Shown in pieces: positions 1-64,000 of a DNA stretch of 64,000 nucleotides (position 1 is its first letter; each line of letters opens with the position of its first letter). Below the pieces are notes generated by a model, which was given only the letters and a program-made list of their open reading frames with translations, made no database searches and was not told where the DNA came from. The stretch is from Candidatus Zipacnadum vermilionense (GTDB lineage Bacteria; Armatimonadota; Zipacnadia; Zipacnadales; Zipacnadaceae), in the NCBI GenBank assembly GCA_029821755.1, contig JALGSV010000002.1, positions 18,591-82,590 of the forward strand, written 5' to 3'. The translations under genes and the position numbers were made by a program.

Positions 1-1780
1 GCAGTACATGACTAGCGGTCCGGAGATCGCCGCCTTCACCGTCTCCGCCAGCGGCCGGGACATGGAGTGGCTCGGACCGGACACGGATATCCCCGACACC
101 GCCGACTGGTTCCGCGCCGATGTCAACGGCTTCCGCCTGCGGCTCAAAGTCACCTCCGAGGTAGGCGTGGACCGGGTGCTGCTGTACGACGGCGAGCGCC
201 TGATCCGGCGATGGCTGCCCGGTGGGGAGAAGGTCTTCGAGATCGAGCTAGACCTGACCAACGCGCAGCAGTTCAACTACTGTGTGGAGGCTCACGACCT
301 GCAGGGCGGCATGGCCCTCACACCTGACTTCCACACCCAGCGCAACGATTGGGCCGAGTTCTTCTGCGCCGACCGCAACAACCAGCTCAACGTCGGCTAC
401 GAGAGGGCCGCAGACGGCACCGCCTTCGGCTGGTCCGGCACTATCTATCTGACCTACAACAACGGTAAGTGGGGCGGCTGTACTCCCACCACCGGCCGCT
501 TCTGGTTCCGCGACTCCCTGGCTCCGGTGCCCAACGACCCCGTCTATGACGAGATCGGCCCCTGGGACGGCGGCGTCAACACCCCCGGCGCCGCCTTCAA
601 CTTCAGCCTGGTCATGCCGGACCTCGACCCGCCCGAGTACGTCTTCATGACCACCCCGGGGCGGGAGCTCATCTCCACCGACATCGGCATCGGCCGCATG
701 ATCCTCCAGGACGGCTTCGACCTGTCCTGGCCCAACTTCGCCGGCGAGACTTACGTCGGCTGGAGTATGTTCCCCGTCTGTGAAACCCGCTACGTCCGCG
801 CCGAGCGCCTGGGTATGGTCTTCCGCCCCCGCCCGCGCTCGCTAGCCACGGTCATCTTCCAGTGGGACATCAGCCTCAAGCAGCCGGTCGAGTTCATCGA
901 ACCCCTCCAGGTCGGCTTCCTCGATGCCCTCGCTACCCACGTTCTGCACAAGGCGGACGGCTGCCGCGTGGAGATGGCTGGCGAGGGTGAGGACCCCCTC
1001 GACTTGACCTGGGAGCCCGGCGAGTACCTCATCTCCTGGACCCAGGGCCGCCGCCCGGCGATCTTCTTCAACGACAGCGTCCCCCTGCACCTGCGCCGAG
1101 CCCAGGCGGACTCCAGTGGCCCGCTGACCCTCGGGTGTGAGCCTGGCCAAATTGCCGCCTTCCTGGAGGGCGACTGTCTCCCCGCCCTGGACCATCCGGT
1201 CCGAATCAAGCTCCTCGGCATCGGCGGCGCCCACGATGACCGCGACCCGGAGATCGGCGAGATCGCCCTCCGCCAGATGGGTGTCCTGGGCGACCCCGCC
1301 TATCGCGTCGAGCTGGAATCCGGCGGCCTGCTCAGCACCCGCCTCCTTCTTACACTGGACGCACAAGGAACCGGCGTGGCCTGCCACATTCCGCAGGCCA
1401 ACTTGCTCATGGCAATACCGATCGCCGTGGAGAATCTCAACCCCAACTGGCCCACCGTCCTGGTGGACCGGGCGACCCGCCGCTGGCGCCCGCTGGGGAT
1501 GTTGGGGACCACCGCTTACGCCACCCTCGATACTCTCCCGCAGGACTGGAGCCTCTACCTGGGGCACCCCGTCACCGCTTCCGACCCCCAGGTGGTCCTG
1601 AGCCTGGCGCAGATCTCGCCGGAGGAGTGGGTCCTGGAGGCGCACAACCCGACGGACGAGGCGATGGACCTGAGGGTGCAACAGTCGCCGTACGCCGACC
1701 TGCTCAACTGGGAGGGCGCCGCCTGGAGGTTGGAGCCGGGGATGTCGAGGTTCGAGACGATCAGGGGGAAGGGTGACTGA
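1..1780 (+). CDS. 5'-partial secreted hypothetical protein, paralog of the C-terminal ~600 aa of the 40075..44004 protein
   Basis: ORF 8..1780 is open to the window start. It aligns with the C-terminal part of the 1309-aa protein at 40075..44004 (shared CADRNNQL, LIRRWLPGG/LIRRFLPGG, HNPTD motifs). The true gene probably extends upstream of the window. Confidence 0.6.
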   Translation, partial: QYMTSGPEIAAFTVSASGRDMEWLGPDTDIPDTADWFRADVNGFRLRLKVTSEVGVDRVLLYDGERLIRRWLPGGEKVFEIELDLTNAQQFNYCVEAHDLQGGMALTPDFHTQRNDWAEFFCADRNNQLNVGYERAADGTAFGWSGTIYLTYNNGKWGGCTPTTGRFWFRDSLAPVPNDPVYDEIGPWDGGVNTPGAAFNFSLVMPDLDPPEYVFMTTPGRELISTDIGIGRMILQDGFDLSWPNFAGETYVGWSMFPVCETRYVRAERLGMVFRPRPRSLATVIFQWDISLKQPVEFIEPLQVGFLDALATHVLHKADGCRVEMAGEGEDPLDLTWEPGEYLISWTQGRRPAIFFNDSVPLHLRRAQADSSGPLTLGCEPGQIAAFLEGDCLPALDHPVRIKLLGIGGAHDDRDPEIGEIALRQMGVLGDPAYRVELESGGLLSTRLLLTLDAQGTGVACHIPQANLLMAIPIAVENLNPNWPTVLVDRATRRWRPLGMLGTTAYATLDTLPQDWSLYLGHPVTASDPQVVLSLAQISPEEWVLEAHNPTDEAMDLRVQQSPYADLLNWEGAAWRLEPGMSRFETIRGKGD

Positions 1781-1832
1781 TCCCCACGTGGTCCGCCATG
1801 TACGACGGTCGCTCAGTGAGTGTCCCCTCCGT

Positions 1833-1857
1833 CCCCCTCTCCTGCAAGGAGAGGGGG
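1833..1857. terminator. perfect 10-bp stem hairpin (CCCCCTCTCC-TGCAA-GGAGAGGGGG) between convergent genes
   Basis: Inverted repeat read directly from the sequence. It lies between the stop of the 8..1780 gene and the stop of the minus-strand CHAD gene. No T-tract follows, as expected in a high-GC genome. Confidence 0.5.
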
Positions 1858-1924
1858 CAGGGGGTGAGGCTCCGCGGCTGGCGCGAGCAAGTCGCAGGCA
1901 TCGCGGCACTGGTGCGCGGCGACG

Positions 1925-2833
1925 CTAGTCCAATGCATCCAGTAGCGCGCTTCGCCAGGTCTCCTCGCCCAGGACGCCGATGGATTCGCGCGCGGTGACG
2001 TAGAGGGCCTCGCGGCGCTCCTGCAGGGCGCGGAGCGTCTCGCTGGTGCCCTTGAGCCGCCGGGCTTGCGCGTGGAAAAACTCCCTCAGTGCGGCGTCCA
2101 GCACGTCGCAGTCATGGGCCAGGCCCAGCGTCTCCTGGATCCCCGCCACGCTCTGGTACGGCCCGGCCAGCGCTGGCAGGGCCGAGAGCAAGGGCTCCAG
2201 CGTGTATTTGAGGCGCTTGACGACGATACGCAGGCGGTGCAGGGCAGCGGGATCGGCGGTCGCCTGCGCCTCGGCCAGGCGCTGGCCGGTGCGTTCCAGG
2301 CGGGCGTTGACGGCCAGATAGGCGAAGCGGTCTAGCGGCAGACCGCTCAACCGGCCTTTGTGTTTCCCCGTGTCCCGGGCTAGCCGCCGCAGGCGCGCCA
2401 CCAGCCGGTCCGGCCCGGCCAGCCGCTCCCACAGCTCGACCGTCGCCTCATGCGCCGTCAGCCGCTGCTCCTCCCAGGTCGCCACTGCCACCTCCAGGAC
2501 CGGTGCCGCCCCCGACACGGCCTCTGCCAGCTCCCGCGCATGCCCGATCAGCACGTCCCTGTCGCGCGCCCGCCCCAGACCGTCATTCAGATCCTCTACC
2601 CGCGGTAGTACCCGCCGCCGAGCCTTCACCGGCACCAGCCGCTGGAACAACCGTAGCGTTTCCCGTAGCCGCTTCACCGCTACCCGCAGATCATGCAGCC
2701 CCTCCACCTTCCCCGCGCACGCCGGTTTCACAGACGCCAGCACCTCGTCGGTCTTAGCATCTATCAGCTTACCCGCCGCTTTCCCGGCGCGGGTATTTGG
2801 CGTAAGTCCCTTGGGCAAAATAGGCTTGGGCAT
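1925..2833 (-). CDS. CHAD domain-containing protein
   Basis: Repeated CHAD-type helical motifs (LHDLRVAVKRLRETLRLF, LHRLRIVVKRLKYTLEPL). The ORF-track N-terminal extension (to 3028) is read-through of a palindromic repeat (RGAGFLARP translation). The real start is probably ATG at 2833 (MPKPILPKG). Confidence 0.7.
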   Translation of the reverse strand: MPKPILPKGLTPNTRAGKAAGKLIDAKTDEVLASVKPACAGKVEGLHDLRVAVKRLRETLRLFQRLVPVKARRRVLPRVEDLNDGLGRARDRDVLIGHARELAEAVSGAAPVLEVAVATWEEQRLTAHEATVELWERLAGPDRLVARLRRLARDTGKHKGRLSGLPLDRFAYLAVNARLERTGQRLAEAQATADPAALHRLRIVVKRLKYTLEPLLSALPALAGPYQSVAGIQETLGLAHDCDVLDAALREFFHAQARRLKGTSETLRALQERREALYVTARESIGVLGEETWRSALLDALD

Positions 2834-2856
2834 GGTGGTGTAGGGCAGGATCTCTT

Positions 2857-2934
2857 CCGCGTGGGGCGGGCTTTCTAGCCCGCGTTCCCCGCTGGTGTCC
2901 GTCCCCGGGCGGGCTAGAAAGCCCGCCCCACGCG
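2857..2934. repeat. REP-like palindromic repeat, type A pair (CCGCGTGGGGCGGGCTTTCTAGCCCGC ... GCGGGCTAGAAAGCCCGCCCCACGCG)
   Basis: Two inverted copies of the 26-nt unit separated by 27 nt. The same unit recurs at 31027, 33827 (degenerate), 60941 and 63435/63487. Confidence 0.8.
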
Positions 2935-2940
2935 CACGTG

Positions 2941-4326
2941 TCAGCACGTCACGTGCATAAACAGCGCCTTCGGCCCCTCGGCGGCATTGAAGGCTTCGGC
3001 GGCCTCCGGCGTCGGCAACAACTCCCATCGCACGCCCTGCGCGCGCAGGAAGGCCTCGGCGTCTTCGGTCAGGCGCACCATTTCCTGGAAGCCGGCCCCG
3101 ATGATCAGCAGGCTCGGGCCGCCCTTGATTACCTTCGCCAGTTCCTCCGGTCCCAGCACATGGGAGGTCCCGTAACGCCCGCGCGCCAGCTTCTTCTTCC
3201 GCGCTTTCAGCTTCCCCCCGGCTCGGATGTACAGGTCAGTCGCCAACTCCTTGCCGTTCACCACCGCGGCCCCGAAGCTGACGCTGTCCAGGTGCGGGTA
3301 GGTAGGAGCGGGATCCGCTTCGGCGGGGCAGCCTCCCTCCTCCGTCTGCGTCGGGCGGAATGGCTGCCCGCTGGTCTCGGCGTGGGCCAACGCCGCCGCG
3401 CCCAGGGCCACGGCATCGTCGCCCAGTTCCGAGAGCGCGAGGCGCAGCACATCCCGCGAACGCCGCAGGTGGTCGCCCCGTACCTCGGCCTCGATCAGTG
3501 GCATCAGAAAGTCGCCGCAAGCCTCCATCACACCCCCACCCAGGATGACCATATCCGGGTCCACTATATGCCGCAGGCTCACCACGCCCTGCCCCAGGTA
3601 ATGCCCCACGCGGGTCATAATCTCGGTAGTCAACTCATCGCCCGCGCCCAGGGCCTCCGCCAGCATGCCGCTGCCGACCCGCCCGGTTTCCGCGGCTTCC
3701 CGCAGAGACGACGTACGTCCAGCCGCCAAGCCTTCGCGCAGTTCCCGCTCAATGGCCGTACGACTGGCCAGGGCCTCGAAGCAGCCGGCATTCCCACATC
3801 CGCACCGTGGACCGTCGACGCTCACCACCATGTGCCCGATCTCACCCGCCTGGTCCTCAGACCCCGCCAACAACCGCCCGCCCAACACGACGCCGCCGCC
3901 GACGCCCGTGCCGACGAAGATACCCACCACATTCGCCACGCCCCGCCCAGCCCCCCGCCACACCTCCGCCAGCGTCCCCAGGTTCACATCATTACCCAGG
4001 AAGATCGGCACGGGGAAGCGTTCGGCCAGTTGGTCGCGCAGATGGGCATCGGCGTTAGACAGATTAGGCGCGTGCACCACCAGTCCCGCCCGGCTGTCCA
4101 CCACCGCCGGCACCGCCAGCCCCATGCCCGCCACCTCGCCGACGGTAGTGCCCGCCTTTGCCAGGACCTCACTCACCGCGGCCGCGATCTGGTCGCCCAG
4201 GGAGCCCTCTCGCGCGACCCTGAGCTTCTTGCGCCCCAGTATCTCGCCCTCCGCCGTCGCCACTACGGCCAGAATCTTAGTTCCACCCACGTCAACGCCC
4301 AGGTATAGGGACCGGTCTGCACTCAT
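2941..4326 (-). CDS. ROK-family sugar kinase (glucokinase / possible polyphosphate glucokinase) fused to a C-terminal Mth938-like (DUF498) domain
   Basis: N-terminus has LGVDVGGTKI and the ROK zinc motif CGCGNAGCFE. The C-terminal ~140 aa (SLLIIGAGFQEMVRL...EAAEAFNAAEGPKALFMHVTC) resembles the Mth938-like fold. GAGGTG lies 8 nt upstream of ATG 4326. Confidence 0.75.
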   Translation of the reverse strand: MSADRSLYLGVDVGGTKILAVVATAEGEILGRKKLRVAREGSLGDQIAAAVSEVLAKAGTTVGEVAGMGLAVPAVVDSRAGLVVHAPNLSNADAHLRDQLAERFPVPIFLGNDVNLGTLAEVWRGAGRGVANVVGIFVGTGVGGGVVLGGRLLAGSEDQAGEIGHMVVSVDGPRCGCGNAGCFEALASRTAIERELREGLAAGRTSSLREAAETGRVGSGMLAEALGAGDELTTEIMTRVGHYLGQGVVSLRHIVDPDMVILGGGVMEACGDFLMPLIEAEVRGDHLRRSRDVLRLALSELGDDAVALGAAALAHAETSGQPFRPTQTEEGGCPAEADPAPTYPHLDSVSFGAAVVNGKELATDLYIRAGGKLKARKKKLARGRYGTSHVLGPEELAKVIKGGPSLLIIGAGFQEMVRLTEDAEAFLRAQGVRWELLPTPEAAEAFNAAEGPKALFMHVTC

Positions 4327-4390
4327 CTGCTGCACCTCAAGTGCCGCCGGATCGGAAGGATTGCTGGCCTCTAGCGGCTAATGTAACGAC

Positions 4391-4954
4391 ATGGGAGACG
4401 ACACCGGCTTCGGGGCGATTCTGGGCCTGCTGGACCCCTCGGCGCCCCCCGAGGCTCACCGGGCGCTGCGCGAGGCCTACCTGTGGGCGCGAGAACTGTA
4501 CGGTGACCAACGGCGCCAGGACAGTTACTCCGTTCTCACTCACGCCTGCTCCGTCGCTGCGGACGTATCCCGCTTTGGGCACCGGGACCCGGAGATGCTG
4601 GCGAGTGCCCTCCTCCACGACGTTCTGGAGGTCACCCACGCCTCTCCCACCGAGATCGAGCGCCGTTTCGGCCCCCGCGTGCTGCGCCTGGTCGAAGCCC
4701 TCACCCATGGGCCCGGCGAGCCCACCGCGGTCTCAGCCCAACGCGCACTCGAAGCCGGCGAGGACGCCGTACTACTGCGCCTCTGTGATCGGCTCGACGG
4801 CCTCCGCCGTAGCCGCCTCCGCTCTCCCCTCTCCCGCTCCCGCTTCCTTGCCGCTACCCACGAAACTTACATCCCCCTGGCGGAGCAGCACTTCCCCGCC
4901 CTCGCCACCACGATGCGCCAAGCGCTCCGCGAAGTAGAGCAGACGCTGGAGTAG
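4391..4954 (+). CDS. HD-domain phosphohydrolase, RelA/SpoT hydrolase-like (small alarmone hydrolase-like)
   Basis: Motif ELYGDQRRQDSYSVLTHACSVA...LLHDVLEVT...EIERRFGPRVLRLVEALT resembles the (p)ppGpp hydrolase HD domain. Confidence 0.55.
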   Translation: MGDDTGFGAILGLLDPSAPPEAHRALREAYLWARELYGDQRRQDSYSVLTHACSVAADVSRFGHRDPEMLASALLHDVLEVTHASPTEIERRFGPRVLRLVEALTHGPGEPTAVSAQRALEAGEDAVLLRLCDRLDGLRRSRLRSPLSRSRFLAATHETYIPLAEQHFPALATTMRQALREVEQTLE

Positions 4955-5082
4955 AGCCACGTGCCTCCGATCACATGGCGGCCTACGCTACAGACACTCC
5001 CTTTCCCTATCCGGTTTCCTCTTGACCCCCCTCCCTATCAAGCGCGCGGAAGGTACGCAAGGGGGGCAGGGGAGGAGTCGCC

Positions 5083-5904
5083 TCAGCCATCCTCCAGCAG
5101 CGACGAGAAGAACTCCCGCAGCCTCTCCGTCGCCCCGCGCTTCTCCTCCTTCGGCTCCTCCGGAGTCTCCAGGATCCGCTCGGCGAACTCCGTGGTGATG
5201 ACTTGCCCCGGTATCATCCCCTGCACCACAGACTGGACGTGGCTCTGCAGATCGATGAATACCTCCCGGACGGTCCGGTTGGCGTCGACCACGGTGAAGT
5301 TGTACTCGTCCACCATGGTCTCGAACTCGCGCAACAGGCGTGCCTGGTAGGTCACGAAGCCCTCGTACATGTCGTCCAGACACAGGAAGTCCATCCCGGA
5401 TTCCCAGTAGTCAAATCCCCCACTGGCCAGGACGCGGGGAAGAAGCTTGTCCAGCGAGATCTTCAGGTACAGCACCAAGTCGGGCTTCAGGGCGAAGCCG
5501 TATAGCCGCCGCAGCCACGGCGCCTCCACGCCCCGCACCGCCGCTCGCGCTATCAGTGAGTAGGTGTAGCGGTCGGTCAGCACCACATACCCCGCGCGCA
5601 GGGCCGGGAAGATCTCGTTCTCCAGGCGGTTAGCGAAGTCGGTGGCGTAGAACAGGCACTGGGTGCGCCGCCCCATGGTGTGCCCGAGCTTCGCTTGCTG
5701 GATGTGCCGCCCGGCCAGGTTGCTCCGAGTCAGGCCCGTGTCGTAGACGGCCAGGCCGGAGCTCTCCAGCCAGTTGCGCAGTATCCGTGTCTGCGTGCTG
5801 CGACCCACCCCGTCGGTGCCCTCCAGGACGATCAGCTTGCCGGGTAGTTCCTCCTCGAGACCGGTCATGCCGGGGAGGGGAACCCAGTAGAACTCAGGGA
5901 TCAT
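5083..5904 (-). CDS. thymidylate kinase-like P-loop kinase (paralog 1)
   Basis: Walker A LIVLEGTDGVGRSTQ and a DRY(T)YS motif typical of dTMP kinases. 273 aa, longer than canonical Tmk. GGAGGTGA lies 8 nt upstream of ATG 5904. Confidence 0.6.
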   Translation of the reverse strand: MIPEFYWVPLPGMTGLEEELPGKLIVLEGTDGVGRSTQTRILRNWLESSGLAVYDTGLTRSNLAGRHIQQAKLGHTMGRRTQCLFYATDFANRLENEIFPALRAGYVVLTDRYTYSLIARAAVRGVEAPWLRRLYGFALKPDLVLYLKISLDKLLPRVLASGGFDYWESGMDFLCLDDMYEGFVTYQARLLREFETMVDEYNFTVVDANRTVREVFIDLQSHVQSVVQGMIPGQVITTEFAERILETPEEPKEEKRGATERLREFFSSLLEDG

Positions 5905-6714
5905 CTAACCCTCACCTCCCATCGGGAAGGCCGGTGCCCTGGCATCTGCCGGCTGGCGCAACAACCCTTCCAGGTGCGGCTTGACGATGTCGCGCATCTG
6001 CCGCTGCTGCTCGCCGATGGGCAGTGTGCCGTCGATGATGGTGAGGTCGAACTCCGTCGCCGCCTGGTCATACTGCTCCAGGATCCTCCCTTGAAACAGC
6101 GCGAAGCTCTCCTCCGGATCATCCGACAACCCCAGGTCCATCCCCGCCTCGTACCACTTCAACTCCGGCCGGCCCGAGAGAATGCGGTCTAGGGCCACCT
6201 CCAGCGGGACCCGGAAGTAGAACCCAACCGTAGGGCGCACGGCGAAGGAGTACACCTCCCGCACCCAAGCCGGGTCGCAACCGCGCGCCACGTCCCGTGC
6301 GAAGGCGGTGTAAACGTAGCGGTCCGCCAGCACCGCCGCCCCTGCCCGCAGTGGCGGCACGATGTTGCGCTCGGTCCGGTCCGCGAAGTCGGTGGCGTGG
6401 ATCAGGGAGAAGGTGAGAGGAGTGAGTAGCCGGCGCGATTTGCCACGCCGCGTGGTCCGCTTGACCAGCGGGGAGGAATTCCACTCCGAGAAAAATGTGC
6501 TGTAGCCTTGCGAAAGCAGCCACTTGTACAGCAGACTGATCTGTGTGCTCTTGCCCGACCCGTCAATACCCTCCACCACGAAGAGCCGACCGCGATAGTG
6601 CTCACTGGGTTGTGCCATCCCGACACCGCCGTTCTCGTAGTATAGGCTGTGACCTGTTGTAGGGCGGGGGCCGCCTCCCTCCCCGGTGGGGGCAGCATTA
6701 TAGTAGCCGCCCAT
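5905..6714 (-). CDS. thymidylate kinase-like P-loop kinase (paralog 2); alternative start ATG 6618
   Basis: Walker A LFVVEGIDGSGKSTQ and a DRYVYT motif. Its stop abuts the start of paralog 1 (0-nt gap). The long form carries a Gly-rich N-terminal extension. Confidence 0.6.
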   Translation of the reverse strand: MGGYYNAAPTGEGGGPRPTTGHSLYYENGGVGMAQPSEHYRGRLFVVEGIDGSGKSTQISLLYKWLLSQGYSTFFSEWNSSPLVKRTTRRGKSRRLLTPLTFSLIHATDFADRTERNIVPPLRAGAAVLADRYVYTAFARDVARGCDPAWVREVYSFAVRPTVGFYFRVPLEVALDRILSGRPELKWYEAGMDLGLSDDPEESFALFQGRILEQYDQAATEFDLTIIDGTLPIGEQQRQMRDIVKPHLEGLLRQPADARAPAFPMGGEG

Positions 6715-6758
6715 GACGATAGCAAGGCCTTCCTGCCCCGCCTGGAGAACATGCGCTC

Positions 6759-7706
6759 GTGAGACGCCCTTGTCCTGTCCCAGATCACTCTCCCGGCGCG
6801 CGCTACGTTGCTTTCGACGTGGGCAGCAATACCGTCCGCGCCCTTGCCGCCGCCTGGCAGCCTGGCGGCACCCTCCTGGTCACTCAGCAGGCCGGCCGCA
6901 TGACTGCGCTAGGGCGGGGGCTGTCGGCCACGCGGCGTTTACAGAAGGACACGATAGCCGACACCGCGGAGTTCGTCCGGGACTTTCTGGCCCAGGCCGG
7001 GCCTTTCCAGGAGGTTTTCTGCGCCGGGACGGCGGCGACCAGGGAGGCGCAAACCACCGGCGCGCTGGCGGCGGCCCTGCGCCGGCAGGGGGCGAAGCTG
7101 CAGGTGCTGACCGGCGAGGAGGAGGCGCGCCTGTCCTACCTGGGGGCACTCGCAGTTCTCGAGCTACCGACCGCCGTCCGGCCCCTGGTTGCCGACCTAG
7201 GCGGGCGCAGTATCGAACTGGCCCTGCGCCGGGGCAATCGCCTGCTAGGCCTCAGCTTGCCGCTTGGCGCTCGGGCCCTGACGGAGGCGTGCCTGCTCCA
7301 GGAAATCCCCTCCCGCTCCGAGATCGCCGCCGCACGTCGCGACGCCCATGCCGCCCTGGCCGCAGCCAACCGCCTCCTCGAGCAGGCAGGCCTGGTAGTT
7401 GCTACCGGCGGCACCGCCTTCGCCGCGGCTTTGCTGACCGGCCCGTGCTGGAGGCTTAGCGCCGATGCCCTCCAGCGGCTCCGCCGGCGGTTGTGCCGCC
7501 TCCCGCTCCCGGAGCGGCGTGAGGCAATGTCATTCGATCCGGAGCGCGCCGAGATTATCTGCGGGGGATTGATCGCGCTGGAGGTGCTGGCCGAGCGGGC
7601 GCCGGGCCGCCGCCTGACCCTCAGCCCCGGAGGCCTGCGAGAAGGTCTACTACTCGATCGCACCGGCGCACGGAGGGTGGCGTTCGCGGAGGGGATGCGA
7701 ATCTAA
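6759..7706 (+). CDS. Ppx/GppA family phosphatase (exopolyphosphatase / pppGpp phosphohydrolase)
   Basis: N-terminal YVAFDVGSNTVRAL and the overall Ppx/GppA actin-like fold pattern. GTG start in the ORF track. Confidence 0.7.
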   Translation: MRRPCPVPDHSPGARYVAFDVGSNTVRALAAAWQPGGTLLVTQQAGRMTALGRGLSATRRLQKDTIADTAEFVRDFLAQAGPFQEVFCAGTAATREAQTTGALAAALRRQGAKLQVLTGEEEARLSYLGALAVLELPTAVRPLVADLGGRSIELALRRGNRLLGLSLPLGARALTEACLLQEIPSRSEIAAARRDAHAALAAANRLLEQAGLVVATGGTAFAAALLTGPCWRLSADALQRLRRRLCRLPLPERREAMSFDPERAEIICGGLIALEVLAERAPGRRLTLSPGGLREGLLLDRTGARRVAFAEGMRI

Positions 7707-7719
7707 GCCCGGCGAGTCT

Positions 7720-9726
7720 TCAGAACACCGTCGCCAGCCCCACCAACTCCAGGCTGATCCGCCCGGTCTGTCGCGACCAAGACAGCCCCACCTCCCGGTC
7801 CTGGTAGACCTTCCGCCCTACGAAGAGCGACTGGTCCGAGTAGGACGACTCGTTCTGCCGATACCAGTTGCCCATCAACTCCACGCGCCACAGGGACGAC
7901 AGGTAGTAGTCCCAGGTCACCAGGCTGTACCAGTCTGAACTATCCAAATAGTCCTCCACGGTGCCGTACACCATCCATTTCCGGCCGTGGTAGGCTCGTA
8001 GTTCCGTCGAGATAACCTGCTGCCACCCCCCCCCCGCCATATTTCCGCTCAGGTGACTGGCGCTGTACCGCAGGTTCAGGTCCAGCGCCTCGCCGAACGA
8101 CCGTTTCAGTCGCACTTCCCCGCGCAGGTTGTTCCCGTGGAAGGGTGAGGTGTCCCAGGTGAAAACGTTGCTCAGGGAGGGAGTCAGGCGGGTGTTCCGG
8201 TCGAGCCGGATCGGCCGCCAGTCCATCGACCCGTACAGCTCCTGCACAAACTGCGGGTTGGTATTATTCAGGCCCGCACCTCTCTGCACCCCCGCCGACA
8301 CCCCTATCCGGTAGTACGGGCTCTGCACGGTCTTGCCAAACGGGCGCGGATCACTCAACCACTCCCCCACCGCTCCCCACGAGCTACCCAGGCCAGTCGG
8401 TTTCTGGTAGAAGCTGCGTAGGTTGACGCTGTACCCCGGACGGGAGTCGTACACCGACCCGTCATAGTACAAGCTCCTGTGGTCCGGCGAGGCCACGTTG
8501 AAGAAGGCGTTCGCTCCTCCCCAGATCGTCCGGCTGTCCCGCCACTGCGCCCCCCACTCGGACCTCGGCAGCCCGGACAGCGAAAGCACCCCGCTGGTCT
8601 GGCCTACCCGGTACTCATGTTGCAGCCCCAAACCCCACTCATCCGAGCCCATGATGCTGGTCGCCGGCGCCCCCTTCTGTAGGGCGACGGAGCTAGTCGT
8701 GTTCTCGCCGGCACTCAGGAAGTACGGGTAGTTGACCGCCAGGCCGCCACTGGAGCTAATCCCTAAGACCTGCGTGTTGGAGGCCCCCGTGTAGCCGGGA
8801 AGGGCGAAGATCCAGATCCGCGGCAGCGACATCAGCTTCTTCTCTTCGGTGTACAGCCCTCCCTCGCGGAATACCATCTTCTCGTTGCTGAAGACAGTGA
8901 CACGCTTGGCGATAATCCAGGTGGCGCTGGCGTCATCCTCCCGCTGGAAGGCGTCCTCAGGGATCTCCCAGTCCATGGCTCGCGCCTCGAGGGTGGCCAG
9001 ATCGAAGGTGACGCGTTCCACTCCCTCGCCACCCAAACGCCGCAGCACTCCTCGCTGGCGCTGCAGGTCCAGATAGAAATCCACCCCCTCCAACTCCACC
9101 TTGCCATCGGTCAGCACCCCCGGCCCGCCTCGCAGGATCATCTCTGCCACGTTCAGTTGCAGCAGATCGGCGCCTTCCAGCCGGATGCCGCCCATTCGCG
9201 CCCAGGCCTGGTCCCGCGTCTCTACCACCCCCTGGTCCACCGCGTACCCCGTCCAGCCTCCGCCCAGGTGCACGATATGCGTGTCGGCGAGGGAGGTCTC
9301 TCCGGGCCGGAGGAACACCACCGCGCCCTGTAGCCGAGAGTTCAAGGCGGTAACCGTGATGATGGCGGTGCCCGGCGCGTCGCTGACCAGGAAGGCGTTC
9401 ACTACGCCCCCGCGCGAGACCAGGTTGATAGTGGCCTCCCGATCGGCTCCGGTCGTAGTAAAGTAGCCGAAGTCAGTGTGCAAGACCACCGCCAGACCAT
9501 CGACGACGTAGCTGCCGTCGTCATTGCGCAGGTCCACGCGCAAGCGGGCGCGCGTCTTGCCGTCGGACGGCACGCGGTTCGGGGTAGCGCTCATGGAGAG
9601 GAAGACGCGGCCCATCAGGGCGCTCTGCGCACGGACCGGAAGAGGAACCGCCGCGCCGCCGGCACACAGCAGTAATCCGGCGGCGAGGCGCAGTAGGAGG
9701 ATTCCCGGCTTACGGATAGGGTTCAT
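7720..9726 (-). CDS. outer-membrane beta-barrel protein with N-terminal Ig-like domain, possibly LptD/OstA-like
   Basis: Signal peptide. N-terminal Big-1-like Ig segment. Long Gly/Ser/Tyr-rich beta-strand region ending in a terminal Phe (LELVGLATVF), the outer-membrane-protein signature. Confidence 0.4.
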   Translation of the reverse strand: MNPIRKPGILLLRLAAGLLLCAGGAAVPLPVRAQSALMGRVFLSMSATPNRVPSDGKTRARLRVDLRNDDGSYVVDGLAVVLHTDFGYFTTTGADREATINLVSRGGVVNAFLVSDAPGTAIITVTALNSRLQGAVVFLRPGETSLADTHIVHLGGGWTGYAVDQGVVETRDQAWARMGGIRLEGADLLQLNVAEMILRGGPGVLTDGKVELEGVDFYLDLQRQRGVLRRLGGEGVERVTFDLATLEARAMDWEIPEDAFQREDDASATWIIAKRVTVFSNEKMVFREGGLYTEEKKLMSLPRIWIFALPGYTGASNTQVLGISSSGGLAVNYPYFLSAGENTTSSVALQKGAPATSIMGSDEWGLGLQHEYRVGQTSGVLSLSGLPRSEWGAQWRDSRTIWGGANAFFNVASPDHRSLYYDGSVYDSRPGYSVNLRSFYQKPTGLGSSWGAVGEWLSDPRPFGKTVQSPYYRIGVSAGVQRGAGLNNTNPQFVQELYGSMDWRPIRLDRNTRLTPSLSNVFTWDTSPFHGNNLRGEVRLKRSFGEALDLNLRYSASHLSGNMAGGGWQQVISTELRAYHGRKWMVYGTVEDYLDSSDWYSLVTWDYYLSSLWRVELMGNWYRQNESSYSDQSLFVGRKVYQDREVGLSWSRQTGRISLELVGLATVF

Positions 9727-9735
9727 ACGGCGACT

Positions 9736-9765
9736 GGCCGGCCCGACAACTTCGCCGGGCCGGCC
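9736..9765. terminator. intercistronic hairpin GGCCGGCCCG-N10-CGGGCCGGCC
   Basis: Perfect 10-bp inverted repeat between the FN3 membrane-protein gene and the barrel gene on the minus strand. Confidence 0.4.
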
Positions 9766-9778
9766 GAGGAGTCGGCGG

Positions 9779-10840
9779 TTAGGACGAGGCAGGTGGGAAG
9801 ATGATCTGCGTGAAGTTCGCGTAGGCGCTGACTGCCTGGGTGGTATAGACCGCCGCGATGCGGTAGCGATACCGTTCCCCAGAGGTCACGTTGTTGTCGA
9901 AGAAGCTGGTCGCGCCCGGCCCGACCAGCCCTCCGTCGATGAACTGGTAGGGCTGTCCATTCACGGAGCGTTGGATCTGATAGCGAAGCAAGGTCAGGTC
10001 CCCTACCTGTGGCGCCCGCCAGGTCAACTGAATGCCGCCCGTCTGTACCACCAGGGATACCGGGACCGGAGGCAAGGCCCCCTGCGGAGCCCTGTTATCG
10101 CTCTTGGCGCCGCTGATCACGAGAGCGAGCAGGCCGACGACCAGAACCGCGGCAATCCAAGAGGTATTGCGCTTGCGCGAGGGCGCTTTCGGCGCCGTCG
10201 CCTCTTCTCCGGCGATGGCCCGCGCCACCTGCCCCACGGCCTCCCGGACCGCCTCCTTAATGAGCGGCTGGTCGGAGCCGGCGTACTGCGTCACCAGCCG
10301 CGATTCCCCTACTACCTTGAAGGTCCGCTCCGAGGTCGGCGTAGCCGAGGCCTCGCCAGTCTGCGTGTTGAAGTTGGCCCCCACGGCGTACAGCTCCCCG
10401 GCCAGGCTGATCTTCGCTTGCTTGGGATACTCGGTGATGACCAGGATCTCTACAGTGACTTGCAGGACGGCGTCAGCCCCCAGCGCGTGCCCGATCACCA
10501 CGGCTGCCGAGGGGCTCGGCGGGGCAGTCTCCACCTGCGCGGGCAACACCCGACCCTCCGATATGGCGCGGCGCACTAGCGGGGAAGTAGCACTGAAATC
10601 TAGCCCGGCCAAGCCCTGCTTGCCGGTGATGCCCAGGACCAGGTCGTCCGAGATCCACCTGGACAGCCGCGCGTCGCCCCGGCCGCTGTGATCGGATACC
10701 GGCAGCACCAGTATCTTACGCGGCCCCTCCTCCTGCGCCCGCACCGGCCCGGCTGCAACCGGTACCAGCGTGGCGATGAACGCTGCCATCAGTAGCCAAT
10801 ATAGGGTGCGGCACAGCCTGCTTCTTAGAATTACGGTCAT
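9779..10840 (-). CDS. single-pass membrane protein: periplasmic LpoB/TolB-N/CsgG-like N-domain, TM helix, C-terminal fibronectin type III domain
   Basis: Signal peptide, ILVLPVSDHSG...LGADAVLQVTVE pattern, TM helix WIAAVLVVGLLALVI, FN3-like tail. Paralog of the 18784..20670 gene. Confidence 0.5.
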   Translation of the reverse strand: MTVILRSRLCRTLYWLLMAAFIATLVPVAAGPVRAQEEGPRKILVLPVSDHSGRGDARLSRWISDDLVLGITGKQGLAGLDFSATSPLVRRAISEGRVLPAQVETAPPSPSAAVVIGHALGADAVLQVTVEILVITEYPKQAKISLAGELYAVGANFNTQTGEASATPTSERTFKVVGESRLVTQYAGSDQPLIKEAVREAVGQVARAIAGEEATAPKAPSRKRNTSWIAAVLVVGLLALVISGAKSDNRAPQGALPPVPVSLVVQTGGIQLTWRAPQVGDLTLLRYQIQRSVNGQPYQFIDGGLVGPGATSFFDNNVTSGERYRYRIAAVYTTQAVSAYANFTQIIFPPASS

Positions 10841-11193
10841 TGCTTCCGGCCCCCTTGATTCGATGAGGTCAAGTTGTTGTGACCACCGGAATGCGCCGAT
10901 GGCCGCGCCAGGACTCGCATCTGCTCACCGCGGCAGGGGCCTTACCCCGGTGCCGCTGGTGCTGTCTCGCAGGGCCCGCCCCTGCGTCAGGGGCACGTTA
11001 CTGCGCCCCTCCCTCGACCGGTCCCGGACTCCCCCGGGATCAGCCTTTCCACTTGCCCAGTCGCCCGCAACCTCCCCTCCCCACCGTCCGGGCGATGTGC
11101 CGCGCGACGGCCCCCTCCTCCTCAGCGAGCGGGAACGAGCGCGGCCGCTAGTGCCGACTGCGGCCTGCGCACGGGCCCAGATACGAGCCTCGC

Positions 11194-14064
11194 TTACCGC
11201 GTCACCTCGAAGCTGGTGACCAAGCTGTTGGCCTGGCCGCTCTCCGGAGAGCGCGCAGTGATCTGGCACAGGTAGCGCCCGGACGGCACCCGGGTCCCGC
11301 TATCGCTCCGGGCGTTCCATAGTACGGTGTTGACCCCTGCGGTCCCCACCTGCCCGATGCTCACGCGGCGGATGACCACGCCGGCGATGTTACGGATCAC
11401 GACGTCCACACTCGCCGACGACGCCAGCGCATAAGTGAGAGCGAGTTGCCCCCCCGGCGCGGCCTGCGCTTGGACGCTCGTAAGCAAAGCGGCCGCCGAT
11501 CCCCGCGGCTGCGCCACTATCTTGAACAGCCGGCTTCCCTCTTCCATCATCTGGAAGGAATACGCCGCCGTTGTGCGCATGTAGCACCGCGTGCCACTGG
11601 CCACATCCTCCAGGATCAGCGTGTACTTCTCCGGCACCGCCGACAGGTCCGGCCAGGCCACGGCCAGATTGCGCTGGGCGCCGGCGGAGGTAACCTGCAG
11701 GTACCAGGTCTTCTCATTGCCGTCGTCGGCCTTAAGGTCCACCATGCGCTGCTCTCCGCCGCCTCCGGCGGAGACGAAGGCCGCCTGCAGACCCGTGCCG
11801 AAGGGCGAGGGCGGTGCGAGCAGATCCCGAGCATCCGCCCCATCCTTGGCCTCGCGTGCCACCCCGAAGGCCCGCACCATCGTCGCCGCACCTCCACCGC
11901 TGACGGTGATCCCCGCCCGCCAGCCGTTGGCCGCTGGGCTCACCTGGGCTATCGGAGCCGCGCTTACGCCCACCGCACTGGGCGGCGGCACCAGCAACTC
12001 GGTATCGTCATACGCCAAGATCCAGTAGCCCACGAACGGGTCCAGCCGTACCTTGGCTAACTGCTCCTCCCACCCATACTGCCTCGTCATCGGGTCGTAA
12101 TCAAACACCGTAGGCTGCAGCAGCGCCCGGCCGATCGCCTCCGCCATGGTCAACTGCCCACTGTCGGAGCTGATCACCTGCATGTCCCGCAGGTAAACTG
12201 GCAGGATGAACGGGTTCCCGATCTGATTCCAGCCCTTGGTCAGCGAGATGCTGACCGACGTGAGGCTCGGCACCGGCTGGGCGTCCGCCGGCAGCACGAT
12301 CTGCTGCTGCGCCCGGTTTAGTAGCCAGTACCCCTTCCCCACCGCCACGTTGGTCACAAAGGGGTTGGGGAACCAGCGATAGATGAGCGACAGCGGGTCC
12401 CAGCGAATCAGCGCTCCGAGTTGTCCCGGCTGCAACCCGCCCAGGCTCTGGAAAACGTGTTCCGCGTCGCTGTTGGTGAACTCGTAGGGGATGGAGATCA
12501 TCTCCAGCCCGTCGGGTGAAGGCCGCGGATTGATCACTGGGACCGAGGGTATGGTGATGGTCCGGTCCACCGCGCGCCCCCGGGGTCCGGTCAAACCCAC
12601 CGTCACTACTCCCGGCCGCGCCCCGCTGGCGCTGACATTCCAGACTGCCCCCACGAACCCGTCCCGCGGGATCGCCCCGAAGGCCTGGGTTTGCGGCTGC
12701 GTATCCGGTGACAGGGTCAACCCCTCCGGCAGCCTGATGCTCGCGCTGGTCCCCGCCAGGGCGGATGCGCCGAAGTTGTCCACGAAAATCCCCATCGGGA
12801 AGGGCGAGCGCCCCTGCCCGTCGGCCAGGTAGCAGCTCTCGACGATGTCCGGAGTCGAGGGATCGTCTCCGGCGGCTTCCTGCAGGCGCTGCGGGCCGTA
12901 GCCCATCGTCGCGAAAGTCGGCTCGTAGTTGGCCGTCGAGGCCCCAAAGGCAAGGTATGTCACGTACCGTCGCGAAGCGCCCGCCGGAAGGTTGAGCTCA
13001 TTCCACTTGACTCCCACACCCCAGTCCTGCCCCACGATAGACAGCGCCGGGTTCGGGACGAAGTCGAAGTTCGCACCCGCCAGACGCGCCCACATCCCAA
13101 TCTCCACTGCATCCGGCACCCCCGCCGAGGACCCGGCCGTGTTCCGCTGGCGTACCTCCGGCGCATCGAGTACACCTTTTACCGAGATCAGCGGGTTAGT
13201 GGGATCGTCGTACGCCACCCAACCGGTCGGCATCACCCCGGCGCCCCCCGACAGCACGCGCTCGTTGCGGATAGTCGTCCCGTCCGGCAGTATGACCGAC
13301 GTCCCGTCGCGTACGCCGGCCCCGCCGAAGCCGGTGTCGAACCCCCAGCGCACCCCTACACTATGTGGCTCGGCGGTGGTGTTGGTCACGATAAGCTCGA
13401 GCATCAGCGCGTCGCCCACCAGCTCGTAATTGTGGTAGACAGTCAACGAGTCGTCTATCGGGACTTGAAGCGGCACCACCGGCGGCTCCACCGGCGGCTC
13501 CACCGGCGGCTCCAGCGGGTCGTCTATGTCACCTGTGTCGTCTCCGCCTTGATCGGTAAGCGGCACAAGCGAAGTTCCCCTCGCTGCGCGGGTGGTGGCG
13601 GTCAGCGGCACCGGCCAGTAGCTGGGCAGCGTACCGGGATCGGCGGCCGTCTCTGCCTCGTTCATGGCCGCGTACGTATCGAACAGTAGCGCCTCGCCAT
13701 CTTCTACCGTAGCATCCACGGAGAACTGCAAGAAGGAGGTGAAGCCGGTAAAGTCGTTCGTATCGTTGAACGCCTTGCTGGCGATAGCCACGTCCTCATC
13801 GCCGGTCCGAGTGGGGTCGCCCCCCCGGGGGGCGAGCCGTCCCGTCAGCAATTGGAACCGGCCCGCCGGCCGAACCCAGAAGTCAGTCCCCACGGACACC
13901 ACTTGCGGTGCGCCGATCTGCATCCGCATTAGTCCGCCGGGCTGGGAGATGTCCAGCATCGACTGGGCCGCGGCCGGGCCCGACAGCGCCACTGCCGCGA
14001 AAGTGCAGACCAGGGCCATCACACCTGCGATGAGCATCTTCTTCGATATAAGGCTACAGTGCAC
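11194..14064 (-). CDS. giant secreted protein (956 aa) with shared C-terminal modules and FlgD-Ig/T9SS-like C-terminal domain
   Basis: Signal peptide, Pro-rich linker (PVEPPVEPPV). A C-terminal ~450-aa region is shared with the 14098 and 20934 gene products, including module A (SIPYEF...RW.P..Y..P...GYWL) and the CTD ...RNIAGVVIRRV...WNARSDSGTRVPSGRYLCQITAR. Confidence 0.6.
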   Translation of the reverse strand: MHCSLISKKMLIAGVMALVCTFAAVALSGPAAAQSMLDISQPGGLMRMQIGAPQVVSVGTDFWVRPAGRFQLLTGRLAPRGGDPTRTGDEDVAIASKAFNDTNDFTGFTSFLQFSVDATVEDGEALLFDTYAAMNEAETAADPGTLPSYWPVPLTATTRAARGTSLVPLTDQGGDDTGDIDDPLEPPVEPPVEPPVVPLQVPIDDSLTVYHNYELVGDALMLELIVTNTTAEPHSVGVRWGFDTGFGGAGVRDGTSVILPDGTTIRNERVLSGGAGVMPTGWVAYDDPTNPLISVKGVLDAPEVRQRNTAGSSAGVPDAVEIGMWARLAGANFDFVPNPALSIVGQDWGVGVKWNELNLPAGASRRYVTYLAFGASTANYEPTFATMGYGPQRLQEAAGDDPSTPDIVESCYLADGQGRSPFPMGIFVDNFGASALAGTSASIRLPEGLTLSPDTQPQTQAFGAIPRDGFVGAVWNVSASGARPGVVTVGLTGPRGRAVDRTITIPSVPVINPRPSPDGLEMISIPYEFTNSDAEHVFQSLGGLQPGQLGALIRWDPLSLIYRWFPNPFVTNVAVGKGYWLLNRAQQQIVLPADAQPVPSLTSVSISLTKGWNQIGNPFILPVYLRDMQVISSDSGQLTMAEAIGRALLQPTVFDYDPMTRQYGWEEQLAKVRLDPFVGYWILAYDDTELLVPPPSAVGVSAAPIAQVSPAANGWRAGITVSGGGAATMVRAFGVAREAKDGADARDLLAPPSPFGTGLQAAFVSAGGGGEQRMVDLKADDGNEKTWYLQVTSAGAQRNLAVAWPDLSAVPEKYTLILEDVASGTRCYMRTTAAYSFQMMEEGSRLFKIVAQPRGSAAALLTSVQAQAAPGGQLALTYALASSASVDVVIRNIAGVVIRRVSIGQVGTAGVNTVLWNARSDSGTRVPSGRYLCQITARSPESGQANSLVTSFEVTR

Positions 14065-14097
14065 TGATCGCTCTCTCCTCTCGCCGGCTTCCCTGGA

Positions 14098-17000
14098 TTA
14101 GGGGAATACCTCGAAGGGCCGGATGGCTTGCACCGTCTGGCCCTTGTCCGTCCGGGCCGTCAGGCGCACCACGTAGCGCCCTGCCGGCACCTTGCTGCCG
14201 CGATCGCTGCGGCCGTTCCACACCAGCAACTCCACCGCTCCCCCCGCCGTGAGCTGGGGGCTGAACTGCTTGATGAGCAACCCCGAGATGTTGCGGATCT
14301 CCGCTGTCACCTCGGCAGGCTGCGACAGCGCGTAGGTAAAGGCCACGCCGCCGCCCGTTATCCCTTGCGCGCTGACCCCGCTCAGGCTCAACCCGCCCAC
14401 CGCTTCCGTCGAGGCGATGATCCGTACCCGCCGCGTGCTGCCCTGCGGCCCCGAGTTGAAGCTATAGCCCGCCGAGGTCCGCATGTAGATCTCCTCACCG
14501 GTGTCCAGATCCTCCAGCAGGAGGGTGACCCCGGCGGGGACGGTGGCGTTCAGCTCCGGCCAACGCAAGGACACCTCGGAGTTGGGCTGGGCGCAGGCGA
14601 TCTCCATATCCCATTCCTGCCGCCCCGAAGCGGGTCTAACTATCTGCGCGTAGTACGCCGACTCGTCGCCCCAGTCCCTCTCCACCAGCGCTGCACGCAG
14701 GCTGCTATCCACCGCCGGCGGCTTCCCCACAGCCCAGAAGGGGCTGTACGCGGCCGTCGCCTTGGTGTTCATGCCGATGTAGTTGCATGGTTCGACTACG
14801 CCGTTGGCGGTCGCCACCAGTTGTAGCCGCCATCCCTCGCCACCCTCGGTCGGCCGCGGCGTCGCCGTCTGCGTGGCGATCACCGGCGCGTAGATCACCA
14901 GCGTCGTATCCTTGCGCACCCGCAGCCAGTAGCCCTGGAACGGCTCCAACATCGCCGAGAAAGGATCTGCCGAGAATGTATAGTAGCCGCCCGAGGCGGT
15001 GCTGCGGAACCCGAAGAGAACGCCGTCGGTCACCCCGGAACTGATCGCTTCGGCCAGGGTCTCTCGCTTGCCGGCGGTCACGAACTGCACGCTGCCGAAA
15101 TCGACCGGAGTAAGGAAGGGACAGCCGATCATGTTCCAGCCCCGCGGCTCGCGGCTTCCCATGAGTAAGTTGATGTCGTACTGCGTCAGCCCCGCGACCG
15201 GAGCCCCGGTGATGTTGAGAGTCGTCGCCCGCGGCAGGCGCACAAAATAACCTATTCCCGCCGGCGGTTGGGGCACAACCTGTGCTGGCCCCGATGCGTC
15301 CGGCGGGTCGAAGGTCGCGTAGGGGTCGGGGTACAGGTGATACTGAGTGTCCCCCGGCCACCAGCGCGCCAGCCGGACCTCCTCGCTGGATAGCCCGAAC
15401 ACCTGGCTGGGGTCAGGGAAGCTGCCCGGCGCGTAGGTGTAGGGCAGCGAGAACAAGTGGATGCCCGCGTCCATCCTGGGCAGGGCCACCCGGAAATTGG
15501 ACAGCGCGGTCACCGACCGGTTGCCGTCCTGGTCCGCCACCGAAAGTGTGAGCTGATGGCTGGCCAGGGTTAGCGACGTCGTTACCTGGAAGGTGAGCAC
15601 GCCGCTAGTCGCGTCGAAACTGTAACCGGTGAGCTGCCGGCCATCGATCGCCAGCAGAATGCTGGCGGGGTCGATCCCGGTGCCGGTGTCGATGAGGGAG
15701 GCGCGGATCAGCGGCGTCCGGGTGTTGATGGTCGTGCTGTTCTGCGGGAAGATAATGGTCACCGTCGGCAGATCAGTGTCCCGTCCCGCCTGCAAAGTCA
15801 AGCGACCCTCCCCATAGGTGTTGCTGGGCGGAGAGGTGTCGGTTGGCAGCGGCTTGGCCAGCATCAGTATAATACGCCGCAGGTCCGCCCCAGTCCGACT
15901 AGGGTTCTCTGAGTACAGCAGGGCCGCGGCTCCGGCGACATGCGCCGCACTAGCGGACGTGGACAGGAAGGGGGTATAGGCGGCCAGACTGGTCGTCACC
16001 CGGTCCGGCCCCACCATATTCGGCTTGCGCGAGCCACCCACGGTCGGCCCCTGGCCGCTATAGAGCTCAATGTCGTCTATCCCCGGTGCCGGCGGCACCC
16101 CCGCCGTACCCGCGGTTGCCCCCACCGTCAGGGCCCGGGACGACATGGCGGGGATTGGCAGGCTGGTGGCGGCTACCGCCACGCTGACCGGCAGGTTCGC
16201 CGCCGGCGTATACAACTGGAACTTGTCCGGTTGCATCAGATCCGCCCGCACCGCCTTGATCCGTAACTCATGGACTCCCGCCGTGATGACCTGTGCGATC
16301 AGCGTTTCCCGCGGGGGTGTGGCGCCGTTCTGGGACACGCCCGAATCCGCGATCAGGGTCGTGCCCTGCCACAATTGCAGGTTGTAATCCTGCGAGGTAA
16401 CCGCTCCGGCGGTTTCATACCATGATAGAAAGGCCGTAAACTCGCCCGCCGGCAGGTCGAGGCTGACACCGGTATTGGTCTCGATGTCGCAGAAGGTGTC
16501 GCTGTTCACGTCAACAAAGGTTCCCTGCCAGTGGCGCTGGGCCAGGTCTCCCGAAGCCTGCACCCATAGCACCCCGCTGTCGCTCGCCGTGGCCACTGCC
16601 TGCGAGATCATGTCACTACCGTCGAAGGGCCCGTCGACCGTCCCCACGGTGTTGACGACAGCGGTATACCGGTTCGTAGCTACGTAGTTGATCGCCTGCC
16701 GCAGGGAGAGCGCGGTGTCGACCGCGATGAGGATGAAGTTAGCCTGCGGAGCCATGTCCGCGGCCACCTCCGCGGCGGCCGTCCCCAAGGCATCGGTGCC
16801 CATGGTGCCGTCCGCGCGGAAGGACACTTGGGCGGGCGTAGGGATCTCTGCGTCGACAGCTCCGGCAAACCCCTCCGCGATGATGCCGATATTGGCGCCA
16901 GCCCCCGCGATGCCGAGGGACTGGTATGAGGAGGCGTTCGTTAGCTGTACGCCTTCACTCACGTTGGCCCCGAAGCCAAAGATCGCCTGCTGCGGCCGCA

Positions 17001-17424
17001 CGGAGCTCCCCTGCGAGGCGTGCATCCCGGCGAGAGGCAGCCGAGGCCCCACCACCGGCGTCGGAAGGGTAACGCAGGCCACTCCGGGCAGCGCTGCCAG
17101 TGCCTGTAGCTTGCCGCCGGCGATCTGCCCTTGCACCCGCTGCGCCGTCTCAAATTGTATCTGCAGGCCAGCCAGCGACAGGCTGGCCAGCGAGGCTGGC
17201 TGCCTCTGGTCCAGCCACACCTCCACCACTACCGGACGTCCTGCCCAGACAGCGGACATGGCATACGGCTGCAGCACTCCGCTGAGCGATCCGGCAACGG
17301 CCGGTGCCCCCATCAGCGCCCCCGGCCCCACTGCCAGCAAGAGAGCGGATGACATCATAACGATACTCGGCCTCAGGTGACTCGTCGCTTGCTTATCGGA
17401 CTTCACCTCGCAGACCTCCCTCAT
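14098..17424 (-). CDS. giant secreted protein (1108 aa) with subtilisin-like (S8) domain and shared C-terminal modules plus FlgD-Ig-like CTD; alternative start 17358
   Basis: STSASAAHVAGAAALLYSENP closely matches the S8 Ser-region GTSMAAPHVAGAAAL. The Asp and His motifs were not clearly found, so it is possibly degenerate. The C-terminal region is paralogous to 11194 and 20934. Confidence 0.55.
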   Translation of the reverse strand: MREVCEVKSDKQATSHLRPSIVMMSSALLLAVGPGALMGAPAVAGSLSGVLQPYAMSAVWAGRPVVVEVWLDQRQPASLASLSLAGLQIQFETAQRVQGQIAGGKLQALAALPGVACVTLPTPVVGPRLPLAGMHASQGSSVRPQQAIFGFGANVSEGVQLTNASSYQSLGIAGAGANIGIIAEGFAGAVDAEIPTPAQVSFRADGTMGTDALGTAAAEVAADMAPQANFILIAVDTALSLRQAINYVATNRYTAVVNTVGTVDGPFDGSDMISQAVATASDSGVLWVQASGDLAQRHWQGTFVDVNSDTFCDIETNTGVSLDLPAGEFTAFLSWYETAGAVTSQDYNLQLWQGTTLIADSGVSQNGATPPRETLIAQVITAGVHELRIKAVRADLMQPDKFQLYTPAANLPVSVAVAATSLPIPAMSSRALTVGATAGTAGVPPAPGIDDIELYSGQGPTVGGSRKPNMVGPDRVTTSLAAYTPFLSTSASAAHVAGAAALLYSENPSRTGADLRRIILMLAKPLPTDTSPPSNTYGEGRLTLQAGRDTDLPTVTIIFPQNSTTINTRTPLIRASLIDTGTGIDPASILLAIDGRQLTGYSFDATSGVLTFQVTTSLTLASHQLTLSVADQDGNRSVTALSNFRVALPRMDAGIHLFSLPYTYAPGSFPDPSQVFGLSSEEVRLARWWPGDTQYHLYPDPYATFDPPDASGPAQVVPQPPAGIGYFVRLPRATTLNITGAPVAGLTQYDINLLMGSREPRGWNMIGCPFLTPVDFGSVQFVTAGKRETLAEAISSGVTDGVLFGFRSTASGGYYTFSADPFSAMLEPFQGYWLRVRKDTTLVIYAPVIATQTATPRPTEGGEGWRLQLVATANGVVEPCNYIGMNTKATAAYSPFWAVGKPPAVDSSLRAALVERDWGDESAYYAQIVRPASGRQEWDMEIACAQPNSEVSLRWPELNATVPAGVTLLLEDLDTGEEIYMRTSAGYSFNSGPQGSTRRVRIIASTEAVGGLSLSGVSAQGITGGGVAFTYALSQPAEVTAEIRNISGLLIKQFSPQLTAGGAVELLVWNGRSDRGSKVPAGRYVVRLTARTDKGQTVQAIRPFEVFP

Positions 17425-17508
17425 GGCCGCCTTCGGGCGGTCCCTTGCTTCGTATTCTGCTGCTACACGTACTTGCTCCGCCCCCGATCCGTCCCAACCC
17501 CGAGTTCC

Positions 17509-18699
17509 CTACCTCCCACCCCGCGCCAGGAAAGCCATTCTCTGCAGGTAAGCCCGCAGGAGCAGTGCCCAGTCGGCCGTGAAACCCCCGTCCGGCTCCG
17601 CCCCATACCCCTGCGCCCACGACCGTATATCCAGCGGATAGAATATGCCCAATCCGGACCCAGTTTGCTCGCTGTCGTCCGGTTCCTGCCTCCAAGCCTC
17701 CACGGTCGCGTTCTGCGCCGCCACACTCACCTGCTTGGCCAGGTCCGCCACCTCCGGCACGGTAGTCGTCTCTGCCAGCGCCTGGGCCAGCGAGGTCACG
17801 GCTACCAGCTCCCGCCGCGGCCCCCAACCCGCCGCCTCTCCCCGGGCCAGGGTCAACTCCGGCGCGAGCCCCTCCACCCGCGGCAGGGCCGTCTGCGCCA
17901 AACTCCGCAGGGCCTGCGTCAGCGCCGGCAGGCGCCCCAAGTCCACCGCTACCAGACTCGACGGTACCTCCCGCCGCTCCCCCCAAAACATTCGGGCCTG
18001 CCGCGAGGCCTCCAGGGCTAAGTCGCGGCCGCCTATCTCCGGCCGGCGAAGCAACTGTCCCAGAATGGCTCCCCACGGCAACCCCGGCGAGTACAGCAGT
18101 CCCGGCGCCGCCACCATGTATCGCGCTCGTCCCACCAGCCGATCCGCCACCTCGACGCTGCCCGAGTAACAGCAGTCCAGCGATACCAACTCAATCGGCC
18201 GGGGTTGCCCCACACCCAACGCCGCGGCCACCGTGCGAATCTCCAACCGTCCCGCCGCATTCTGCGTCTCCTGGTCCTCGGGCGCCGGCGAGACCCCATG
18301 CGCCAGGATGAGCAAAGCGTAGCGTTCTGCCGGGGCCTCCTCCCGTACCCAGCCGACAAACTCCGCCAGCGCGGGTGTCCGACCCATGTCCGCTGCCACT
18401 TCCGTAGCCGGTCCGGCCGGACCACCCATGAACACCCAGCGCCGCGCCATCTTGTGCCGGGTCTCGTCCTCCACCTGCGCCGCCACCACCACGCGGCCCG
18501 CCCCTCCGGGCGTCTCCAGAGCACGGCGCATCTGCTCCAAGTACCCCTTCGCAGCCTCCTGCAACCCCCCCCGGGCCCGCAGATAGGCCATCACCGTCCA
18601 AGCGGCCGGCTCCGACGCGCCAGATCCCGGTCCGGCCGCCGCCACCACCAGTCCCACGGCCAGCAGCAACACTCGGATTGTGTGCGCCACACCCCTCAC
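17509..18699 (-). CDS. clostripain-like cysteine peptidase (family C11), secreted
   Basis: Signal peptide. WTVMAYL N-terminal pattern, His motif LLILAHGVS and Cys motif LVSLDCCYSG at the spacing typical of C11 peptidases. Confidence 0.5.
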   Translation of the reverse strand: MRGVAHTIRVLLLAVGLVVAAAGPGSGASEPAAWTVMAYLRARGGLQEAAKGYLEQMRRALETPGGAGRVVVAAQVEDETRHKMARRWVFMGGPAGPATEVAADMGRTPALAEFVGWVREEAPAERYALLILAHGVSPAPEDQETQNAAGRLEIRTVAAALGVGQPRPIELVSLDCCYSGSVEVADRLVGRARYMVAAPGLLYSPGLPWGAILGQLLRRPEIGGRDLALEASRQARMFWGERREVPSSLVAVDLGRLPALTQALRSLAQTALPRVEGLAPELTLARGEAAGWGPRRELVAVTSLAQALAETTTVPEVADLAKQVSVAAQNATVEAWRQEPDDSEQTGSGLGIFYPLDIRSWAQGYGAEPDGGFTADWALLLRAYLQRMAFLARGGR

Positions 18700-18783
18700 T
18701 GCTGCTGCTCGCTTATCAACCGGCCCTCCCGATCTCGACTTACCGGTCGGAACTCTCCCGGCGCCAACCTGTGCCCGCCACCG

Positions 18784-20670
18784 CTACCGCCCCGGCGTAC
18801 GACGCTCGCGCCACCAGCCCCGCACACCCGTCGGCCGTCCGCCCTCTACCGCCGCCGCTGCCGGCCCGGGCGGCAGGGCCACCGTCTTGAAGCTTGTCCG
18901 CTCGCTCAGCACCCACGGCAGAGTGCGTGAGCCGCCTACCTTGCACGAAGGCTTCGTCTCCCCCGAGGTCCGACTGGCAACGACCCACCACATGGTGGTG
19001 TCTCCCGGGAAGATGAAGTCGTTGAAGGTGTACCGTAGCAGCGTCTGCCCCGTCGCCGCCGTGCGCGTGGGGCTCGCCGTTACCAGTTGCGTCAACTCCC
19101 GGTCGAGATAGACCTGCACCTGGTATTGGTCCGCGCCCCGTGACGGCATCCATTCAAAGGTAGCTGCCTGGGGATTAACGGTGGTGCTTCCCAGTGGGCG
19201 CTGCTGCACCGCCGGCAGCGAATAGGTTACTGGCGGCGTAGCCGGGCTGGGGTTGCCCAGCGCGTCCGGCGGATCTACGGCGAAGGTAACGGCGATGAAC
19301 TCCTGCTGGGGATTGGGCAATATCGGTCGCCACGGGTCTACCAGCCGCCGCACCTTGTAGTAGTAGGTGTTGCCCGCTACCAGTTCGGCGTGGTTGTACG
19401 TCGCGGTCAGGGTGCCGGTCTCCTGCTCCCCGGCTCGGCTGAAGAAATCGAAGGATATGTCGGAGGTGATGCCCACCTGTCGGTCCTGCGTGTCCTCGTA
19501 GTAGTTCAGATGCGCGTCCGGAACGATCGCCACCAGCGGCCCGCCGTCCAGCGTGCCGTCGCCCATAGCGGTAGCGTCGGCGACAAAGCCGGCGCTACGC
19601 CCTCGGTAGAACAGGAAGGCGTGCGTGTGTTCGGGGTCTGGGTTGAGGTTGCGGGAAATGTTCACCCGGATAACCGGCGTGGACCCCGGGAACTCCTGCG
19701 ACACCAGGGCACCGACCACGGGCGGGGTGATGTTCTGGTTGCCGGTGGCGGTAGCGACGATCCCGAGGATCAGAGCTCCCGCGGCCAACAAGCGCAGGCT
19801 CGAAGTGGTCTTGTGCCCCTTCTGGATGGACTTGACCTCCGAGGGCGGGCTGTACAGCACGTAGACCCGGTCCCCAATGCGCGGGGTCCTACCGCTGACG
19901 ACCTTCGCCTGCGAGAGACGCACCTGCACTCCCGTCAACTCGATCACGCCCAGCGGGCGCATGACCGTCTGCTCCAGGCTGCGATCCCAGTAACCCCGCA
20001 TGACCAACAGCCGGGTACCTGCCCCCACTCCGTCGTTAATGCCCAGATCCGTCGTAATGACGCCCTGGTCATCGACCAGATAGATGCTGCCATGGCGAAT
20101 CCGCGTTCGCTCCATCTCGGCGACCGCCGCTTCCGCTACCTGGCGCAGCGCCTCGTTTATGACCGGGACCAAGTCTCCATTGAACCCGGGAATCGCCTTG
20201 GTGTTGACCTGCACGGCCGCGCCACTTAGCACCGCTCGGATAGGGATGTTGTAGGCGCGCAAGTCCATGGCCACGCTTACCGCCCCATTGCTCCCGTCGG
20301 GTGCTAGCTTGGTGAGAGTAGCCGTGACCACCACATCTGCCTGCAGGTCCTGGCCCACCCGCAACTGCATGCTCTCATTCAGCGGGGGAGTCATATCCTG
20401 CGCCGTGAGTTCGCGCTGCAAGTCTGCCTTGGAGATGACGCGATAACTCCTGGAGTCTTCGAGGGCGAGGGCCAGCGCGTCGGTAGCCTTGGCGCCGATC
20501 ATCGGATCACGCCCGCCGGTCGCGTCCGTCACCGGAATGACGACGGCAGCCGTGACCTCCCGGGCCTGGGCACAGGCCGGCGTCAGATAAACGCGTACTG
20601 ACGAGGTCATGAGAGCTACAACGAGTAGTGACAGCGACCAGTACAGCGGGCGACAGCGTAGTATGTGCAT
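18784..20670 (-). CDS. single-pass membrane protein, paralog of 9779..10840 (LpoB/TolB-N-like N-domain, TM, FN3-like C-terminal region)
   Basis: Signal peptide; AAVVIPVTDATGG...DVVVTATL pattern matching the paralog; TM helix LRLLAAGALILGIVATA. GGGAGGGAG lies ~10 nt upstream of ATG. Confidence 0.5.
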   Translation of the reverse strand: MHILRCRPLYWSLSLLVVALMTSSVRVYLTPACAQAREVTAAVVIPVTDATGGRDPMIGAKATDALALALEDSRSYRVISKADLQRELTAQDMTPPLNESMQLRVGQDLQADVVVTATLTKLAPDGSNGAVSVAMDLRAYNIPIRAVLSGAAVQVNTKAIPGFNGDLVPVINEALRQVAEAAVAEMERTRIRHGSIYLVDDQGVITTDLGINDGVGAGTRLLVMRGYWDRSLEQTVMRPLGVIELTGVQVRLSQAKVVSGRTPRIGDRVYVLYSPPSEVKSIQKGHKTTSSLRLLAAGALILGIVATATGNQNITPPVVGALVSQEFPGSTPVIRVNISRNLNPDPEHTHAFLFYRGRSAGFVADATAMGDGTLDGGPLVAIVPDAHLNYYEDTQDRQVGITSDISFDFFSRAGEQETGTLTATYNHAELVAGNTYYYKVRRLVDPWRPILPNPQQEFIAVTFAVDPPDALGNPSPATPPVTYSLPAVQQRPLGSTTVNPQAATFEWMPSRGADQYQVQVYLDRELTQLVTASPTRTAATGQTLLRYTFNDFIFPGDTTMWWVVASRTSGETKPSCKVGGSRTLPWVLSERTSFKTVALPPGPAAAAVEGGRPTGVRGWWRERRTPGR

Positions 20671-20933
20671 TGCCTTGGATCTCCCTCCCGGCGGGACCGT
20701 TGCAGAATCTCGGCGCTTTCGCGCCTGCGCTCGGGACCGGGCTTATGCCCGGACCCCGGCGCTTCCCCCGTTGCCGGAGGAAAACGTGAACGTGCGTCCT
20801 CTCCACGGGCCCAGGCGCTTCTCTCCACCCCCGGCTGCCAGCCCTGCCCCGTGGACCCCTCCACACAACGCTCGTCAGTATAACACAGCCCTCGGGGCGG
20901 CTGCAACGACTCCTTCGGCGCGGCGCGCCCTGT

Positions 20934-23900
20934 CTACCTCCCCAGCCACACGCCGGTCACCGCCTGCGCGACTTGGCCCTCCGGCGTCTGCGCCTTCACG
21001 GTTACCAGGTAACGCCCCGCGGGCGCCGCCGACCCCGCGCCGTTCCGCCCGTTCCAGGTCAGCGTTTGCACGCCCGCCCCCTGCGGCAGGGAGCTTACCA
21101 GCCGGCGCACCACCACACCACTTAGATTGCGGATCTCGACCGTCACCGCCGATTCGGCGCCCAGCGTGTAGCACAAGCTTACCCGACCGGCGCCCGGCGT
21201 CGCGCTCAGCGCGGAGACCACCGCCGTCCCCGGCTCGGAGACGACCGCTGTGATCTTGAAGCGCCGCTCGCCCTCCTGGGCGGTGAACCGGTATCCCGCG
21301 CTGGTGCGCATGTACACGCGCTGCCCGGTGGCGAGGTCCTCCAGCACTGGCCGCACCTCGTTAGGCAGCAGGGACAGATCCGGCCAGCCCACCACCACCT
21401 GCGCACCCTTCTGGTTGGTCTGCACCGAGACCACCCAGCTCTGCCGCGCCGCCGCCGCGCGCATGTCCACGGCCAGCGGGCCCGGTGCGCCGTCCTTGAC
21501 CAGCGCTGCGTAGATGTAGGGCTGGAAGTCCACCGCGGGCGGCTTCAACTGGTCCGTGAGGCTGTTGTAGGTCGCCTTGCCCTGGGCCGAGACGCCCAGG
21601 ATCGTCGCCTCATCTGCGCAGCCCGCGCCGCGCACCGTCAGCGGCAGCAGCCAGCCTCCGGCCGGGGCGTCCATCCCCCACCGCGCCCGCACCGCGCTCG
21701 TCGCCGGCCCGCTCTCCACCGACAGCCCGCCGGTCGCCGCGCTCACCCACAGGGTCAGCGGCTCACCTGCCCGCAGCCAGTACCCCACCCACGGGTTCAT
21801 CGTCGAAACCATCCGGTAGCCGCCCAGCACATAGGCGAACAGCGTTCCCTGGAGCTTGGGTGGGCTGGAGGTGATGGCCTGCTGCAGAGACATCATCACG
21901 TGGTTCTCATCCTCAACCTGCACCGTCCCAAAGTCGATCTGCTGGTCGAAGGGATCGCCAATAATGTTGAAGCCGGCCTTGACGTGAATCGGGTACGGAT
22001 CGCCACCTGGGGTCCCCGCCCGTGTCAGGTCAACCCGTGCCGGCAGATTCAGCCAGTATCCACTCCCCAGCCGGAAGTGATCGGCCGGTGCCTGCGGATA
22101 CAACGCATACCGGTTAGCCTGCGGCAGCCACGTCGCTAGCATCAACCCGCCACCGCCCTGCCCGAGCAGCCGAGCCGGGTCGTTGACGTCCACCCCACCC
22201 ACTTCCCGGGTGGGATAGTCGTAGGGCATCGATATCAGCGACAGGCCGGCAGCGAACGTGTGTAGGGAGGACAGCGTGAAGTTGACGCTCGTCGTCTCTC
22301 GCTCGGTGACCACGGTTACCGTCCGACTCGGTGGGGTGATCGTGAAGCCCGGGGCCTCCGGCACCACATCGACGACCCCGGCGGGGGCGGACGGGAACCG
22401 ATAGTTGTACGGATCGCCCACCGCGGGAGTGGTGAACTGCGGGTCTGACTGCACCGCCGGCACCACGTCCACCCCGTTGACGCGCAGATGGACGGTGACC
22501 CCCCCGATGGGGGTCCCGCTCGCAGCGCTAACGATCTTCCCGCTCAGTGAACCGTCCGCCTCGGGCGAGAGCGTAATCGTCACCTGCGTGATGCCGGACG
22601 GCATAACCACTTGCCCGGCTTGGGAGCCCACCCCGAATCCTGGCGCCGAGGCCGTCACGGTATAGGTGCCGGCCGGTACCTCCCGCGTGACCCTACCGTT
22701 GCCGTCGGTCACCCCCGAGGCCACCACCGTCGTGCCTTGCAACACCTGCACGGTCGCGCCGGCCAGCGGCTCTGGGCCGAGCGTTCCGGGGCGCTGCACG
22801 GTGATCTCTAGGTTACCAGGCGCCGCACCGAGCTGGAAGTCCGCCCGGGTGCTAGTGCTGGACGTCACGTCCACCATCTGCTCGGCGGTCCCGTAGCCGA
22901 TGTCGGTGCCGTCCGCCTCCGCGATATACGTCCCCGGCGGCACTCCTATTGCGTACGTCCCGTCGGCTGCGGTGGTGGTGGAGCCTACCTCGTCACCCCG
23001 CACAAACCCGGTTGCCGGCGGAGTAGCGGCCACTGCCTGGTAAATGGTGATCTTGACGTTCCCCAGCACCTGCCCCGTAGCCTGCGCGGTGACCGTGCCG
23101 GAAATCGCCCCCGGCGGCGCCGCGTTGAGGACGAAGTCCACGACATCGGGAGCCTTTGCGGCATGTGCCAGGTGGACCCCGGCGTCCCGCGCCAGTTGGT
23201 ACTGCGGATGGAAGGCCTCTAACAGGTAGTTGCCGGGCGCCACGCCATTCATGACGTAGGTGCCGTCACTCTGGCAGCGCACCGCGTACTTGACCTCCCC
23301 GCCTTGCAGGGCCCGGACGATGGGACTGGGATTCTGAATTGGCTGCCCGTCCATCGCCAGTACGCGTCCCTGGAAGCTGCCGGTCGTCATCCAGATGTAG
23401 GAGTTAGTTAGCAGACGTGACCGGTGGTTGGCGCAGTGCGCCCCGGCCCCTGGCGCGTGGTACCCACGGTGGATCTGCTCAAAGCCAAAGGCCAGGTAGA
23501 CCAGTTGCGCGCCGTTCGTCACGTCCTGGAAATGCAGGCCGCCCGCCGGCCCGTCATAGGCGAAGTCCCCCTCCGCGTTGTACCCGTACAGCTTCACCGC
23601 CGGCGCCAGCACTGTGATCGCGTCCGGGAAGTAGGAGTTGTTGGCCGCATCCTGCTTCCACCCATCGGCCACGTCGTTGGTCACCCGGGGCGTCTCCATG
23701 TTCACCGGCGCGTCTTCCGCGTCGTAGCCGCCGCCCCAGATCGGCCCGGCCACCGGGTCGGTGGCCTGTCCGCCCAGGGTGAAGCCGTAACCCATCGCCC
23801 TGTCGGTGACGAAGTTGGCGTGCAGCGTGTTGGTGAAGAAGGTGTTGGCAGTGGTCCCATTGAGCGTCAAGGCCCAGCCGATGTCCTGACCGCTCACGAA

Positions 23901-25892
23901 CAGCTTCCCGCCCGTGCTCATGTAGTTGGACAAGTCGGCCTGCACCGCCGGGTCCACTAGGGAGCCGGAGTTGCTCGGTACCCAGACATTCCCGGTGTGC
24001 GGAGCAGCCCAGACGATCATATGCTCCGACACCGGCACCCGCCGTGTAGGTTGCGCGTCCGTCGGATCACTGGCCTGGGCCTCTGGGTCGAGCTGGAACT
24101 CGATGGTGGGCTTGTAGATCGAGTAGACGGTAGCGGGGACGCGCCCCCGGCAGATCACCCGCCAGGTGTCATATGACAGGCCGAAGAACCCGGCGATGGA
24201 GTCCGAGCTAATGGTGCCGCGCGCGGTCTGCTCGAAGCCCGGATTAGACCGGTAGTAGCTCTCCACCGGGAACCCGACCGGGATGGTGCTGTTGTCACCC
24301 AGGCGCGAGATGAACTTCTGCCCCTCGCAGTAGTCGTCCACGAACAGGACGCGCCCGGTCGGGGTGAACTCCCGGGTACTGAAACCGAACAGCGAGTCGT
24401 ACCGCAGGCTGTTGCCCACGTTATCCGACGCCTCAATATCGATGATGTAGTCGTGGGGCGCTAGCTCAGTGGTGAAGGTGCCCGCGTACGTCCCGTCCCC
24501 CTCGGGGTCCGTCAACTCCACCGTGCCCACGATGACCGATTCCATTTCCAGCCACCGGTTTCCCTCGGTGAAGCCGCTGTCAAAGACCAAACCGGTGCTC
24601 ACCGCATAGAGCTTGCGGTCGGGGTCGTGCAGAATGGCCGTGACCTGCCGCACGCCACTGCCGGCATCCGAGACCGGGACACTGATCTGCACGTCCGCGC
24701 CGGGAGCCGGAAGCCGGTTGTCCACCCGGGGGATCTCTCCCAGCCGCGGCGGCAGGACGTCGGCCAGCATGTGAGAGTACAGGTCGATATTGTCGCGGGA
24801 GGGGCTGGTCTTGTCGGACTCGTAGACCACCCGCAACTCTTGCCGGTCCAGCGGGACGCTGATCGTGGGGTTAGTGTTGCTGAAGGTGTCGCTGGGGTCG
24901 GCCTGGGCGCTGAGCATGGCCGGGGAGCCCGTCGTCTCGCCCACGTCGGACATGCGCCAGATGTTGAAGTTGTGGATGCTGTCTCCGGCCCCGGTATACC
25001 GGTCGGAGGCAAAGGCGAGGGTGGCTGCGGTGCTCTGCCAGGAGGGCTGCTTGTCGTTCGCGCCAGCGTCCCCGCCCCCGTCGGACAGGGCCGTCGCGAC
25101 CGTCCCCTGGTCGTCTATCTGGTAGACGCGCGTGACGCTGCCCATGCGCGCGGTGTAGGCGATCAGATTGGAGTTCGGCTCCCAGGCCGGGTCACTGGCC
25201 CCGAGGCCCGAGGTGAGCTGCACCGGCGCGCCCGAGCCGTCCGAGCGCCCCTTGTAGACCTGCCGCGTGCCGGAGGCGTCGGAGTCGAAGGCAATCCAGT
25301 TCTCATCCGGAGACCAGGTGGGATGCCGCTTGTTGCCGGCCCCCGTTGTCACCTGTCGCACCGTGCTGGTGGCAATCTCAAAGATGTAGATCTGGTAGGT
25401 GCCGCTCTGGTCGTTCGCGAAAGCGAACATGTTCCGGCTGGGGTCGTAGGACGGCTCGCGGGAGTCCCCGGGGAGATCGGCGATCTGAATCTGCTCGGTC
25501 CCATCCGGCCGCATGATCCAGAGGGTGTAGTGGGCGTTGGCCGGGAGGGTCGGGTCGATGCGGCCGTTGCCATCGGCGTCCACGCCGTTGGAGGCGAAGC
25601 CGATGCGGTTGGTAGTGCCGCTGACCCACGCCGTCGGGTCTACCTGATCACTATCCGGGGTGTTGAAGGTGAGGTTGGCGTCCGGGGCCGCCTGCTGGGC
25701 GCGCACCGCCGCCGGCAGAGGCGGTAAAGCAGTGGTGATGACTGGCCGTCCCCCGCCCGGCCCGCTCCAGCCCGCACTGGTCGCACCAGGCAGCGCGACG
25801 CCTACGGCGGCCACGGCGAGGATGAGAGCGGAAACGATCAGGAAATAAACAAGAACCGCACGTCGACGGTGGCCCTTGCGCAACACTATCAC
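20934..25892 (-). CDS. giant secreted protein (1652 aa): TolB-like beta-propeller (PD40 repeats), carboxypeptidase-regulatory-like domains, shared C-terminal modules, FlgD-Ig-like CTD
   Basis: PD40-like repeats (IAFDSDASGTRQVY, LIAYTARMGSVTRVYQ). CarboxypepD_reg-like segments (GTYTVTASAPGF, GNYLLEAFHPQY). The C-terminal 450 aa are paralogous to 11194 and 14098. GTG start region with AAGGAG. Confidence 0.6.
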   Translation of the reverse strand: MIVLRKGHRRRAVLVYFLIVSALILAVAAVGVALPGATSAGWSGPGGGRPVITTALPPLPAAVRAQQAAPDANLTFNTPDSDQVDPTAWVSGTTNRIGFASNGVDADGNGRIDPTLPANAHYTLWIMRPDGTEQIQIADLPGDSREPSYDPSRNMFAFANDQSGTYQIYIFEIATSTVRQVTTGAGNKRHPTWSPDENWIAFDSDASGTRQVYKGRSDGSGAPVQLTSGLGASDPAWEPNSNLIAYTARMGSVTRVYQIDDQGTVATALSDGGGDAGANDKQPSWQSTAATLAFASDRYTGAGDSIHNFNIWRMSDVGETTGSPAMLSAQADPSDTFSNTNPTISVPLDRQELRVVYESDKTSPSRDNIDLYSHMLADVLPPRLGEIPRVDNRLPAPGADVQISVPVSDAGSGVRQVTAILHDPDRKLYAVSTGLVFDSGFTEGNRWLEMESVIVGTVELTDPEGDGTYAGTFTTELAPHDYIIDIEASDNVGNSLRYDSLFGFSTREFTPTGRVLFVDDYCEGQKFISRLGDNSTIPVGFPVESYYRSNPGFEQTARGTISSDSIAGFFGLSYDTWRVICRGRVPATVYSIYKPTIEFQLDPEAQASDPTDAQPTRRVPVSEHMIVWAAPHTGNVWVPSNSGSLVDPAVQADLSNYMSTGGKLFVSGQDIGWALTLNGTTANTFFTNTLHANFVTDRAMGYGFTLGGQATDPVAGPIWGGGYDAEDAPVNMETPRVTNDVADGWKQDAANNSYFPDAITVLAPAVKLYGYNAEGDFAYDGPAGGLHFQDVTNGAQLVYLAFGFEQIHRGYHAPGAGAHCANHRSRLLTNSYIWMTTGSFQGRVLAMDGQPIQNPSPIVRALQGGEVKYAVRCQSDGTYVMNGVAPGNYLLEAFHPQYQLARDAGVHLAHAAKAPDVVDFVLNAAPPGAISGTVTAQATGQVLGNVKITIYQAVAATPPATGFVRGDEVGSTTTAADGTYAIGVPPGTYIAEADGTDIGYGTAEQMVDVTSSTSTRADFQLGAAPGNLEITVQRPGTLGPEPLAGATVQVLQGTTVVASGVTDGNGRVTREVPAGTYTVTASAPGFGVGSQAGQVVMPSGITQVTITLSPEADGSLSGKIVSAASGTPIGGVTVHLRVNGVDVVPAVQSDPQFTTPAVGDPYNYRFPSAPAGVVDVVPEAPGFTITPPSRTVTVVTERETTSVNFTLSSLHTFAAGLSLISMPYDYPTREVGGVDVNDPARLLGQGGGGLMLATWLPQANRYALYPQAPADHFRLGSGYWLNLPARVDLTRAGTPGGDPYPIHVKAGFNIIGDPFDQQIDFGTVQVEDENHVMMSLQQAITSSPPKLQGTLFAYVLGGYRMVSTMNPWVGYWLRAGEPLTLWVSAATGGLSVESGPATSAVRARWGMDAPAGGWLLPLTVRGAGCADEATILGVSAQGKATYNSLTDQLKPPAVDFQPYIYAALVKDGAPGPLAVDMRAAAARQSWVVSVQTNQKGAQVVVGWPDLSLLPNEVRPVLEDLATGQRVYMRTSAGYRFTAQEGERRFKITAVVSEPGTAVVSALSATPGAGRVSLCYTLGAESAVTVEIRNLSGVVVRRLVSSLPQGAGVQTLTWNGRNGAGSAAPAGRYLVTVKAQTPEGQVAQAVTGVWLGR

Positions 25893-26023
25893 TCCTTGGC
25901 GGTTACGTTAGCTGCTGCGATGTAGAGTAGACCAGACCGGGCGTTCTCCCCCGAATCCGTTTCCGCAGGACACGGCCACATCCAGCCGGCCTGCGAACCC
26001 GCCAGCCCAGTGTCGCGGTCTGG

Positions 26024-26052
26024 AGTATAGCACAGGAAACCTGCAATGGCAA
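26024..26052 (-). promoter_or_regulatory. putative sigma70-type promoter (TTGCCA-N17-TATACT) upstream of the 20934..25892 gene
   Basis: Hexamers read on the minus strand about 130 nt upstream of the start codon. Confidence 0.3.
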
Positions 26053-26236
26053 GTCAAACAGCAAGCCTATCACACTTCAAACTAGAGAGCGCACCGGCAA
26101 GAATCCCGGCCTTTCGTGAGGGCAGATGTTTCGCGGAGTCTATCCCGCGGAAGATCCAGTCGCCCCAGTTCGACCTCCGCCCTCGACCCCACCCTCCCCG
26201 TCCGCAGTCTGAGGTCTGAAACATTGGGGCTAAGCC

Positions 26237-27097
26237 CTACTCCCGACACACAATCAGCGTCCCCGGCACGTCGCGCTGTACGCCGCTGCAAATCCAGATG
26301 TTGATCCCCTGCTTCACGGCGAACTGCACGGCTTCCTTCTGAATGACCTGCGGGAAGGGGTCCCAGGAGAAGAGGTCGGAGGCGCGTACCTCAGACAACT
26401 TGACGGCTTCCTCATGAACCCGCGGGTCCTTGTCGTAGACCCCGTCCACGTCGGAGAACATGGTGGTCTCTTCCTCACCCAGTGCCGCCGCCAGGGCCAC
26501 CGCCGTTAGGTTCGATCCGCCCCGCCCCAGAATGGAGGTCTCATCCCGCCCCGTCTCCTTGTCGTAGTAATAGCCCTGAAATCCCGCCACCACGGGCACG
26601 ATCTCCATCTCGATCAGGTCCAACAGGTGGGCCTTGTTCACGCTATCCATCAGGGCACCGATGGGCGTCGGGGTAGTGACCAGGCCGGCCTCGCGCCCAG
26701 TCATGGACCGCGCCCGGCAGCCGAGGTCCTCCAGAACGATGGCCAGGGAGGAATTGGCCCGCAACTCCCCGCTCATCAGCAGGCGGGCGTACTCGCGGGG
26801 GGCGGGACTGGAGGACAGCGCGGCAGCCAGTTGCTCCAGCTTGTCGGTCGCCCAGTCAAAGGCTGAGACTACAACTACCGGCACCATGCCCTGGTCACGC
26901 AGGGGGAGGATGAACTTGCGCGCTACCTCGTGGAGTCGCTGGGCGCGGGCGATGTTCCGCCGCTGCGCCAACAGGCGGTAGATATCGTTGGCGGAATTCT
27001 GACGCTTGCACTCCTCCAGTAACCGCTCCTCATCCGGGCCGTAGCGCTGGTGACCTTGCAGGGTCAATCCGCCGAATTTCAACACAGGGGTCCGCAA
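26237..27097 (-). CDS. amino-acid kinase family protein, aspartokinase-like catalytic domain without ACT domains
   Basis: VLKFGGLTL N-terminus and VVVVSAFDWATDKLEQLA resembling the aspartate kinase pattern VVVVSAM-G-T--L. Only ~290 aa, with no regulatory ACT region. Probable TTG start with GAGGGAGG upstream. Confidence 0.5.
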   Translation of the reverse strand: MRTPVLKFGGLTLQGHQRYGPDEERLLEECKRQNSANDIYRLLAQRRNIARAQRLHEVARKFILPLRDQGMVPVVVVSAFDWATDKLEQLAAALSSSPAPREYARLLMSGELRANSSLAIVLEDLGCRARSMTGREAGLVTTPTPIGALMDSVNKAHLLDLIEMEIVPVVAGFQGYYYDKETGRDETSILGRGGSNLTAVALAAALGEEETTMFSDVDGVYDKDPRVHEEAVKLSEVRASDLFSWDPFPQVIQKEAVQFAVKQGINIWICSGVQRDVPGTLIVCRE

Positions 27098-27252
27098 GGC
27101 AGCCGCACCTCCCTCTCGACCAACCCGCAACTATCGCCGATGGTATGATTGCTCCGAACAGAGACCATGAAGGAACCCAGTTCCTCTCCCGACCTTAGTT
27201 CTCCTCTCTCCTCCCCTCCACCTTTCTTACTACCTGCTGTCCCGACTGCCTT

Positions 27253-28416
27253 CTAACCCCACTTCTCCTGCACATACTTCGCCATCAGCACTGCCATCTC
27301 ATCCTGCACCCTCCTCGCCGTCCCCGCCGGGCAGGAATAGTCGTTCATCAGGATGCTGAAGGCCAACCGCGGAAGCCCTCCTCCGGCCACGTACCCGGAC
27401 AGGCAGCTCACTCGGGGCAGCGTTCCGGTCTTGGCCCTGATTCGACCTTCGGCAGCGGTCCCGCGCATCCGATCGGAAAGCGTTCCGTCTTCCCCGGCCA
27501 CCGGGAAGCTGCCACTGAGCGCCTGGTACTCCTCCGTCGTTTCCGCGCAGCGCCGCAGCACCGCCACCAGCAGTCCCGCGCTCAGGCGATTATCCCGCGA
27601 GTATCCGCTCCCATCCACCAGTCGCAGGCCCTCGACCGCCTGCCCCTGCTGGGCCCAGTAGCTCAGAACAAACTGCGGGTCGGGCGCCGTCGGGCTCTGG
27701 AAGCACGCCAGCAACGATCCCAGCAGCCGCTCCGCCTCGGCGTTGCGCGAATTCTTGTTGATCTTTCGCAGGTACTCCTTCAGCGACAGCGTCGTGTGCC
27801 GGGCCAGCAGCACCGGGGCTGGCCCGCTGGAGGCGCCGCGAACCTTCCCGGCCACGTGGATGCCGGCCACCCTCAGCGACTCGTTCAGTCGCCGCGCCGC
27901 CTGCAGTCCCGCGTCGTGGTCCCCTACCAGCACCGGTGCTGTCCCCACCACGTCCCCCTCGATACTCCGCACCCCCTTGGCCTTCATCTGGCTGACGAGT
28001 TGCGCGTACACGCCCTCCCCCGCGATGGGATCGGCGTAGCCGAAGAGGTAGACATTGCCCCGCAGCGCGCCCCCGTCAGGATCGGCCTCACTCCAGACGG
28101 TAGTGGCATAGGAGAACGACGGGCCAAACAGCTCCACCGCGGTCGCGGAGACCAGCAGCTTGACGTTGGAGGCGGGAATGCGGGACTTGTCCGCGCGCAG
28201 GGAATAGATGGTATGCCCGTCGCTCAGGTCTTGCACCAGACACGAGGTGGAAGCCCCCCGCAGCGCGGCGTGGGCCATGAGCCCCCCGAGCGCATTGCGC
28301 AGGCCCCCCTCGGTCAGGGCGAGACTCGGCCCACTCAGACCGGTAGCCAGGAGAACGCAGAGGAAGGTAAGCCAGACATACGGACGGCGAGGTGTGGAGC
28401 GACGAATGCTGCTCAT
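27253..28416 (-). CDS. dacB: D-alanyl-D-alanine carboxypeptidase/endopeptidase (PBP4, peptidase S13 family)
   Basis: SNVKLL (SxxK) and KTGTL motifs; signal peptide after MSSIRR... Confidence 0.7.
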   Translation of the reverse strand: MSSIRRSTPRRPYVWLTFLCVLLATGLSGPSLALTEGGLRNALGGLMAHAALRGASTSCLVQDLSDGHTIYSLRADKSRIPASNVKLLVSATAVELFGPSFSYATTVWSEADPDGGALRGNVYLFGYADPIAGEGVYAQLVSQMKAKGVRSIEGDVVGTAPVLVGDHDAGLQAARRLNESLRVAGIHVAGKVRGASSGPAPVLLARHTTLSLKEYLRKINKNSRNAEAERLLGSLLACFQSPTAPDPQFVLSYWAQQGQAVEGLRLVDGSGYSRDNRLSAGLLVAVLRRCAETTEEYQALSGSFPVAGEDGTLSDRMRGTAAEGRIRAKTGTLPRVSCLSGYVAGGGLPRLAFSILMNDYSCPAGTARRVQDEMAVLMAKYVQEKWG

Positions 28417-28509
28417 AGTGCGACGATCCCGTAGCGGCAGGGAGCAGTGGACTGTGACGCGGACATTATACTGAGGATCACGTATTGATGGCAAGAGTCA
28501 ATCCGGAGG

Positions 28510-28578
28510 TGGAACGTGGAAAACGGCCTGATCGAGGGGTTTGTCCCGTCGTTTTCCACGTTCCATCTTCCACGTTCC
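28510..28578. promoter_or_regulatory. candidate operator: 16-nt perfect inverted repeat TGGAACGTGGAAAACG-N23-CGTTTTCCACGTTCCA plus a third half-site TTCCACGTTCCA
   Basis: Read directly from the sequence. Lies 85-150 nt upstream of the GH2 start (28662), in the divergent region shared with the PBP4 gene. Confidence 0.4.
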
Positions 28579-28661
28579 ACTGCTCCCCTTGCCTTCCTTT
28601 CCCCTCTCGGCTATCATCCCGCTTCGTATCCTCACCCGAATTATCCGCTCCCGGAGGACCC

Positions 28662-31019
28662 ATGAAAACCATCCATAAGTCCCAAGTCGTCGAGTACCAG
28701 CTTGGCGCAACTGCTCCGGAGGAGGTCGCCTTCGAGGAAGGCGGCTCCACCCTCCTCACCCCGGCTCGCTGGGTACCGGAACTCGCCAACGGCTGGCCGA
28801 TCATGCTCGACGGATGCTGGGAAGTCACTTACTGGCCCTTCCCCGTCCCGGAGGAATCGCTGCTCGCCGATGCCGGCGCCGAGGTGAAGTGGGACGACAT
28901 CGAGCAGCCTGGCAAGGTCTTCTACTATGAGCCCGACGAGTCGCCCGACCAGATTGAGGGCTGGAATCGCGTCACGCTCGAGCATCTTGACCCGGAGGAC
29001 GGCGCCATGCTCCGCCGCGAGGTCTGCATCCCCGCGGAGTGGACCGGCAAGCGCATCCTGCTCCGCTTCGAGGGGATCTTCCCCGCCGGGCGTATCTACT
29101 TCGACGGCCGGCTCGTGGCCGAGCAGTTCAGCGGCCTGACCCCGATCGAGGTCGACGTCACCGACCTTGCCGTCCCCGGCCAGGTCCACACTGTCGCCGT
29201 CCGTCTCTACCGCCGGCACAACGACGTCCAGCTCGACATGCCCCGCCACGCCTTGGAGTTCTGCGGCCTCTCCCGACACTGCTTCCTCCACGCCGTGGAG
29301 CCGGTGCACCTCACCGAAACCAACGTCCGCCCCACCCTGGCCGACGACTACGAGACCGGGCAGCTCGCGGGCGAGGCGCTCATTAAGAACGCTACCGACC
29401 GAGAAGTCCAGATCGTCATGCAGGCCACCCTCACCGAGGGGAACGGCACCGTGGTGGCCTCCGAGTTCTACAGCGCCACCCTCATGCCCGGCGCCGAGGA
29501 CCCCGTCGGCTTCGACCTTAACGCCGGCCTGGTCCAGGTCTGGAACGCCGAGACCCCCTACCTCTACGACCTGACCCTCCGCCTTACCTGCCCCGGCCAG
29601 GCCAACCAGGAGGTGACCTCACCCGTCGGCTTCCGCCGCTTCGAGATCAAGGACCAGCGCTGCCTACTCAACGGCCAGCCGGTGAAGTTCCGGGGCGTCA
29701 ACCACCTGACCTTCCATCCCGAGCTCGGCATGTGCACCCCCGAGGAGTGGCTACGCGACTGCCTCCTGCTGATGAAGAAGGCCAACGTCAACGCCATCCG
29801 CACCCACTTCTATGGCCCGCCCGAGCTGACCGCTCTGTGCGACGAGTTGGGGCTCTACTTCCTCCAGGAGCTGCCCATCGACTGGGGCCACAGCTTCCTC
29901 GCCGAGCCCGAGAAAGTCGGCCCGGTCCTGCACCGGCTGCACGCCGGGGTACGCCGCGACCGCAACCACCCCTCCATCATGGTCTGGTCCATCGGTAACG
30001 AGAACATGCCCCCGGACGAGGCGCGCTACGAGGTCTTCATGGACCACCTGCGCCTGTTCAACCAGATGGTCAAGCGCACCGACCCTACTCGCCCCACCAT
30101 GTTCCCGCCGCCCGGTCCCGCCGGCCGCATCAAGGGCATCTTCGAGGCGCGCATGAGCGAGATCGCGGACATCCACTACTCCTTCAACCTGGTCCGCGAC
30201 TTCAACGAGACCGACGTAGTATCCGGCAACCCCCGCACCTGGGAGCCGACCTTCGAGCCTGACGCCACCCGTGAGGAGCTACTTCAGGGCCCCTGGCAGG
30301 GCGTCTGGTTCTCCTCCGAGTACGGCATCATCAACCAGCAAGCCGATCTGCTCAACGCGCCGTACGTCTCCATCATCTCCGACGTCATGGAGGACCCGCT
30401 GTCGGGCAAGAACACGCAGCAGGTCTTCCTCGACCGGCTCTCGCGCGAGTGGGGCTACATGCGCGACGACCCCACCTGCTTGGGCGGCGCCTACTTCCCC
30501 TGGATGGCCAGTGGCGCCGGCGACCCTTGGGGCTGGGTCCGCTGGGGCGAGGATGCCGACTGGGGCGTAGTCCTGGGCGACCTGACCCCCAAGTCCAACT
30601 TCTGGGCCATGCGGGTCCTCTTCAGCCCGGTGCGCTTCCCCGAGCGCATCACCTGGAAGCCGGGCGAGACCGAGTTGTGCTTCACCGTCCACAACGACTA
30701 CAACTCGATCAACCTATCCCAGTGCACCTTCCGCACGCAGATGGGCGGCGGCCCCCCGTACATGGCTATGCTGCGCGAGTTCAAGGATGTGACGGTAGAG
30801 TGCCCGCCTGCGAACAGCAGGGAGGTGGTAGTCCCGATCTGGAGTGAGAACACGAAGAACACGCTAGAGAAGGGCAGCCCGGCGGTGGTGCGAGTAACCG
30901 TGATCGACCCGGAGGGCTTCCGCCCCATCATGGCCGACATCCTGATCATTCCCGAGGCCGACCAACCCGGCGAGGAGGCCGTAATCCCGATGGGCCCCGA
31001 CGCCCCGGATGCGATGTAG
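28662..31019 (+). CDS. glycoside hydrolase family 2 (beta-galactosidase/beta-mannosidase-like)
   Basis: GQPVKFRGVNHLTFHP and NHPSIMVWSIGNE (catalytic acid/base NE). GGAGG lies 7 nt upstream of ATG 28662. The ORF-track start 28485 is a read-through extension. Confidence 0.8.
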   Translation: MKTIHKSQVVEYQLGATAPEEVAFEEGGSTLLTPARWVPELANGWPIMLDGCWEVTYWPFPVPEESLLADAGAEVKWDDIEQPGKVFYYEPDESPDQIEGWNRVTLEHLDPEDGAMLRREVCIPAEWTGKRILLRFEGIFPAGRIYFDGRLVAEQFSGLTPIEVDVTDLAVPGQVHTVAVRLYRRHNDVQLDMPRHALEFCGLSRHCFLHAVEPVHLTETNVRPTLADDYETGQLAGEALIKNATDREVQIVMQATLTEGNGTVVASEFYSATLMPGAEDPVGFDLNAGLVQVWNAETPYLYDLTLRLTCPGQANQEVTSPVGFRRFEIKDQRCLLNGQPVKFRGVNHLTFHPELGMCTPEEWLRDCLLLMKKANVNAIRTHFYGPPELTALCDELGLYFLQELPIDWGHSFLAEPEKVGPVLHRLHAGVRRDRNHPSIMVWSIGNENMPPDEARYEVFMDHLRLFNQMVKRTDPTRPTMFPPPGPAGRIKGIFEARMSEIADIHYSFNLVRDFNETDVVSGNPRTWEPTFEPDATREELLQGPWQGVWFSSEYGIINQQADLLNAPYVSIISDVMEDPLSGKNTQQVFLDRLSREWGYMRDDPTCLGGAYFPWMASGAGDPWGWVRWGEDADWGVVLGDLTPKSNFWAMRVLFSPVRFPERITWKPGETELCFTVHNDYNSINLSQCTFRTQMGGGPPYMAMLREFKDVTVECPPANSREVVVPIWSENTKNTLEKGSPAVVRVTVIDPEGFRPIMADILIIPEADQPGEEAVIPMGPDAPDAM

Positions 31020-31026
31020 CTCTGCT

Positions 31027-31055
31027 CCGCGTGGGGCGGGCTTTCTAGCCCGCCC
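31027..31055. repeat. REP-like palindromic repeat type A (single unit), followed at 31064..31085 by type C palindrome GGCACCGGCGTCCCGCCGGTG
   Basis: The same unit occurs at 2857, 60941 and 63435. Confidence 0.7.
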
Positions 31056-31105
31056 TCCCAGTGGCACCGGCGTCCCGCCGGTGTTCCCCTGGCCCCAAAC
31101 AAGAG

Positions 31106-31133
31106 AGAGGGCGGCCCACCCGGGCCGCCCTCT
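31106..31133. terminator. perfect 12-bp stem hairpin AGAGGGCGGCCC-ACCC-GGGCCGCCCTCT, bidirectional terminator between convergent GH2 and GH38-like genes
   Basis: Inverted repeat read from the sequence. A U-rich tail (CTCTTGTTT) follows on the minus-strand reading. Confidence 0.6.
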
Positions 31134-31158
31134 TAGTTCCTGTCTGCAATACGTCCCC

Positions 31159-33786
31159 TTACCCAGGCTTCACCACCACCGTCGCAATCTCCCACGGCCT
31201 TAGCTTCAGCTTCACCCTCTCGCCTTCGACCTCGACCTCCCCTCCCACACCTTCCAGGTTGAAGTCCACCTTCCTGGCCTCCCCAACCGCGAACGGTAGC
31301 CTCACCTCCGCCTCGGTCGCCTCCCCTGCCGACTCGTATAGCCGCACCACGTACTCCTCCCCCGCCTGGTAGAACGCCGACAGGCGCACACTCGCCGGGC
31401 TTACCTCCAGGCCCCTCTGACTCCCCCTCTCCTGCCAAGCGCGTCCGCGCGCAGAGAGGGGGCCGGGGGGTGAGGCGGCTCCCAGCGGCTTGACCGCCTG
31501 CATCGCCGTCCTCACCTTATCCGACTCCCCGCACACCCCCGCCGTCTTCCAGTCCCCCTCATGCAGCAGCAGCCGGTGCCGGAACTCGTGCCAGCCTAAG
31601 GCCATGCGGTCCTTAGTGATCCACGCCTCCCATTCTCCGCCCGGCGCGGTCTCGTCGCGCACCGGGGTGTAGAGGATATGCCGCAACTCCCGCCGCTCGG
31701 CGTCCCAGGTCCAGTACCGGTCCCCATCCACGCTGATCAGACTGACCCCCTTCTCCCCATCGCTCACCGAGGCAAAGCTCCGCGCCCAGAACTGATTGCG
31801 CCGATAGCGCTCGATGTTCATCCACGACCACGACTCCGGCAGGTCGGGCGACCACGGCTCGGCGTTCAGGTCGCGCGGCTCCACGCCGAAGGGGATGTCC
31901 GCGTGTAGTGCCCCGCCCACCGGCAGGTCCAGACACATCGCGAAGAAACCGGTCGTCTCCACGCTGCATACGCGGCTGAGGAAGTCGACGTACCTCTTCC
32001 CCGCATCCACAATGATATCTTGTCGCACCCTATGCCCATGGAACTCCGTCTCCCATCGGTACACCCACCGCGCCGGACCGGCCAGCGCCCAGCCCCCTTT
32101 CCCCTCCGCCCCCGCCAGCTCCGCCGTGATCGGCCCCACGTGCAGCACCTGCGGCTGCCCCATCTCGTACAGCCGCACATCCCCGAGGCACGACCCCTCC
32201 GGTGCGCGCCAGTCAATCCCCGTCTCAGCGTCGCTGATTTCCTGCAGCCCTCTCCTCGAGAACCGCAGCCGCACCCCCTCCACTTCCAGCGTATCCTTCT
32301 CCGGCGCGGCCGGTGCCTGCCGGCGCGGCCGGTCGCCTACCGCGTAGGTCACCACGCCCATGGCCGGCACCCGCGCCCGGAAGATCGCCGAAGCTTCCGC
32401 CAGGCCCTCACCGAAGTTCTGCGCAACCCTCTCCCCCACTTGCGTCTCCACCTCCGCCCCCGTCTCGTCGTACAACACCGGCTCCCCCTTCTCCAGTCGC
32501 GGCTGGCTCCAGGGCACCTCGAGCCACTCCTCCCGCGCATACGGCAGCGGGTTGAACAGCACCAGCGGCCGCCGCCCTCCGTACCTGCGCCCTACTCCCG
32601 CCAGTCCCGCCACCGCCCGCTGCGTAGCCTCCTCAATCCGCCGCAGGTTCCACTTCGCCCCCGTAGTTAGCCACTCCCAGTCCCGCTCGAATACCCACTG
32701 CTGTGCATGGGAGGCCACCCGGATCGTCTCCCACCACATTTCCCGCAGCTCTTCTTCCCCTGCGGCTTCCACCCCGCACGCTGCCGCCAGCGCACAGGCC
32801 CTCTCGGCCACCACCATCGCCGTGTCCAGCCGCTGCCGCTGCCGCCACAGCCCCTTCCCGCCCAACCACCCACTGTTGTACGCCACATCCACCGGGTCAA
32901 TCACCCCCTCCACCACCGGCAGCTCCTCCTCCGCCAGCCGCGCGGCATACTCCTGCGGCGTAGCGAACACCAGCCGGCTCGGCTCCCGCTCGTCCCACTC
33001 GCGGGCGACCTCCACCAGCGGCATCAGCTCATCGCCCCAGATGGACCTTAGCGGCCGGGAGTCATCCATCCCCTGCGACACCCACCACGTCTTCGCCCCC
33101 GTCATGGACAGTGCATAGTGGAACTGATCCCGGTACATCCCCTCGGCGAAGCTCTCCCAGTCCTCCGGTGGCCAGGGCGTGAATCCCCCGATATGCGTCA
33201 TTCCCCCATACGGCCCCCGCGAGACCATGATCTCCGTGCCGTCCAGCCCCCGCCAGATGAACTCCCGCGGTACTCCCTTCTCGCTTAGCGCCGCCTCCGA
33301 CCGCCATCCCCGGTACAGCCGCGCCCCGACCAGCCCCAGCACCTGCGGGAGTTGCGAGTGTCCAATCCCCACATCCGGGCAGGACATGCAGGTCAACTCC
33401 ACCTCCGGCGCGAACGCCAGATACTGCTCCCTGCCTCGCACCATATTCCGAATAAAGGTCTCCTCTCCCGCGCTGACCGGCCGGGGGCTGGTCAGCGTGA
33501 AGGCCACCACTCCCATCTGCCCCGAGTTGAGCCGCGCCTGGAGTTGGTCTGCCAACTCCGGGCAGCGCTCCAAGAAGGGAATGATCTCATCAATCCAAGG
33601 CTCCACGCAGAAGCGGAACTCCGGGTGCTGCGCCATAAGGTCCAGCGCCTCGGAAACGGTCACCGCATACCTCTCCTCATGCCACTCCCGGTGATGGGTC
33701 CAGGCAAAGTCCGGGTGGCAGTAGGAGAGAATGCAGAAGGTCCCGTTCGCGGTCTTCTCTCGGAATCCGTCCAGTTGGTCACTCAT
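31159..33786 (-). CDS. large glycoside hydrolase, GH38-like (alpha-mannosidase-like) N-terminal region
   Basis: 875 aa, cytoplasmic, N-terminal CILSYCHPDFAWTHHREW metal-site-like pattern. Family assignment is tentative. Confidence 0.4.
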   Translation of the reverse strand: MSDQLDGFREKTANGTFCILSYCHPDFAWTHHREWHEERYAVTVSEALDLMAQHPEFRFCVEPWIDEIIPFLERCPELADQLQARLNSGQMGVVAFTLTSPRPVSAGEETFIRNMVRGREQYLAFAPEVELTCMSCPDVGIGHSQLPQVLGLVGARLYRGWRSEAALSEKGVPREFIWRGLDGTEIMVSRGPYGGMTHIGGFTPWPPEDWESFAEGMYRDQFHYALSMTGAKTWWVSQGMDDSRPLRSIWGDELMPLVEVAREWDEREPSRLVFATPQEYAARLAEEELPVVEGVIDPVDVAYNSGWLGGKGLWRQRQRLDTAMVVAERACALAAACGVEAAGEEELREMWWETIRVASHAQQWVFERDWEWLTTGAKWNLRRIEEATQRAVAGLAGVGRRYGGRRPLVLFNPLPYAREEWLEVPWSQPRLEKGEPVLYDETGAEVETQVGERVAQNFGEGLAEASAIFRARVPAMGVVTYAVGDRPRRQAPAAPEKDTLEVEGVRLRFSRRGLQEISDAETGIDWRAPEGSCLGDVRLYEMGQPQVLHVGPITAELAGAEGKGGWALAGPARWVYRWETEFHGHRVRQDIIVDAGKRYVDFLSRVCSVETTGFFAMCLDLPVGGALHADIPFGVEPRDLNAEPWSPDLPESWSWMNIERYRRNQFWARSFASVSDGEKGVSLISVDGDRYWTWDAERRELRHILYTPVRDETAPGGEWEAWITKDRMALGWHEFRHRLLLHEGDWKTAGVCGESDKVRTAMQAVKPLGAASPPGPLSARGRAWQERGSQRGLEVSPASVRLSAFYQAGEEYVVRLYESAGEATEAEVRLPFAVGEARKVDFNLEGVGGEVEVEGERVKLKLRPWEIATVVVKPG

Positions 33787-33938
33787 TAATAGGCAACTCC
33801 ACTCCGGTTCTGGATACCGAATGCCCCTCCGCGTGGGGCGGACTTCCAGCGCGCCCTCTTTACTGCACCTATCCGCTCTTAGTGGCGCCGCCCCCCACAG
33901 CGGTGTCCCGCCGTCGTCCAGCGGTCCTTCAGTTTCCC

Positions 33939-35063
33939 CTACAGCCTCTTCCGGAACGCCAGCGCCCCTATCGCGAAGGTCACCACCCCGAACCCCACCA
34001 GCATCGCCATCTGCGGCCAGAGCACCTCCACTCCCACCCCCCGCAGGAATATCCCTCGCACAATCTGCAGGAAGTAACGCAGCGGGATGAGGTAGGTCAC
34101 GTACTGGATCACCACCGGCATGTTCTCAACCGGGTACATGAACCCCGAGAGCAGTATGTTGGGCATGACGACCATGAAAGCGGTAAGCTGCGCTTCCTGC
34201 TGGGTGCGGGCCAACGCCGAGATGACCAGCCCCAGCCCCAGCGAGTGCAGCAGAAAGACCAGCGCCATGCCAAACAGCAGCGCCATGCTCCCCCGGAAGG
34301 GCACGTGGAACCACCCCCGCGCCAGCAGGAAGATGATCCCCGCGTCGAACATCGCCATCAGCGCAAAGGGCACGGTCTTACCTATCAGCAGCTCCCGCGC
34401 CCGCAGCGGCGTCACCAGTAGTTGCTCCAGCGTCCCCGTCTCCCGCTCCCGCACGATCGCTAGCGAGGCCAGGTTCACGGTCAGTACCAGCAGAATCATG
34501 GCAAAGACTCCGGGCACCATGAAGTTGACGCTCTTGAGGTCCTGGTTGTACCACACCCGCGGTTCCGACCGAATCCCCGGCATGGTCACCCCGCGCCGCC
34601 CGGCCGCCCGCGCGCTCCGCTCCGCCAGGCTCACCCCCCGCGCCCGCAGCAGCCCGGTCAGGTACGCCGCCGCCACCGTGGCGTTGTTGGAGTCGGTCCC
34701 ATCCACATACATCCCCACCTGCGCCGTCTGCCCCCGCTCGAGCGTCCGATGGAAGTCGCGGGGGACGTGCAGCCCGATCTGGACCGTCCCCCGCAGTAGC
34801 AGCCCTTCCAACGCCCGCGGGTCGCCCGCCATCGGCGTCAGGTGGAAGTACCGGCTCTGGCTGATTTCCTCGGCCAACTGCCGGCTGTCTGCCGAATTGT
34901 CCTGGTCGCAGATAGCCACCGGGACATTCCGCACGTCGTTGCTGGCGGCATATCCGAACAGCACCAACTGCATAATCGGCGCAATCAGAATCAGCCGCAG
35001 CACCGCAGGATCGCGCCGCACCTGGGTGAATTCCTTCTTGATGAGATGGGCGAGTCTGCTCAC
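33939..35063 (-). CDS. ABC-2 type transporter permease
   Basis: Large N-terminal periplasmic loop then 6 TM helices, typical of the YhhJ/ABC-2 family. GTGA overlap with the upstream permease gene. Confidence 0.8.
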   Translation of the reverse strand: MSRLAHLIKKEFTQVRRDPAVLRLILIAPIMQLVLFGYAASNDVRNVPVAICDQDNSADSRQLAEEISQSRYFHLTPMAGDPRALEGLLLRGTVQIGLHVPRDFHRTLERGQTAQVGMYVDGTDSNNATVAAAYLTGLLRARGVSLAERSARAAGRRGVTMPGIRSEPRVWYNQDLKSVNFMVPGVFAMILLVLTVNLASLAIVRERETGTLEQLLVTPLRARELLIGKTVPFALMAMFDAGIIFLLARGWFHVPFRGSMALLFGMALVFLLHSLGLGLVISALARTQQEAQLTAFMVVMPNILLSGFMYPVENMPVVIQYVTYLIPLRYFLQIVRGIFLRGVGVEVLWPQMAMLVGFGVVTFAIGALAFRKRL

Positions 35064-36187
35064 AGTCTTTTCCTAAACCTCCCCGCCGCCACCACCACAA
35101 TCACCACCGCGAACCCCGCCAGCACCAGCAACTGCGGCCACAGGATTTCCAGGCCCGCCCCCTTCAGATACAGCGACCGGATGATGACCAGAAAGTGCGT
35201 CGCCGGGATGATCTGCGCGATGGCCGCAATGATCGTCGGCATACTTCGCAGCGGGAAGACAAACCCGCTCAGCAGAATCGTCGGCAGGAAGGTCAACAAC
35301 ACAGCAAAGAGGATGGCCATTTGCTGGCTCCGGGATACCGCCGAGAAGAACAGTCCGATCCCCAGCGACGCGGCCATGTACACCATGCTCGCCGTTAGCA
35401 GCAGCGCCATGCTCCCCAGCGGCACCACCCCGAAGACCACCCAGCCCACCACGATCGACAGCACCACATTGGCGAAGGCAATAACGATGTAGGGGATCAG
35501 CTTGCCGAGCACTATCTCTCCCGCCGCCGCCGGGGAGGCGATCAGCGTCTCAAAGCTCCCCCACTCCCGCTCGCGCACGATGCACGTCGAGGTCAGCAAC
35601 CCCGCCAGCAGCGTCAGTAACACCGCAATCAACCCCGGCACGATAAAGGGCCGCGAGCGCAGGTCGGGGTTGTACAGGATCGTCGGATACACCGTAAACG
35701 GGGCCGCGACCTGCGTCCCCTGCCGGTTGGCCCACTGCGCCTGCAGCTGCCCTGAGAAGTCGTTCAGCACCCCCTCGATATACCCTAGCGCCACACTCGC
35801 CCGCGTGGTATCCGACCCATCCAGGACAAACTGTACCTCCGCCGGACGCCCCGCCCCTACGGTCCCACCCAGGTCCGGCGGCACCACCAGGACAAATACT
35901 ACCTTCCGCTCATCCAGCAACTCCTCGATCCGCCGCTGCTCCAGTACGCTCTCCCGCAAGTCGAAGTAACGATTCTGCCGGAACTCATCAATCAGGTCCC
36001 GCGACACCTGGGTCCCATCGAGATTCCATACGGCGAAGGGGATGCGGTCCAGGTCGTAGTTGATCCCATACCCGTACAGCAGCAGCATGAAGACGGGCAG
36101 GATGAGGATGACCACCAGGCTCCGGGGATCCCGACGTATATGGATCCACTCGGCCCGTGCCACGGCCATCATGCGCCGGCGGTTCAT
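35060..36187 (-). CDS. ABC-2 type transporter permease (second copy)
   Basis: Real start at MNRRRMMAVARAEW (ATGA overlap with the upstream ATPase stop). The ORF-track N-terminal 177 aa are read-through of the upstream gene in another frame. Confidence 0.8.
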   Translation of the reverse strand: MNRRRMMAVARAEWIHIRRDPRSLVVILILPVFMLLLYGYGINYDLDRIPFAVWNLDGTQVSRDLIDEFRQNRYFDLRESVLEQRRIEELLDERKVVFVLVVPPDLGGTVGAGRPAEVQFVLDGSDTTRASVALGYIEGVLNDFSGQLQAQWANRQGTQVAAPFTVYPTILYNPDLRSRPFIVPGLIAVLLTLLAGLLTSTCIVREREWGSFETLIASPAAAGEIVLGKLIPYIVIAFANVVLSIVVGWVVFGVVPLGSMALLLTASMVYMAASLGIGLFFSAVSRSQQMAILFAVLLTFLPTILLSGFVFPLRSMPTIIAAIAQIIPATHFLVIIRSLYLKGAGLEILWPQLLVLAGFAVVIVVVAAGRFRKRL

Positions 36188-37134
36188 GGGGAGGCCTCCC
36201 TGACCGCCTCTTCCCCTCCCCGGGCCAGCGCTACGAACACATCCTCCATGGTCGGCGGAATGCACTCGGCGGCTTCCACCGCCACCCCCGCCTCCCCCAG
36301 CGCCTGCCGCACCGCCTCCGCCGGGTCGACCACCTCCTCGCGCAGTTGCACGTGCAGGGCGTCCCCGAACAGCGCTGCCTCCCGCACCAGCGGCGAGGCC
36401 TGCAGCGCCTCCAGCGCCTCCCACAGCGGGGCCGCCTGCACCTCCACCATGTTCTGCACGTACCGCGTCCGCATCTCCTCCGGCGTCCCCTCGGCGATGA
36501 TCGCACCGTCGTGCATTATCACCAGCCGGGTGCAATGCTCCGCCTCGTCCATCACGTGCGTCGTAACAAAGACCGTGGTCCCCTCCCGCGCCAGGTCGTC
36601 GATGAATTCCCAGAACTGCCGCCGAGTCACCGGGTCCACCCCACTGGTCGGCTCGTCCAGGAAGGCCAGCGGCGGCTGGTGTACCAGCGCCGTCGCCAGC
36701 GCCGCTCGCTGCCGCCACCCGGTGGAGAGCGTCCGGGTCATCCGATCCAGCAACCCCTCCAGTCCCAGCCGCCCCGACAATTCCTCGACCCGCTCACGCG
36801 CTCGCGCCCGGGGAACCTCGTACATCCCCGCGTAGAACTCGATATTCTCGCGCACGGTCAGGTCCGGGTACAGGGAAAAGAACTGGGGCATGTAGCCGAT
36901 GGAGCGCCGAATAAGCTCGGTCTCGCGGTAGATGTCATGCTCTGCAATCCGCGCCTCCCCGCTGGTCGGCAGCAAGAGCCCGCATAGCATGCGGATAGTG
37001 GTGGACTTCCCGGCCCCGTTAGGCCCCAGGAAGCCAAAGACTTCCCCCTTACTGACCGAGAACGAAATCCCGTCTACGGCGGTGAAATCGCCAAAGCGCT
37101 TCACCAGGTTGGAGACTTCCACGGCGAGTGCCAC
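36184..37134 (-). CDS. ABC transporter ATP-binding protein
   Basis: Walker A GPNGAGKST, signature LSTGWRQR, Walker B LAFLDEPTSGVD. Confidence 0.9.
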   Translation of the reverse strand: MALAVEVSNLVKRFGDFTAVDGISFSVSKGEVFGFLGPNGAGKSTTIRMLCGLLLPTSGEARIAEHDIYRETELIRRSIGYMPQFFSLYPDLTVRENIEFYAGMYEVPRARARERVEELSGRLGLEGLLDRMTRTLSTGWRQRAALATALVHQPPLAFLDEPTSGVDPVTRRQFWEFIDDLAREGTTVFVTTHVMDEAEHCTRLVIMHDGAIIAEGTPEEMRTRYVQNMVEVQAAPLWEALEALQASPLVREAALFGDALHVQLREEVVDPAEAVRQALGEAGVAVEAAECIPPTMEDVFVALARGGEEAVREASP

Positions 37135-37137
37135 CGA

Positions 37138-38196
37138 TCACTTGCCTCCCGGTGGCACCGGCGTCTCGCCGGTGCGAGGTGGAGGGGGCTCTCCCGAGGG
37201 GAGAATCGGCGAGACGCCGGTACCACCCGACTCGCCGTCCTCCCCATTTCCGACTTCCGACTTCCGATTCTCGACTTCCCCTCCCATCGCCACAAACACA
37301 TCCTCCAGCGACGGCTCCACCTCTCGCGGCGCCAGTTCTCCCACGCCCGCCTCCCGCAGCGCACGCCACGCCTCCGCCGGCGCCGCCTCCGGTCGCAGGG
37401 TCACATGCAGTCGGTCACCGAAGACCTCCACTCCCTCCACCAGCGGCAAACGCTTGAGCATCTCCCGCGCCAGGTGCTGAGGGCGGCAGCGGACCTCGAA
37501 GATGCGGCTGTGGATCGACTCCCGCAGCGCCGCCGGAGTATCCTGGCGCAGAATTTGCCCCTGGTGCAGGAAGGCGACGCGGTTGCAGCGGGCGGCCTCG
37601 TCCATGTAGGGCGTACACAAAAGCATGGTCACGCCCTGGCGAGGCAGGTCGTAGAGGATTTGCCAGAAGTCGCGCCGAGAGAGGGGGTCCACGCCGGTGG
37701 TGGGCTCGTCCAGCAACAGTACCTGGGGGCGGTGAATCAGCGCGCAGATAAGCGACAACTTCTGCCGCATCCCGCCGGACAGCGCCGCGGCCAGCCGATC
37801 CCGGAAGGGCGCCATCTGCGTGATCTCCAACAGCTCCTCCCGCCGCGCCGTCCACGTCCCCGGCGGGACGGTGTACAGGTCGGCTAAGTAGGCGATGTTC
37901 TCATTGACGGTCAGGTCGCGATGCAGACTGAACCGCTGGGGCACATACCCGATGCGCGCCTTGACTTCCTCGGGATCGCGTACCGCGTCATGCCCGGCCA
38001 CCCGTACCTCCCCGGCATCGGGAAGCAGAATCCCGCACAGCATCCGCAGCGTGGTCGTCTTTCCCGCCCCATCCGGTCCCACCAGCCCCATGATCTCCCC
38101 AGTGCCCACCTCCAGGTCCAACCCGTCCACCGCAACCACGTCCTCGAAGGCCTTGCGCAAGCCTCGGACCTGTACGGCCAGATCGCCGCTCACCAC
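37138..38196 (-). CDS. ABC transporter ATP-binding protein with low-complexity C-terminal tail
   Basis: Walker A GPDGAGKTT, signature LSGGMRQK, Walker B LLLDEPTTGVD. The last ~45 aa (ENRKSEVGNGEDGESGGTGVSPILPSGEPPPPRTGETPVPPGGK) are encoded by palindromic/direct repeats. Confidence 0.85.
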   Translation of the reverse strand: MVSGDLAVQVRGLRKAFEDVVAVDGLDLEVGTGEIMGLVGPDGAGKTTTLRMLCGILLPDAGEVRVAGHDAVRDPEEVKARIGYVPQRFSLHRDLTVNENIAYLADLYTVPPGTWTARREELLEITQMAPFRDRLAAALSGGMRQKLSLICALIHRPQVLLLDEPTTGVDPLSRRDFWQILYDLPRQGVTMLLCTPYMDEAARCNRVAFLHQGQILRQDTPAALRESIHSRIFEVRCRPQHLAREMLKRLPLVEGVEVFGDRLHVTLRPEAAPAEAWRALREAGVGELAPREVEPSLEDVFVAMGGEVENRKSEVGNGEDGESGGTGVSPILPSGEPPPPRTGETPVPPGGK

Positions 38197-39866
38197 TCGC
38201 CTCCGGTAGCCCCCTTCGGGCTCCCCCTCCCCTGCACGGGGAGGGCCTTCGGGGGTGGGGCCTCTCCCACCTCGATCTTCGCATCCACCGGCATCCCCGG
38301 CTTGAGAATCCCCTCCCGGTTCTCCAGCGCTATCTCCACCGCGAACACCGTCCGCGTGCGCTCCTCCACGGTCTGGACGTACTTGGGGGTAAACTCCGCC
38401 TGGGAGGCGATCCGCCGCACCCGGCCTACGAAGGGTTGGCCGGGCCGCCCGTCGATGAACACCTGCGCTGTCTGCCCCAGCTTGACCCGAGGCAATTCCG
38501 GCTCGGGGACGTAGACCGTGACGTAGGTGTCGGTGAAGTCCACCATAGTCACCACCGACGACCCTGGCCGGACCACCTCGCCGACGCGGACGTGGGTATC
38601 GTCCACCAGCCCGTCCACGGGGGCCTCTACGCGGTACTTGTCCAGCGCAGCTTTGGCGGCTTCCACGGTCGCCTGGGCCTGGGCCAGCGACGCCCGCGCG
38701 GCAGCCACCTCCGCTTGCCGCACCGCCACCTGCCCCGTGCCGGCCTGGGCTTGCTGCAGGACCGCTTCCGCCTCGCCCACCTGCTTAGCGGCCACTTGCA
38801 CCTGTCCCGAACGCGCCCCCGCTCTCACCAGCGCCGCCTGGGCACTCGCCGCCTCCGCCGCCGCTTCCGTCTGTTTGACCGCCGCCGCCGCGCGCGCTAT
38901 CTCCTCTTCCCGGGGGCCCTTGCGGGCCAAGGTCAAGGCCTCCTGCGCCCGCCGCTGGTCGGCCACCGTGGCCTGCAGGGCGGCGTCCGCGGCGGCAATC
39001 TGCTCCGGCCGCGATCCGGCCTGCAGCAGTTTCAGCCGCTCCTGGGTTGCGTCCAGGTCGGCCTGCGCCGCGTCCCGCGCCGCCGCTGCCGCATCCCGCG
39101 TCTGCGGCGAGATGGCGCCATCCGCGATCAGCTTCTCCGCCCGCTCGTAATCGCGGGAGGCTTTCACCAGCGCCGTCCGGGCTTTATCTACCGCCGCCTG
39201 CGCCTGCTGAATCTCCTGGGGCCGCGCCCCCGCTTGCAGGTCGGCCAGTTGCGCTTGGGCCGAGGCCACCCGGGCTTCCGCCGCCCGGTACGACTCCTCG
39301 GCCCCGCGGATCTCCTCCGGCCGCAGCCCCGCCTGCAATTGCCGCAGGTTCTCCCGAGCCCCAGACACCGCCGCTTGCGCCTGCCGGAAGGCCGCTTGCG
39401 CCGCCGCAATCTCCTCGGGACGCGAACCGGTTTCCACGTCCCGGTAGCGCGCCCGCGCCGTACCCGTCGCCGCTTGTGCCCGCTGCACGTCCGCCGAGGA
39501 CACCCCTTGCTGCAGCCGCAGGGCCTCGTCCGTTTGCTGCACCCGCTTACTCGCCGCCTCCGCTGCCGCTTGGGCCTGGAGGAACTGGGCCGCCGCGACC
39601 TGGTCCGCCACCTCCGCGATCAGTTGCCCCTTCTGCACGGTCTGCCCCTTCTCCACCGGGCGGCTGACCACCACGCCCTGCACGTCCGTGCCCACCTCGA
39701 TCACTCGCGCCTCGATAATGCCGCTGGCCGCGATGATGTTGGAGGGGGTCGGCCGCCAGACGCCCGCGGCCCACAGGACCAGGACCACAATTCCGGCCAG
39801 CAGCACCAGAACCAGGAGGATTCTCAGAGGAACGGGCACTCGATGCAGCTTCGCGGACCCAACCAT
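38190..39866 (-). CDS. HlyD-family membrane fusion protein (periplasmic adaptor) with extended repetitive coiled coil
   Basis: N-terminal TM helix; lipoyl/beta-barrel segments (GIIEARVIEVGTDVQGVVV...GQLIAEV); 4 or more coiled-coil repeats LQAG(A/S)RPEEI. GGGAGG lies 9 nt upstream of ATG 39866. Confidence 0.75.
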   Translation of the reverse strand: MVGSAKLHRVPVPLRILLVLVLLAGIVVLVLWAAGVWRPTPSNIIAASGIIEARVIEVGTDVQGVVVSRPVEKGQTVQKGQLIAEVADQVAAAQFLQAQAAAEAASKRVQQTDEALRLQQGVSSADVQRAQAATGTARARYRDVETGSRPEEIAAAQAAFRQAQAAVSGARENLRQLQAGLRPEEIRGAEESYRAAEARVASAQAQLADLQAGARPQEIQQAQAAVDKARTALVKASRDYERAEKLIADGAISPQTRDAAAAARDAAQADLDATQERLKLLQAGSRPEQIAAADAALQATVADQRRAQEALTLARKGPREEEIARAAAAVKQTEAAAEAASAQAALVRAGARSGQVQVAAKQVGEAEAVLQQAQAGTGQVAVRQAEVAAARASLAQAQATVEAAKAALDKYRVEAPVDGLVDDTHVRVGEVVRPGSSVVTMVDFTDTYVTVYVPEPELPRVKLGQTAQVFIDGRPGQPFVGRVRRIASQAEFTPKYVQTVEERTRTVFAVEIALENREGILKPGMPVDAKIEVGEAPPPKALPVQGRGSPKGATGGEW

Positions 39867-40074
39867 CGACACCGGCCTCCCTTACAGTATGCAAGCAGGC
39901 AGATTGCTCCCGGGGACGCCTAAGCAGATACCACAGCCCGCCGGGGATGTCAACGGACGAGGCCTAGAGAATGGCTCCTCCCGCGTGGAGGGGAGGTATG
40001 CCCCAGCCGGAGGCGGAACAAATGTCTTGACCTCTCCTATAGCTAGACTGACCTCTCTCTCTCGGAGGCCCACC

Positions 40075-43000
40075 ATGCGAAGAAGGTTCGCTTTGCTCAC
40101 CGCTCTGCTCCTCGGAGCAGGACTTGCCCTTCCCCTGTCCGCCCAGATTAACGAGGGCAACCTGCTCCGGAACCCCAGTTTCGAGGAACCCCTCCGCACC
40201 GACGGCAATACCTATGCCGGATGGGCCTTCGTCAACCACGATCAGGACTTCATCCGCGGCCAGACCGGGGCCCAGGACTTCCACACCGGCCTGCAGGCCG
40301 CCGAGGTCTCAGTCGCCGGCGTGCCTAAGGTGTACGCCTGCTTCGGCCAACATGTCCGGCTTACGGACGACAACCAGCTCCCTGATCAGGTCTCCGTCTG
40401 GTACCGCGCCCCCCAGAACGACGCCGCTATCGTGCTTGGTTACACCGCCTCCGAGGGCGGGAAGCCGGTGGCCAAAGGCGGCGAAGTCGTCCCCCTCCCC
40501 CAGAGCACCGACTGGACCCAGATCAAAGCCACCGTCCAAGTCCCCCTGGGTACCCGCAACATCCTCTTTGAGCTGCGCGTCGATAAGCAAGGAGAATACC
40601 GCTTCGACGATGTCTCCCTGGTCCGCACCGAGCTGGCCGCAGTCGGGGGCAAGCCCGACCGCCTCCTCTTCGTCGGCGCGAGCAAGATCACCTACCTCTG
40701 GCAGGACGCCCTCCAGGCCGCTGGCTGGCAGCGCGTGAGCTATGGGTCTTGGGACAATCTTACCCCCGAGCTGCTCCGGCAGTGCCGTCTGGTGGTGATG
40801 GTCTCCCTCCCTTCACGCCCCGACCTGACCGACGCGGACCAGGCCACCCTCGAACTGCTCGATGACTACGTCAAGTCCGGAGGCGGGCTGCTGCTCAGTC
40901 AGCAAGCGGGGCAGGTCATCACCTCCATGACCCTCCCCTTCGCCTTGGCGCGACAGTTTGGGACGCAGATTCTCTACGAGAAGACCATCTCCGACCCCGA
41001 GTTGACCAAGCAAGTCGGGGCCTGGGGGCCGGACATCTACACCTACACGGAAAGCGTCGCGGGCCCGGTCGCCGCGGGCGTCAAGGGGGTCCTCTACCAG
41101 TCCGTCGTGCATATGCAAAGCCTGGGCGGCGTCATGCCCTTCCTGCCGCAAGACCCCTGGCAGGTAGTCCTCTCCGCCGGTCCGAACTCGAAGACCGAGA
41201 TCTTCGAACTGGGCCTCGACGAGATCGACCGCAACGCCCGCGCTCAAGGCTTCGCTTCCGAGGTGCCCATCGCCGGGATCCGCGCATACGGTCAGGGACG
41301 GGTCGGCTACTTCGGCGTTCTGCCCGATATCGTCTTCACCCGCCCCATCGCCACCGACGTGGACAAGACCGTCCACGAGGCCTACCTCACCAAGGGCGCC
41401 AACGGTTTCGGCAGCGACCTACAGAAACTCTACCTGAACATCTTCCAGTGGCTAAGCGCCAACGCGGATAAGCTGATCGGGACGGAGCTGAACCGCCCCG
41501 CGGTCGAGGGGGTCAAGTACGCGACCGGTTTCAAGTTCTTCCGGGGGATCATCGGCCCGCGCACTACTCACTCTTCCGGGCAGTCCACGCCCGAGCAATA
41601 CGTCACCCGCGCCCGGGCCGCGGGATATGACTTCCTTGTCTTCCTAGAGGACTTCGGTGCGCTCCAGCCCGGCGGCTTCGACGCGCTCAAGGCTGACTGC
41701 AAGCGCCTCTCCGACGGTACCTTTCTCGCCATCCCCGGCATCACCTACGAAAACACCGACGGTAACCATGAGTTCGCCTGGAGCAAGTACCTTAAGCTCC
41801 CCTCGGCCAAACTGCTCAGTCCGGACGGCAAGCGCTTCCTGACTCGGGATCCGAACTCCCCGACGCCCAACTCCATGTTCGGCATCATCTGGCTCTACAC
41901 CCTCTGTGGCTTCGAGAACATGTCCGGCTGGTATAGGTTCGGTGAGAACCCCTACCCGCACTTTGACGCCCGCAACGTCAACTCCATGGGTGTCATCACC
42001 CAGGAAGACGGGAAGACCGTCGAGTCGGTGGTGGACTCCTACGCCGCCGAGGCGCGCAACGGCCAGTTCATGTGGCCGCTGGCCCTCACCCTGATGAAGA
42101 GCGCCGACGAGATCGACCTGGTCGAAAAGGGTACCTACTACCACAACGAAGTCGGCCTCGAGGGCGTGGAGAAGCTCGACACCTGGCTCAACACCCTGGG
42201 CGGTCGCAGCGGCCGCAATCTGTTCCCCGGAGCCCCATGCTTCGGGCAGGTCTTCCTTTCCAACGGGCCGAGCATTGACCTGAAGATGCCCCGCGGCGAC
42301 ACCGACGCGGAGAGCAATATCTGGAACCCGCGCCTGCAGGAGTGGGCCTTCGACCTGAAGGTCACCTCGCCGGTGGGCTTGCAGGAAGTGCGGGTGATGG
42401 ATGGGACGACCCTCATCCGCCGGTTCCTGCCAGGCGGAGCCCAGGAGTTCACTCACGTCACCAGTCTCCCCCGCGAGCGGCAGAAGGCGATCTGGGTGCG
42501 CGCCTTTGACACCCAGGGCCGCGAGGCCGTCAGCCGCGACATCACCTCCGACTCCTGGCTGCTGCGCGACACCCAGTGCGCCGACCGCAACAACCAACTA
42601 CTCTATTCCATGCAGACCCGCCCGGACGGGACCCCCTTCTTCATCACCTACGGTGGCGACACTCCCATGCCCGATAAGGGCCCCTGGAACGGCCGCACCC
42701 GCCCCGTGGGCATCTTCGTTTTCGACAAGCTGCTCGGCGCCGGCTCTATGGCCTACGACGGTTCCCCGGAGAACCACCCGCAGTGCGCCTTCAGCCCCTC
42801 GCTGTGGTACGGCGAGACCGCGCCGAAGCCACTGGGTTGGGTGAGTCAACTGGTGGGAGGCAAGGAGGGCGGGCCGCACGTCCAGCCCTACCGCGTCTCG
42901 CACTCCTCCGATGTGCTCATCGGGGAACGCATCCTCGACGGCGTTTTCGGCGTGGACACGCAGCCGATCATCCACGTCTGGCACACGCTCTACCCGGTCA

Positions 43001-44004
43001 GCCCCAGCGAGTACCTCAAGACCACCGCCCGCCAGTATCTCTACCTCGTAAAGGTGGACGGCATCAGCGTCTATCTCTGGGACCAGGAGTTCGAGTTCCT
43101 CCAGGACGTCCCCGTCAAGCCCCAGCATGCCTACGCCCTGGGCCTCGGCAGCATCCTCGGTTCCACTGCCACCCAGCGGGTTGTCTCCAGTAGCGGCAAG
43201 GTGGTCGACACCGGCCCCCTTGAGGCCAAGCCCCTGGAGAGCTTCCCCTTCAACCGGGGCGACTACGTCGGCCTGCTGCAGAGCCCCTTCGGTTCGCTGG
43301 CCGTCTACAGCCTGACCGATGGCCTGGTCCTCCAGGGCGACGGGGTCAACTACGGCGTGGGCTTCCAGCCGGAGGGGGACGTGTACAGGAAGGGGACCAA
43401 GCTGCGGGCACGGGTGCTGATGGTCGGGATGCACCGGCTGGTAGCCGACCCGGCGGCCCTGGCGGCGCAGATCGCCACAGACTACGGCCTTCGCGGCGAA
43501 CCGACCTGGAAGTTCGAACCACAGGAGGGCACCGTCGGCGCACCGGACTACCCGGTGGCCCTGGAGGCGGGTCCCGGCCACTGCTTCCTCGGCCGGGTGA
43601 CCGGCGTGGCGCAACTCGCGGGGAATCTGGGCACTGCCACCTCCGGCCTGCACGACAACTGGACCGCCTTCTACCAGGCGCGCCCGGACGCAACCCAGGG
43701 CGCCGAGGCCAAGACCCGGATCATCTCGGTGGAGAAGGGCACCGGCTATGCGGTGGTGCGCGAGGAGGACGAGGGCAAGACCCTCTTCATCGGCCACCCA
43801 CTGGTCGCGGACAACCCGGCCCTCAGTTTGACCGTAGCGAGGAGCGGGGACTGGAAGAAGTGGGTGGCGGAGATCCACAACCCGACGGACCAGCCCATAA
43901 CGGCGACGGTCCGCAGCACCCCGGCCTACCAGGGCTTCGTGTTCAGCGAGAAGCTGACGCTACAACCGGGGACCTCGGTACAGCGGAAGCTGGGACCAAC
44001 GTAG
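40075..44004 (+). CDS. large secreted protein (1309 aa) with N-terminal CBM4/9-like carbohydrate-binding module; paralog of the gene at the window start
   Basis: GGAGG lies 6 nt upstream of ATG 40075; signal peptide MRRRFALLTALLLGAGLALPLSA; NLLRNPSFEE...W CBM-like N-terminus. The ORF-track start 39688 overlaps the divergent HlyD gene. Confidence 0.6.
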   Translation: MRRRFALLTALLLGAGLALPLSAQINEGNLLRNPSFEEPLRTDGNTYAGWAFVNHDQDFIRGQTGAQDFHTGLQAAEVSVAGVPKVYACFGQHVRLTDDNQLPDQVSVWYRAPQNDAAIVLGYTASEGGKPVAKGGEVVPLPQSTDWTQIKATVQVPLGTRNILFELRVDKQGEYRFDDVSLVRTELAAVGGKPDRLLFVGASKITYLWQDALQAAGWQRVSYGSWDNLTPELLRQCRLVVMVSLPSRPDLTDADQATLELLDDYVKSGGGLLLSQQAGQVITSMTLPFALARQFGTQILYEKTISDPELTKQVGAWGPDIYTYTESVAGPVAAGVKGVLYQSVVHMQSLGGVMPFLPQDPWQVVLSAGPNSKTEIFELGLDEIDRNARAQGFASEVPIAGIRAYGQGRVGYFGVLPDIVFTRPIATDVDKTVHEAYLTKGANGFGSDLQKLYLNIFQWLSANADKLIGTELNRPAVEGVKYATGFKFFRGIIGPRTTHSSGQSTPEQYVTRARAAGYDFLVFLEDFGALQPGGFDALKADCKRLSDGTFLAIPGITYENTDGNHEFAWSKYLKLPSAKLLSPDGKRFLTRDPNSPTPNSMFGIIWLYTLCGFENMSGWYRFGENPYPHFDARNVNSMGVITQEDGKTVESVVDSYAAEARNGQFMWPLALTLMKSADEIDLVEKGTYYHNEVGLEGVEKLDTWLNTLGGRSGRNLFPGAPCFGQVFLSNGPSIDLKMPRGDTDAESNIWNPRLQEWAFDLKVTSPVGLQEVRVMDGTTLIRRFLPGGAQEFTHVTSLPRERQKAIWVRAFDTQGREAVSRDITSDSWLLRDTQCADRNNQLLYSMQTRPDGTPFFITYGGDTPMPDKGPWNGRTRPVGIFVFDKLLGAGSMAYDGSPENHPQCAFSPSLWYGETAPKPLGWVSQLVGGKEGGPHVQPYRVSHSSDVLIGERILDGVFGVDTQPIIHVWHTLYPVSPSEYLKTTARQYLYLVKVDGISVYLWDQEFEFLQDVPVKPQHAYALGLGSILGSTATQRVVSSSGKVVDTGPLEAKPLESFPFNRGDYVGLLQSPFGSLAVYSLTDGLVLQGDGVNYGVGFQPEGDVYRKGTKLRARVLMVGMHRLVADPAALAAQIATDYGLRGEPTWKFEPQEGTVGAPDYPVALEAGPGHCFLGRVTGVAQLAGNLGTATSGLHDNWTAFYQARPDATQGAEAKTRIISVEKGTGYAVVREEDEGKTLFIGHPLVADNPALSLTVARSGDWKKWVAEIHNPTDQPITATVRSTPAYQGFVFSEKLTLQPGTSVQRKLGPT

Positions 44005-44060
44005 CCGTCTCCCCACACCCCTCGGGAGAGCAGTGCTCCCCCGGAGGGGCCGCGTCGAGT

Positions 44061-44083
44061 GGGCGCGCGCTGTTTGCGCGCCC
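44061..44083. repeat. GC palindrome GGGCGCGCGCTGTTTGCGCGCCC (type B-like) between convergent genes
   Basis: Read from the sequence; placed where a terminator would be expected. Confidence 0.5.
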
Positions 44084-44110
44084 AGGAGGCCGGCCCCCGC
44101 CTGAGAACTC

Positions 44111-47100
44111 CTACCCCGGATACTTCACCTCCACCGGCACGGGCTGGCGGGCCTGACCCGACTCGTCTACGCCGATGAACTGCAGGCTGGTCCCGTTGAC
44201 GATGATGCGGTCGGTGATGTTGCCCTGGCCGTCGCGGGTGATGATCCCCAACAGACCGTTTGTCGACAGGGCCCCCTCGCTCGGCTGCCCGGTAGTATTG
44301 AGCACCACCCAGGTCTCCTTGCGGGCCCGCCCGGAGGGGCTGTTCTCGCTGATGACCTTCACGCCGGTGACGCCATTGTCGTCGCTGAGCACGTCAATTC
44401 GCGGCTGGTCGCCCGAGTCCGGCGGGGGTACTAGCAGGTCCGCGGGCTGCAGCACTGGCGCATGCGGGAGCAGCACCGAGGTGAAGCTGATCTCCTCGCC
44501 GGCCCGAGCCATCCCCGACCAAACCTGGCGCACCTGCACCGGCGAGTTGCGGTAGGGGTTGTCCTCGAAACGGTCCAGAACCGTCTGCTTGCGGCCCTCG
44601 CGGGAGACGAAGTAGATCAGCAAGTCCCAGGCCGGGTTGCGGATGGCCTGCACGCCCCGCCCCAGGCCCAAGCCGGTGTAGTAGATCTGGTCGTAGTACG
44701 CGTTGAACCAGTTGTCGCCGTTCTGCGGCCCCAGGTTGCGCGCGTAGTAGCACGGCCCCAGACGCACCTTCATCGTCCGGTCGAACTTGACCCGGTCCTT
44801 CACCATCAGGAAGCCGTTCTTGTAGAAGAGCAAGTCCCGCGTGTAGGTCAGCGGGAGGTGCTGGTAGTTGGTGGTCACAATGCGGGCGAAGGTGAAGACA
44901 GGGTCCTCCACAAAAATCGGCACGCTGGTTTCGGGTAGCGCCGCCGGGCTGGGGACACCCTCCAGGTCCTCCACCCACATCAAGTTCTGGAAGTCGGGGG
45001 TGTTCTCGTAGTACCCCTGCCCCGCGAAGAGCGCCGAGTCCATCTGCATCAGCGCGATGATGTTCCCGGGCAGTTCCCCGCCGTGCCCTGCGGTAGGCAG
45101 CAGCTCCACCAGCCCCCAAGTATCCAGCGGGCCATTGCCGCTGCTCAGGACGATCTTGTCCGGAATCCACTGGTCGGGGACCATGCGCAGGTGCCAGGTC
45201 GGGTGCGCTTTCATCTCCGCCTCGGGCGTGGGCAGCCAGGGATGGCGCCAGGTGATGCGGCTCTGCGTCGGGGGCGGCGTCGGCTGCACCTCATCATCCG
45301 CCAACAGATACGCCAGGCAGAAGTTGTTCAGCGCGTTATCGTAAGGGCCATGGTACTGGTTGGCCCGATGGTCCAGGTGGTTGTAGTAGTACTCGGCAAT
45401 GCGCTGGGAGGTCCAGCGGTAGCGGCCGCTCTTGGTGAGGTTGGACATCCACTCGTAGGCCCACATGGACATCCCCACCTCCGGCCACCCACTGCAGGAG
45501 GCGAAGGGCGGCACCGCCCCCGAGGGGCTGACCATCTCCACGTACCGCGCCATTGTCTTCTGGAACCCCTGGTGCTCCACGAACGCCTCCCAGTCGCCCG
45601 TGTGGAAGTAGATGCCGACGGCGGCGTCAAAAAAGACCCAGTGGTACCCGGCCGAGGCGTCGTCGGTATCGCCCACCTCGCCGATGATCTTGTCGTGGTA
45701 GTCGGTGTACGCGATCACTCGCGGGTCAATGGGCTGGCCGTCCTGCTCGGCGACCATGCGGGCAATCTTCAGCACGGCGTAGCGTGACCAGGTGCGGTTG
45801 TGCGTCCCCCACTCGGTGAACAGCGACTTGTTGGGATTGGCGGCCACCGGGTACAGAGCGGCCCGGTAGCGCTTCTCTGCGTCCTGCGGCGCCCAGGGAC
45901 TGTCCGGGTCCTGCAGCCACGTCAGGTAGCGGTACATGGCGACCATCGTCAGCTTGGACCCGCCCCAGCCGTCGCCCACGGTGTCAATGGTGTAGTCCAT
46001 GATGTCCCGCGCCAGGGCCATGTAGGCCTCATCCCCGGTGATCTCGTAGAAGGCCATGCAGCGCATCATTTCCTGGTAGCCATACGGCGACTCGCTCGTG
46101 ATGTCCTGCCCCGCTTGGCTCTTGAGGTACGGCTCTAGGTGGGTGCGGAGGTAGGGGATGTAGTCCTGGCGGGACTTGATCCAGTTGTGCCGGTAGAAGC
46201 CTTGCTCCCCCAGGGCGTTGCGGGCGACGCGGCCCGGCGGGGCGTGGTGGATCGCGCCCTCGGCCGCGGTCGCCGGGGCGGTTCCGGCCAAGGGGTCGGT
46301 GACGGTGACCGCGTAGCGGGCGATCACTGCGCTCTTGCCGCCTATCGAGGCCGTCTCCTCGACCGTGTAGCGGCCCGGTTGGCCCAGCGCGCCGGGCTTG
46401 ACCTCACGCAACTCTGTCCCGGTCCGCCCCACGGGGACGTTCAGGCCCAGCTTCTGCTCCCAGACCGTCTTGCCGGCCGCATCGGCGAGGCGAACCTTCT
46501 CCAGCTTGGCCGCGCCGGTCAGAGCGTCGAGGTCCACGCGGATGGAAAGCCCTTGGGCGGGGGTGATCTCATCGTTGGAGACCGTCACCAGGCCGAGCAT
46601 GTCCTTGCGATCGGTCAGGCGGAAGACGGGGCGCAGGTTCATCTGCAGGGCGCTCCCATACTGCTCCGTGTGCGAGGCCCAGCCGACTTGGTTCAGGTCC
46701 TCGTCAGGGTCCATGTCTCCCGCGAGGAAGGCAATGAACAGCGGCTCTCCCGGCGCCGGGAGATACTGCAGGCCCTTCCACGGCACCGCGGCCTCCACCC
46801 AGTACCCGTCGGGCGTCTCACTGACCGCAAACTGGGAGCCGTCGGGGAGGTACCAGTACAGATCGCGCTTGTCCAACACTCCTGGCGCCACCGGCACCAA
46901 CTCCCCTCGCGGGTCGGGCCCCACCGGGGCATAGCGCAGGGCCAGGAAGGGGGTGGGGCTGAAGGGGGAGTTGGACTTCATGTGCTGGCGGAACGAGCTG
47001 ATCGACATCATCAGGCTATCGCAGGCCCAGCCGGCCACTCCTTGGTTTAGCTTGCTGTCGGGCTTCACGCCCAGTAGGTGGTCGTCCACCATCTGCGCGG

Positions 47101-47392
47101 CGATGTATAGCCAGGTATCGTCCCAGGCCAGCGCCGCCTTGCCCGACAGGTCCGCGTTGCTCTTAACCGGGTTGTCGGGGTCATTGGACCAGACCCTGTT
47201 CATGGGGTTATCGCCCGAACCGCTGATGGTGTAAGGCGTGTTGCCGAGGTCCCATTCGCCCAGTTGCCCGTCTACGACGATAGGCTTGGCGGGGCGGGTG
47301 ACGAGGTACTGGGTCGGGGTCTTGACGGTCTCCGCCGAGGCCAGGCCGCCGGCGAGGAGTGTAGTGATCAACAAGGCGAGAGTGCGTTTCAA
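44111..47392 (-). CDS. secreted protein (1093 aa) with CBM9-like N-terminal domain and polysaccharide-lyase-like (alginate lyase / heparinase II/III-like) body
   Basis: TTG start with GGAGG 8 nt upstream; signal peptide; IVVDGQLGEWDL...WDDTWLYIAAQMVDD CBM9/DOMON-like; later TAGHGGELPGNIIAL heparinase-like segment. Confidence 0.45.
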   Translation of the reverse strand: MKRTLALLITTLLAGGLASAETVKTPTQYLVTRPAKPIVVDGQLGEWDLGNTPYTISGSGDNPMNRVWSNDPDNPVKSNADLSGKAALAWDDTWLYIAAQMVDDHLLGVKPDSKLNQGVAGWACDSLMMSISSFRQHMKSNSPFSPTPFLALRYAPVGPDPRGELVPVAPGVLDKRDLYWYLPDGSQFAVSETPDGYWVEAAVPWKGLQYLPAPGEPLFIAFLAGDMDPDEDLNQVGWASHTEQYGSALQMNLRPVFRLTDRKDMLGLVTVSNDEITPAQGLSIRVDLDALTGAAKLEKVRLADAAGKTVWEQKLGLNVPVGRTGTELREVKPGALGQPGRYTVEETASIGGKSAVIARYAVTVTDPLAGTAPATAAEGAIHHAPPGRVARNALGEQGFYRHNWIKSRQDYIPYLRTHLEPYLKSQAGQDITSESPYGYQEMMRCMAFYEITGDEAYMALARDIMDYTIDTVGDGWGGSKLTMVAMYRYLTWLQDPDSPWAPQDAEKRYRAALYPVAANPNKSLFTEWGTHNRTWSRYAVLKIARMVAEQDGQPIDPRVIAYTDYHDKIIGEVGDTDDASAGYHWVFFDAAVGIYFHTGDWEAFVEHQGFQKTMARYVEMVSPSGAVPPFASCSGWPEVGMSMWAYEWMSNLTKSGRYRWTSQRIAEYYYNHLDHRANQYHGPYDNALNNFCLAYLLADDEVQPTPPPTQSRITWRHPWLPTPEAEMKAHPTWHLRMVPDQWIPDKIVLSSGNGPLDTWGLVELLPTAGHGGELPGNIIALMQMDSALFAGQGYYENTPDFQNLMWVEDLEGVPSPAALPETSVPIFVEDPVFTFARIVTTNYQHLPLTYTRDLLFYKNGFLMVKDRVKFDRTMKVRLGPCYYARNLGPQNGDNWFNAYYDQIYYTGLGLGRGVQAIRNPAWDLLIYFVSREGRKQTVLDRFEDNPYRNSPVQVRQVWSGMARAGEEISFTSVLLPHAPVLQPADLLVPPPDSGDQPRIDVLSDDNGVTGVKVISENSPSGRARKETWVVLNTTGQPSEGALSTNGLLGIITRDGQGNITDRIIVNGTSLQFIGVDESGQARQPVPVEVKYPG

Positions 47393-47474
47393 GGTGGGAC
47401 CTCCTAAAGGGTACGACAGGCGAGGGAGCTAATTCCACGTGGGAGGGGAATTATCCTGCGTGGAGGGGCCGTCT

Positions 47475-48365
47475 CTACCCCTCCGGCCGCTTGCCGAACC
47501 TCGCGAGGTTGATCAGCCAGTGCACCAGCTCGTTATAGCCCTTCTCGCCCAGGTGCGGCAGGCCCACCTTCCCCTTCTCCTGCAGCTCCACCGCGTCTAT
47601 ATTGGTGACCATCCCGGGACCTGCGTACAGGAACCAGCGCGCCAGGGTCTGTATGTTGGCGTCGCCACCCATGGCCAACTGGTCGCCGAGAAGGCTGTAG
47701 TCGAACTGCCCCGAGTCAATCCGGTACCGCCGCAGGGGCTTGAGGAAGACCAGATCCAGCCACACCCGCTGCTCGGTCCGGTGCACCGTCTCCGCACTCA
47801 TGGCCGACCTCATGGCCGAACCGGAAACCGACAGCGCTACCCCGGCCATCCCGCCCATGGCGAAGGCTCCGGCGGTCCCGATAGGCTGGGAGAGGACGCT
47901 GCCTTCCCCTTTGGTCCTGCGCTCCTCTTTCTGCGCCGCCACCCCGCCGAGCGCCAGCACGATGGCGGCCTCCCAGGGGGCTTTCTCCTGCCGGCCCACC
48001 GTATCTAGCGGCCCCAGGTCCGTCTTGGTCAGGTTCACCGCATGCACCGGCACCGCCCGCGGCAAGGGGACGATCTGTTCAGCGGGAACCGCAAAGCTAG
48101 CCTCGCCGGTCTCGTGAAGGGCAGCCACCAGAGCTTCGGCTCCCGCTGGGTCGATGTTGTCCACCAGAACCCCCCCGCCCTGGACGCAGGCGGTCTTGGC
48201 CTCGAGCTGGAGCATCCCCGCGTGCTCCATCAGCAGGGGGGGGCAGGTCTCGATGTTCAGCTTGCCCAGGCGCAGACGGATGACGGTGGCGCCGCTGCGG
48301 GGTCGCTCGGCGGGGAGCAGGTCCTCATCCGGTTGGTCCGAGTTGGTGAGATCGTCCTCGTACAT
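47475..48365 (-). CDS. hypothetical protein
   Basis: Coherent 297-aa ORF from MYEDDLTNSD with GGAGG ~10 nt upstream; no recognisable motifs. Confidence 0.4.
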   Translation of the reverse strand: MYEDDLTNSDQPDEDLLPAERPRSGATVIRLRLGKLNIETCPPLLMEHAGMLQLEAKTACVQGGGVLVDNIDPAGAEALVAALHETGEASFAVPAEQIVPLPRAVPVHAVNLTKTDLGPLDTVGRQEKAPWEAAIVLALGGVAAQKEERRTKGEGSVLSQPIGTAGAFAMGGMAGVALSVSGSAMRSAMSAETVHRTEQRVWLDLVFLKPLRRYRIDSGQFDYSLLGDQLAMGGDANIQTLARWFLYAGPGMVTNIDAVELQEKGKVGLPHLGEKGYNELVHWLINLARFGKRPEG

Positions 48366-48517
48366 GAGAGGTGGTCCTCCGGTAGGGAAGTCCCCGTGTC
48401 GCATGTTGATTATGCTACATGAGGGCTGGATAGTTCAAGGGCGCGGGTTGCACAGCGAGGGATTTTCTCTGCCGGCGGCGAAATGCTCTGCAATTCGTCT
48501 CGAACAGGAGCCTATCC

Positions 48518-51500
48518 ATGACTCGCACCTCCCTGCTTCTGCTGCTTGGTTTGAGCGTCACTGCCGTCTCCGCGGCCCCTACGCAGACCTTTCGCCTCCA
48601 GGAATACCTCGGCCACACCTGGAGCGACGAGCTTATTAGTTACCCTCTGGCGCCGGAGTTGGCCAGGGCCACCTCCCTGTCCGTCACCGACGCGGCGGGG
48701 CAGGCGGTGCCCTACCAGCTAGACGCCGGGCGGGTCTACCTGGTTGTCACCCTACCCGCCGACGGGGAGCTGTCGTTCACTGTAACCGACGGCGAGACCA
48801 CCGCACTGCCCGACCCGGCCGTGACGACGAAGGAAGAGGGCGGGTTGCTGACCCTTGACAGCGGCGTGCTGGCCGTGCGGCTGCCGGCGGGGCAGGAAAC
48901 CTTCCCCCAGCCGGTGTCCGCCGATACCGTTCCCGGTCCCTTGCAGGGCGTCCGAGGCATGACTGGCGGCTGGATCGGCAAGTCCTGGCTCTCCGCCCCG
49001 CTCAAGGTCACCGGTTACACCACCACCCTGAGCGCCTCCGGCCCGCTGTTCGCCGAGGCGACGGTGGACTACACCTTCGAGGGCGACAAGCACTACCGCT
49101 TCACGCTGCGCGCCATCGCCGGGCAGCCCACCGTGATCATTGACGAGTCCATGGACCTCAACCCCGGTGGCGCCTACTCGATCGCCTCCTACGATAACGA
49201 CGCGGATGCCTCCACTTGGGAATGGTGGTGGATAGACGCGGCGGAGGCCATTCACCCGGCGACCGCTTACTTCTCCTTCTATTCGGGCCTGGAGCCCAAC
49301 CAGTGCCGCTGGACCGGCCACCATGCCACCCAACCCCGCAAGGGCATGAACGCCGAGGGCGCCATCATGACCAACAGCGCCGAGACGAACGCCGTGGCCT
49401 ACGCCCCTCTCCCCTACGACCAGGACGAGATGTGGAACCGCGTCTCCGGCTGGTGGGTTAATTCCTTTGGCGACCGCTCCAACGAGTTCCTCTTCTACAA
49501 CGACCGCGACCCCAACACTCCGGTCATCTCGATCAGCCGCGGCCGCCCCAGCCGCAACCTCAACCCCCAGATCTCGCCGGTGGCTGAGCCCTGGGTCAAG
49601 ATCACCACAGCGCTCAACGACCTGCGCGTCTGGACCAAGCCGACCCCCGACCTGCAGGTCCTCGCCCCCATCTGCCTGGGCACCCGTGAGTGGTTGCTTT
49701 CCGTGGAGCCCCAGACCACCCTCGTCCCCAAAGGCACCGCCCAGGCGTCCAGCGCCTACCGCACGATGATCAAGTACGCCTACTTCCCTCTCGACAAGAT
49801 CAAGGACTGGAGCTTCGACTGGCCCGAGCCGGCCAACGCCTGGCCCCGGATGTTCTGCAAGACGGGAGATCTGCAGGCCATGCGCGACCGCGTCGCCGCC
49901 GCCGGGGGCGCGCAGGCCACCGCCCCCAACATCCCCTACCTCTATCGCGCCAAGTGGACCCCCGACGACGTTGTCAAGCAGTGCCTGGCGCCGATGAAAG
50001 CGGTCGTTGACGCCGCCTTGTCGGGGATGGCCGGCAGCGGCAGCATCAACTGGTTCCACGCCTCCCTGCACATGATGTCCTTCATGCCGCTGTGGGAGGG
50101 GGCCATGGCCACCCCGGACCTGGACCCCGCGGTGCGCGCCAAGCTCAAGGCCTACGGGGCCTTCATTGCCCAGCGCGCCTGGGACGACGACTACTGGCCC
50201 CCCAAGGAGACCGGCAACGGCTGGGGCTCGGCGAATATGGGCATCCTCGCCGCCGGGGCCCGGGTCCTGACGGCCGCCGCCATGGCCGGACACCCCCGCG
50301 ACGCCGCCTGGCTCCAGCGCTGCCAGGGCTACCTCCACGGCAACCTCCAGGGGCTTCTCGCCCCCGACGGCTCCGGCCTCTCCTGCCCGCACTACCTGGG
50401 CGCGAGCGTTGACCCGGTCCTGTACATGGCCCTGGCGCTCAAGTACGGCGGAGACTACGACGTCTTCGAGACCGACCCCCGCATGGCCAAGTTCGGCCAA
50501 TTCATGATCGACGTATTGACCCCGCCCGACCTGCGCTCACCGATTGGCGGGCCTGGCCATGGCCTGTCCCTGGGCGCCACGCTGGACCCCCAGGCCGTCA
50601 ATCGCCGCAACCTGTGGCCTCTCGGCCATACCTCCCGCACCGAGACCACCGGCATCCTGGACATGCTGGCGCTGGGATATGCGGGCGTCAACGAGCCGCT
50701 GGCGGGGGCGCTACGCTCCATGGCCGCCGAGATGGGCGGCAACTCCAGCCAGGGCTTCGTGGCCTACGCGCTGATGTCCAACACCTCCTCCCCGCTGGTC
50801 AAGCCCGACCTGCACACCCGTTGGTACCCCGCCTACGGCGCCTTCCTGCGCGACCAGCAGCCTATGGAAACTTGGCTGGCCGTACGCTACTCCAAGTTCG
50901 CCTTCGACCACTTCCAGGCCGACACCGGCGCCTTCACGCTATTCGCCCAGGGCGTGCCGCTGATGATGGACTTTGGGTCGATGTACTCTCCCGAGAACGG
51001 TCAGGCGGTGTACCACAACCGCATCGCCTGGAATGTGCAGGAGGGACCGCAGAAGCCCTGCCCCGGCAACGGCGGCCCCGGCTGCTTCTACCAGGGCTTG
51101 ACCTATTTCGAGCACGAGTTCGAGCCGTGGACCGACCAAATCGAGGCCCCGGGCACCGGCATGGGGATCATTGACCACTACGGCGAGATCAAGGCCTTCT
51201 CCAGCCTGCCGGAGGCCGACTACCTGCTCGGCCAGGTGGACGTCAAGGCCCTGGAGTCGGAGCCCTACTTCCCCGACACCCCCGTCGGCCGCGCCGGCGA
51301 CCCCACCCAGGCGCGCAAAATCAAGGACGTCCCGCCCTTCTCCTGGCTGCGGCGGATAATGACGGTGAAGGCCACCCAACCGGAGCAACCGTCGTACCTG
51401 CTGGTGCGCGACGACTTCACCGCCCCCTGCCCGCCGCCGATGGCCAGCTACTGGGTGATGGCCAACAGCCTCGAGTTCGCCGGCAACCAGGCCCACGCCA

Positions 51501-52102
51501 CCGGCCAGTTCGGCGTAGACCTCGACCTGTACTGCGCCCAGCCCGCCGCGCCCCAGTTCAGCCAGTGGGCCTGGGAGCACAATAACTGGGGCGGCGAGAA
51601 GCAGCTCTGCGTCCGCATCACCCAGGCCGAGGGCAAGCCCTTCCTGGTAGTGCTGTACCCGAGGAAGGCCGGGGAGCCGGCACCCCAGTTCGAGACGATC
51701 GCGGACGGGAATGGCGTGAAGGTGACCTACGCCGACGGAGCCGTGGATTATGCGTTCCTCGGCCCGGGAACCGTAGACTTCGCCGAGGGGGACCTCGCCT
51801 TCCACGGAGTCGCGGGATTTCTGCGCGTGTCCGGCGAGGCTGTCTCGGTCGCGCTGCCCCAGGGCGGCAGAGCCACGCTGGCCGGCCTGACGCTCGAGGC
51901 GGCGGAGGCGGCAAGCCTGCGCTGGCGAGCCGGGCGGGGCGAGTTGAGAACTGGGGCGCAGGCCCAGACGCTGCGCCTCTCCGGCAAGCTTCCGGCCGCG
52001 CCCAAGGTGACTCTCGATGGGAAACCGCTCTCGGCCACCATGCAGAACGGTGTCCTAACGGTGCCCGTCCCCGTCGGCGAGCACGAGATTGTCATCAGGT
52101 AG
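48518..52102 (+). CDS. secreted heparinase II/III-like polysaccharide lyase family protein (1194 aa)
   Basis: AGGAG lies 7 nt upstream of ATG; signal peptide. DTGAFTLFAQGVPLMMDFGSMYS matches the heparinase II/III pattern (D.GsF.l...G.pL..D.G...Y). Confidence 0.45.
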   Translation: MTRTSLLLLLGLSVTAVSAAPTQTFRLQEYLGHTWSDELISYPLAPELARATSLSVTDAAGQAVPYQLDAGRVYLVVTLPADGELSFTVTDGETTALPDPAVTTKEEGGLLTLDSGVLAVRLPAGQETFPQPVSADTVPGPLQGVRGMTGGWIGKSWLSAPLKVTGYTTTLSASGPLFAEATVDYTFEGDKHYRFTLRAIAGQPTVIIDESMDLNPGGAYSIASYDNDADASTWEWWWIDAAEAIHPATAYFSFYSGLEPNQCRWTGHHATQPRKGMNAEGAIMTNSAETNAVAYAPLPYDQDEMWNRVSGWWVNSFGDRSNEFLFYNDRDPNTPVISISRGRPSRNLNPQISPVAEPWVKITTALNDLRVWTKPTPDLQVLAPICLGTREWLLSVEPQTTLVPKGTAQASSAYRTMIKYAYFPLDKIKDWSFDWPEPANAWPRMFCKTGDLQAMRDRVAAAGGAQATAPNIPYLYRAKWTPDDVVKQCLAPMKAVVDAALSGMAGSGSINWFHASLHMMSFMPLWEGAMATPDLDPAVRAKLKAYGAFIAQRAWDDDYWPPKETGNGWGSANMGILAAGARVLTAAAMAGHPRDAAWLQRCQGYLHGNLQGLLAPDGSGLSCPHYLGASVDPVLYMALALKYGGDYDVFETDPRMAKFGQFMIDVLTPPDLRSPIGGPGHGLSLGATLDPQAVNRRNLWPLGHTSRTETTGILDMLALGYAGVNEPLAGALRSMAAEMGGNSSQGFVAYALMSNTSSPLVKPDLHTRWYPAYGAFLRDQQPMETWLAVRYSKFAFDHFQADTGAFTLFAQGVPLMMDFGSMYSPENGQAVYHNRIAWNVQEGPQKPCPGNGGPGCFYQGLTYFEHEFEPWTDQIEAPGTGMGIIDHYGEIKAFSSLPEADYLLGQVDVKALESEPYFPDTPVGRAGDPTQARKIKDVPPFSWLRRIMTVKATQPEQPSYLLVRDDFTAPCPPPMASYWVMANSLEFAGNQAHATGQFGVDLDLYCAQPAAPQFSQWAWEHNNWGGEKQLCVRITQAEGKPFLVVLYPRKAGEPAPQFETIADGNGVKVTYADGAVDYAFLGPGTVDFAEGDLAFHGVAGFLRVSGEAVSVALPQGGRATLAGLTLEAAEAASLRWRAGRGELRTGAQAQTLRLSGKLPAAPKVTLDGKPLSATMQNGVLTVPVPVGEHEIVIR

Positions 52103-52351
52103 GCGGTCGCGGACCCCAGGAACCTCCTCTCCCAAGCGTGCCCACGTCCGCGTGGTCCGCGCGGGAGAGGGGGCAGGTGGTGAGGCGCCGCCCCCGGACA
52201 CCGCTTTGCAGAACGGCGCCACTAGGCCACGGGGAACCGGTCTCCAGACCGGTGTCGGCTGGCACCTCCCGATGAACCCTCTCTCGCCCTCCTTCGTCCC
52301 CATACCAGTACACCATCCCGCGCCTCTCATCGCTGACGGGAGGGTCTCACT

Positions 52352-53557
52352 ATGAGCGTCTTGAGCTACCGCTATGTCGTTGTCGGAGCCGGGCTGGCCG
52401 GAGCCTCGGCCGTGGAGGGGATCCGCGAGGTCGACCCGGAGGGGTCCCTTCTGCTGCTCGGCCACGAGAAGCACCTACCCTACGATCGCCCCCCGCTGTC
52501 CAAGAAGTTGTGGTTCGGCAAGATGAAGCTCGAGAAGGTCTATGTCCATCCCGAGGAGTGGTACATGGAGGCCGGCGTCGAGGTGCTCCCCCATGTGGAC
52601 GTCGCCGGTCTGGACCCGGCGGCCCAGCGCCTCACCACCGCTGGCGGGCGGCAGTATACTTACGAGAAGCTGCTGCTGGCCACCGGCGCCACGCCCCGCC
52701 CCCTCCCCCTCCCCGGCGGCGACCTGGAGGGGCTTTACTATTACCGCTACCTCGATGATTACCTCCGCCTGCGCGAGCAGGTGACGGCGGGCGCCCGCGT
52801 GACGGTCATCGGCGGCGGCTTCATCGGCTCGGAGATCGCCGCAGCGCTCAATATGAACCACGCCGCAGTGACCCTCCTCTACCCTGACCCCTACCTGGTG
52901 GACCGCGTCTTCCCCGACTACCTGGGCCGAGCGCTGGAGGAGCACTGCCGCGGCAAGGGCGTCCGCCTCCTGCAGGGCCAGCAGCCCGTGGCGCTGGAGC
53001 GGGAGGGCGAGCAGTACGTCACGGTCACCGACACCGATGAGCGAATCGTTTCTGACGCGGTGGTCATCGGCATCGGCGTCACCCCCAACCTCAGCCTCGC
53101 TGAATCGGCGGGGCTGCAGGTGGGCAACGGCGTCGTGGTGGACGAGTACTGCCGGACCTCCCACCCCAACATCCATGCGGCGGGCGACGTCGCCCTCTTC
53201 CCCTACACCGCCCTGGGCCAGACCCGCCGCATCGAGCACTGGGACCATGCGATCAACCACGGCAGGCAAGCTGGCCGCAACCTGGCCGACGCCGGGGCGC
53301 CGTATGACTACATGCCCTACTTCTACTCCGACCTGTTCGAGTTCGGCTACGAGGCGGTAGGCGACGTCAGCTCCCGCCTGACGACCTTCGCCGACTGGCA
53401 GAAAGAGAACGACACCGGCGTCATCTACTACCTGCAAGAGGGCCGGGTGCGCGGAGCTATGATGTGCAATGTCTGGGACCAGGTCCCCGCCGCCCGAGAG
53501 CTAATCCAGTCCGGGAAACAGATGACCGAGGCGGAGCTGAAGGGAGCGATCTCGTAG
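52352..53557 (+). CDS. FAD-dependent pyridine nucleotide-disulfide oxidoreductase (ferredoxin/rubredoxin reductase or AIF-like)
   Basis: YVVVGAGLAGASA dinucleotide-binding motif, a second Rossmann motif VTVIGGGFIGSEIAA, and AAGDVA. Confidence 0.7.
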   Translation: MSVLSYRYVVVGAGLAGASAVEGIREVDPEGSLLLLGHEKHLPYDRPPLSKKLWFGKMKLEKVYVHPEEWYMEAGVEVLPHVDVAGLDPAAQRLTTAGGRQYTYEKLLLATGATPRPLPLPGGDLEGLYYYRYLDDYLRLREQVTAGARVTVIGGGFIGSEIAAALNMNHAAVTLLYPDPYLVDRVFPDYLGRALEEHCRGKGVRLLQGQQPVALEREGEQYVTVTDTDERIVSDAVVIGIGVTPNLSLAESAGLQVGNGVVVDEYCRTSHPNIHAAGDVALFPYTALGQTRRIEHWDHAINHGRQAGRNLADAGAPYDYMPYFYSDLFEFGYEAVGDVSSRLTTFADWQKENDTGVIYYLQEGRVRGAMMCNVWDQVPAARELIQSGKQMTEAELKGAIS

Positions 53558-53676
53558 GGACGGCTTTCCGGGCTTCGGAGCCGGGACAGCCGCCCGTTCG
53601 GTGCGCGATCAGTTAGCGAACGGGCGTGTGTTGCGGTGAGCACACCGCAAAACGCGCCCCTACAGGAGGGAACATC

Positions 53677-53997
53677 ATGTCCCTGGCCGAGGAAGACTGC
53701 GCGCCCCCGGAGGGCCTTCCGGCCCTGACCGCCGCCGAGGCCTCGGCACTGCTCGCCGAGGTCTCCGACTGGACCCTCGCCGACCAGGCTCTGACCCGCG
53801 AGCTGCTCTTCCCCGATTTTCCAGAGGCCATCGCCTTCGTTGACCGCCTCGCGGAGGTCGTTCAGGCCCAGGACCACCATCCCGACATCTGCATCTCATA
53901 CCGCAAGGTCCGCCTGACCTACACCACCCACAAAGCCGGCGGCCTCACCCGCAACGACTTCATCATGGCGACCAAGACGGACAGGTTGCAGAAGTGA
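53677..53997 (+). CDS. phhB: pterin-4a-carbinolamine dehydratase (PCD/DCoH)
   Basis: QDHHPDICISYRKVRLTYTTH and GLTRNDFIMATKTD match the PCD signature. GGAGGG lies 6 nt upstream of ATG 53677. Confidence 0.85.
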   Translation: MSLAEEDCAPPEGLPALTAAEASALLAEVSDWTLADQALTRELLFPDFPEAIAFVDRLAEVVQAQDHHPDICISYRKVRLTYTTHKAGGLTRNDFIMATKTDRLQK

Positions 53998-54094
53998 CAG
54001 GTGATAGGTGATGGCTGGTAAATGGGGCCCTGAGCCCGCGCCCTAGTCCCTTTCCTTGCCCGCCATTTACCATCAATCACTCCTCCCAAAACCC

Positions 54095-54835
54095 ATGACG
54101 AACCTCACCAACCACACGGCTCTCGTCACCGGCGCGGCCAAGCGCCTCGGCCGGGCCATCTCCCTGGCCCTGGGCCGGGAGGGCGCCAATGTGGTGCTGC
54201 ACTACCGCTCCTCCCACGAGGAGGCCGAGGCCTTGGCCGGCGAACTGGAGGCCATGGGCGTCCACGCCTGGACGGTGCAGGCGGATTTCGCCGACCCCGC
54301 ACAGACCGAGTCGCTGGTCGCTCGCGCCGGGGAACTAGCCGGGCCGCTGGACCTGCTGGTCAACAGCGCCTCCGACTTCCCGCCCAGCACGATGGCGGAG
54401 GTAAGGTGGGAGGACCTGCAGCAGCAGCTAGCGGTCACCGCCTGGGCGCCTTTCGAGCTCTGCCGCAGCTTCGCCCGCCAAGCAGCGGCTGGCAGCATCG
54501 TCAACCTGCTCGACTCGCGCGTGACCGCCTCGGACTTCAGCCATGTCGCCTACCTCTGGGCCAAGCAGCTTCTCGCCCATATGACCAGCCATCTGGCCCT
54601 CACTTACGCGCCGGGGATAACCGTCAACGGCGTAGCTCCCGGCCTGATTCTACCGCCGCCCGGCCAAGACGATTCCTACCTGGAGGCCCTGGTACACACC
54701 GTCCCCCTCCGCCGCCACGGCGCCCCGGAGGACATAGCCGCCGCCGCCGTCTTCCTCCTTAAGAGCCCCTTCATCACGGGGGAGGTCATCTTCGTAGATG
54801 GAGGCCGGCATCTGGAGGAGAGGGAGAGGGCGTGA
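54095..54835 (+). CDS. SDR-family pteridine reductase-like oxidoreductase (PTR1/FolM-like)
   Basis: TALVTGAAKRLGRAISLAL...VVLHY closely resembles the PTR1 N-terminus (ALVTGAAKRLGRSIAEGL...CLHY). SDR catalytic region is present. Confidence 0.7.
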   Translation: MTNLTNHTALVTGAAKRLGRAISLALGREGANVVLHYRSSHEEAEALAGELEAMGVHAWTVQADFADPAQTESLVARAGELAGPLDLLVNSASDFPPSTMAEVRWEDLQQQLAVTAWAPFELCRSFARQAAAGSIVNLLDSRVTASDFSHVAYLWAKQLLAHMTSHLALTYAPGITVNGVAPGLILPPPGQDDSYLEALVHTVPLRRHGAPEDIAAAAVFLLKSPFITGEVIFVDGGRHLEERERA

Positions 54836-54987
54836 CGGGCGACGGTGTCAGCAGGGAAACGGGAACTACACCCCTCGAAGGTCGGCTCTCTGAACCTTTC
54901 CCTCCCGCCTGCGTCCTCCAGTTGACCTTGGCGTGGCGATGTCCCTGACCGCCAGGCTAGTATGACACGTCGAAAGGAGATCGCAAG
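54836..54987 (+). promoter_or_regulatory. structured 5' leader of the DUF2769-like gene carrying motif GTGTCAGCAGGGAAACGGGAACT; candidate cis-regulatory RNA
   Basis: 5' CGACGGTGTCA pairs with TGACACGTCG located just before the AAGGAG SD. The motif is shared with the folB leader (55326..55389). Confidence 0.3.
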
Positions 54988-55266
54988 ATGAGCCAAGTCG
55001 CCAGATCGAAAGAGAACCTGGGGAAATGTATGTGCATGAAATGTCCGACCTACACCTTCATGTGCAAGATGAGGAACATGCCGGGGAACATGATGGCCAT
55101 GATGGGTGATCTGGAGAAGAAGGAGCATGTCGAGGCGATGTACTGTGCGTTTGAGCAAAGCAGATGCATGGACGAAGAAAAGGGCTGCATCTGCGAGGAA
55201 TGCCTCGTACACAAGGAGAACGGTCTCGACAAAGCCTACTACTGTATGGCTACCGGCGGCAGATAG
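54988..55266 (+). CDS. small Cys/Met-rich protein, DUF2769-like (putative metal-binding)
   Basis: 92 aa with 10 Cys and 11 Met (CMCMKCP, MMAMMG, CICEECL, YYC). AAGGAG lies 7 nt upstream of ATG. GC content is clearly lower than the flanks. Confidence 0.6.
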   Translation: MSQVARSKENLGKCMCMKCPTYTFMCKMRNMPGNMMAMMGDLEKKEHVEAMYCAFEQSRCMDEEKGCICEECLVHKENGLDKAYYCMATGGR

Positions 55267-55325
55267 AGTCTGCCACGGTTCGCTGATGCGACCCTAGTTG
55301 ACTAGCACAGAAAGTTGCGGCCGCC

Positions 55326-55389
55326 GACCGTCAGTGTCAGCAGGGAACGGCAACTGCTGTCGTCTGACGTTGCCGACTGACACTGACGA
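55326..55389 (+). promoter_or_regulatory. compact structured leader immediately upstream of folB: perfect 12-bp closing stem CGTCAGTGTCAG/CTGACACTGACG enclosing motif GTGTCAGCAGGGAACGGCAACT
   Basis: Inverted repeats read from the sequence. The element ends 3 nt before the folB ATG, so it could occlude translation initiation. Confidence 0.35.
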
Positions 55390-55391
55390 CT

Positions 55392-55751
55392 ATGCCCGCC
55401 TACCGCATCTACATCACCGACCTGACGGCCCGCTGTGTGCTCGGCGTCTCCGCGGAGGAGCGGCGCGAGAAGCAGGAGGTCGTCATCAACGTGGCGCTCT
55501 CCGCCGACCTGAGCGCCGCCGCCGCCAGCGACCGCTTTGAGGACACCCTCGACTACCGGACGCTGAAGAAGGTGATGCTGGCGATGGTCGAAAGCTCGGA
55601 CTACTACCTCCTGGAGGCGCTGACCGAGCGGGTCGCGGACCTGTGCCTGCAGGATGCGCGCGTGCAGCGGGTGACAGTAAGGATCGAGAAGCCCTCGGCC
55701 CTGCGCTTTGCAAGGAGCGTGGGGGTGGAGGTGGAGAAGGGGCGATTGTAG
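55392..55751 (+). CDS. folB: dihydroneopterin aldolase
   Basis: YRIYITDL...VLGVSAEERREKQEVVINVAL...DTLDYRTLKKVM...LLEALTERVADLCL...KPSALRFARSVGVEVE matches the FolB family pattern. Confidence 0.8.
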   Translation: MPAYRIYITDLTARCVLGVSAEERREKQEVVINVALSADLSAAAASDRFEDTLDYRTLKKVMLAMVESSDYYLLEALTERVADLCLQDARVQRVTVRIEKPSALRFARSVGVEVEKGRL

Positions 55752-55776
55752 GGCGCGGGCTCGTACCGCGCCCTAC
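55748..55776. repeat. REP-like palindrome type B GTAGGGCGCGGGCTCGTACCGCGCCCTAC between folB and folK
   Basis: 10-bp stem. A related unit occurs at 60993 and a variant at 63398. Confidence 0.7.
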
Positions 55777-55795
55777 AGCGGAGGGAGACGCCCCT

Positions 55796-56362
55796 GTGCC
55801 TCGCGCCTTCATCGTTCTCGGCTCCAATCTCGATCCGGAGCGCCATATCCCGGCGGCCCTGCGCCGCCTGGCGGAAACCGTCCACCTGGTGGCTGTCTCA
55901 ACCTTCTACGTCTCCCCGGCCTTGGACCGTCCGAAGCAGCCGGACTTCTACAATGGCGCGGTCGCGATCGAGACCGACCTGCCGCCCCGCGAGCTGAAGT
56001 TCGTCGTCCTGCGCAAGATCGAGGCGGAGCTGGGCCGACAGCGAAGCGCCGACAAGTTCGCCGCGCGCGAGATCGACCTGGACCTGGTCTGGCACGACGG
56101 CCTGACCCTCAACGAACCAGACCTAGTGCTGCCCGACCCGGAGATCCCTGCTCGTCCCTTCTTGGCCGTGCCGCTGGCTGAGTTGGCCCCGGAGTTTTTC
56201 CCGGCGGAGGCCCGGCCGGCCGACCCGCACTTGCGCCCCCTGCCCGATTTCACCGCCCGCCTCCGAAAGGAACTGCTCAATGAACCACGAGAAGGTACAG
56301 AAGCTCATTCGCGAATTGCTGGTGGAGATGGGCGAGGACCCCGATCGCGAGGGTCTGGTTGA
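55796..56362 (+). CDS. folK: 2-amino-4-hydroxy-6-hydroxymethyldihydropteridine pyrophosphokinase (HPPK)
   Basis: [11 protein letters not shown]...[32 protein letters not shown]...REIDLDLV...[19 protein letters not shown]. Probable GTG start at 55796. Overlaps folE by ~80 nt in another frame. Confidence 0.75.
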
Positions 56363-56852
56363 CACCCCGGCGCGCGTCGCCAGGTCCTACGAGTTCCTCA
56401 CTAGCGGCTACCACCAGTCACAGGCGGAGATCATCGGCAGCGCGGTCTTCACTCAGCAGGTTGACCACATGGTGATCGTACGCGACATTGAGCTGTACAG
56501 CCTGTGCGAGCACCACCTGCTGCCCTTCTTCGGCCGCTGCCACCTCGGCTACATCGCCGACGGCACCGTCCTGGGGGTGAGCAAGCTGGCGCGGCTGGTG
56601 GACATGTACGCCCGGCGCCTGCAGATTCAGGAGCGCCTTACCGAACAGGTGGCACAGGCCATCATGGACCAGGGCGCCGCCGGCGCCGGCGTAGTTATCG
56701 AGGCCCAGCACCTCTGCATGATGATGCGCGGGGTAGAGAAGCAGAACTCCTTGATGACCACCAGCGCGGTCCTGGGCACCTTCCGCCACTCCCCGACCAC
56801 ACGGAACGAGTTCCAGACGCTAATCGCGAGGTCGCGCCCGCGTACGGACTGA
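56280..56852 (+). CDS. folE: GTP cyclohydrolase I
   Basis: [59 protein letters not shown], and [25 protein letters not shown] match the FolE signatures. Confidence 0.9.
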
Positions 56853-56918
56853 CCGGCGGTGCGCACCCGCACCTGCGGCTTGCAGGTATCGGCGGGAGAG
56901 CCGGAGCAATACTCTTCT

Positions 56919-58724
56919 ATGACGACCCCGCACCTTACGACAGGTGATGAGCCCATGGATACTGAAACCCTACCTTCTGGCGCCCGGTTTGCTTTCTGGG
57001 AGGATGAGACGGTCTACCGCGCCGTTTTCCACGTAGATCAGCAACATCCCGCTGCCTCCGACGACAATCCGGGTAGGGAAGAAGCGCCTTTCCGCACTAT
57101 CAACGCCGCGGCGCAGCGGTTGCAGCCGGGAGAGAAGGTGGTGATCCACGCCGGCCTCTATCGTGAATGCGTGCGGCCGGCGCGAGGAGGCACGGGACCG
57201 GAGGCGATGATCGCCTACGAAGCCGCACCCGGCGAGCGCGTGGTGGTGCGCGGGTCCGAGGTCTGGACGCCGTCGGCCCGCCCCAGTGCTGGCTATGCGC
57301 TACGGCCGACCCCGGAGGGCGCCCCCTGGATGGCGGAGTTGCCCGAGATCTTCAGCGAAGACTACAACCCCTTCCTCCTGCGCAACGCCTATGACTACCT
57401 GGAGCAGTACGGTAACCTGAGCGACAAGCGGTTCCTCCGGCGAGCTTTGCAGCGCCGCGGCATGGTCTTCGTCGACGGCGTGCCGCTGGAGCAGGTCTAC
57501 CGCTTCCGCGACCTGGCGGGGCACGCCGGGGCTTTTTGGGTGGAGGAACCGGGCCGACGCCTGCACGTTCGCCTGCCCGGGGATGCCGACCCCGCGCAGC
57601 ACAAGATCGAGGTGACGGCGCGCGAGCAGATCTTCGCGCCGCGCGAGTTCGGCCTGGGCTACCTGCGCGTGAGCGGCCTCCTCTTTGAGCACGCGGCGGA
57701 CGGCTTGCCGGTCCCCCAGCGCGCCGCGGTCAGCACCATGCGCGGACACCATTGGATCATCGAGAACTGCGAGGTTGCCTGGGCCAACGCCTGCGGGATG
57801 GATATCGGCGCTCAGACCTGGGATGCCACCGTCCCCGATCCCACCGGAGGCCATATCATCCGGGGCAACACCATCCGGCAGTGCGGCGTGTGCGGCTTGG
57901 CCGGCGCCCTGGGTGTGCACCACACGCTGGTCGAGGGCAACACCTTTGAGCATATCGGGACCCTGAACCTCGAGCGGATGTGGGAATGCGCCGGCCTCAA
58001 GTTCCATCTGGCGGAGCACTGCCTGATCCGGGGCAACGTGTTCCGCCACCTTCACAACGCCCTTGGTCTCTGGCTCGATTGCAGCAACGTGGACAACCGA
58101 GTCACGGGTAACGTGTTCACTGATATCGAGACTCTCGCCGCCGCCGTCTACATGGAGATGAATTTCGAGCGGAACCTGGTTGACCACAACGTCTTCTGGG
58201 ACATACGCTCGGCGGACCCCGCCGGGGACAGTTCCGGACATTCCGGGTCCGCGATTCGCTCCGACTGCAACGAAGCGCTCCTCGTGGCGCACAACTTCAT
58301 CGGCCGTACGCAGGGGTACGGCATAGACTTCTCCCTGAACCAGAGTGATCGGCGTCACGAGGGGCGTACCGGCTTGTGCCGCGCCAACGAGGCCTACAAC
58401 AACGTCCTCTACCGCTGCCCCCATCGCGTGCACCTGGGCCGGCGGGAGGAAAACTGCAGCGACGGCAATCTGTTCGACTTGACCGATGACCAGTATTCCT
58501 TTGAGATCGCCTTCCCCGCGCCGGGGTGCTATCAGAATCTGGCCGGCTGGCAGCGCTACTTCGACCTCGATCTGCACTCCGCTCAGGCCCACCTGTCCGC
58601 GGAGGTCGATCCGGAGACCGGCGATCTCAATTGGAGCACCGACGGCTCGCTACCGACAACGCAGCCGGTCGACGCCCTGCCGGAGAGCGCCCACCGCCGC
58701 AGGCCGGGTCCCTCCCGGGACTGA
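56919..58724 (+). CDS. right-handed parallel beta-helix (pectate-lyase fold) protein
   Basis: Repeated PbH1-type turns (NCEVAWANACGMDIG, GNTIRQCGVCGLAG, GNTFEHIG, GNVFRHLHNALGLWLDCSNVDNRVTGNVF). Start uncertain: ATG 56919 or 56955. Confidence 0.55.
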   Translation: MTTPHLTTGDEPMDTETLPSGARFAFWEDETVYRAVFHVDQQHPAASDDNPGREEAPFRTINAAAQRLQPGEKVVIHAGLYRECVRPARGGTGPEAMIAYEAAPGERVVVRGSEVWTPSARPSAGYALRPTPEGAPWMAELPEIFSEDYNPFLLRNAYDYLEQYGNLSDKRFLRRALQRRGMVFVDGVPLEQVYRFRDLAGHAGAFWVEEPGRRLHVRLPGDADPAQHKIEVTAREQIFAPREFGLGYLRVSGLLFEHAADGLPVPQRAAVSTMRGHHWIIENCEVAWANACGMDIGAQTWDATVPDPTGGHIIRGNTIRQCGVCGLAGALGVHHTLVEGNTFEHIGTLNLERMWECAGLKFHLAEHCLIRGNVFRHLHNALGLWLDCSNVDNRVTGNVFTDIETLAAAVYMEMNFERNLVDHNVFWDIRSADPAGDSSGHSGSAIRSDCNEALLVAHNFIGRTQGYGIDFSLNQSDRRHEGRTGLCRANEAYNNVLYRCPHRVHLGRREENCSDGNLFDLTDDQYSFEIAFPAPGCYQNLAGWQRYFDLDLHSAQAHLSAEVDPETGDLNWSTDGSLPTTQPVDALPESAHRRRPGPSRD

Positions 58725-58807
58725 CGGCCTGGTTGGAGACTGCGACCCGGACCGGCCTTCACGGCGCGTGCTCGCCCTGTCGATCTTCGACTCCCCCCGG
58801 AGCCCTC

Positions 58808-59412
58808 ATGCCCGACCTAACCTCTCGCCTGCCTCTACCCAAGATCGGCCTCCTGCCCCTGGGCCACTCCTACTACTGGGACCAGTTCCCGCGCCTGCAG
58901 GAGATGGGCCGGCGCATGGGGGCGAAGCTGCGCGCACGACTGGAGGCCCTCGGCGAGGTCATCGCCCTCGACCTCGTAGACACGCCGGAAAAGTCCGCCG
59001 CTGCGGGTGACCTCTTCCGCCGCGAGCGGATTGACTTGCTGCTGGTCTTCCCCTTCGGCTACACGCCAGGGATGAACCTCGTCCCCGCTGTCCGCGGTCT
59101 AGATGTCCCCCTGCGCCTGCTCAACGCCCACGAGGACTCCTCCTACGACTACGCCGCCGCCGACACCACCGACTACCTCCGCCACGAGGGCGTCTGCTGC
59201 ATCCCGGAGTTCGCCGGAGCGCTGGTGGCGCTGGGCCGGAGATTCCGGGTGATCACCGGCCCTTCGGCGAGGAGCGACTCTGGGAGGAGATCCGCATGGA
59301 CGCTTGGTGCCAACAGGGCGCCGCCCATCACCTCGCGCTGGGGCTAGGTGACCGCCGGCGGGAGCTAGCCGCGTTCGCGGAGGCGATGGGGTGGGAGTAC
59401 GTGGAGGTCTAG
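58808..59412 (+). pseudogene. hypothetical ~200-aa protein with apparent -1 frameshift near 59255-59263 (or sequencing error)
   Basis: Frame A (MPDLTSRLPLPKIGLLPLGHSYYWDQF...) turns to Arg/Ser-rich junk after RVITGP. The -1 frame continues protein-like (FGEERLWEEIRMDAWCQQGAAHHLALGLGDRRRELAAFAEAMGWEYVEV) to TAG at 59410. Confidence 0.4.
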
Positions 59413-59541
59413 CGGAGGATGCCTCGATTCTGTGGGGAGCGGGCCTGGACCCTTCCTCAGGGAGGAGAATCCCCTCCCCGCGGCGCATCTTATTCTCGCC
59501 GGGCCTTGTCGCCCCTCACCCCCTATTGCGGATGTGAACCA

Positions 59542-60936
59542 ATGGATCGCTCTTCCCCTCCCCATATCCTCCTGCTCATGACCGACCAGCAGCGCTGGGA
59601 TACGCTCGGCGCCCTCGGGTTTCCGCACGTCCTGACCCCGCATCTCGACAGCCTGGTGCGCCGCGGCGTGGCCTTCACCAACGCCTATGTGCAGGGCGCC
59701 ATCTGCGGGCCCTCGCGCGCCAGTCTGGTCACCGGCCAGTACGTCCACGCCCACGGCGCCGAGGGGAACGAGACCTGGCCCGACGCCTCTCATCCCAACT
59801 GGATCGAGGCCCTGCGCACCGCCGGCTACCACACCGCCAATATCGGCAAGATGCACACCGCGCCGATCTACCTGCCCTGCGGCTTTGACTACCGCTGGGT
59901 GGTGGAGAACAAGAACTACATGCAGGGCGTGATGGGCCCGCCGGACGACTTCGACAAGCTCCTGGCCGAGCGCGGCCTGCTCCGCCCGGCCCAGCGCTAC
60001 GCCGAGACCGTCCCCGACTGGTACGACTACCTCCAGGCCGCGATCTGGCCCTACGACGACGACCTGTACCCGGACAACGTCATCGGCCGGCGCACGCTGG
60101 AGTACCTGGAGCGCCACGACTGGTCACAGCCGCTCTTCTTCTGGGCGGGCTTCGTCGGCCCGCATGACCCTTACGACGTCCCGGCGAGCGCCCTGGAGCG
60201 CTATGCGGACGTGGCCATCCCCGATCCGGTCGGCTTCCCCGGCGAGGCGGAAACCAAGCCTGCCTCCCACCGGCGGGCCATGGAGCAGATGGATGGCTGG
60301 ACCCACCCAGCCGCCATCTGGTGGTCCCGCGCCACCCCCGAGCGCGTCCGGCGCATGCGGCGCCACTACTACGCGAACATTTCGCTGATTGACGACTGGG
60401 TGGGGAGGATCGTGGCGCTACTGGAGCGTCGGGGGGTGCTGGATAACACCTTGATCGTCTTCACCAGCGACCACGGCGACTGCCTAGGGGACCACGGCAA
60501 CGTCTACAAGTTCAGTACGCATTACGACGCCGTGGCCAAGACCCCGCTGGTGCTGGCCGGTCCGGGGATTCCGGCGCGGGGTCCGATGGCGCCGCTGGTG
60601 GAGCAGATCGACCTGGGACCGACGCTGCTCGAGCTAGCGGGCGCCGACCGGCCGGAGGGGATGCAGAGCGTTTCACTGGCGCCACTGCCGAACGGGGACA
60701 CGACCGCGCTGCACGAGGCAGTCTTCTCCGAGCACCTTCCCCCGCGGCTGATGGTGCGTGCCGAGGAGTGGAAGCTGGTGCACTACCCGCAAGAGCCGGA
60801 CGGAGAGCTATATAACCTGGCCGAGGACCCCGACGAGCTACACAACCTCTACGCCGACCCCGCCCATCGCTCCCAGCGCCAGGAGCTGGAGGAGCGCCTG
60901 CTCAATTGGCTGGTGGAGACGAGACGGAGGACCTGA
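59542..60936 (+). CDS. sulfatase (formylglycine-dependent arylsulfatase family)
   Basis: ILLLMTDQQRWDTLG and the CGPSRASLVTG (C-x-P-x-R) signature; conserved C-terminal sulfatase region (VFTSDHGD). Confidence 0.85.
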   Translation: MDRSSPPHILLLMTDQQRWDTLGALGFPHVLTPHLDSLVRRGVAFTNAYVQGAICGPSRASLVTGQYVHAHGAEGNETWPDASHPNWIEALRTAGYHTANIGKMHTAPIYLPCGFDYRWVVENKNYMQGVMGPPDDFDKLLAERGLLRPAQRYAETVPDWYDYLQAAIWPYDDDLYPDNVIGRRTLEYLERHDWSQPLFFWAGFVGPHDPYDVPASALERYADVAIPDPVGFPGEAETKPASHRRAMEQMDGWTHPAAIWWSRATPERVRRMRRHYYANISLIDDWVGRIVALLERRGVLDNTLIVFTSDHGDCLGDHGNVYKFSTHYDAVAKTPLVLAGPGIPARGPMAPLVEQIDLGPTLLELAGADRPEGMQSVSLAPLPNGDTTALHEAVFSEHLPPRLMVRAEEWKLVHYPQEPDGELYNLAEDPDELHNLYADPAHRSQRQELEERLLNWLVETRRRT

Positions 60937-60940
60937 GATT

Positions 60941-61011
60941 CCGCGTGGGGCGGGCTTTCTAGCCCGCCCTGCGATCCGCATGTTCATCAGACGCGGGCTC
61001 GTACCGCGCCC
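60941..61011. repeat. composite REP-like element: type A unit, conserved spacer CCGCATGTTCAT, type B unit GCGGGCTCGTACCGCGCCC
   Basis: Immediately after the sulfatase stop; the same spacer occurs at 63468. Confidence 0.7.
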
Positions 61012-61096
61012 CGCCAGGAGACCGGTTCACACGCCTAGGCGGTGGCCACCCGGCCGCCGGGCAGCCTCCACTATCTATCTTCCTCGCCACGTCTGC

Positions 61097-63322
61097 CTAC
61101 CCCTCCAGTGCCCTTCCCGCCGCCAGGGCCGCCAGTTCCGCTTCGCTCAGCGTCGTCTTTCCTTCCGCGCCGATCTCCACTACCTGGTTGTTGAGGATTA
61201 CCAGGACGCTGTCCCCTACGCTCATCTGCTGGTTGAGCGCCGGGAAGTTGCGGCTGAGCTGGAAGTAGGCCTCCGAGTACACCTGCACCCGCAGCGCTAT
61301 CTTCATCTCCGGCGTGTAGCGGGTGTCCTCCCAGCGAGTGCCCCGCTGGATGTACCCCCGCTGCCCCACGTTCTGGATGTTGGCGATGCGCTCGGTATCG
61401 CCCTTAGCGTTCAGGTAGGTGTTGGTCGCTCCCAGGCCTGTCTGGTACTGCAGGGCCTGCGCGTTCTGGGAACCCGCCATCGCGCTCCCGCCCGCCGTCG
61501 GCGCCGCGCCTGGGCCACGCATGGCCGGGCTCTCGGCGAGTACCCGAGCTCCGATATCTGCCGGCAGCAGCGCCTCCTTCTCCCGCGCCAGGAAGGCCGT
61601 GTACTCGGTTAGGATGCCGTACTCCAGGCTCAGCCTGACTACCTCGTCTATCAGTTCCTTGCTGGAGCCCTCGAGCCTGATTTCGTCCAGTAGGAACCCA
61701 ATCTTGCGCGAGGCCCACAGCGAGGCGATGTAGTCGGTGCCGGCCCGCGCCTCGGGGAAGTCCGCGGCTAACTCAAAAGTCTGAGAGCCACCGCCCATCG
61801 TCCCGGTCAGCAGGATGGTCGCCCGCCCCGCGCTGTCTGCCTTGTAACGCCCGAGGACCTGCACCTGCGAACCGTAGAACAGGTCCGGCAACTCCCGCGG
61901 GAAGGCGTCATACGTCTGCACCTGGCCCAGGTCTAACTGCAGGTCCGCCAGCACCGGCTGCGCGATCTTGGCGTAGAAGCTAGAGACTTTCTGCTCGATG
62001 TTCTCGTTGGGGCGGACGTAGGTGCTCAGGCCGTTGTTGTTGTAGGCCAACTTGTCCAGGAACGGAATCTTCACGTCGTAGCCTACCCCGAAGTCGAACA
62101 GCCGGGTGGGGGCCTTGATACTCTCCACCTGCTCGCGCACGTGCTTGAGAATCTTCTCGGGGTCCTGTTCGCCGACCGTGGGGTCCCCGTCGGTGAGGAA
62201 CACGAGGTACGAAGGCTGCCCCGCCTGGCGGTACTTCAGGGCCGCCGTCAGGGCGGTGTCAATATCCGTACCGCCCCGGGCCTCGAAGCCGGCGATGAAC
62301 TTGCGCGCCTCCCTAACCTTGTCCTCCGTGGCGGTCACCAGGCCGTTCGCGAAGTCCTCCACATGGTCGCTGAAGGCGATGATGTTGAACTTGTCCTGCG
62401 GGTTGAGGCTATTGACGCAGTAGGTGAGGGCGGCCTGGACCTGCTTGATCTTCTCCCCGGACATGCTGCCCGAGGTGTCCATGACGAAGACCACCTGCTT
62501 GGCCAAGATCTCCCCGCGCCCCTTGTCGGTAGTCGGCGCCGCCAGCAGCAGGAAGAAGCCGTCCTTGCCCGGCTCCTTGAAGGTGATCAAGCTCAGGCCC
62601 ACCGGGTCCTTCGCGGTATTGTAGTACAGCAGCAGATCGCGGTCCGGCTTGCTGTTGGTCTCCTCGTACGAGACCTTCACATGGTTGTCGGTCAGGCGGT
62701 TGCAGGAGATGTCGTGCGTCGGCGAGTAGACGGTGCCGATCGGCAGCTTGGAGTTGATGTCCGCGACGAAGGTCACGCTCTTGAGCGGCTTCGGCGAGAA
62801 CTTCTCGGTGGACAGCGGGTACAGGTAGGTGACGAGCCCCGCGTCGTAAGGGAGCAGTTCGGAGTATGAGAGTTGGATCCTCTGCTCGCCCCCGGCGGGA
62901 ATGGGGAAGATGCGTGCCTGGTAGGCGTTGTTGCCCGCGTAGGTGAGTAGGGCGGGGTCCTTGCGCCGGCGGACGATGTCCTCGTAGATGCGCTGGGCCT
63001 CTTCCTTGGTCAGCAGCTTGGCCGCCATCTCTTCGCCGTCGGCAATCAGGGTGAACTTCTGCACCACCGCCCCGGCGGGCAGGGGGAACATGTAGGTAGC
63101 CTCCTGCTCCCGGCCTGTCTCGTTCACGAAGACCTGGTCCACCGAGGTAGTGCAGACCTGGTCGGTGACTTCCATAGTCACGTGGTGGTACTTGATGGTG
63201 AAGTAGGGAACGTCGGGGTGGATGGCGGTCGGCGGGCCGGGGAGGAGAATCCCATCGGCAAGCGCCGCCGTACCGAGCAGAGAGAGAATGACAGCCAACC
63301 ACAGCGCTGATAGGTGTCGCAT
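61097..63322 (-). CDS. secreted VIT domain plus von Willebrand factor type A domain protein
   Basis: Signal peptide; VIT-like N-terminus; vWA MIDAS VVFVMDTSGSMSGEK...NIIAFSD...FLTDGDPT. AAGGGGG lies 9 nt upstream of ATG. GC content is somewhat lower (~62%) than the neighbours. Confidence 0.75.
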   Translation of the reverse strand: MRHLSALWLAVILSLLGTAALADGILLPGPPTAIHPDVPYFTIKYHHVTMEVTDQVCTTSVDQVFVNETGREQEATYMFPLPAGAVVQKFTLIADGEEMAAKLLTKEEAQRIYEDIVRRRKDPALLTYAGNNAYQARIFPIPAGGEQRIQLSYSELLPYDAGLVTYLYPLSTEKFSPKPLKSVTFVADINSKLPIGTVYSPTHDISCNRLTDNHVKVSYEETNSKPDRDLLLYYNTAKDPVGLSLITFKEPGKDGFFLLLAAPTTDKGRGEILAKQVVFVMDTSGSMSGEKIKQVQAALTYCVNSLNPQDKFNIIAFSDHVEDFANGLVTATEDKVREARKFIAGFEARGGTDIDTALTAALKYRQAGQPSYLVFLTDGDPTVGEQDPEKILKHVREQVESIKAPTRLFDFGVGYDVKIPFLDKLAYNNNGLSTYVRPNENIEQKVSSFYAKIAQPVLADLQLDLGQVQTYDAFPRELPDLFYGSQVQVLGRYKADSAGRATILLTGTMGGGSQTFELAADFPEARAGTDYIASLWASRKIGFLLDEIRLEGSSKELIDEVVRLSLEYGILTEYTAFLAREKEALLPADIGARVLAESPAMRGPGAAPTAGGSAMAGSQNAQALQYQTGLGATNTYLNAKGDTERIANIQNVGQRGYIQRGTRWEDTRYTPEMKIALRVQVYSEAYFQLSRNFPALNQQMSVGDSVLVILNNQVVEIGAEGKTTLSEAELAALAAGRALEG

Positions 63323-63397
63323 AGGTCGCGCCCCCTTGCGGGTCTGTGTGTCCTTGTTTCAGCCGATAGGACACCCCAGGGGGCAAAAGTGTTCCGC

Positions 63398-63514
63398 GTA
63401 GGGCGCGAGCGCGTGCCGCGCCCTCCCCGCCTTTTCCGCGTGGGGCGGGCTTCCAGCCCGCCACGGGAGCCGCATGTTCATGGGAGGGCGGGCTGGAAGC
63501 CCGCCCCACGCGGA
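63398..63514. repeat. REP-like cluster: type B variant (GTAGGGCGCGAGCGCGTGCCGCGCCCTCC) plus inverted type A pair with CTTCCAG variant and conserved CCGCATGTTCAT spacer
   Basis: Read from the sequence; its translation produces the GRAGWKPAP peptides seen in spurious ORFs. Confidence 0.75.
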
Positions 63515-63818
63515 GGAGAAGAACGACTTTCTGAACACAACCCGAGCCCGCGCTCTACAGAAGCGGAGCTACTCCCTACCCTCCAACAGCCCCGTGAACT
63601 GCGGCAGATACGGCGACCCGCCATGCCCCGCCTCCGGGTCCAGAAGGAAATACTTGTCCGGCCAGGTGATGGCGTTCGCCGCGGCGGTCATGCCGGCGGA
63701 CCTCCCCTCCCCCGGGCTTGCCGTGGTGCGGCGGCCCCGCCACCGTCGTGGCCGACAACTGCAACACCGCAGTTTCCTTTTACATAATCAGAGCTACATT
63801 ACCGCCAAACGTGGGCAC

Positions 63819-63847
63819 TTGACGAGGAGAGGGCCTACTGGTATAAT
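63819..63847 (+). promoter_or_regulatory. near-consensus sigma70 promoter TTGACG-N17-TATAAT in an AT-rich island
   Basis: Hexamers and 17-nt spacer read directly from the sequence, ~35 nt upstream of ATG 63881. The surrounding ~100 nt are AT-rich, unlike the rest of the window. Confidence 0.55.
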
Positions 63848-63880
63848 AAATTAGTACTTTGGTTTTTTGGGTAAAGAGAA

Positions 63881-64000
63881 ATGCATCTAACGGCGCGACA
63901 AAGAGAGTTCCTCGGCACACTGGTCGACATTTACCGCGAGCAGACCGAGGCTGTCCACTATGCTGACCTCGCCACAAGACTCGGGGTGAGCAAGTGGACG
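63881..64000 (+). CDS. 3'-truncated gene encoding an N-terminal HTH-containing putative transcriptional regulator
   Basis: MHLTARQREFLGTLVDIYREQTEAVHYADLATRLGVSKWT; helix-turn-helix-like LATRLGVS; runs off the window end. Confidence 0.4.
   Translation, partial: MHLTARQREFLGTLVDIYREQTEAVHYADLATRLGVSKWT

Follow-up and report, generated by a model that had tools for sequence, protein, structure and literature searches.

A DUF2769 Gene Inserted into a Pterin Operon Encodes a Candidate Metal-Thiolate Protein

Introduction

Does a small protein rich in cysteine and methionine, encoded inside a pterin/folate operon, belong to pterin metabolism, or does it merely share the address? The locus that raises this question lies in a 64,000-nucleotide stretch of a Candidatus Zipacnadum vermilionense contig, which is called the window here. 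A first-pass annotation, made from the letters alone, had proposed a recently acquired candidate copper- or zinc-binding protein next to pterin genes. The pterin genes that it had named were all recovered (Pterin_4a, a pteridine-reductase-like SDR, FolB, HPPK and GTP cyclohydrolase I), and the genes around the reading frame are the following.

52352-53557: ferredoxin-reductase-like FAD protein
53626-53997: pterin-4a-carbinolamine dehydratase (PCD; Pfam Pterin_4a)
54056-54835, forward strand: pteridine-reductase-like SDR, the upstream neighbour (Pfam adh_short_C2; the best NCBIfam models, PRK09134 and the pteridine reductase model PRK09135, both below cutoff)
54988-55266, forward strand: the Cys/Met-rich reading frame
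55392-55751, forward strand: folB, dihydroneopterin aldolase (Pfam FolB, E = 1.5e-31)
ending at 56362: folK, HPPK
56280-56852: folE, GTP cyclohydrolase I

Results

The Reading Frame Encodes a DUF2769 Protein

The reading frame begins with an ATG at position 54988 and encodes 92 amino acids; its product has no signal peptide. All motifs quoted in the first-pass annotation are present in the translation (CMCMKCP at residues 14-20, MCKM at 25-28, MMAMMG at 35-40, CICEECL at 67-73 and YYCM at 84-87). Its count of 10 Cys was also correct (positions 14, 16, 19, 26, 53, 60, 67, 69, 72 and 86), but the 11 Met that it reported proved to be 13, the initiator included. Background frequencies taken from ten neighbouring proteins are 1.1% for Cys and 2.1% for Met, and against these the binomial probabilities are 7e-8 for the Cys and 8e-8 for the Met content of the product. 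Among the 325 six-frame ORFs of at least 60 aa in the window, it ranks first in the fraction of Cys plus Met.

The Pfam search assigned the protein to DUF2769 (PF10967), the family that had been named as the one to look for, with E = 8e-14 and 52.4 bits against a cutoff of 22.8. The match is full-length, as positions 1-57 of the 57-position profile align with residues 14-87. The reading frame is a real 92-residue DUF2769 gene and the only one within the window. No NCBIfam model matched the protein.

DUF2769 is a known but uncharacterised Cys-rich family, to which the window protein adds one member. An exhaustive profile search (E<=1e-3) returned 401 clusters at 50% identity. The family comprises short forms of ~70 aa and long forms of ~92-105 aa, and the window protein is a long form. 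These are stand-alone small proteins, since no other Pfam domain was fused in any of 48 profile hits. Nineteen homologues with 47-74% identity span bacterial and archaeal phyla, which speaks for a real protein. In a scan of one genome per species, we found 80 loci with long-form relatives (40-71% identity). Their bacterial hosts are Nitrospirota, Chloroflexi/Dehalococcoidia, Deltaproteobacteria, Bacillota, Acetobacterium, Sporomusaceae, gut Alphaproteobacteria and a Moranbacteria (candidate phyla radiation) MAG; the archaeal ones are methylotrophic Methanosarcinales and an Aenigmatarchaeota MAG. Judging by the genome names, almost all of the hosts are anaerobes. Literature searches for PF10967 and IPR020075 returned no papers, and none was found that addresses DUF2769 function. 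The sole experimental datum found for the family is a Methanosarcina mazei DUF2769 small protein, which was detected by proteomics exclusively under heat stress (PMC12704099).

Eight Cysteines Are Invariant and the Methionines Are Not

The conservation of the residues was read from an alignment of 121 DUF2769 sequences. The elements of the gene are given below, all on the forward strand.

54975-54979, forward strand: AGGAG resembling a Shine-Dalgarno site, 8 nt upstream of the ATG, as read from the sequence
55027-55044, forward strand: first CxCxxC(P) motif (C14, C16, C19, P20), with the three Cys invariant in 121 members and P20 kept in at least 90%
55060-55143, forward strand: Met-rich segment, residues 25-52, containing C26; mostly a subfamily-specific insert, missing from the ~70-aa short forms
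55144-55167, forward strand: invariant C53 (YCAF) and the coupled C60
55186-55203, forward strand: second CxCxxC motif (C67, C69, C72), invariant
55243-55245, forward strand: invariant C86 (YYC)

The framework of the family is thus CxCxxC ... C ... CxCxxC ... C, and all eight of its invariant cysteines (C14, C16, C19, C53, C67, C69, C72 and C86) are present in the window protein. Of the 121 sequences, 90 have three Cys between the two CxCxxC motifs and 25 have one, with six exceptions. Gain or loss of C26 and C60 therefore usually goes together, which suggests that the two contact each other or share a site. The N-terminal consensus kCiCxxCPsy and the C-terminal consensus kGCiCxxCpV align as an internal repeat with an hhalign probability of 95.7%; as short Cys-rich profiles inflate hhalign scores, this is supportive and not conclusive.

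The Met-rich part behaves differently from the Cys framework. The insert of about 20 residues is specific to a clade of the long form, and most members have alignment gaps there. Met makes up 15-24% of this loop in the close clade of the window protein, 3-9% in more distant relatives of equal length and 2.6% in the short forms, against 2.1% in the rest of the protein. In other DUF2769 proteins, the Met positions of the window protein are mostly occupied by I, L or V. A high Met content was also seen in other, independent long forms (21% in P0123 and 17% in P0058). Met enrichment is therefore a recurrent feature of the family but not a defining one. The MxxM/MM spacing in residues 25-39, from which the first-pass annotation had read Cu(I) binding, argues only weakly for it, since beyond the close clade these residues are replaced by I, L or V or the loop is missing.

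The Gene Was Inserted between the SDR Gene and folB

When the SDR of the window was used to scan metagenome contigs, 24 loci were returned. The closest syntenic relative, L089, shares the gene order of the window, and the identities are 79% for a 1194-aa protein, 76% for the FAD reductase, 73% for the SDR, 84% for FolB, 61% for FolK and 82% for FolE. The SDR stop codon and the folB ATG are 12 nt apart in L089, where neither the DUF2769 gene nor the dehydratase gene is present. The SDR gene is followed directly by folB in ten more relatives (L091-L096, L099, L100, L107 and L112), with tblastn gaps of 13-66 nt. Since these 11 relatives have the SDR gene directly before folB, the 556 nt that separate the two genes in the window are a lineage-specific addition. 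Its main features are as follows.

54836-55391, forward strand: segment of 556 nt from the SDR stop to the folB start, replacing the far shorter junction of L089 and the ten other relatives
54845-54867, forward strand: flanking direct repeat, upstream copy, GTGTCAGCAGGGAAACGGGAACT, an exact 14-mer being common to both copies
55334-55355, forward strand: flanking direct repeat, downstream copy, with one gap and one mismatch against the upstream copy over 23 nt
55329-55388, forward strand: imperfect hairpin of 60 nt with 24-nt arms, an inverted repeat with 83% complementarity that ends 3 nt before the folB ATG and has no U-tract

The composition of the gene was compared with its surroundings. 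The claim that it is a GC outlier was borne out, with about 51.6-51.8% GC in the ORF and 66.5% in the window. We then generated 5000 simulated versions of the ORF, keeping its amino acids and drawing the codons according to the usage in ten neighbouring genes. The expected GC content was 57.7 ± 1.1% against the observed 51.8%, and the expected GC3 was 0.89 ± 0.03 against 0.75, a value as low being reached in 0 of the 5000 simulations. The codons TGT and AAA are each used ~4 times as often as the host usage predicts. It follows from the simulation that ~60% of the GC dip is due to amino-acid composition and the remainder to foreign codon usage. The step from outlying composition to acquisition therefore stands for the codon usage but not for the larger share of the GC drop. 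The recent acquisition itself was supported by the codon bias together with the lack of the gene from the SDR-folB junction of the 11 relatives. The nearest homologues (70-74% protein identity) sit on contigs with 46-54% GC. Nucleotide similarity to other DUF2769 loci ends at the ORF boundaries; with L116 and L030, the homology begins at 54973 and takes in the AGGAG.

The insert is bracketed by the 23-nt direct repeat, GTGTCAGCAGGG(A)AACGG(G/C)AACT, at 54845 and 55334. Its two copies aligned locally with a score of 34, the best of 1000 shuffles having scored 26, and no further copy of the motif was found in the window. The downstream copy forms the left arm of the 60-nt hairpin, and a miniature, much smaller hairpin is present at the SDR-folB junction of L089. 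In comparison with shuffled sequences, the upstream flank folds no better (z = -0.06) and the downstream flank marginally better (z = -1.56). A promoter and terminator scan of 53400-57000 gave nothing, with no terminator-like site on either side of the ORF, and an Rfam scan of 52000-58000 (E<=1) gave no riboswitch or other RNA in the flanks. As to the vehicle, no RYYYAAC/GTTRRRY cores of an integron attC site were seen on reading the hairpin, no extra copies that would mark an IS or MITE occur in the window, and no recombinase or transposase is encoded in the 556 nt. Judged from sequence, the DUF2769 gene is a lineage-specific horizontal insertion, presumably from a donor of lower GC content. 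The hairpin at 55329-55388 could occlude the initiation of folB translation.

Several further observations concern the operon and the window. The cluster of genes for the FAD protein, SDR, FolB, FolK and FolE recurs (52352-56852 in the window, 3679-7307 in L089, and also in L091, L094 and L095) with about 42-84% identity, and its SDR-folB gaps are short, those of the other relatives being similar to that of L089. The nearest named relatives of the FAD reductase are from Armatimonadota and Nitrospirota MAGs (57-59% identity). L089, which has a 120-nt AIF-SDR gap instead, lacks the dehydratase gene at 53626-53997, and so does every one of the 24 SDR loci. This gene is the second to have been added to the cluster in a lineage-specific way, and its function is coherent with pterins. 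The reading frames of folK and folE share 83 nt (56280-56362). The folK and folE tblastn matches in L089 overlap by 41 nt, which suggests that the overlap or coupling is conserved. The 1194-aa protein, encoded at 48518-52102 and found in L089 as noted above, has an apparent signal peptide and no Pfam domain. Two large proteins encoded at 11194-17424 (955 and 1107 aa) have C-terminal FlgD_ig-like domains, with a subtilase domain in one of them as well.

Pterin Genes Are Absent from Other DUF2769 Loci

The first-pass annotation had connected the protein with the pterin genes and proposed their co-occurrence in other genomes as a check. Such a linkage was not found. When PCD, FolB, FolK and FolE of the window were compared by tblastn with 88 DUF2769 loci, no match was obtained, and no pterin gene was called in the further loci. 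Since about 100 other DUF2769 loci in all have no pterin gene, the co-location in the window is incidental. The conserved co-occurrence expected of a component of the pterin/folate operon is lacking on two counts, 0 of 88 loci and the 11 relatives whose operon has no DUF2769 gene.

The Predicted Fold Is Helical and Has No Match among Solved Structures

A shallow alignment of 20 sequences gave an unusable AlphaFold2 model (pLDDT 47.5), which was remedied by the use of 121 sequences. The resulting model is compact and mostly helical, with a pLDDT of 92.7 and a pTM of 0.81. The predicted helices lie at residues 8-13, 24-39, 49-55 and 73-77; strands of at least three residues are absent. A comparison of the model with the PDB gave no structural match, including ferredoxin, rubredoxin, HiPIP and zinc ribbon structures, and PDB sequence searches with both family profiles gave no meaningful match.

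These results bear on three assignments that the motifs invite. The zinc ribbon, to which the paired cysteines had been attributed in the first-pass annotation, did not survive: the confident model is predicted to be mostly helical and resembles no solved zinc ribbon or other structure. A zinc-ribbon or rubredoxin-like knuckle fold, which would call for two beta-hairpin CxxC knuckles that form a Cys4 site, was rejected in the same way. Homology to SmtA, suggested by the CxCxxC...YYC pattern, was rejected at an hhalign probability of 2.7%; PF02069 did not match the window protein even at E<=10, and the SmtA control scored 75 bits. Membership of the 2x[4Fe-4S] ferredoxins was rejected because the spacing of the cysteines differs from CxxCxxCxxxCP and no structural match was obtained.

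Metal and Redox Genes Recur near DUF2769 Genes

The neighbourhoods of other DUF2769 genes are highly variable. Within 1.5 kb, 172 Pfam families were found among 141 genes of 44 diverse loci, and no family occurred in more than 5 of the 44. Variable surroundings of this kind, with no fused domains, are what a monocistronic accessory gene typically shows. The themes described below, metal and redox, were picked after the fact.

P1B heavy-metal ATPases are encoded within 6 kb of the DUF2769 gene in six independent loci (L004, L015, L018, L022, L039 and L053), and five of the six exceeded the cutoff of the Cu-type NCBIfam model. None was found in 167 kb of control DNA or in ~45 DUF2769 loci of gut Alphaproteobacteria. 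The expectation for 0.99 Mb is 0.7-1.3 such genes, if 2-4 per 3-Mb genome are assumed by our own estimate, and 6 were seen. The enrichment is suggestive and post hoc. In L015, the DUF2769 gene lies within an apparent copper-resistance island (4911-10729). This island encodes a secreted protein with Gly/Met-rich repeats, DUF302, a P-II-like protein and a CopA that is extended at its N terminus by a Cys-rich segment; upstream of it lies a proton-type P3A ATPase gene (2287-4803). By sequence reading, an HMA-like CxxC chaperone adjoins the ATPase in L018, and an ArsR-like repressor is encoded next door in L022. Two small neighbours have the Pfam domain HTH_5.

Redox enzymes form the other theme. 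A protein of ~495-516 aa with rubredoxin and Glu_synthase FMN domains is encoded 10-655 nt away in L023, L029, L047 and L053 and at 3 kb in L038, and these five loci span bacteria and archaea. Its domain architecture is the same as that of Clostridioides difficile CD0828, a product of the rbr-sor-perR operon with a part in protection against H2O2 (PMC11980386). Pyr_redox_2 enzymes occur within 3.6 kb in six loci, including the 52352-53557 protein of the window. FMN_red is encoded upstream in L121, where Redoxin is also nearby, and a similar-looking protein in L022. Genes for SOR, rubrerythrin and a flavodiiron protein were found near the DUF2769 gene of L001, those for HSP20 (next door), SOD, DJ-1 and glyoxalase in L114, and that for Thioredoxin_3 in L117. 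SelO is present in two DUF2769 loci of Negativicutes.

Long and short DUF2769 paralogues stand in tandem in L010 (2356-2994, a Moranbacteria MAG), L114 (5686-6285, a metagenome lineage) and L121 (6001-6797, Woesearchaeota). Their occurrence in three unrelated lineages hints at a heteromeric pair. In gut Alphaproteobacteria (L035, 6352-6888, and about 25 other loci), the DUF2769 gene is followed on the same strand by a gene for a helical protein of about 160-320 aa. This partner is constant whatever lies upstream, and it belongs to no Pfam family and offers no functional clue. In most of those loci, a Peptidase_U32 gene comes next on the opposite strand.

Discussion

We propose that the window protein is a stand-alone cytoplasmic metal-thiolate stress protein of anaerobes, which was acquired and acts outside pterin chemistry; we trust this reading about as much as we doubt it. 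The two CxCxxC(P) motifs together with C53 and C86 would give eight invariant thiolates, to which the optional pair C26/C60 would add two. One or more metal ions (Zn, Fe or Cu(I)) could be bound by these thiolates within a small domain of mostly helical structure. The protein might then buffer soft metals and/or oxidants, in the manner of a metallothionein, when anaerobes are under stress, and the Met-rich helix-loop may add thioether ligands or sacrificial antioxidant residues in the clade of the window protein. The gene would have come by horizontal transfer from a donor of lower GC content and landed between the translationally coupled SDR gene and folB, so that it is probably co-transcribed with the pterin operon; the protein would take no part in pterin chemistry. 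Metal binding is plausible because of the invariant Cys framework and the genomic context, with P1B ATPases near six loci. The role in stress is suggested by the neighbours, and specificity for Cu is unproven. The apparent restriction to anaerobes and the Cys-Pro motif speak against the metal-thiolate reading to this extent, that they fit an Fe-S protein equally well.

That fit makes a small Fe-S or rubredoxin-like electron carrier the main rival, although we consider it rather unlikely. It would pass electrons between flavoenzymes (the rubredoxin-Glu_synthase FMN protein, an FMN reductase, FAD-dependent disulfide or ferredoxin reductases) and enzymes that detoxify ROS. Eight invariant Cys equal two Cys4 sets, the hosts are, by their names, almost all anaerobes, and CxxCP recalls the Cys-Pro motifs of ferredoxins. 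The CxC spacing is unusual for the ligation of cubane clusters, however, and the predicted model has no fold similarity to ferredoxin, rubredoxin or HiPIP in the PDB. Among the neighbours, the FMN protein adjacent in four loci and within 3 kb in a fifth, across bacteria and archaea, argues for the carrier, as do FMN_red in L121 and its look-alike in L022. CD0828-type proteins have been proposed as electron donors in ROS defence (PMC11980386). The Pyr_redox_2 enzymes of six loci carry less weight because this family is very common, and the FAD reductase of the window predates the insertion, since it is also encoded in L089, which has no DUF2769 gene. An alternative that sets electron transfer aside is a structural zinc module that would work as an adaptor, regulator or redox switch, in the way of Hsp33 or the ZAS motifs of anti-sigma factors; its hydrophobic Met/Leu/Ile helix would be a surface for protein-protein contacts. 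The hydrophobic character (I/L/V/M) of the Met positions, not fixed as Met across the family, is consistent with it. So are the tandem long and short paralogues of three lineages, which suggest hetero-oligomers, and the constant helical partner gene of gut Alphaproteobacteria. The detection in M. mazei under heat stress only (PMC12704099) and HSP20 next door in L114 point the same way. We nevertheless regard this module as unlikely, as no regulator or sigma factor is consistently adjacent, the 48 hits contain no fused domains and the anaerobe bias is left unexplained.

A further reading is that this lineage has drawn the protein into its pterin metabolism, where it might supply or buffer Zn for FolE, whose gene lies 1 kb downstream, or act as a redox partner of the SDR. 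FolE enzymes of type IA depend on Zn, and some Zn chaperones, COG0523 proteins among them, have a link to FolE. The gene lies on the same strand inside the SDR-folB-folK-folE operon, with no terminator-like site on either side, and SDR genes also neighbour DUF2769 genes in L001 and L034. SDRs are ubiquitous, however, and the SDR of L034 is only 26% identical to that of the window, that of L001 not being detectably similar. The lack of PCD, FolB, FolK and FolE from all 88 loci and the contiguous SDR-folB pair in eleven relatives make such recruitment highly improbable. A wider combination of these ideas, which we offer only tentatively and think less likely than not, is that DUF2769 represents a new fold of polynuclear metal-thiolate protein found only in anaerobic bacteria and archaea, be it a metallothionein, a buffer of Cu(I) or Zn, or a small carrier of the Fe-S type. 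Under oxidative and metal stress, it would work together with P1B exporters and CD0828-type rubredoxin-FMN enzymes. The window copy would then have been captured by the pterin operon and may have FolE, which depends on Zn, as an additional client.

In the window, an attractive association with pterins is thus corrected to an incidental one, and the Cys/Met-rich gene is a passenger, acquired horizontally, that splits a translationally coupled SDR-folB pair. The family itself is widespread: its roughly 400 clusters at 50% identity come from methanogens, acetogens, Dehalococcoidia and gut anaerobes. Its fold is predicted with confidence and has no solved counterpart, and no function is assigned to the family. 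The recurring flavoenzymes of ROS defence, heavy-metal exporters and genes of heat and oxidative stress provide a concrete, testable hypothesis for it.

The preferred metal-thiolate reading can be set against known systems. Like small 2x[4Fe-4S] ferredoxins and rubredoxins, the window protein is small and has eight conserved Cys, a Cys-Pro motif, relatives in anaerobic hosts and flavoenzyme neighbours; unlike them, it carries CxCxxC in place of CxxCxxCxxxCP or CxxC...CxxC, and its predicted helical fold has no neighbour in the PDB. The MxxM/MM spacing recalls the Met-rich Cu(I) sites (MxxM/MxM) of CopC/PcoC, CusF and Ctr1, and Cu-type P1B ATPases are encoded near some homologues. CopC/PcoC, CusF and Ctr1 are periplasmic or extracellular, and Met-rich Cu(I) sites are typically periplasmic. 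The window protein differs from them in having no signal peptide, and its Met residues are not conserved across the family; the likeness is one of motif. With SmtA/BmtA (PF02069), it shares a small size, a cytoplasmic location, about 10% Cys, CxCxxC and YYC-type motifs and the proposed metal-thiolate chemistry, and ArsR/SmtB-type regulators or metal exporters are found at some DUF2769 loci; it differs in that no homology is detectable and no His ligands occupy equivalent positions. The closest likeness is to other DUF2769 proteins, with which it has in common the full-length match above the gathering score, the eight invariant Cys and the stand-alone architecture, whereas its gene, unlike those at the other DUF2769 loci examined, lies inside a pterin operon of a high-GC genome.
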